Origin: Halalkalibacterium halodurans
Lineage (GTDB): Bacteria > Bacillota > Bacilli > Bacillales > Bacillaceae_D
Assembly: GCF_004376175.1 (NCBI RefSeq)
Contig: NZ_SNUY01000004.1
Coordinates: forward strand, 41,799-65,253
DNA: 23,455 nucleotides
Direction of reading: 5' to 3'
In this document: one piece after another, positions 1-23,455 of the stretch
Layout of the letters: the number at the start of each line of letters is the position of its first letter
Position numbering within the stretch: the stretch's first letter is position 1
Translations under genes and position numbers: made by a program
Notes under the pieces: model-generated
What the model was told of the DNA's origin: nothing
Databases searched by the model: none
Seen by the model: only the letters and a program-made list of their open reading frames with translations

Positions 1-53
1 CTCTCCTTGGTAGAATCATAGTCGACAAAAACCCGATTCAAAGGAGAAACCCT

Positions 54-1394
54 ATGCAAAAGAATAACACAGAATACCCAACTTTAAAAGAACTTGAACA
101 GCTAGTTTGGAGGAAGTTACAGGAAACCTTCTCAAGTGTGATGACCTGCATACTAGAGGAATATGACGAAGAAATTATGCAACAACGTGATAAGCAACGC
201 TTCCATTATAAAGATAAACGGCCTCTAAAAATAGACAGTTTATTTGGTGAGATTGAGCTGAAGCGTTCCTACTATCGAGATCGTGAAACAGGGAAATATG
301 TTTATCTCCTTGACCAGTACCTGCAATTTGAGGGGATAAAAGGTTTTAGCCCTTTGGTAGAAGAAGCCGCGATTGAGCTCGCTGTGACAAGTCCTTCCTA
401 CCGAAAGGCATCGAACACGCTTGAGACTCTTCTTGGTTATCGTGTCATTAGTCATGAAGCCATTCGCCAACATCTGTTAGAAGTAGAAGCGACGCAGAAA
501 GACCGTCAGCCTATCACACATCCAGTATTGTTTATCGAGGTGGATGGACTGTATCTAAAGCGACAAGAGAAACGAATCAAAGGGAAAGAAGAGAAAATCG
601 CAGCGGTTCATCAAGGCTGGGAGGTCAACGGAAAAAGGGTGAGTTTAAAGGAGAAGCGACATTATGTTCATCGGGGGAAAGAACCGTTTTGGGAGGGGCT
701 TGAGACTTTTCTCATGGAGGCGTTTGACTATGATCCAGCGGTGCATCGACTTGTCATTAACGGGGATGGAGCGACTTGGATTACCGCTTGTCGAGACTAT
801 TTTCAAGGACGAGCCTTCTTCACGATTGATCGTTTCCATGTGGCACGTGATATCAGGAGACTGTTTCGAGATCACAGGCGTTATCGAGCCATGCAGAAAG
901 CCCTCGCAAAGTATGATGGAGAAACACTTATAACAGAGCTCAACAGTGCAGTGGGAACGCTTGAGACAGAAGCGAAAGAAGAGCGTTTAGAGGCGTTGAT
1001 TCATCAGCTTGAACAGTACCCCGAAGCATTGGGAGATTACAGACAATGGCTGAAAGATCAGGGGATTGATCCGACAGGGTTCCGCCCAATGGGAAGTGCT
1101 GAGGGAACCATGAGTGTTTTTGCGAAACGTTTGAAGAATGGACGAAGTTGGGTTGAAAAAGGCGCTAGTGCCATGATGACAGCGATGGTTGCGTTAATGG
1201 ATAAACTCCCTCTCAAAACACTAATGGGACGTGTTGAAGAATGGACAGAGCCAAAGGAAGAACGTCCTCCCAAGTACTTTCTGGAGAAGGTCGAGAGTAC
1301 AATTGGTGAAGCGACACGAAATAACATCATGTATCTCAAACAAAGAGCGAATATTCCAGTTTACCGAGCACTGAAAGACTTGAAAGGCTTTTAA
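54..1394 (+). CDS. ISLre2 family (UPF0236) transposase
   Basis: 446-aa ORF with SD AAAGGAG 8 nt upstream of the ATG. The N-terminal region ...FGEIELKRSYYRDRETGKYVYLLDQYL...SPSYRKASNTLETLLGYRVISHEAIRQHL matches my recollection of UPF0236/ISLre2 transposases. Confidence 0.85.
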   Translation: MQKNNTEYPTLKELEQLVWRKLQETFSSVMTCILEEYDEEIMQQRDKQRFHYKDKRPLKIDSLFGEIELKRSYYRDRETGKYVYLLDQYLQFEGIKGFSPLVEEAAIELAVTSPSYRKASNTLETLLGYRVISHEAIRQHLLEVEATQKDRQPITHPVLFIEVDGLYLKRQEKRIKGKEEKIAAVHQGWEVNGKRVSLKEKRHYVHRGKEPFWEGLETFLMEAFDYDPAVHRLVINGDGATWITACRDYFQGRAFFTIDRFHVARDIRRLFRDHRRYRAMQKALAKYDGETLITELNSAVGTLETEAKEERLEALIHQLEQYPEALGDYRQWLKDQGIDPTGFRPMGSAEGTMSVFAKRLKNGRSWVEKGASAMMTAMVALMDKLPLKTLMGRVEEWTEPKEERPPKYFLEKVESTIGEATRNNIMYLKQRANIPVYRALKDLKGF

Positions 1395-1551
1395 AAGCCC
1401 TAAGATTCTTAACAGAGGAGAACCCTAACATTCTGAATTCGCTTACACCTATGAGAATGGAAAATATTCCTCCCACAAAAGGTTGACACAATCCGCGGAA
1501 AGCGAGCTGATGCAGTCCAACGGAGCTTAGAGTAAAATTAATTTGATACAA

Positions 1552-1594
1552 CTAAACAAAAAGAGGCATTTTCAAATCTCCCCAAAAAATGCCC
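1552..1594 (-). terminator. Rho-independent terminator oriented for the minus strand
   Basis: Stem GGCATTTT (1565-1572) pairs with AAAATGCC (1586-1593). On the minus strand it is followed by TTTTTGTTTAG; there is no U-tract on the plus strand. Confidence 0.5.
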
Positions 1595-1728
1595 ACTAAT
1601 AGTTGACACAAACAGAAAAAAGAGATAGCTTGACAGTATTCGTATGATGTGGCTAGCTTAAGGGTGTCAGCCTAGTTACCGAACCCATTCATCAATTCCG
1701 TGTCCATCCTGAAGTTCAAGACCTTCTT

Positions 1729-1866
1729 CGTGAGTGCTTCTGAACTTGCGAAAGTACACGGCCATAAACAGCAATCAATCAACAGAAAAAAGGTTCGGAT
1801 CATCAAAATAAAATGATTCGAACCTTTTTATTACGTTTGGCTAGTTTTGTCACAGCTTCTTGTTTA
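1729..1866 (+). repeat. Copy A of an imperfect repeat family of about 130-150 nt, inverted relative to copy B at 20142-20292
   Basis: The 26-nt core GGTTCGGATCATCAAAATAAAATGAT (1792-1817) is the exact reverse complement of 20191-20216. The flanks also align by eye, e.g. GAACTTGCGAAAGTACACGGCCATAAACA versus GAACTTACGAAAAGTATACGGCCATAAACG, and TTACGTTTGGCTAGTTTTGTCACAG versus TTACGCTTGGCTCGTTTTGTCCCAG. Confidence 0.75.
1785..1830 (-). terminator. Bidirectional rho-independent terminator ending the EPS operon
   Basis: 12-bp stem GGTTCGGATCAT (1792-1803) / ATGATTCGAACC (1813-1824) with one G-U pair. It is flanked by an A-run (1786-1791) and a T-run (1825-1829) and lies 43 nt past the stop of the 1091-aa gene. 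Confidence 0.75.
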
Positions 1867-1872
1867 GGTCTG

Positions 1873-4800
1873 TTACTCTTTAATGGAAGTAAACGCTTCT
1901 TTTACTAGATCATAGGATTGCTTCAGTCGTTCTTCATAGAGGGGAATATCCCACGTTTCCCAAGTATACATGTTCATCACTTCATCCGTCAGACGATCTC
2001 CATCTAGTGCTGGTAGAGCATCAACGACTTGATAAGAGTCATCATCCTTTGGTTCAACAAATAACACCCCTGCACGAACCCCTTCGATGATCTCACTCGT
2101 TTCTCCGCCTTCACCCTCGTAGATAGCCGACATGACCTCACGCTGACTCGGGTCTTTAAAACTTAATAGTAGCCATGGAATGCGGACTTCTATCATTCCT
2201 TTTTCTTCATTGACAAAAAAGTCAGCAAGGGAATCGTAATCATCTGCTTCAGGATCACCATTTCCATGACGCAGTTCTCCTGTTTCGTAGTAACTAAACG
2301 GGATCACTTCATTCGTTGATGGAATACGGATCTCTTGGTTTAATGCATAGTGAATCTTTTGAAACACCCCCGTATTATTTTGAGGCTCAATGGATGTCTC
2401 TTCGATCATTTGATAGATTTGGCTGTATTGATAGGTGAAGAAATCATAATAGGAGTCTACCTTTACTCGCGATTCATCATAGCCCTTCAATTCGATAATG
2501 AAATCAATTCCGTGATCAAAGGTCACACCCTCAACTTCTTTGATGTGCTCATTACCTTGGCCCGGTAAAGTATCTAGCACCAAAATCGGGAATCCATCTT
2601 TAAAGAAATCGTCAGTTGATCCCGACTTCATATCGATTCGGAAATAAAGGTAACGTTCATCGTGATCCATGTACAGCCTCTTCACATACGGGTGATCCTC
2701 TTCATAAAGTAAGGATGCATCCTCCCAGTCTTGATCGTCTCCATTCACTTTCACTTTTAGACGGTCAAAGCTGAGCAAGCCAAATTGCTGCTCATTCGTT
2801 TGAGCATTGGACCAAAAAGGACGACGGTCAGGATTATCGTAATCCATCGTGTTCCATGTGCGTTTGAACCATTCATCCTGCCACGTAAAGATAAGCCCAC
2901 CTAAAAGCTTTTCCTCGATAATATCCTCAAACAATTCGACGACAATTTTCCCTTGCTCCTCTTCTGACAAAAACCCTTGATTCTTCCCAAATGGATTTTC
3001 GTGGGTAAGACCTCTAGATGCTGGAACACCAAATTCAGCGATCAAAATCGGAAGATCGTGAGCATCATGCAAATCCTTCAAATAGCCCGCGTAATTATTC
3101 AATTCACCCCGATGATCCACATAATGAATATAGTCTTCTTCATAATTCAAAAAATCAGGGTAATACGGGTAAACATGATAGGAGGCAAATTGATTGGTTT
3201 CTGTTGCTGGTCCTTTGAGATGAATCACATTCGGATCCACACCGACTAGATCTTCATCTTCGTATGGCTCCGCTGGATGTGTCAACAGATCGGTTGTAAC
3301 CCAGTTTGTAAAGCTGACTGGCCTAATCCAGTTATATTGCTCTATTTCATACGAAAGCAAAATATCAAACTGATTAGCTAGCCAATACTCAAACGGCTCA
3401 GCATCTTTTGTTTCCACATATTTGCCGTCATAATCCCCTATATCAGGATTGTTTTTATTCGTTGCTTTGACTGTGTGAGGATACCACTCAATCCCAATAA
3501 TCCAGCCGATCGTATAGGGGGAAACATCGGCTTGATACACGCCATGGGCATGCCCAGGATTAGGATCCACGACAGCATTTCCATGGATAACATCAACGAT
3601 TCGTTTCATTTCTTGTTGAAACTCTTCATTTGTTTCTTCATCAAACGCATCAAGTGTATCTTCAAGTGGCTCTTCATCGATCCACACGCCATGAAAGAGA
3701 TAAATCGGATTTTCATGCTGTTCGTTATATCGTTTTAACGCATGATAAAAGCCCGGTGGGTGTAGTGTATACACACGGATTGCATTTCCGCCCATCTCTC
3801 CGATTTGTTCAAACCAGCGATAGTAATCTTTTTCTTTAATGGCCGCTTCCCCTGGAAATGTCCCCGGTTTCCCCATCCCGAGGTTAACTCCATGGATTTG
3901 CAACTTCTTCCACTCATCGTCTACGAATACCTCGTAATCTTGATCATTGATTCTTGCCGTATACGCAAGACCATCCTTTTGTGCCACAGCCACCGCTTCC
4001 TCAGGTTCGATCAGAGTTTCAGCAGTGTGCAGCTCAAGGATCGTTTTCATCATTGGCACGTATGTTTTCCAAAAAAAGCGCTCCTCCGAAAAATCATCCC
4101 ATGCCAGCAAAGCTTTTAATTTGTTGATCCCTTTGTATTGATGGACTTTTGGAACTTCTGCAATATCTGTAAAATCACCTGCAAAGTAAAAGCTTCGCGA
4201 TTGGGGACGATCATGTCCAACCACTGCTGCAAACTGAATTGGAAGATCATGCTTCAGAAGCTCCGCTTTCCCTTCATCTGTCAAGTCCCAGTCATAATAA
4301 GCTAGAACATCTTCTTCACGCTCTGCCTCAACGACATCAAACCAGTACAAGTAATTTGGACTTGTAGTCAAATTGAACAGTTCCTGCCCCCGCTCTGTAA
4401 AACTCATGCGAATGCCTTTTTCATTAAAATGTTCCTTTTCGAGCAAAACGACAATTTCTTGAGCCTCCTCATCTACGAGGATAAAACCTGGCCCCTCATA
4501 ATTCCACTCCAAACCTAACTCGTTGTAATGATCAAGCATCCAAGCCGGAATTTCATTGTTTAGTTCATGGTCTAGCTCTTGGAAGTAGCGACCGATCCAC
4601 CCAGAGCGCTTAACGTATAAATATTCACTAACACTGTCACGGACATTCTCCTCAGTTGGAGAAGCAAACGAGTTAAATTCAACGATGAGAGTACTTCGCT
4701 TCTCTTGCTGCAAACGATCATAAATCGTTTGCCATTCCTCCATTTCGAGCCCCCCGTATAAAAGCTCAGAGCGAGTTCCTTCTCGTTCAAGATCGATCCA

Positions 4801-5148
4801 TGGTAAGTCTTCCTCATAGACACCATACGTATCGGCTACGTAGATTACATCCGCATCATCTAACGATTCAGGAAGAGGCTGAACCGAATACGTTTGCTCG
4901 CTTTCATTAGGAACAAACCCATAATAATCAGTCGCCGCGTGATACGATGACCCGTCTTTTTTTTCATACTTATAGCTATTCAAAACCCACGTAATTCCAA
5001 GATGCTCACGATAGGTTTCGTCAGGGACCGTTTTATCGAGAATGGCGACCTGCAATTCCGTCGGCTCCTTTAAATACCATAAAGCAACAGGCAAAAACAT
5101 GAGAAGGAGCAATAAACCGATACTTAACTTAATCAGCAACGCCTTCAT
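1873..5148 (-). CDS. Large membrane-anchored extracytoplasmic multidomain protein with a clan GH-A-like (beta/alpha)8 hydrolase or transglycosylase core; last gene of the EPS operon
   Basis: 1091-aa ORF with N-terminal hydrophobic anchor MKALLIKLSIGLLLLLMFLPVALWYL. The central region carries HGVNLGMG, GIEWYPH (Glu554, 3487-3489), ILIAEFGVP (Glu705, 3034-3036) and FTWQDEWFKRTW, resembling an acid/base plus nucleophile pair. The protein is very Asp/Glu rich. SD GGAAAGGAA lies upstream of the ATG, 30 nt after the GT2 stop. Confidence 0.6.
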   Translation of the reverse strand: MKALLIKLSIGLLLLLMFLPVALWYLKEPTELQVAILDKTVPDETYREHLGITWVLNSYKYEKKDGSSYHAATDYYGFVPNESEQTYSVQPLPESLDDADVIYVADTYGVYEEDLPWIDLEREGTRSELLYGGLEMEEWQTIYDRLQQEKRSTLIVEFNSFASPTEENVRDSVSEYLYVKRSGWIGRYFQELDHELNNEIPAWMLDHYNELGLEWNYEGPGFILVDEEAQEIVVLLEKEHFNEKGIRMSFTERGQELFNLTTSPNYLYWFDVVEAEREEDVLAYYDWDLTDEGKAELLKHDLPIQFAAVVGHDRPQSRSFYFAGDFTDIAEVPKVHQYKGINKLKALLAWDDFSEERFFWKTYVPMMKTILELHTAETLIEPEEAVAVAQKDGLAYTARINDQDYEVFVDDEWKKLQIHGVNLGMGKPGTFPGEAAIKEKDYYRWFEQIGEMGGNAIRVYTLHPPGFYHALKRYNEQHENPIYLFHGVWIDEEPLEDTLDAFDEETNEEFQQEMKRIVDVIHGNAVVDPNPGHAHGVYQADVSPYTIGWIIGIEWYPHTVKATNKNNPDIGDYDGKYVETKDAEPFEYWLANQFDILLSYEIEQYNWIRPVSFTNWVTTDLLTHPAEPYEDEDLVGVDPNVIHLKGPATETNQFASYHVYPYYPDFLNYEEDYIHYVDHRGELNNYAGYLKDLHDAHDLPILIAEFGVPASRGLTHENPFGKNQGFLSEEEQGKIVVELFEDIIEEKLLGGLIFTWQDEWFKRTWNTMDYDNPDRRPFWSNAQTNEQQFGLLSFDRLKVKVNGDDQDWEDASLLYEEDHPYVKRLYMDHDERYLYFRIDMKSGSTDDFFKDGFPILVLDTLPGQGNEHIKEVEGVTFDHGIDFIIELKGYDESRVKVDSYYDFFTYQYSQIYQMIEETSIEPQNNTGVFQKIHYALNQEIRIPSTNEVIPFSYYETGELRHGNGDPEADDYDSLADFFVNEEKGMIEVRIPWLLLSFKDPSQREVMSAIYEGEGGETSEIIEGVRAGVLFVEPKDDDSYQVVDALPALDGDRLTDEVMNMYTWETWDIPLYEERLKQSYDLVKEAFTSIKE

Positions 5149-5178
5149 ATCTAAATTCCTTTCCGTAAAAAGTAGACT

Positions 5179-6627
5179 CTAGCTAGCTTTTTGTTCTGCT
5201 TTGGTCAATCCTTTTCGCGTCATTTCTCCCCATTCCTTTGACCTGAACAAGGCTTCAATAATGGCTCCAAAACGCCAAAGCACCGTTAGTGGTCTATACC
5301 ATAAAGCTTCAAATAGAGAAAAGATCATCAAGCGAGACATATCGCTAACCTTTGGATACCGTTTTAAGCTCCACCCCTCTAAAATAACAGCAGTCATGGA
5401 AAAAACGGTCCCGTATAAGACAAACAGGAGGAACAAGGCCAATGCAAACTCTACATAAAGACCTCCAAAGAAGAAAGCAAACACAATATAAAGATAGCCC
5501 ATTAATTCAACGACGGGGTCAAAAAACTCAACAATCCAAAAGTAAGGAATGGATGCCGTTCCAACTAAACCATATTTCGGGTTAAAGGTCATCCCGCGAT
5601 GAAGCCATAGACTTTCCATTAATCCGCGGTGCCATCTGCTTCGTTGTCGTTGTAGAACCCTGAATGTTGCTGGCGCTTCAGTCCAACAAATGGGATCAGG
5701 GACGAAGGTGATTCTTTTTTTCAATCTTTTTTCTTTTACCAAGCGGTGGAGTCTGACGACAAGCTCCATGTCTTCACCGACGGTTTTCTTTGAATACCCT
5801 CCTGCTTCCATGACCCATTTTTTCGCAAATACGCTAAACGCACCAGATATAATAAGCACCATGTTATGCCGGCTCAATCCAATTCTCCCCATTAAAAAAG
5901 CGCGCAAATATTCAATGACCTGCATAACGACTAATGGATTTTTCGCTAGCTGAACAGACAGTACACTCCCCATCTGAATATCGCTTCCATTGGCAATGCG
6001 TACGTTACCTCCCGAAGCGATAACCTCGTCCTCATCATCTCTTGATGTCACAATGGGTTTCATCACTTTTAACAAAGCATCTGTTTCTAATATCGAGTCA
6101 CCGTCAATGGAACAAAAGTATGGATACTTTGACACATTAAGCCCTGCATTTAACGCATCTGCTTTCCCCCCATTGCTTTTATCAACCAACAGCAAATGAG
6201 GGAAAATCGTCGATTGATAGACCCCTTTAATCGGCTCCGTTTCGATTTGCTTACGGATCACCTTCCCAACCTTAACCATCTGAAAGTGTTCAATTATAAC
6301 CTCCAGCGTTTGATCCGTTGAACCATCATTGACGACAACGATTTCCGTCTGTGGGTATTTTAAGCTTAATAAAGAGCGAACCGTTTCAATAATCCCTGTC
6401 TCCTCATTGTAAGCTGGAACTAGGATAGAAACAGGCTTCGTATACGTTAATTCTAAATAATCATCATAAACCTCTTGCTTATTAAGCTTCTGCTCTCGTT
6501 TCAATTGAACGACGGAAAGTAAGAGCATTCCGGTATAAACGAGCACGACAATCCCCATATAACCTAGAAGGAACCAAGCAAAAAGATAGGGAAGGTACGA
6601 CACTATATTTGTTATAGCATTCATCAT
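5179..6627 (-). CDS. Processive family-2 glycosyltransferase (polysaccharide synthase, PgaC/IcaA/BcsA-like catalytic core without a PilZ domain)
   Basis: 482 aa with two N-terminal and several C-terminal hydrophobic helices. Motifs: VPAYNEE, VVNDGSTD, GGKADALNAG, SIDGDS (DxD), VGEDMEL (catalytic base motif) and QRQRSRWHRG (QxxRW). Confidence 0.88.
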   Translation of the reverse strand: MMNAITNIVSYLPYLFAWFLLGYMGIVVLVYTGMLLLSVVQLKREQKLNKQEVYDDYLELTYTKPVSILVPAYNEETGIIETVRSLLSLKYPQTEIVVVNDGSTDQTLEVIIEHFQMVKVGKVIRKQIETEPIKGVYQSTIFPHLLLVDKSNGGKADALNAGLNVSKYPYFCSIDGDSILETDALLKVMKPIVTSRDDEDEVIASGGNVRIANGSDIQMGSVLSVQLAKNPLVVMQVIEYLRAFLMGRIGLSRHNMVLIISGAFSVFAKKWVMEAGGYSKKTVGEDMELVVRLHRLVKEKRLKKRITFVPDPICWTEAPATFRVLQRQRSRWHRGLMESLWLHRGMTFNPKYGLVGTASIPYFWIVEFFDPVVELMGYLYIVFAFFFGGLYVEFALALFLLFVLYGTVFSMTAVILEGWSLKRYPKVSDMSRLMIFSLFEALWYRPLTVLWRFGAIIEALFRSKEWGEMTRKGLTKAEQKAS

Positions 6628-6630
6628 CGA

Positions 6631-7665
6631 TCACATTCCTAAGGCTTCTTTCCCTATGTCTTTCGCATAGGGATCTTCTTCGGTCTCCACAATCGCGCGA
6701 AGCACCGATTTGCCATTTTTTTGTTGAACTATGGATTGGGCAGCTTGTGAGCGAACCCACCACGACTGATCTTTCAATAAATGTTGTAAGCTGCTAACCG
6801 CCTCGGGTGAATCTACATTGGCCAATATTTTGGCGACCATCATGCGTTCCTCCCAATTCTCAGATTCTACAAAAGGGTAATAGATTTTTTCGTTTTGAAC
6901 GATCCCAAGTTGGCTGAGTACCTTAAGTGACCGAACTCGAACCTCCAGCTCATCATCATGAATTCGCTCCTCTAGAAAGGGAACCATCTCAACGAGGTGT
7001 TTGACCCCGATCATATCAAGGACGGTGTGTTTCAATGCAGAAGGGAAGTCTTGATAATGATCAATCATGTTTAAAAACGGCTTTTCTTCTAACTCAAATA
7101 ATAATTTTCGATACTCCATTTCATTCATCTCAATCTTCGGATTCAATAAATGCTGTAGAAAGTCTTCATACTGAAAAGCAGCTAATATGCGATAAATCTG
7201 TAGGTACTCGTCATCCGAGTAATGTTTGTTTTCGTTTAGCATGTTTAGAACATCATCTAACAGATCCTTCATCCGAAACTCTAAAATCCGATGGAGCGTA
7301 TTCATGCGAGTGCTCCAATTCAGGCTATTTAAATTTTTTTTATAATAGGGCGAAAGGAATTGATGCGCATAATCGGTAATTCGCGCTGATACCATGTCAC
7401 TGCTAATATTTTTAGCATATGAACGAAGGATTTTTTCCATGGCAATGAGCTTTGTTGAAGAGTCTGGAATGATTTGCTCAGCAGGCGCATCACCTTCTAT
7501 TAAATAGCGATAAGCCCAGTCGCTTCCGTCTTTAACGTAGTCCGCGATTTTGCGCTGAACACGAACTTCGATCATTCGTTGGACAACTAAATAGATGAAT
7601 AACAAAATCAAAACGGCCATAAAGCTCAAAATGGCTATTGTTAACCATACGATCGCATTCCCCAT
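6631..7665 (-). CDS. Single-pass membrane protein with a cytoplasmic HEAT/ARM-like repeat domain
   Basis: 344 aa with N-terminal TM AIVWLTIAILSFMAVLILLFIYLVV. C-terminal HEAT-type repeats include DDELEVRVRSLKVLSQLG, ENWEERMMVAKILANV and DQSWWVRSQAAQSIVQ. The start overlaps the upstream stop (TAATG), and its own stop lies 3 nt before the GT2 start. Confidence 0.7.
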   Translation of the reverse strand: MGNAIVWLTIAILSFMAVLILLFIYLVVQRMIEVRVQRKIADYVKDGSDWAYRYLIEGDAPAEQIIPDSSTKLIAMEKILRSYAKNISSDMVSARITDYAHQFLSPYYKKNLNSLNWSTRMNTLHRILEFRMKDLLDDVLNMLNENKHYSDDEYLQIYRILAAFQYEDFLQHLLNPKIEMNEMEYRKLLFELEEKPFLNMIDHYQDFPSALKHTVLDMIGVKHLVEMVPFLEERIHDDELEVRVRSLKVLSQLGIVQNEKIYYPFVESENWEERMMVAKILANVDSPEAVSSLQHLLKDQSWWVRSQAAQSIVQQKNGKSVLRAIVETEEDPYAKDIGKEALGM

Positions 7666-8129
7666 TATCGTAACCTCTTTAAATACCGTTTAAGACGAGA
7701 TTCTACAAATTTTACGTTAAACGGCTTTGTAATATAATCATCGACACCCATCTCAAAAGCGTATGTGACATCTTCTTCTGTTTTTCTGTTCGATAACATC
7801 ATGACAATATACTTTTCATTGTTTGGCATTTTTCGCAGCTCATGGACCATCTCCAGACCATTTCGCTTAGGTAAGACGTCATCCATGATCACGATATGTG
7901 TATGGGCTGACCGGTGCCAAGAAGATTCTAATAGCGCTTCCCCATCAAAAAAGGTTTGAACATCAAGTTCGAAATATTCGAGCGTGAGTCGCTGTAGCAA
8001 ATTAACGAGTACGCTGCGGATTACCTGATCCTCGACAATCACCGTTACTTTTATTTTCTCAACGTTTGGTTCTTGGAAGTCATTGACTGTTTCGATCGTT
8101 GAAGCCCCTTTAAAAACAGCCTCCTGCAA
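7665..8129 (-). CDS. Response-regulator receiver domain, either stand-alone as drawn or the C-terminal domain of the upstream degenerate GGDEF protein if the A6 frameshift is repaired
   Basis: Canonical REC motifs: VIVEDQ, HIVIMDDVLPKRNG (acceptor Asp), IVMMLS and DYITKPF (Lys). The ORF as drawn starts at TTG (8129) and overlaps the upstream ORF by 79 nt. Its first about 20 codons (KEALQEAVFKGASTIETV) look like the end of a GGDEF domain. Confidence 0.7.
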   Translation of the reverse strand: MQEAVFKGASTIETVNDFQEPNVEKIKVTVIVEDQVIRSVLVNLLQRLTLEYFELDVQTFFDGEALLESSWHRSAHTHIVIMDDVLPKRNGLEMVHELRKMPNNEKYIVMMLSNRKTEEDVTYAFEMGVDDYITKPFNVKFVESRLKRYLKRLR

Positions 8130-9037
8130 GGCTTCTTTTCCTTTTTTAGCATTCCTTCATATGTGACGTCTGCATTGTTAATCTCCACGAGGCTTGCACT
8201 AAGCTCGATGAAAAATTGTAGTGGCTCCCCGTTTTCCGTAGTCGTCACGGGAGGAATATGTTCAAAGACACGACGAACAAAATATCCCGCCTCTGTTTGA
8301 CCCCCGTTTGGTAAAATGACCGCGATCTCATCCTCTGCATCCATTCGAAAAGCAAGATCAGAATCCCGCACTTGACTTTTAATATAGTCAGTCACTGTAG
8401 CCACAATTTGATCTGCAATCGTTAACCCATATTTCGTTTTTAATTCGTAATAATTGTATAAAGATAAGAAGATCACCGTGAAAGATGTTTTAAACCTGAC
8501 CAGATTCGCAACCTGCAAATGAAACATTTTCTCTAAAAATCGTTCCGTGTATAATTTGGTCACTAAATCAATTTGCCGATCGTTTTTTATTCGAGTACAA
8601 TGATCAAGCTTTGCTTTCATCTTTAAATAGAAAGTTTCTAGGTTAAATGGGCTGGATATGAATTCGTGTCCGTTCGCAAAAATTTGGCCCATTTCTTCAT
8701 GGCTGCATTCACCTATGTAAAAGAAAGGGACGTGAAGATAATGGTGACTCCCACTTGTTTTTTCGTATAATTGATACATTTGTTTAGATTTCGCTGTATT
8801 AATAAACACAACACTATCAATAGAAAGGGATCCGAGAATTGCGACCGCATCATCCGATTGATTCGTAGATACGAGCTCAAAATCACCTTGATCCACTAGT
8901 TGGTTCTCAAGCAATTTGTAGGTAGGTTCATGGTCATAATAAATGAACACGACCTGTTTCTCTTTCTTTGCCTGCTGCTCGGCTACACCTTTCGTTTGCA
9001 GGGGGTTCTGTACGCCCTGTTGATTCGTTTCTCCCAC
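8051..9037 (-). CDS. Pseudo-receiver plus degenerate GGDEF domain protein; catalytically dead with the I-site retained, so a putative c-di-GMP receptor. The 3' end is probably frameshifted.
   Basis: GTG start. The N-terminal REC-like fold lacks the acceptor Asp (VVFINTA) and the conserved Lys (EFISSPF). The GGDEF-like domain has DLVTKLYTERFL, metal/substrate Asp residues lost (FLSLYNYYELKTKYG), and RDSDLAFRMDAEDEIAVIL, i.e. RxxD intact five residues before DAEDE in place of GG(D/E)EF. The last 29 aa (EKKPCRRLFLKGLQRS...) look like out-of-frame sequence. Confidence 0.7.
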   Translation of the reverse strand: MGETNQQGVQNPLQTKGVAEQQAKKEKQVVFIYYDHEPTYKLLENQLVDQGDFELVSTNQSDDAVAILGSLSIDSVVFINTAKSKQMYQLYEKTSGSHHYLHVPFFYIGECSHEEMGQIFANGHEFISSPFNLETFYLKMKAKLDHCTRIKNDRQIDLVTKLYTERFLEKMFHLQVANLVRFKTSFTVIFLSLYNYYELKTKYGLTIADQIVATVTDYIKSQVRDSDLAFRMDAEDEIAVILPNGGQTEAGYFVRRVFEHIPPVTTTENGEPLQFFIELSASLVEINNADVTYEGMLKKEKKPCRRLFLKGLQRSKQSMTSKNQTLRK

Positions 9038-9109
9038 TCTACGACACCCGCCTTTTGTAAATGCCTTTTATCCTTCTGTACTTTCCACCGTCAATCATCC
9101 CCCGTAAGA

Positions 9110-10063
9110 TTACATGCCTTGGACCACCACCTGATTTTTTCCTGTTTTTTTTCCTTTATATAAAGCGTCATCTGCCGCCTTAATCAACTCTTCGATCCGA
9201 ACCGAAGGGCGATATTCAGAAATTCCAAATGTCGCAGTAATCGAAATGGTCATCCCCTTATAAATGACGGGAGATTCATTGATTTTTTGTCTGATTTTTT
9301 CACAAGCTTTTTTCCCTTCTTCCAGTTTTGTTTCTGGAAAAAGTAAAAGAAACTCATCTCCTCCCCACCTTGAAACATAATCACTTGAACGAACACTGTT
9401 CTTAAGGGTGGATACGAAATGTTTCAACACATGATCACCGCAATCATGACCGTACGTATCATTGATGTTTTTAAAGAAATCAATATCAACGATCGCTAAA
9501 GTAAAAGATCTCCCGTGCCGTATGCTCCGATTGATTTCTGCACGTATTTTCTCCTGCATGTCTCGACGATTTATTAAGTTTGTAAGAAAATCTACCCTAG
9601 ACAGCCGATCGACCTTCTGAATTTTTCCTTTCAGTTTTTCATTTTGCTCTTCCAACATTTTTACATGTTGTTCAAGGTACTTGCGTGAACTTTCTTGCTT
9701 CAATAAAGATTTCATTCGAAGCACAAGCTCTCTCGCCTCAAAAGGCTTGATTATATAGTCTTGCCCTCCTACCTCAAAACCTTTAATAACGGCCTCTTTC
9801 TCTTTTAAACTTGAAACAAAAATGACAGGAATTTTCGCCGATTCTACCTGAGCTTTTAGACGCCTACACGTTTCAAATCCGTCCATATCTGGGAGCGCCA
9901 CTTCGAGCAAAATCAGGTCTGGGACGTTTTCCTTTGCCATTCGAACCGCTTCTTCCCCCGTTCGGGCAACCGTCACAAGAAAATGAGTGTTCAGTAGATT
10001 TTCTAGCTTACGAATATTTGATTGTGAATCATCAACAATTTGGATTTTTTTCATCCTATTCAC
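9110..10063 (-). CDS. Response regulator-diguanylate cyclase (REC-coiled coil-GGDEF, PleD/WspR-like) with an atypical receiver
   Basis: 317 aa. GGDEF domain motifs: DFLTNLINRR, DIDFFKNINDTYGHDCGDHVL and RSSDYVSRWGGDEFLLLF (intact I-site and active site). The REC has VDDS, PDLILLEVALPDMDG (Glu54 where the acceptor Asp is expected), VIFVSS and DYIIKPF. Confidence 0.9.
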   Translation of the reverse strand: MNRMKKIQIVDDSQSNIRKLENLLNTHFLVTVARTGEEAVRMAKENVPDLILLEVALPDMDGFETCRRLKAQVESAKIPVIFVSSLKEKEAVIKGFEVGGQDYIIKPFEARELVLRMKSLLKQESSRKYLEQHVKMLEEQNEKLKGKIQKVDRLSRVDFLTNLINRRDMQEKIRAEINRSIRHGRSFTLAIVDIDFFKNINDTYGHDCGDHVLKHFVSTLKNSVRSSDYVSRWGGDEFLLLFPETKLEEGKKACEKIRQKINESPVIYKGMTISITATFGISEYRPSVRIEELIKAADDALYKGKKTGKNQVVVQGM

Positions 10064-10235
10064 ATCTCCCTATCAACGTTACCGTCTTATCAATGCCTAT
10101 GGTAGATGATGATTCATTATGATGGAGAGAACATGAATCTTTTTACTTTTTAGACATGGTTAATTGTATACACAAGCGACAATAAAAATAGCCTTGCTCA
10201 TTCATATATCCCTTCCGTCCCTTTGAATGATCAAC

Positions 10236-10272
10236 ATTATATCAAGGTCTTCTGCACAAAAACTATACATCC
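10236..10272 (-). promoter_or_regulatory. Candidate extended -10 promoter for the c-di-GMP/EPS operon
   Basis: The minus strand reads TGATATAAT (TGnTATAAT; plus coordinates 10236-10244) with only a weak -35. This would give a leader of about 170 nt before the cyclase ATG. Confidence 0.35.
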
Positions 10273-10435
10273 ACCTAATATTAGGGATAAAATTAAGTAA
10301 AAGGACTGGCTGTCGATCTAGGAATGAAGTTCACATCCCTTCAATCGTAGACTGTAACTAACAATTTGAGGTTCGTTTTTAAGACTAAGTATTTAGTGAT
10401 TTATACACTAGAAAAGGTCTTCCCTTTTTCGTACA

Positions 10436-10470
10436 TAGAAAAGGCATGAGCCATCAGAGACTCATGCCTT
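10436..10470 (-). terminator. Rho-independent terminator of the nitroreductase gene
   Basis: Perfect 10-bp stem AAGGCATGAG / CTCATGCCTT (10441-10470), followed on the minus strand by TTTTCTAT, 30 nt past the stop codon. Confidence 0.75.
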
Positions 10471-10499
10471 AAAACGTTTCGTTATTTTCTTTTTCTTCA

Positions 10500-11141
10500 T
10501 TAAAATGAATTTTTAACGACAACTTCTTCTAATGAAAACCGTGATGACGGATGGGCCGGTTTTGCTGCTTTCCCAACCGTAATGAGCATGACAGGTACAT
10601 ACCGTTCAGGAACGTTAAACGCTTTGACAAATTCTGCTCCATTAAAGCCCCCCATCGGACACGTGTCATACCCTAGCCCCCTAGCTGCAAGCATTAAATT
10701 CATCGCAGCCAACGAAGCGTTCAAAAACGCAGCATCCCGTGCAAAAGTCCCTCCCCGACCGTAGGCACCGTTAATTTGACCAACAAGAGTATTTTTCACT
10801 TCTTCTGTCATAAATCCATTGTCAACAGCTGTTTGATAAACAGCCTCAGCATTTTTATTCGCCTCTAAGTCACCAAGTACCGCAACGGTGAACGAGCTGT
10901 CTACCACCTGAGATTGATTGTATGCAATCGGTAATAATTGTTCTTTTTTCTTTTCATCCTCAATCACGAGAAACTTCCAATGTTGTAAATTCCACGATGA
11001 TGGTGCCAACGCGGCAGCTGTTAATATTTGTTCCTTTTCTTTTTCCGAAATCTTAAATCCTTTTTCATACTGCTTAACAGAATGGCGTTCTTCAATCGTT
11101 TGAAAAAGTTTAGCGTCATGATTCGTTGTTAATTGTGGCAT
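10500..11141 (-). CDS. NAD(P)H nitroreductase family protein
   Basis: 213 aa with the nitroreductase fold signature: N-terminal RHSVKQYE, PSSWNLQHWKF, and a C-terminal GYDTCPMGGF-type segment. Confidence 0.8.
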   Translation of the reverse strand: MPQLTTNHDAKLFQTIEERHSVKQYEKGFKISEKEKEQILTAAALAPSSWNLQHWKFLVIEDEKKKEQLLPIAYNQSQVVDSSFTVAVLGDLEANKNAEAVYQTAVDNGFMTEEVKNTLVGQINGAYGRGGTFARDAAFLNASLAAMNLMLAARGLGYDTCPMGGFNGAEFVKAFNVPERYVPVMLITVGKAAKPAHPSSRFSLEEVVVKNSF

Positions 11142-11399
11142 GAAGCATACTCTCCTTTCTTTCGTTCTTTCATATCGTAACGAATCGACTTACAAAAGTA
11201 AAGTGATTGAACGATTGAATATTAGCTCACTAAAAAACTGCCTTTTCCCTGTTTCACTTGCATAAATTGTCACATAATAAGGCTGAAACTGGGATCACAA
11301 CGAAAAAGCGTTGCTCAAAACAAAATAAATAGAAAATTACCAAAATTTTTAATAATGGGCAAATAAAGCGCTTTATTTGTGAAAGTATGAGCAAAACAC

Positions 11400-11428
11400 T
11401 TGTCACCATTCTCTTTTCCCTCTATAAT
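11400..11428 (+). promoter_or_regulatory. Sigma-A-type promoter for gapN
   Basis: TTGTCA (11400-11405), a 17-nt spacer, then TATAAT (11423-11428), about 50 nt upstream of the ATG. Confidence 0.6.
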
Positions 11429-11479
11429 CGAGGAAACTCTTAAAAATATATAAAAAAGAGTGGAGAGGTGGTTTACAGT

Positions 11480-12925
11480 ATGGCTTTACAAACAGAACAA
11501 TTCAACGCAAACATTCTAAGGAATGGTGAGTGGGTGGAAAGTCGAACTGGCGAACGCATTTCGATTTCTGCTCCAGCATCTGGCGTAGCTCTTGGATCTA
11601 TCCCAGCCTTATCCCAAGAGGAAGTAAATGATGCGATTCAAGGAGCAAAAGATGCACAGAAAATTTGGAAGATTCGCCCGATTCATGAACGTGTAGACTT
11701 GCTTTACGCTTGGGCTGACCTTTTAGAGGAACGAAAAGAGATCATTGGCGAACTCATCATGCATGAAGTCGCCAAACCAAAAAAATCAGCAATTGGTGAG
11801 GTTAGTCGAACAGCCGACATTATCCGCCACACAGCTGATGAAGCCCTCCGTTTAAATGGAGAAACCCTCAAAGGGGACCAGTTCAAAGGGGGAAGTTCGA
11901 AGAAAATTGCTCTGGTGGAGCGCGAACCTCTTGGTGTCGTTTTAGCGATTTCACCATTTAACTACCCAGTTAACCTTGCGGCAGCAAAAATTGCCCCAGC
12001 CCTCGTGGCAGGAAATACTGTCGTCTTTAAACCGGCAACTCAAGGGTCATTAAGCGGTATTAAAATGGTTGAAGCACTTGCAGATGCAGGAGCACCAGAA
12101 GGAATCATTCAAGTTGTAACCGGCCGTGGTTCTGTTATCGGTGACCACTTGGTTGAACACCCAGGTATTGATATGATTACATTTACAGGTGGAACAACTA
12201 CTGGAGAGCGTATTTCCGAAAAAGCGAAAATGATTCCTGTCGTTTTAGAGCTTGGCGGAAAAGATCCAGCGATCGTTCTCGACGATGCCGACTTAAAGCT
12301 TACAGCTAGCCAAATTGTGAGCGGAGCTTTTTCCTACTCTGGTCAACGTTGCACAGCGATTAAACGTGTGTTCGTTCAAGACAGTGTAGCAGATCAGCTC
12401 GTAGCTAACATTAAGGAGCTAGTCGAGCAACTAACGGTCGGAAGCCCTGAGGACGATGCGGACATTACTCCCGTTATTGATGAAAAAAGCGCAGAGTTCA
12501 TTCAAGGGTTAATCGATGATGCCCTCGAAAATGGAGCAACCTTACTATCTGGCAACAAGCGTCAAGGCAACCTCTTGTCACCGACACTGTTAGATGATGT
12601 CACACCTGCAATGCGTGTAGCTTGGGAAGAGCCATTCGGCCCTGTCCTTCCAATCATTAGAGTGAAAGACGCAAATGAAGCCATTAGCTTGAGCAATCAA
12701 TCCGACTATGGGCTTCAAGCGAGCATCTTTACGAAAGACACCGATCGCGCGATCAACATCGGGAAACATTTAGAAGTCGGGACGGTCCATATTAACGCAA
12801 AAACGGAGCGTGGGCCTGATCACTTCCCATTCTTAGGTGTAAAAAAATCTGGTCTAGGTGTACAAGGCATTAAGCCAAGCCTTTTATCCATGACTCGCGA
12901 GCGCGTGACCGTACTTAACCTGTAA
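11480..12925 (+). CDS. gapN: Non-phosphorylating NADP-dependent glyceraldehyde-3-phosphate dehydrogenase (aldehyde dehydrogenase superfamily)
   Basis: ALDH motifs ELGGKDP and FSYSGQRCTAIKR (catalytic Cys), with a GapN-like N-terminus. I prefer the ATG at 11480 (MALQTEQ...) because GGAGAGG lies 10-11 nt upstream; the ORF track's GTG at 11468 sits inside that SD. Confidence 0.85.
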   Translation: MALQTEQFNANILRNGEWVESRTGERISISAPASGVALGSIPALSQEEVNDAIQGAKDAQKIWKIRPIHERVDLLYAWADLLEERKEIIGELIMHEVAKPKKSAIGEVSRTADIIRHTADEALRLNGETLKGDQFKGGSSKKIALVEREPLGVVLAISPFNYPVNLAAAKIAPALVAGNTVVFKPATQGSLSGIKMVEALADAGAPEGIIQVVTGRGSVIGDHLVEHPGIDMITFTGGTTTGERISEKAKMIPVVLELGGKDPAIVLDDADLKLTASQIVSGAFSYSGQRCTAIKRVFVQDSVADQLVANIKELVEQLTVGSPEDDADITPVIDEKSAEFIQGLIDDALENGATLLSGNKRQGNLLSPTLLDDVTPAMRVAWEEPFGPVLPIIRVKDANEAISLSNQSDYGLQASIFTKDTDRAINIGKHLEVGTVHINAKTERGPDHFPFLGVKKSGLGVQGIKPSLLSMTRERVTVLNL

Positions 12926-12970
12926 TCTTATGGCTTGTCGAGTGGAAAAGACTTTTCGCTAGTAACTGTA

Positions 12971-13007
12971 AAGAGCCAGCGACATCTTAGAATCGCTGGC
13001 TCTTTTT
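12971..13007. terminator. Bidirectional terminator between convergent gapN and the phosphatase gene
   Basis: 12-bp stem AAGAGCCAGCGA (12971-12982) / TCGCTGGCTCTT (12993-13004), followed by TTT on the plus strand. Confidence 0.8.
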
Positions 13008-13017
13008 ACACATTGGT

Positions 13018-13500
13018 TTATCCTTGATCCGTTAGCCCTTCTTTTTCACAGATATAAGCAAGCAACCGCTCACATCCTTCGGAAATAAGATCGTACACTT
13101 CATCAAAATTCCCTGTAAAGTAAGGGTCTGGTACATCCACTATCGTTGCAGCAGGTACATAATCTAGAAGCCGAGAAATCTCTGCTTTTCCAGTTGCTCC
13201 AGCTATCGCGCGAAGGTTTCCGACATTCTCCGTATCCATTCCGATCATATAATCAAAGCGATGAACATCCTCTTTTACTACCTGTCTCGCCTTTAATCCC
13301 CCGGAAGGAATGTCGTTTTCCTGTAAAATGGTCAGTGTTTCTTTATGAGGCGGTTTGCCCACATGCCAGTTGCCCGTTCCAGCTGAATCGATTTGAAATG
13401 AAGCGGATAGCCCCGCTTCGTTCACTTTATGACGAAAGATCGCTTCAGCCATTGGTGAGCGGCAAATGTTTCCTAAACATACAAACAATACTCGTATCAC
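13018..13500 (-). CDS. yfkJ: Low-molecular-weight protein-tyrosine phosphatase
   Basis: 160 aa, GTG start. P-loop VCLGNICRSPMAEA (CX5R-S) and a DPY(F/Y) loop (VPDPYFTGNF). Resembles B. subtilis YfkJ along its length as far as I can recall. Confidence 0.85.
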   Translation of the reverse strand: MIRVLFVCLGNICRSPMAEAIFRHKVNEAGLSASFQIDSAGTGNWHVGKPPHKETLTILQENDIPSGGLKARQVVKEDVHRFDYMIGMDTENVGNLRAIAGATGKAEISRLLDYVPAATIVDVPDPYFTGNFDEVYDLISEGCERLLAYICEKEGLTDQG

Positions 13501-13579
13501 ATTTCTCGACTCCTTTAATTCTCCTCTTGTATACAGAAAGCAATATGAGCTTGGCCATCATTCTATGGAGCCCGATGAT

Positions 13580-14212
13580 TTAGTCAAAAAATTCAATCTC
13601 AAGATCCAGCTCTTCCACTTCGGATGGATCAATGTCGAGGATCGCATAAACTTGAGATTTTAACCTGTCAGAGTTCGTTCCTTCCGAAAGATCAAGCTGG
13701 GAAAGAAAATCTTCCATCCACTCAACCGCTTGTTTACCCGACATTTTTTCCTTATGCGCTCCATCCCACTCGACTTTTGCCTTCCCTTTCTCGTTTTTCT
13801 TCTGTTCATACTCCATTTCTAGCTCGTCTCCGTCCTGCCATTCCAACTCTAGCTTAAACTTTTTCACATTAAGAGCAAAGGCTTGATTGTTTTCATCAGC
13901 AGGTCGTTGTTCGGTCTCCTCTACGTTTTCTGACCCAGATGCTTCTGAAGGAGTGGACGTATCCTCCTCTATTGGTTCACTATGTTCAGTCGCTTCTTCT
14001 CCCCGGCTCTCTTCTTCAAGCAGATCATCAACGACAAGTGCTTCTTCATCTGAAAATACGGGTTGGGACGAGTCTTCCTCTTCCCCATCTATCTCGATCG
14101 TCTCATGATCTTCTGGTACCTCCAGCTCATGATCTTCCGTTGCCGATGATCCACAAGCAGCAAGGAGAAGGAGAGTCAATATACATATGCTAAATAAATA
14201 ATGCCGCTTCAT
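13580..14212 (-). CDS. Acidic lipoprotein with a YusW-like C-terminal domain
   Basis: Signal peptide plus lipobox MKRHYLFSICILTLLLLAAC|GSS. A long Glu/Asp/Ser-rich low-complexity linker follows. The C-terminal FKLELEWQDGDELEMEYEQ...LDLEIEFFD resembles YusW-type repeats. Confidence 0.6.
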   Translation of the reverse strand: MKRHYLFSICILTLLLLAACGSSATEDHELEVPEDHETIEIDGEEEDSSQPVFSDEEALVVDDLLEEESRGEEATEHSEPIEEDTSTPSEASGSENVEETEQRPADENNQAFALNVKKFKLELEWQDGDELEMEYEQKKNEKGKAKVEWDGAHKEKMSGKQAVEWMEDFLSQLDLSEGTNSDRLKSQVYAILDIDPSEVEELDLEIEFFD

Positions 14213-14233
14213 AAATTACCTCCTTCCCTCACT

Positions 14234-14261
14234 ACTATACTAGATTCGGGCTAAAAGGCAA
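14234..14261 (-). promoter_or_regulatory. Candidate sigma-A promoter for the lipoprotein gene
   Basis: The minus strand reads TTGCCT (14256-14261), a 16-nt spacer, then TATAGT (14234-14239), about 20 nt upstream of the SD GGAAGGAGG. Confidence 0.35.
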
Positions 14262-14470
14262 TAAGTCGACACTCCCCTTTCTCAAAAAATAGACGACGAA
14301 AAAGAAAATAGGATAAGCTCTTATTAGACCATTTATCATCAGAAAGAAAGCTGTCTATGTACCAGATTGACATGCAGAGCTTATTCATTTTTTTCATCAC
14401 CATTTATATAGATACGAAAAAATAACACAGCGATTGAACGTCCCTGTAATACGAGTAAACTCTTTTCTAC

Positions 14471-15085
14471 CTAACCTCCCAACTCCTGAGGTGGCTTCAC
14501 ACATTTAATGAAGAAAATAGCATCATAAGCCTTAATAGGTTTTAAAACGAGAGGAGCCATTCCTAGTAATCTCGTTTCTAATAGCCACCATGCTTGCTTG
14601 TTCCAAGCATTTCTTTTTGCCCCAATATTCGTAGGTAAAAAGAACGTATGTCCATTCAATTCCTTTAGTAGAAGTTCAAGATGGTACTGATTTATCATTG
14701 TGATTTCGTGAAGGTCCTTATAAGGGGTTAAGCATGTGCCACTTCCAGCATAAAACCCAACAGAAAACACTCGGTCAGCGTATTTTTTCGCGAGCAAGTG
14801 ATCTACCGTTTTTATTCTTAATAGTTCCAATAAAAGGGAGCGATTTTTGCGAATATGATAGTTGTGGGCCCAAACAATGAGTTTCTCTCCCTTATAATAA
14901 TTGCGCAACCATTCGATGTTTTCAAACATGAACTGATCTCGAAGGCTTCCTGACCACAAGCGTCCTTTTAAATTTACTAATAGCCATTGCTTTCGATTAA
15001 CCATCCCTCTATGAATCAAAGGTATAATTTCCTCACTGATTTGTTCTTTCCATTCCGAGCGTTTCTCCGTAAATGTTCTGAACAT
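14471..15085 (-). CDS. Erythromycin-esterase-family protein covering the C-terminal half only; possible gene remnant or short form
   Basis: 204 aa containing RDQFMFENIEWLRNYYKGEKLIVWAHNYHI, the Ere-family RDxxMaeN...WAHNxH block. Family members are normally about 400 aa. Only 168 nt separate this ORF from queF, so no N-terminal half is present. It does have its own SD-like AAAGGGGA and ATG. Confidence 0.5.
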   Translation of the reverse strand: MFRTFTEKRSEWKEQISEEIIPLIHRGMVNRKQWLLVNLKGRLWSGSLRDQFMFENIEWLRNYYKGEKLIVWAHNYHIRKNRSLLLELLRIKTVDHLLAKKYADRVFSVGFYAGSGTCLTPYKDLHEITMINQYHLELLLKELNGHTFFLPTNIGAKRNAWNKQAWWLLETRLLGMAPLVLKPIKAYDAIFFIKCVKPPQELGG

Positions 15086-15187
15086 TTAATCCCCTTTCTG
15101 TGCATACAATATCGAGTAAAATGCCATTATTTTAAGTCAATCCACCCGAGAGCTTCCTACCTTCTAGTTAGGCAGACTGCGGCTTCA

Positions 15188-15228
15188 AACAAAAAATGCT
15201 CTCAAACCTTTCTCTTGGCTGAGAGCAC
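15188..15228 (-). terminator. Rho-independent terminator of the que operon
   Basis: Stem TGCTCTCA (15197-15204) / TGAGAGCA (15220-15227). On the minus strand it is followed by TTTTTTGTTTG. Confidence 0.7.
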
Positions 15229-15253
15229 TTCTTGTTGGATAAATTTAAAAGCG

Positions 15254-15751
15254 TTACCGATTGTCTACCGTTTCAGGGTATAAATCATGGTTCATCATTC
15301 GATATTCGGCCATTTTCTCGTATTTCGTTCCAGGACGGCCATAGTTCGTATACGGGTCAATGCTAATGCCACCACGAGGAGTAAATTTACCCCACACTTC
15401 GATGTAGCGAGGGTCCATGAGCTTGATCAAATCGTTCATAATGATGTTCATCGCATCCTCATGGAAATCACCATGGTTGCGAAAGCTAAACAAGTATAGT
15501 TTCAGTGATTTACTTTCCACCATTTTTACATCGGGAATGTAGCTAATGTAAACAGTAGCAAAGTCAGGCTGTCCCGTCATTGGACAGAGTGTTGTAAATT
15601 CAGGACAGTTGAATTTCACGAAGTAATCTCGCTCTTGGTGTTTGTTTTCAAACACCTCTAAAATGTCAGGATTGTAGTCAAACGTATAGATTGTCCCTTG
15701 GTTTCCAAGCAGCGTAACCCCTTCAAGCTCTTCCTCTTTCCTTCCAGTCAC
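15254..15751 (-). CDS. queF: NADPH-dependent 7-cyano-7-deazaguanine (preQ0) reductase, unimodular type
   Basis: 165 aa with [19 protein letters not shown] (catalytic Cys) and the [20 protein letters not shown] QueF motif. Confidence 0.92.
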
Positions 15752-15779
15752 TGTTCATTCTCCTTCCAAATAAAAAGGT

Positions 15780-16490
15780 TTAGACACCACGCTTATTCCC
15801 CCACACAAGTGTATGGAGCTGCGGTAAAATTTTCGCATCGTTCATGATCGTTGAATCGGTCGCTTTGTTGATGAGCCATTCATATCGGTCAAGAAGTGTC
15901 CGTATTAAAAGGGCATTATCGCCTGTTACCGTATCCTCATTTCCAACTTGTAAAAAGAAAGGGACATGTGGATACCGTTCGTGGACATATTCTGCATAAC
16001 GAAAATCCTCATCATTAAATACGACAACCTTTAAGCTCATTTGCTTTGTATCCAATCGCTCAATGATTTGATCAAGCTTCGTAAAGTCAGTTTTCATTTG
16101 TGAACTTGGGGGTTTTGGCGAAATCGTTAAATCGTCGATTTTGAGAAACCAATCCTGCCATAAAGAGCCTTGTGTCTCTAGTGCCACACGAATGCCTTTG
16201 TCGTGAAGCTTGTCCACTAGCTCGCCTATCCCTTTATGAAGAGCAGGATTCCCGCCGGAAATGGTCACATGGGAGAAACGCTCCCCGCCGATCTCCTCCA
16301 ATTTTGCAATGATCTCATCAGCCGTCCTCAGCGTTGCTTTGAGTGAGCCGTCCCATGTGAAGGCCGAATCACACCATGAACAGCTATAATCGCATCCCCC
16401 CGTGCGAACGAACATCGTCTTTTGCCCTATGACCATTCCTTCTCCTTGAACGGTTGGACCGAAAATCTCCATTACGGGAATTCGCTTCAT
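15780..16490 (-). CDS. queE: 7-carboxy-7-deazaguanine synthase (radical SAM)
   Basis: 236 aa with the CDYSCSWCDS cluster (CX3CX2C variant typical of QueE). Sits inside the queCDEF context and overlaps queD by 4 nt. Confidence 0.9.
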   Translation of the reverse strand: MKRIPVMEIFGPTVQGEGMVIGQKTMFVRTGGCDYSCSWCDSAFTWDGSLKATLRTADEIIAKLEEIGGERFSHVTISGGNPALHKGIGELVDKLHDKGIRVALETQGSLWQDWFLKIDDLTISPKPPSSQMKTDFTKLDQIIERLDTKQMSLKVVVFNDEDFRYAEYVHERYPHVPFFLQVGNEDTVTGDNALLIRTLLDRYEWLINKATDSTIMNDAKILPQLHTLVWGNKRGV

Positions 16491-16909
16491 TCCGCCACCT
16501 TCTTTGGCCTGTACACAACATAACTTGTTGGGGTTTCTCTCACAACCACTTGGACGCAGACGGGCTTATTTGGCCGATTGTCTAAATAAGCCTGAATTCG
16601 CTCATAGATCGTCTTCGCTACCATTTCGGTTGTGGGGAAAGTCCCTTTGAATTCGTCATGGTCATTTAATAGTGTATGATCATATCGTTTATGGACGATT
16701 GTTTTTAGTTGTTTAAAGTCAACGAGAAATCCTGTTTTATCTAATTCGTCTCCAGCGATTGTCACATTGATGAAATATGTGTGCCCGTGAACATCCTGAC
16801 ATTTTCCTGCGTCTTTTGCCGGGATGAAATGGGCAGCAGCTAAGTGCATATCTTTATTTAACTCGAAGCTGTACGGATGGTGGGTTTGCGGATAAAATTG
16901 CTGCATCAT
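16487..16909 (-). CDS. queD: 6-carboxy-5,6,7,8-tetrahydropterin synthase
   Basis: 140 aa with CQDVHGHTY zinc-binding His residues of the PTPS/QueD fold. Overlaps queC by 4 nt. Confidence 0.9.
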
Positions 16910-17577
16910 GCCCGGTCACCTTCTTTTTCAGCCAGATACAACTCAAGCCCGCGGCGACGTAACATACAAGCAGGACATTCCCCGCAGCCATCCCCACGAA
17001 TTCCGTGATAACACGTGAGCGTCTTTTCTCGTACAAAGTCCAAAGCCCCTAATTCATCTGCTAGCTTCCACGTCTCTGCCTTATCTAACCACATAAGCGG
17101 CGTATGAATGACAAATTGGTCATCCATCGCCAAATTTAATGTGACATTTAGCGATTTTATAAACACGTCGCGACAGTCAGGATAGCCGCTATAGTCTGTT
17201 TCACACACTCCGGTGACAAGGTGGCGCGCACCGATTTGCTTGGCGTATACAGCAGCAAACGAAAGAAACAATTGATTGCGCCCTGGGACGAACGTAGACG
17301 GGAGCTCACCGTTCTCTCCATCTTTTACTGCAATCTCCTCTCTCGTAAGCGCACTTTCTGTTAATTGATTCAGCAACGTCATATCGAGTACGCGGAACGA
17401 AACCCCAAGCTGTTCAGCAATTTCCTTTGCACACTCAATTTCCTCGGCATGACGCTGGCCATAATCGAACGTCACTGTCGCCACTTCATCAAATGTTTTC
17501 AATGCCCAAAACAGGCATGTCGTACTATCTTGGCCGCCACTGAACACTACGACGGCTTTCTTTTTTTTGTTTTCCAT
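16906..17577 (-). CDS. queC: 7-cyano-7-deazaguanine synthase
   Basis: 223 aa with PP-loop [13 protein letters not shown] and a C-terminal zinc cluster [16 protein letters not shown]. Confidence 0.92.
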
Positions 17578-17669
17578 CTTCCCTCATTCTCCTTTCACAA
17601 CAGAGCGGTTTCCCCTCTTACCTATCGTGAAGAACGAGCTCGAAAAACCCTCGCCGGCTAGCGGCAAAC

Positions 17670-17740
17670 GAAAAGAAAACTGTACCGCTTGATACAGCCT
17701 TGCCTTAGTTTTTTATAGAGGGAGTTCGCGAACCTCTCTC
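17670..17740 (-). promoter_or_regulatory. preQ1-I riboswitch (aptamer 17703-17739) with a putative terminator expression platform (17670-17699)
   Basis: The minus strand reads AGAGGTTCGCGAACTCCCTCTATAAAAAACTAAGG, near-identical in pattern to the B. subtilis queC preQ1-I aptamer (P1 AGAGG/CCUCU, A-rich tail, CUAAGG). A short stem CTGTA/TACAG plus TTTTCTTTTC follows, then the queC SD. Confidence 0.85.
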
Positions 17741-17777
17741 ACAGAAAACCTGTGAATTTCTTCATGGCAATACGGCT

Positions 17778-17806
17778 ATTATACTATAGCTTATCCAGTT
17801 TGGGTA
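17778..17806 (-). promoter_or_regulatory. Candidate promoter of the riboswitch-queCDEF unit
   Basis: The minus strand has TATAAT (plus coordinates 17778-17783) about 35 nt upstream of the aptamer. The -35 is weak (TACCCA with 17-nt spacing). Confidence 0.35.
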
Positions 17807-17891
17807 GCGTCATCCTTTTCTTACTATGAAAAAGTTGGTAAGATAATTTTGTAATCCACGGGAACGAATAGATAATGAAATGAGGGATAAC

Positions 17892-19124
17892 ATGACAACG
17901 TTTCAAGAAAACCTAGAAAAATACGCAGAACTTGCCGTAAAGGTAGGGGTCAACATTCAACCTGGGCAAACCTTAGTCATCCGCACGCCGATTTCAGCTT
18001 TGGAACTCGTCCGCCTCGTGGCGAAAAAAGCTTATGAAGCTGGAGCAAAAAATGTTCATGTCGAATGGAGCGATGAAGAGCTTACGCGGACAAAGTTCCA
18101 TTTGGCACCAGATGAAGCGTTCCACGAGTATCCAGCATGGATTGCCAAAGGGTTTGAAGAGCTAGCGGAAAACGGTGCAGCGTTTTTGTCGATTACCGGT
18201 CAAGATCCGGATCTATTGAAGGATGCCGATCCTGAACGAGTTGCCAACTTAAACAAAGCCGGGGGGAAAGCTTTAAAAACATTCCGCTCGTATATTATGG
18301 CTGATAAAGTGAGCTGGTCGATTGTAGCCGCCCCTTCAGAAGGTTGGGCGAAGAAAATATTCCCAGACGAATCTAAAGATCGGGCAGTTGAGAAGCTTTG
18401 GGAGGCAATCTTTGCCGCTACGCGTACTGACCAAGCAGACCCTGTTGCCGCATGGAAAAACCATTTGAAGACATTGGATGAGAAGATGAACGAACTGAAC
18501 AAACGTCGCTACCATGCCCTCCATTACAAAGCACCTGGTACGGATTTAACGATTGAATTGCCTGACACACACTTATGGGTGTCTGGTGGGAGCACAAATA
18601 AAGATGGCGTTGACTTTGTCGCCAATATTCCGACAGAGGAAGTGTTCACCGCAGCCAAGAAAACAGGTGTCAACGGAACAGTAACCAACACGAAGCCATT
18701 GAACTATGGCGGTACATTAATTGATCAATTCACGCTCACGTTTAAAGACGGGAAAGTCGTTGATTTTACTGCCGAACAAGGATACGAAACGTTGAAACGG
18801 TTGCTGGATACTGATGAAGGTGCCCGGTACATTGGTGAGGTTGCTCTCGTGCCACATCAGTCACCTATTTCAGAAACAGATTTAATTTTCTATAATACCC
18901 TTTTTGACGAAAACGCCTCCAATCATTTAGCCATCGGGACGGCCTATGCGTTTAACATTGAAGGCGGGAAAGAGATGAGTGAAGAGGAGCTTGAGCAGGC
19001 CGGAATCAATACGAGCATCACACACGTTGACTTCATGATTGGCAGCAGTGAAATGGACATTGACGGTATAACAAAAGATGGAAAGCGCGAGCCTGTGTTC
19101 CGTAAAGGAAATTGGGCGTTCTAA
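17892..19124 (+). CDS. ampS: Aminopeptidase S/PepS (peptidase family M29)
   Basis: M29 hallmark N-terminus FQENLEKYAELAVKVGVNIQPGQTLVI and C-terminal ...NASNHLAIG...HVDFMIGS. I prefer the ATG at 17892 (GAGGG 5 nt upstream) over the ORF track's ATG at 17880. Confidence 0.88.
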   Translation: MTTFQENLEKYAELAVKVGVNIQPGQTLVIRTPISALELVRLVAKKAYEAGAKNVHVEWSDEELTRTKFHLAPDEAFHEYPAWIAKGFEELAENGAAFLSITGQDPDLLKDADPERVANLNKAGGKALKTFRSYIMADKVSWSIVAAPSEGWAKKIFPDESKDRAVEKLWEAIFAATRTDQADPVAAWKNHLKTLDEKMNELNKRRYHALHYKAPGTDLTIELPDTHLWVSGGSTNKDGVDFVANIPTEEVFTAAKKTGVNGTVTNTKPLNYGGTLIDQFTLTFKDGKVVDFTAEQGYETLKRLLDTDEGARYIGEVALVPHQSPISETDLIFYNTLFDENASNHLAIGTAYAFNIEGGKEMSEEELEQAGINTSITHVDFMIGSSEMDIDGITKDGKREPVFRKGNWAF

Positions 19125-19133
19125 TTTGCCAAA

Positions 19134-19163
19134 AGCCAACCATTCCCAGTGGTTGGTTTTTTC
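19134..19163 (+). terminator. Rho-independent terminator of ampS
   Basis: Stem CCAACCA (19136-19142) / TGGTTGG (19150-19156), followed by TTTTTT. Confidence 0.7.
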
Positions 19164-19199
19164 GTTTTGGACACACTTAGAAAAAAGGAGGAATGCCTT

Positions 19200-19430
19200 A
19201 TGAGTCCAAGTTATATTTGTCCTCAATGTAAAACGAACCGTTCTCGGTTTCACTTCATCGAACAACAAGCGGAGGCCGTCAAGCTTGATCCCCAGACAGG
19301 TGAAGTCATCCAAACATATGCCCAAGAACAATTAGAGCCTTTCCATATGCCATACCGAGGACCGCAAATGAGAGTCCAATGCGGGGCGTGTGGTCTTATT
19401 GAGGATGAACGTCAATTTGTTCGGTCATAA
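19200..19430 (+). CDS. Small zinc-ribbon protein (two CxxC pairs), function unknown
   Basis: 76 aa starting from the ATG at 19200, preceded by AAGGAGG at 6-nt spacing. Contains CPQC near the N-terminus and CGAC near the C-terminus. The ORF track's upstream extension to 19149 lacks an RBS and overlaps the ampS terminator. Confidence 0.6.
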
Positions 19431-20044
19431 GAAAATTCAAGCTTTACTCTCGCGACGATTTCCATTTGCTGTGGTTCGATAGGCGGACCGACAGTTGCAG
19501 CAAGGGCATATGCTTGCCTTTGAATGGTCACTGGTCCGTCTATCAACTCCCTCATGTTCACAGGAGGCTGTTCCAACTCAACCATGCTGGCACCTGCCAT
19601 CGCCTGAGCATGGTCATAGCCTCTTTGTACAGCTAGCTGCAGTGCCTGCTGATAGTGAGCCTCCTCATCAGATACTTTAAACCGAAGATCTCGTGTCTCG
19701 TTCGCCCCATGCGCAAATGCTTCAGCGTATACCTCTCCTACAACAGTTAAATCATCGACAGTCACGTCAAACCAAGTAACAGCAGAATAGCCACGAACGA
19801 TTTGTTCGCCATTTACAAATTCGTAGATCGGTGAGACGGAATAGGCCAAAGTTTCGATTTGTTCTACTCCTCTCATTCGCTGCAAAGCCCCTACCACCGC
19901 TTGAGCTCGTTCATTATTTTCTCTCACTGCTTCTTCCACATTTGAATGAGTCGTGGACACACCGATGCTAAGCACGACCACATCCGCCTGCACAGTAACC
20001 TTGCCTTCCCCTACCACTGTTAGCCTTCCGTGCTCATTTGTCAT
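19412..20044 (-). CDS. SIMPL/DUF541 domain protein
   Basis: [23 protein letters not shown]...[19 protein letters not shown]... is typical of SIMPL/DUF541. I prefer the ATG at 20044 (MTNEHG..., SD AAAGGGGGAA 7 nt upstream) over the track's start at 20131. Confidence 0.7.
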
Positions 20045-20141
20045 GAAACGATTCCCCCTTTGGGCATTGCTGTGATAAATCATATGTGCCGCATTCTCAA
20101 TAGGTTCGTTTTTTGTCTTTGCTTCGTACAACCAGCTATGA

Positions 20142-20292
20142 GCAAGAAAGAGACTGGGACAAAACGAGCCAAGCGTAAAAAAAGATCCAGATCATTTTAT
20201 TTTGATGATCCGAACCTTTTTCTGTTACTTCATGAGATGTCTGTTTGATCGGCGTTTATGGCCGTATACTTTTCGTAAGTTCTATCCACACG
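20142..20292 (-). repeat. Copy B of the inverted repeat family (partner of 1729-1866), partly decayed
   Basis: The 26-nt perfect core is at 20191-20216. The left hairpin arm is mutated (GATCCAGATCAT instead of GGTTCGAATCAT), and there is a 19-nt insertion and a 1-nt indel relative to copy A. Confidence 0.7.
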
Positions 20293-20419
20293 CATAACTA
20301 GACGGACGTTTTCAAGTTGATGGTCAAAATCACGAGACGCCTGCGGAAAAAGCAACAAGTGGTTTATGAAACAATCAACCCCATATAAAATAAACTGTGT
20401 TTTGTACTAGCCTCTTCGG

Positions 20420-21577
20420 TCACCATCCAGAAAATAGAGATAGGGACTGTTTTCCGATGAGAAATCCACCGATAGCATAAGCTTCAAGCCGATCCTTAAT
20501 CGCCACTTGGGCAGAAGGTACGTCATCAATGACGAGTTCATATGGTTTAGCGTCCATATCGTCATAGAACGACTTTTTCAAAAACATCGAAGCCTGATGA
20601 AGAGCATCATCCCCTCTCTCCATTACTTCATAAAAGGAAACGAATCCGTGCATCACACCATTGTAGCGGATCGCTTGCACGGGAACACCTGCATCTGCCA
20701 AGCTTTGTGCATACATTTCTCCTTCATCCCGGAGTGGGTCAAACTCAGCAGTTACAACAAAGGCCGGTGGAACCCCTTCCAAATCAGCATTCAGCGGAGA
20801 AGTGTAGGGATTTAACCACGACTCTTGCTGAGGCGTATATTTCTCTCGAGCCTGAACCATAACCGCTCGCGATAGCAGATAATAGCCGCTATCATAATGA
20901 TCCCGCGAAGGAAATGCGACATCTTGGAAGGTCGTAAGGGGATATAACAATACTTGGGCGGAAATCTCAGGACCTTCTCGATCTCTTGCCATTAGCGAAA
21001 CGACAGTGGCGATATTGCCTCCTGCACTATCCCCAACAACTGCAACATTTGCTGGGTCTCCGTTAAACAACTCAGCATTTTTTGAAATCCAATCAAGTGC
21101 ATCATAGCTATCTTCAATCGCTGTTGGAAACGGGTGACCTGGAGCCACGCGATAGCCAACCGCAACGACAATACTGCCTGTCCGGACCGCCAAAGCGCGA
21201 ACGATATTATCATGGGTGTTAATGTCCCCATATCCTTCTAAAAATGCCCCGCCATGATAATACAAAATAATTGGATGGGGTCCACTTGCTTTAGGCTGAT
21301 ACACTCGAGCTGGTATCGATGCCCCGTCTGAAACAGGTATTTGAATCAACTCTGTCTTAAATCGTGAATGTCCATTTGATTGTGTAAGAAATTTCGGTGG
21401 ACGCATGTCAGGAGTTACTAAATTATGATGAATAGCATGGAGTAGTACAGCGGTTTTCGGAGGAACTTTTCCAGCTTCCGTATGGGACCAATATTCCACG
21501 AACGTGATCGAAATGATCATAAAACCTACGATAGCTGAAACAATTGCGAGTAAAACCGTTTGGAATATCCTGATCAT
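20420..21577 (-). CDS. Membrane-anchored alpha/beta hydrolase, hormone-sensitive-lipase (family IV) type esterase
   Basis: YYHGGAFLEG (HGG oxyanion motif), GDSAGGN (GxSxG), DPLRDEG and MHGF for the catalytic triad; N-terminal TM LLAIVSAIVGFMIISITF. I prefer the ATG at 21577 (AGGAGGAA 7 nt upstream) over the track's TTG at 21637. Confidence 0.8.
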   Translation of the reverse strand: MIRIFQTVLLAIVSAIVGFMIISITFVEYWSHTEAGKVPPKTAVLLHAIHHNLVTPDMRPPKFLTQSNGHSRFKTELIQIPVSDGASIPARVYQPKASGPHPIILYYHGGAFLEGYGDINTHDNIVRALAVRTGSIVVAVGYRVAPGHPFPTAIEDSYDALDWISKNAELFNGDPANVAVVGDSAGGNIATVVSLMARDREGPEISAQVLLYPLTTFQDVAFPSRDHYDSGYYLLSRAVMVQAREKYTPQQESWLNPYTSPLNADLEGVPPAFVVTAEFDPLRDEGEMYAQSLADAGVPVQAIRYNGVMHGFVSFYEVMERGDDALHQASMFLKKSFYDDMDAKPYELVIDDVPSAQVAIKDRLEAYAIGGFLIGKQSLSLFSGW

Positions 21578-21663
21578 ACGCTGCTTCCTCCTAACTCTAA
21601 GATAGACTCTCGGCATTCGCCGAGCTTTGTGGTTCAAGGATTTTCCTCAAACCAATTTATTTC

Positions 21664-21691
21664 ATCCCTCCTATTTTAGGTGGGATTTTTT
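21664..21691 (+). terminator. Terminator-like hairpin at or just inside the left edge of the IS
   Basis: ATCCCTCCTA (21664-21673) pairs with TAGGTGGGAT (21677-21686) with one mismatch, followed by TTTTTT. No plus-strand gene lies upstream, so it may shield the transposase gene from read-in transcription. Confidence 0.4.
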
Positions 21692-21833
21692 AATGTTCAT
21701 TTTTTAAAACTGGAAATTAATTATCAAAATATTTTCTCGAATTCGACAAGAAACACTTGACTTTTCAAAAACACCACAATAATCGCCGGTGAAGGGATTA
21801 TTTTCCCTTACTACTTGTGATTGAGGTGCCAAA

Positions 21834-23336
21834 ATGAAACCAACGTTTATTGCACACGAAACTTATCAAAACTTCGTTCTAAATCAGTTAAATGCCCATT
21901 ATTCTGGCGGCATTCTTACCCTTGTTAATAAGGATTGGCCAGTAATTAAAAAGCTTTGGATAACTGATCTCTCTTCGGTAACTACATGGCTTGGTGATTC
22001 CTATTCCAAAAAGGGACCAAAGCCTCGTGACCCTGCTTCTATGATGCGTTCTTATCTGCTTTCATTATTTGTTCAACCTACAAAAGGTATTACTCATTGG
22101 GTTGATCAACTTCGTCGCGTTCCGTTGTATGCAATTCTTAGCGGTTTTGAACCCGGTGACACACCAGGTGTTGGAACATTTGAAGACTTTTTCAAACGTT
22201 TATGGGCCTTCGAAAGCCCGAATGTTATGCCGAAGGTCAAACCTAAAAAGAAAAAGTCAAAAAAGAAAAAGAAGCCTAAAAAGGGTGAAAAAGCTGAACC
22301 TAAGAATCCCGGAATTGTTCGTAAACTCGTTGATCGGGCAATGCGTTATGGTTCCAAACAAAAACAACTGCCAGGAGACCGATTATTTGAGTTTTTTCAA
22401 TCCCAATTTTTAGCGGTTTCTACGAAACTTGGTCTTCTTGGGGATCCCGAAGCTCTAGGTGTAGTTGGAGATGGGACACCAATTGAAACAGCTAGGTACC
22501 CGAGAAGTAAATCAACCTGTAATTGTAGTGCCCAAGGACTAACGAACTGTACTCACCCACGCCAGTATTCACAACCCGACATCGACTCAGGCTGGGATAG
22601 TTCTAAGGAAAAGTACTTCAACGGATATCATCTCTACATGATATCCACTAGCGATAGCCAATACGACTTACCGCTATATCCACGGCTGCATCCTGCTTCC
22701 CGGCATGATTCAGTCAGCCTAGTGGTTAGTTCAATTGAATTTTCGCAACGGTACACCTTGGGCACGATTGATAAAATTCTTCTTGATGCAGCGCACGATG
22801 CTGAGGCCATTTATGAGCTACTTGAACATCAAAATGTGGAACCCTTCATCGATTTAAATGTTCGAACAAAGAAGAACTTTAGTACAGAAAGTGATATTCA
22901 AATATCTCCAACAGGTGTTCCAATCTGTCCGATTGGGAAGGAGATGAAGCCCAACGGGTTTGACAAATCTCAAAATCGGCAAAAATGGCGTTGTCCACTT
23001 GCTTGCGGTACCAAAAATACATGCTCATCACCGTGTTCAAAAGCAAAATATGGTCGGACATTCCATACATTCAGAGAGGATAATCTACGATTATTTACCA
23101 AAACACCAAGGTCCTCTGAAAAGTGGAAACTTATATACAAACGAAGAACCTCTGTTGAACGTTCTAATAAAAGAGAAAAAATAGATTATCACTTGGAATC
23201 TGGACGCCACCGGTCAACAAAAATGTGGTACATTCGCCTATACGCCATAATGATGTGTCAGCACATCGATGCTTGGTACAGCAGTCAGAAAGAGCAGTTA
23301 AATATTGAAGAAATCATCTTTCCTAAAGCCGCCTAG
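21834..23336 (+). CDS. DDE transposase, IS4/IS5 superfamily
   Basis: 500 aa. Candidate DDE residues in VVGDGTPIE, LLDAAHDAEAIY and YKRRTSVERSNKREK (Y-2-R-3-E-6-K). N-terminal DPASMMRSYLL resembles the InsH/DUF772-type N-domain. It also has a Lys-rich tract KPKKKKSKKKKKPKKGEK and Cys clusters. Confidence 0.8.
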   Translation: MKPTFIAHETYQNFVLNQLNAHYSGGILTLVNKDWPVIKKLWITDLSSVTTWLGDSYSKKGPKPRDPASMMRSYLLSLFVQPTKGITHWVDQLRRVPLYAILSGFEPGDTPGVGTFEDFFKRLWAFESPNVMPKVKPKKKKSKKKKKPKKGEKAEPKNPGIVRKLVDRAMRYGSKQKQLPGDRLFEFFQSQFLAVSTKLGLLGDPEALGVVGDGTPIETARYPRSKSTCNCSAQGLTNCTHPRQYSQPDIDSGWDSSKEKYFNGYHLYMISTSDSQYDLPLYPRLHPASRHDSVSLVVSSIEFSQRYTLGTIDKILLDAAHDAEAIYELLEHQNVEPFIDLNVRTKKNFSTESDIQISPTGVPICPIGKEMKPNGFDKSQNRQKWRCPLACGTKNTCSSPCSKAKYGRTFHTFREDNLRLFTKTPRSSEKWKLIYKRRTSVERSNKREKIDYHLESGRHRSTKMWYIRLYAIMMCQHIDAWYSSQKEQLNIEEIIFPKAA

Positions 23337-23455
23337 TCAATTTTTAAAAAAATAATGGCAATAGGTTTCTTTGTCATGCACATTTTTGAAAATACAATGA
23401 AAATAATGAGTGTGCAGGCCATTCCAATCCAATTTCCAGTAATTTTGGTTCATTT

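Follow-up and report, generated by a model that had tools for sequence, protein, structure and literature searches.

E. coli PgaCD senses c-di-GMP without PilZ or GGDEF domains. The same kind of sensing is attributed to S. meliloti BgsA, as cited in PMC10374906. In B. subtilis, polysaccharide production needs the RxxD motif that is placed five residues before the degenerate GGDEF of YdaK (PMC5422440). The locus described here is found in a window of 23,455 nucleotides (the whole stretch of DNA analysed) from a Halalkalibacterium halodurans strain, and its C-125 equivalents are BH2230-BH2233 together with the cyclase gene. We consider it reasonably probable that its products form a synthase-dependent machinery, under c-di-GMP control, for making a beta-linked polysaccharide that is secreted or stays on the surface, and that it belongs to a cluster family for which no description was found in the literature covered (open-access full text and preprints). 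From sequences and structure models we deduce polymer formation, c-di-GMP binding and hydrolase activity.

Six co-directional ORFs were located on the minus strand (9110-10063, 8051-9037, 7665-8129, 6631-7665, 5179-6627 and 1873-5148). In this order, the first two ORFs are 72 nt apart, the second overlaps the third by 79 nt and the third overlaps the fourth by 1 nt, while the last two junctions are gaps of 3 nt and 30 nt. These ORFs and junctions agree with an earlier sequence-only reading. That reading also placed a promoter in the 436-bp gap upstream of the operon, and a candidate extended −10 element (TGaTATAAT, minus strand, 10236-10244) can be read there, which is kept in the leader of another strain, otherwise polymorphic. 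However, its −35 partner is poor and the element was not listed by a consensus promoter scan. The strong terminator claimed at the other end corresponds to a hairpin (minus strand, 1787-1829) recognized from inverted repeat I1 and its fold, with 17-nt arms, a 9-nt loop and a U-run; its folding energy is −18.6 kcal/mol (z = −5.96), a value equalled by none of 200 shuffles. No c-di-GMP riboswitch was found in the window, including the 436-bp leader, and neither were histidine kinase, EAL, HD-GYP or PilZ domains, as had been anticipated for the kinase and the phosphodiesterases.

The first gene (minus strand, 9110-10054) encodes a REC-GGDEF diguanylate cyclase of 314 aa according to Pfam (GGDEF, 6e-46; REC, 1.4e-25) and to alignment with CheY. 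Its likely start is the ATG at 10054, which gives the 314 aa called in conspecific strains. Both the GGDEF active site (9350-9364) and an RSSD I-site (9380-9391) were read directly in the sequence, and the proposed signal generator with an intact GGDEF was thereby confirmed. In its receiver, a Glu stands where CheY has Asp57 (LLEVALP, 9890-9910) and, as a consequence, the cyclase is probably independent of phosphorylation. In addition, the whole protein can be aligned with the REC-GGDEF portion of the regulator from the Priestia cluster (28% identity, E 3e-42).

The second and third ORFs form a single gene, the ortholog of BH2233 (minus strand, 7665-9037), whose product has 457 aa if intact. 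DNA alignments with L001, L081 and L082 (conspecific strains and a close relative) revealed a 1-nt deletion between 8147 and 8146 that splits it into ORFs 8051-9037 and 7665-8129. The intact product is found in other strains, and among the several H. halodurans members of the protein cluster this sequence alone is split. The deletion is therefore strain-specific, and the six genes of the earlier reading are five in the species. The regulator consists of a pseudo-receiver, a degenerate GGDEF (DAEDE, 8327-8341) with an RDSD I-site (8357-8368) five residues ahead of it, and a canonical receiver, the best conserved part of the protein, in which the acceptor Asp lies within 7869-7892 and all phospho-acceptor residues are kept. 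The motifs, the alignment with CheY and the Pfam matches on the split ORFs (GGDEF, 3.9e-16 in ORF2; REC, 4.7e-16 in ORF3) all agree with the idea of a dead GGDEF with an intact I-site between a pseudo-receiver and a real receiver. Of the three receiver-type domains originally counted in the operon, Pfam recognized REC in the cyclase and in ORF3; the cyclase receiver has Glu for the phospho-accepting Asp, and one of the two domains of the 457-aa protein is a pseudo-receiver. Because the frameshift parts the I-site domain from the receiver, regulation in this strain may be uncoupled or lost.

The stop codon of the receiver gene overlaps the start of the following one (TAATG), which encodes a single-pass membrane protein of 344 aa with a HEAT-repeat domain (minus strand, 6631-7665; Pfam HEAT_2, 6.9e-15). 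Its single N-terminal hydrophobic segment, within residues 1-36, matches the TM-HEAT architecture already suggested, and the HEAT domain would be on the cytoplasmic side. The next gene (minus strand, 5179-6627) encodes a processive-type family-2 glycosyltransferase (GT2) of 482 aa, without PilZ, identified by Pfam (GT2 families, 2.2e-21 and 7.2e-20), NCBIfam and alignment with BcsA. The complete D, DxD, GED and QRSRW set was read from its sequence (DGS, 6313-6333; GKADALN, 6142-6171; DGD, 6094-6105; GED, 5764-5778; QRSRW, 5632-5646). GED and QRSRW align to TED and QRGRW of BcsA, in an alignment that spans the membrane helices that follow, and hydrophobic blocks are present at residues 11-44 and 368-418. 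The earlier description of a processive GT2 with all catalytic motifs thus holds.

The full-length 1091-aa product of the last gene gave no sequence match in Pfam, NCBIfam or PDB, and the earlier reading had listed it as an extracytoplasmic protein. Structure prediction and Foldseek show that it is not featureless: on the model, an ectoprotein tethered to the membrane combines a CBM87-like domain, a barrel resembling those of clan GH-A and beta-sandwich domains. The N-terminal part (minus strand, 4024-5148) starts with the anchor (residues 1-28), followed by a GATase1-like alpha/beta/alpha domain that includes a beta subdomain (residues 30-375, approximately; pLDDT 92.1), for which the top matches were Agd3 6nwz (E 6.3e-5), GH42 domain B, 3rht and 2gk3. 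The N-terminal domain of Agd3 is CBM87, which resembles 3RHT and ThuA-like proteins (PMC7229062). In Massilibacterium the two halves of the large protein are encoded by separate adjacent genes, the N-terminal part being a 361-aa protein (38% identity, E 1e-80). The central (beta/alpha)8 barrel, of clan GH-A type (approximately residues 416-800; minus strand, 2749-3903; pLDDT 82.2), matched GH157 9g4n (3.4e-10), GH2 beta-glucuronidases and GH5 mannanases. Its candidate catalytic residues are Glu554 (GIEW, minus strand, 3484-3495) and Glu705 (AEFG, minus strand, 3028-3039), kept respectively in 118 and 124 of 131 diverse family members; R458, H658, Y660 and W756 are also conserved. The canonical Asn preceding the putative acid/base Glu is replaced by Ile, Arg or Val. 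After Glu705, the family alignment contains a near-invariant segment, WQDEWFKRTWN (minus strand, 2851-2883), and the best-conserved stretch, residues 756-787, has low model confidence. Finally, model secondary structure and confidence delimit beta-rich C-terminal domains (approximately residues 800-1091; minus strand, 1873-2748), which had no match in a family search and are also present in stand-alone relatives of about 700 aa. Identity across orders is at least 50% over 1060 aa. The claim that none of the usual partners is present is correct by family name but not by function, as the GH-like barrel and the carbohydrate-binding-type domain point to a polymer-processing partner in this protein.

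The locus is no one-off, but a member of a large and conserved family of gene clusters. Matches numbered at least 595 in GTDB species representatives, with 2653 representatives when clustered at 50%, and HEAT protein, GT2 and ectoprotein recur as a triad in about 600 species representatives or more, as well as in Deinococcus. Among the best 80 loci, GT2 was present in 65, GT2 plus the HEAT protein in 64 and all four families in 59; the HEAT protein adjoins GT2 in 64 of the 65 GT2-bearing loci. In 11 loci with full flanks, the large gene has no GT2 nearby. The GGDEF/REC regulator was absent from at least five of the best 80 loci, and a Deinococcus radiophilus plasmid carries the triad, with a 40% identical GT2, and no GGDEF protein. 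It follows from both observations that c-di-GMP control is an add-on and that the role of the HEAT protein does not depend on it.

Judging from sequence, the triad appears to be coupled to c-di-GMP in three independent ways: by active cyclases encoded within the clusters; by the RxxD motif, kept in 29 of 37 regulators that have lost the GGDEF motif; and by a c-di-GMP-I riboswitch heading the HEAT and GT2 operon in two Planococcus loci and one Jeotgalibacillus locus. In clusters with an active cyclase of REC-GGDEF-REC type, the large gene is directly followed by one for a hybrid histidine kinase; such a kinase was adjacent in 19 of the 21 clusters where GGDEF is active and in none of the 37 where it is dead. 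At the acceptor position of the C-terminal receiver, all 21 active forms have Asp and 26 of the 37 dead forms have Asn. The kinase missing from the H. halodurans operon is a lineage loss, and the receivers without a kinase, although truly so in this window, are no longer a puzzle.

In the fuller form of the system, the active REC-GGDEF-REC cyclase would be driven by this hybrid kinase; in the H. halodurans form the kinase is absent, the internal GGDEF degenerate and the cyclase gene separate. Here, the REC-GGDEF enzyme of the operon would make c-di-GMP. The 457-aa protein would bind this c-di-GMP through the RxxD I-site in its dead GGDEF domain and relay the signal to the complex of HEAT protein and GT2 by way of the C-terminal receiver, which is well conserved and whose gene overlaps that of the HEAT protein. 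On the basis of anatomy and conservation, the multi-pass GT2 would polymerise a common UDP-sugar and thread the chain through its own membrane channel, with the TM-HEAT protein as putative obligate partner on the cytoplasmic face. The 1091-aa protein, presumably held outside the membrane by its N-terminal helix, would bind the emerging chain with the CBM87-like domain and cleave or transglycosylate it with the GH-A-type barrel.

For this strain only, it is possible, though we propose it tentatively, that the regulatory arm is broken, the locus silent or deregulated, and the six-ORF layout a product of decay. The frameshift confined to one sequence, a UPF0236 transposase gene (54-1394) about 0.5 kb downstream of the operon and the end of synteny with other strains 257 bp past the large gene suggest that the system may be decaying, and the leader differs from that of other strains by two indels (83% identity versus 99% in the genes). 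However, the remaining reading frames are unbroken, with about 99% identity to those of other strains, the receiver ORF has a possible TTG start after a purine-rich stretch, and the frameshift may be a single-base assembly error. In any case, decay in one strain would leave the nature of the system unchanged.

It is unlikely that the 457-aa protein is only a phospho-relay adaptor with a relic RxxD, the c-di-GMP of the cyclase acting directly on the GT2/HEAT complex or elsewhere in the cell. The intact phospho-acceptor residues of the H. halodurans receiver would fit this role, active-cyclase clusters need some other c-di-GMP receptor, and PgaCD and BgsA are precedents. Nevertheless, the conserved RxxD of the dead GGDEF domains is correctly spaced while their active-site motif drifts freely, and most of these regulators have lost the acceptor Asp, so phosphorylation cannot be their input; the lack of a kinase in the window also argues against it.

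We likewise find it doubtful that the product is a wall- or membrane-associated glycan, with the large protein grafting or remodelling the chain as a retaining transglycosylase, like fungal GH17 and GH72 enzymes. Retaining enzymes of clan GH-A include transglycosylases, the usual Asn-Glu pair has changed here, beta-1,3-glucan is the substrate of the nearest solved fold, and accessory hydrolases are usually far less conserved than this protein. However, no sequence feature separates hydrolysis from transglycosylation, and a cyclase, an I-site and a riboswitch that bring a polymer under c-di-GMP control usually mark it as part of a biofilm matrix.

The operon is not an ortholog of pga/ica, bcs or pel, as the sequence-only reading had held, because profile scores are far below family cut-offs and the defining partners are absent. 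PgaC_IcaA is the best curated model for the GT2, with 127.8 bits against a cut-off of 422.3 (CelA, 48 against 699), and identity with E. coli PgaC is 28% over the GT domain. PilZ, BcsB, CE4, PgaD/IcaD, GH8, PelF and PelG were not found among the operon products or in the window, and the large protein had no similarity to PgaB. The stand-alone relatives approach the size of B. subtilis YdaN (703 aa), and deacetylases of the Agd3 type have a CBM87 that the N-terminal domain resembles; with a soluble receptor, unlike YdaK, PelD and PssE, it is nonetheless very unlikely that this is an ordinary ortholog of those systems, pss or ydaJKLMN. YdaM is reported to be 74-96% identical across Bacillus and Lysinibacillus (PMC13274460), whereas for the operon GT2 the figure is 55-60% when genera of the same kinds are compared, suggesting that the two belong to separate orthologous groups. 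The HEAT and large partner proteins fit no described family, in a core common to hundreds of Gram-positive species, and the role proposed for the 1091-aa protein is that played elsewhere by BcsZ, the C-terminal domain of PgaB, PslG or PelA.

The six minus-strand open reading frames that the sequence-only reading had placed between positions 10063 and 1873, together with the junctions between them, were borne out exactly by the ORF calls. The domains it had claimed for their products were also recovered with Pfam, namely REC plus GGDEF, GGDEF only, REC, HEAT repeats and several GT2 families, the sixth product giving no match. The strong terminator proposed after the operon was located at 1787-1829 (-18.6 kcal/mol, z = -5.96). 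The promoter placed in the upstream gap was less clear: an extended -10 element (TGaTATAAT) is present there, but it received no score in the promoter scan because its -35 element is poor. The leader (10055-10499) is 83% identical to that of another strain, against 99% for the flanking genes, and 132-bp and 48-bp segments of the other strain are missing here, the TGaTATAAT element being kept. A candidate upstream ORF of 20 codons (10143-10205, minus strand), preceded by purine-rich sequence, also lies in the leader and varies in sequence between strains. As had been noted earlier, histidine kinase, EAL and HD-GYP domains are absent from the window; no PilZ domain is encoded in it either, and no small membrane ORF was found in the operon. 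Rfam searches returned no c-di-GMP riboswitch for the whole window, nor for the leader at E = 1. BH2230 of H. halodurans C-125 shares 99% identity with the large protein, and the five operon products for which exact matches were obtained all match proteins of another H. halodurans strain (TES57523-TES57527).

Comparison at the DNA level with two contigs of the same species and with Evansella (Bacillus) caseinilytica revealed that one G is absent between positions 8147 and 8146 on the minus strand (GCTA[G]AAAAAGG). This absence breaks the ortholog of BH2233 (457 aa) into ORFs of 328 aa and 154 aa, the second and third of the operon, which form a single 457-aa protein in C-125 and in every other strain of the protein cluster; the split regulator is the only one among the several H. 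halodurans sequences of that cluster. Since a 1-nt deletion splits one gene, the operon of the species consists of five genes. The missing G may be a strain-specific mutation or an assembly error.

The cyclase carries both RSSD and GGDEF. In the second product, RDSD lies five residues ahead of DAEDE, which is the spacing of PleD and YdaK, and the replacement of the GGDEF motif by DAEDE indicates that this domain is inactive. Alignment with CheY identified three receiver-type domains, the number previously claimed, although just one of them is fully canonical. The receiver of the cyclase keeps the acidic pair and the equivalents of Ser87 and Lys109 but has Glu for Asp57 (LLEVALP), and consequently cannot accept phosphoryl groups normally; as judged from the residue, it may mimic the active state. 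Within the 457-aa protein, the N-terminal domain has no equivalent of Asp57 or Lys109 and is therefore a pseudo-receiver, the sole canonical receiver of the three (ED, D, S, K) being the C-terminal one of the same protein. No membrane helix was found by hydropathy in the products bearing receiver-type domains. The receptor with degenerate GGDEF, RxxD and no anchor of the sequence-only reading thus stands in its motifs and its lack of membrane helices, but it is the product of one 457-aa gene split by the missing G and not of separate ORFs. From these motifs, we infer that the 457-aa protein would be a c-di-GMP receptor through RxxD.

The assignment of the fifth ORF to the processive GT2 synthases also held for its GT-A domain, as the motifs DGS, DGD, GED and QRSRW are all present and Pfam GT2 families match. 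In an alignment with BcsA (4hg6/4p00), GED and QRSRW fall on TED and QRGRW, and the region past QxxRW falls on the membrane helices that follow; hydropathy located hydrophobic blocks at residues 11-44 and 368-418, candidates for the membrane helices of a translocation channel. The closest family model was PgaC_IcaA (127.8 bits, E 5e-37, with a cut-off of 422.3), whereas the CelA model gave 48 bits for a cut-off of 699.1. The enzyme shares 28% identity with E. coli PgaC over 283 residues of the catalytic domain and has two insertions relative to it.

Searches with the 1091-aa protein, either as a single sequence or as a profile of 35 sequences, gave no match in Pfam, NCBIfam or PDB sequences; no CE18 or CE4 esterase domain was found in it, and it had no sequence match with CAZy-related Pfam families. 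Structure prediction followed by Foldseek, suggested earlier for all the products, was informative for this protein, for which sequence searches were empty. In the AlphaFold model (35 homologs, mean pLDDT 82), the central domain matched clan GH-A (beta/alpha)8 enzymes of the PDB with probability 1.00, the top match being a GH157 endo-beta-1,3-glucanase (E 3.4e-10), followed by GH2 beta-glucuronidases and GH5 mannanases. We take as the GH-A/GH5 signature positions Arg458 in strand 2, Glu554 (GIEW) just past strand 4, His658 and Tyr660 in strand 6, Glu705 (AEFG) in strand 7 and Trp756 in strand 8. In the model, E554 follows the predicted strand 546-552 and E705 is within the predicted strand 701-706. 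Both candidate catalytic residues are well conserved among 131 diverse family members, Deinococcus protein included, with Glu at 554 in 118 and at 705 in 124 of them. The residue ahead of E554 is Ile, Arg or Val, so that the usual Asn of the Asn-Glu pair is missing. A near-invariant segment past strand 8 (WQDEWFKRTWN...W...N.Q..E) was modelled with low confidence. What sets the family of the 1091-aa protein apart is its domain order, its membrane anchor and this additional invariant DEW...W...W segment.

When residues 1-385 were modelled alone (pLDDT 92), an N-terminal helix followed by an alpha/beta/alpha domain was obtained. The Foldseek neighbours of this domain were Agd3 (E 6.3e-5), the GATase1-like domain B of GH42 enzymes, 3rht and 2gk3, with low TM scores (0.21-0.51). 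The same fold neighbours have been reported for the N-terminal domain of Agd3, which is the carbohydrate-binding module CBM87 (PMC7229062). Hydropathy detected one hydrophobic segment in the 1091-aa protein, located N-terminally; according to the positive-inside rule, the remainder should be outside the membrane. In Massilibacterium the two halves are separate adjoining genes encoding a 714-aa barrel protein and a 361-aa protein, the latter 38% identical to residues 12-372 of the 1091-aa protein, and many relatives of about 700 aa contain the barrel half only. The 1091-aa protein thus unites in one chain two ectoproteins linked in function, whose predicted folds are those of a module that binds polymer and of an enzyme resembling a hydrolase or transglycosylase. 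In the locus of a Massilibacterium senegalense-like organism (L084), the split cluster is followed by a 567-aa protein (12254-13957) with weak dual-specificity phosphatase-like matches (Tc-R-P, 1.4e-5).

Relatives of the large protein are widespread. At least 595 were confirmed among GTDB species representatives, and an exhaustive profile search, clustered at 50%, yielded 2653 representatives, of which 1105 fell below 1e-30. Full-length relatives from Bacillales and Clostridia share 44-66% identity over about 1060 residues. Among the best 80 loci, a GT2 gene is present in 65, accompanied in 64 of those by the HEAT protein; in 13 loci the GT2 gene is opposite in strand to the large gene. The co-occurrence of the HEAT, GT2 and 1091-aa proteins with a GGDEF protein, which the sequence-only reading had proposed to check, was found in 59 of these 80 loci, where the regulator, HEAT, GT2 and ectoprotein genes are all present and mostly in that order. 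Many hosts of the cluster are organisms under study or in application, among them Halalkalibacterium halodurans, Priestia, Lysinibacillus, Geobacillus, Anoxybacillus and Planococcus. The plasmid search gave three distant matches only, one of them in Deinococcus: on a Deinococcus radiophilus plasmid there are genes for a TPR-barrel protein, a HEAT protein and a GT2 of 40% identity, and none for a GGDEF protein. Thus, the core is formed by the HEAT protein, the GT2 and the ectoprotein, and the regulators are lineage-specific additions. Neither of the two signature proteins is assigned to a family, and database entries call them 'hypothetical' or, erroneously, 'family 2 glycosyl transferase'. Searches of the accessible literature yielded no paper dealing with the cluster, whose family is large, conserved and, by that measure, unstudied.

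Alignment of 58 regulators from these clusters separated 21 active from 37 inactive ones. The active regulators are REC-GGDEF-REC proteins with GG(D/E)EF intact, RxxD kept at the aligned position in 17 and the C-terminal acceptor Asp in all 21, and in 19 of them a hybrid kinase gene comes directly after the large gene. The inactive ones are shorter, their active site is unrecognisable with GG(D/E)EF lost, RxxD is kept at the aligned position in 29 and the C-terminal acceptor is Asn in 26; none of the 37 has an adjacent kinase. Pfam identified the product of the adjoining gene as a hybrid histidine kinase (about 960-1080 aa) with HAMP, GAF and/or PAS, HisKA, HATPase and REC domains. That this kinase is present only beside regulators of the active class accounts for the receivers without a kinase in H. 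halodurans. The persistence of RxxD while the adjoining catalytic motif drifts to unrelated sequences is the main argument for a functional I-site. Compared with the two classes, H. halodurans has a dead GGDEF, an intact I-site, a pseudo-receiver that is kept, a canonical C-terminal receiver, no kinase and an extra cyclase upstream, features that on sequence place its regulator between both. Over its full length, the stand-alone cyclase can be aligned with the REC-GGDEF portion of the regulator from Priestia (28% identity, E 3e-42); in the close relative Evansella, no separate cyclase was found within 10 kb upstream of the cluster. The genome of Domibacillus aminovorans DSM 1314 contains two paralogous clusters (loci L003 and L038), one with a dead GGDEF and no kinase, and the other with an active REC-GGDEF-REC regulator and a hybrid kinase.

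A third and independent tie of the cluster to c-di-GMP is provided by riboswitches. Two Planococcus loci have no GGDEF/REC regulator, and a c-di-GMP-I riboswitch (70-73 bits, gathering score 35) opens an operon encoding a secreted protein of roughly 290 aa, the HEAT protein and the GT2, the ectoprotein gene being convergent. In the Jeotgalibacillus locus, the riboswitch is followed by the same secreted protein, a regulator of active cyclase type (GGEEF), the HEAT protein and the GT2. The secreted protein (ATWLW..., HLDVEPY), which had no Pfam match, is encoded near the cluster in 8 of the 80 loci, for instance at 15941-16810 in L039, 17347-18231 in L052 and 13254-14147 in L004 (coordinates local to each locus), and was not identified among the ORFs of at least 80 aa of the window. 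Another c-di-GMP-I riboswitch (81.6 bits), just downstream of the large gene of Gracilibacillus massiliensis (locus L011, 14547-14641), was discarded as part of the cluster, as by eye it precedes a LuxR-type regulator and an EPS locus of the chain-length-regulator/tyrosine-kinase type. If it serves this neighbouring locus, two polysaccharide loci with c-di-GMP links would adjoin there.

The other products of the window are two transposases, a nitroreductase, an aldehyde dehydrogenase, a low-molecular-weight phosphatase, YusW, an M29 peptidase, a SIMPL protein and an esterase. The gene of the UPF0236-family transposase (54-1394, plus strand) sits where other strains have AraC regulator and GH4 genes, and that of the second one (DDE_Tnp_1, 500 aa; 21834-23336, plus strand) is located at the opposite end. 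Other H. halodurans strains are syntenic with the window only up to about 257 bp past the large gene, and a 34-nt direct repeat (1472-1505 and 1592-1625) was observed at this boundary. A preQ1 riboswitch (17699-17742, minus strand; 50.5 bits, gathering score 39) precedes four minus-strand ORFs (15254-17577), which by eye we take to be queC, queD, queE and queF. The erythromycin esterase gene (14471-15085, minus strand) matches profile positions 199-356 of 358, that is, only the C-terminal half, and is probably truncated. With its split regulator and a transposase gene about 0.5 kb downstream of the operon, this strain is a less suitable experimental subject than one whose gene is intact, for example C-125.

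The earlier interpretation, a c-di-GMP-controlled polysaccharide synthase operon without the usual partners, is largely right, but it needs to be corrected for the five-gene operon of the species, the Glu in the cyclase receiver, the lineage pattern of the kinase and the enzyme-like ectoprotein. In the mechanism that we propose, the GT2 would polymerise and export a chain, presumably beta-linked because GT2 enzymes invert and the barrel resembles those of retaining beta-glycosidases. The TM-HEAT protein would be a subunit of the synthase at the cytoplasmic face, and the ectoprotein would bind the chain and trim or transfer it. The c-di-GMP made by the operon cyclase would bind the I-site of the 457-aa protein, whose C-terminal receiver, encoded by a gene whose stop overlaps the HEAT start, would relay the signal to the HEAT/GT2 complex. 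The PleD-type bridging of GGDEF and receiver-like domains by c-di-GMP at the I-site could serve as a physical model for this relay. The cluster comes without sugar-nucleotide genes, which makes a housekeeping UDP-sugar the probable substrate. As to the polymer, the GT2 leans to the PgaC/IcaA group, and the nearest solved fold to that predicted for the barrel acts on beta-1,3-glucan.

Synthase-dependent exopolysaccharides are central to biofilm biology. Only a handful of such systems are understood, the Gram-positive ones being especially little known. Taken as a whole, and with slightly less than even confidence, we propose that the HEAT protein, GT2 and ectoprotein constitute an undescribed fifth kind of synthase-dependent secretion beside those of cellulose, PNAG, alginate and Pel, by which hundreds of Bacillota and some Deinococcota would produce a beta-linked polymer; that the ectoprotein founds a new glycoside hydrolase/transglycosylase family; and that the regulators record a stepwise change from a kinase-driven cyclase to a pure c-di-GMP receptor, with H. 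halodurans as an intermediate having these functions in separate genes. Once the polymer and the role of the HEAT protein were defined, the field would gain a new matrix component together with a new mode of coupling c-di-GMP to a synthase, and the ectoprotein is a candidate for a new CAZy family. The forms of regulation found, which are an active cyclase with a kinase, a dead cyclase with I-site and pseudo-receiver, and a riboswitch instead, offer a comparative set for the change from enzyme to receptor.

Among known systems, ydaJKLMN of B. subtilis is also a Bacillales operon of synthase type, with a degenerate GGDEF protein bearing RxxD beside a GT2 and large uncharacterised proteins. In YdaK, RxxD lies five residues ahead of the dead active site and the I-site is needed for polymer production (PMC5422440). 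The I-site of the 457-aa protein and its spacing match those of YdaK, but it has no membrane helix and is flanked by receiver-type domains, unlike YdaK, which has four TM helices and no receiver domains. The yda operon includes a glycosyl hydrolase gene (ydaJ) and lacks a HEAT protein and an in-operon cyclase, whereas the H. halodurans cluster has no GH8-type gene and adds the HEAT protein, the receiver domains and the cyclase. YdaN of B. subtilis (703 aa) is near the size of the barrel-only relatives, and this likeness and the Agd3-like fold are taken as leads only. The ydaJKLMN operon is SigB-dependent and YdaM is reported to be 74-96% identical across genera (PMC13274460). The cluster GT2 shows 55-60% identity across the same kinds of genera; the far better conservation of YdaM, in a comparison with yda made by description only, hints against orthology of both enzymes. 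Even if the two systems were related, their domain composition differs.

By family cut-offs and by partners the operon is not an ortholog of pel, pga/ica or bcs. Pel combines a degenerate-GGDEF I-site receptor, a membrane-anchored alpha-helical repeat protein (PelE) and a dedicated extracytoplasmic hydrolase, and the operon resembles it in that outline through its predicted receptor, its helical-repeat membrane protein and its putative extracytoplasmic enzyme; moreover, Pel systems have reportedly been found in Gram-positives. Nevertheless, the own parts of Pel are a cytoplasmic GT4 (PelF), the transporter PelG, a PelD with TM and GAF domains and a PelA composed of GH166 and CE4, and the families of PelF, PelG and PelA had no match among the products of the operon or of the window. 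With PgaC/IcaA the GT2 shares D, DxD, ED and QxxRW, and Pga is activated by c-di-GMP without a PilZ domain. However, its score is under a third of the PgaC_IcaA cut-off and its partners are a TM-HEAT protein and a 1091-aa ectoprotein; no product had a Polysacc_deac/CE match or corresponded to PgaD/IcaD, and the 1091-aa protein has no similarity to PgaB. As in BcsA-BcsB, a large extracytoplasmic partner with a single membrane anchor is encoded beside the synthase, but unlike BcsB it is anchored at the N terminus and holds an enzyme-like barrel, and PilZ, BcsB and Glyco_hydro_8 had no match among the operon products. The mixed-linkage glucan synthase of Romboutsia was ruled out, since it has PilZ and is BcsA/CcsA-like.

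The regulator shares with PleD the presence of receiver and GGDEF domains in one protein and the RxxD I-site, at which in PleD the bound ligand links the GGDEF domain to a receiver-like one. It differs from PleD (REC-REC-GGDEF) in its REC-GGDEF-REC order and its DAEDE motif, and with the PleD model NF007135 (cut-off 474) the second ORF scored 38.9 bits and the separate cyclase 275.9. For its domain order, its DAEDE motif and this score below the cut-off, the PGAP name 'PleD family' of BH2233 is unjustified. E. coli NfrB is said to be another GT2 under local c-di-GMP control. The ectoprotein of the cluster has a predicted N-terminal domain with a GATase1-like fold resembling that of the Agd3 CBM87 and a predicted central barrel of clan GH-A type with candidate catalytic Glu residues at strands 4 and 7, and the cluster has, like PgaCD, no PilZ; as in the systems of YdaK, PelD and PssE, its polysaccharide machine would be gated by a degenerate GGDEF receptor through the I-site.
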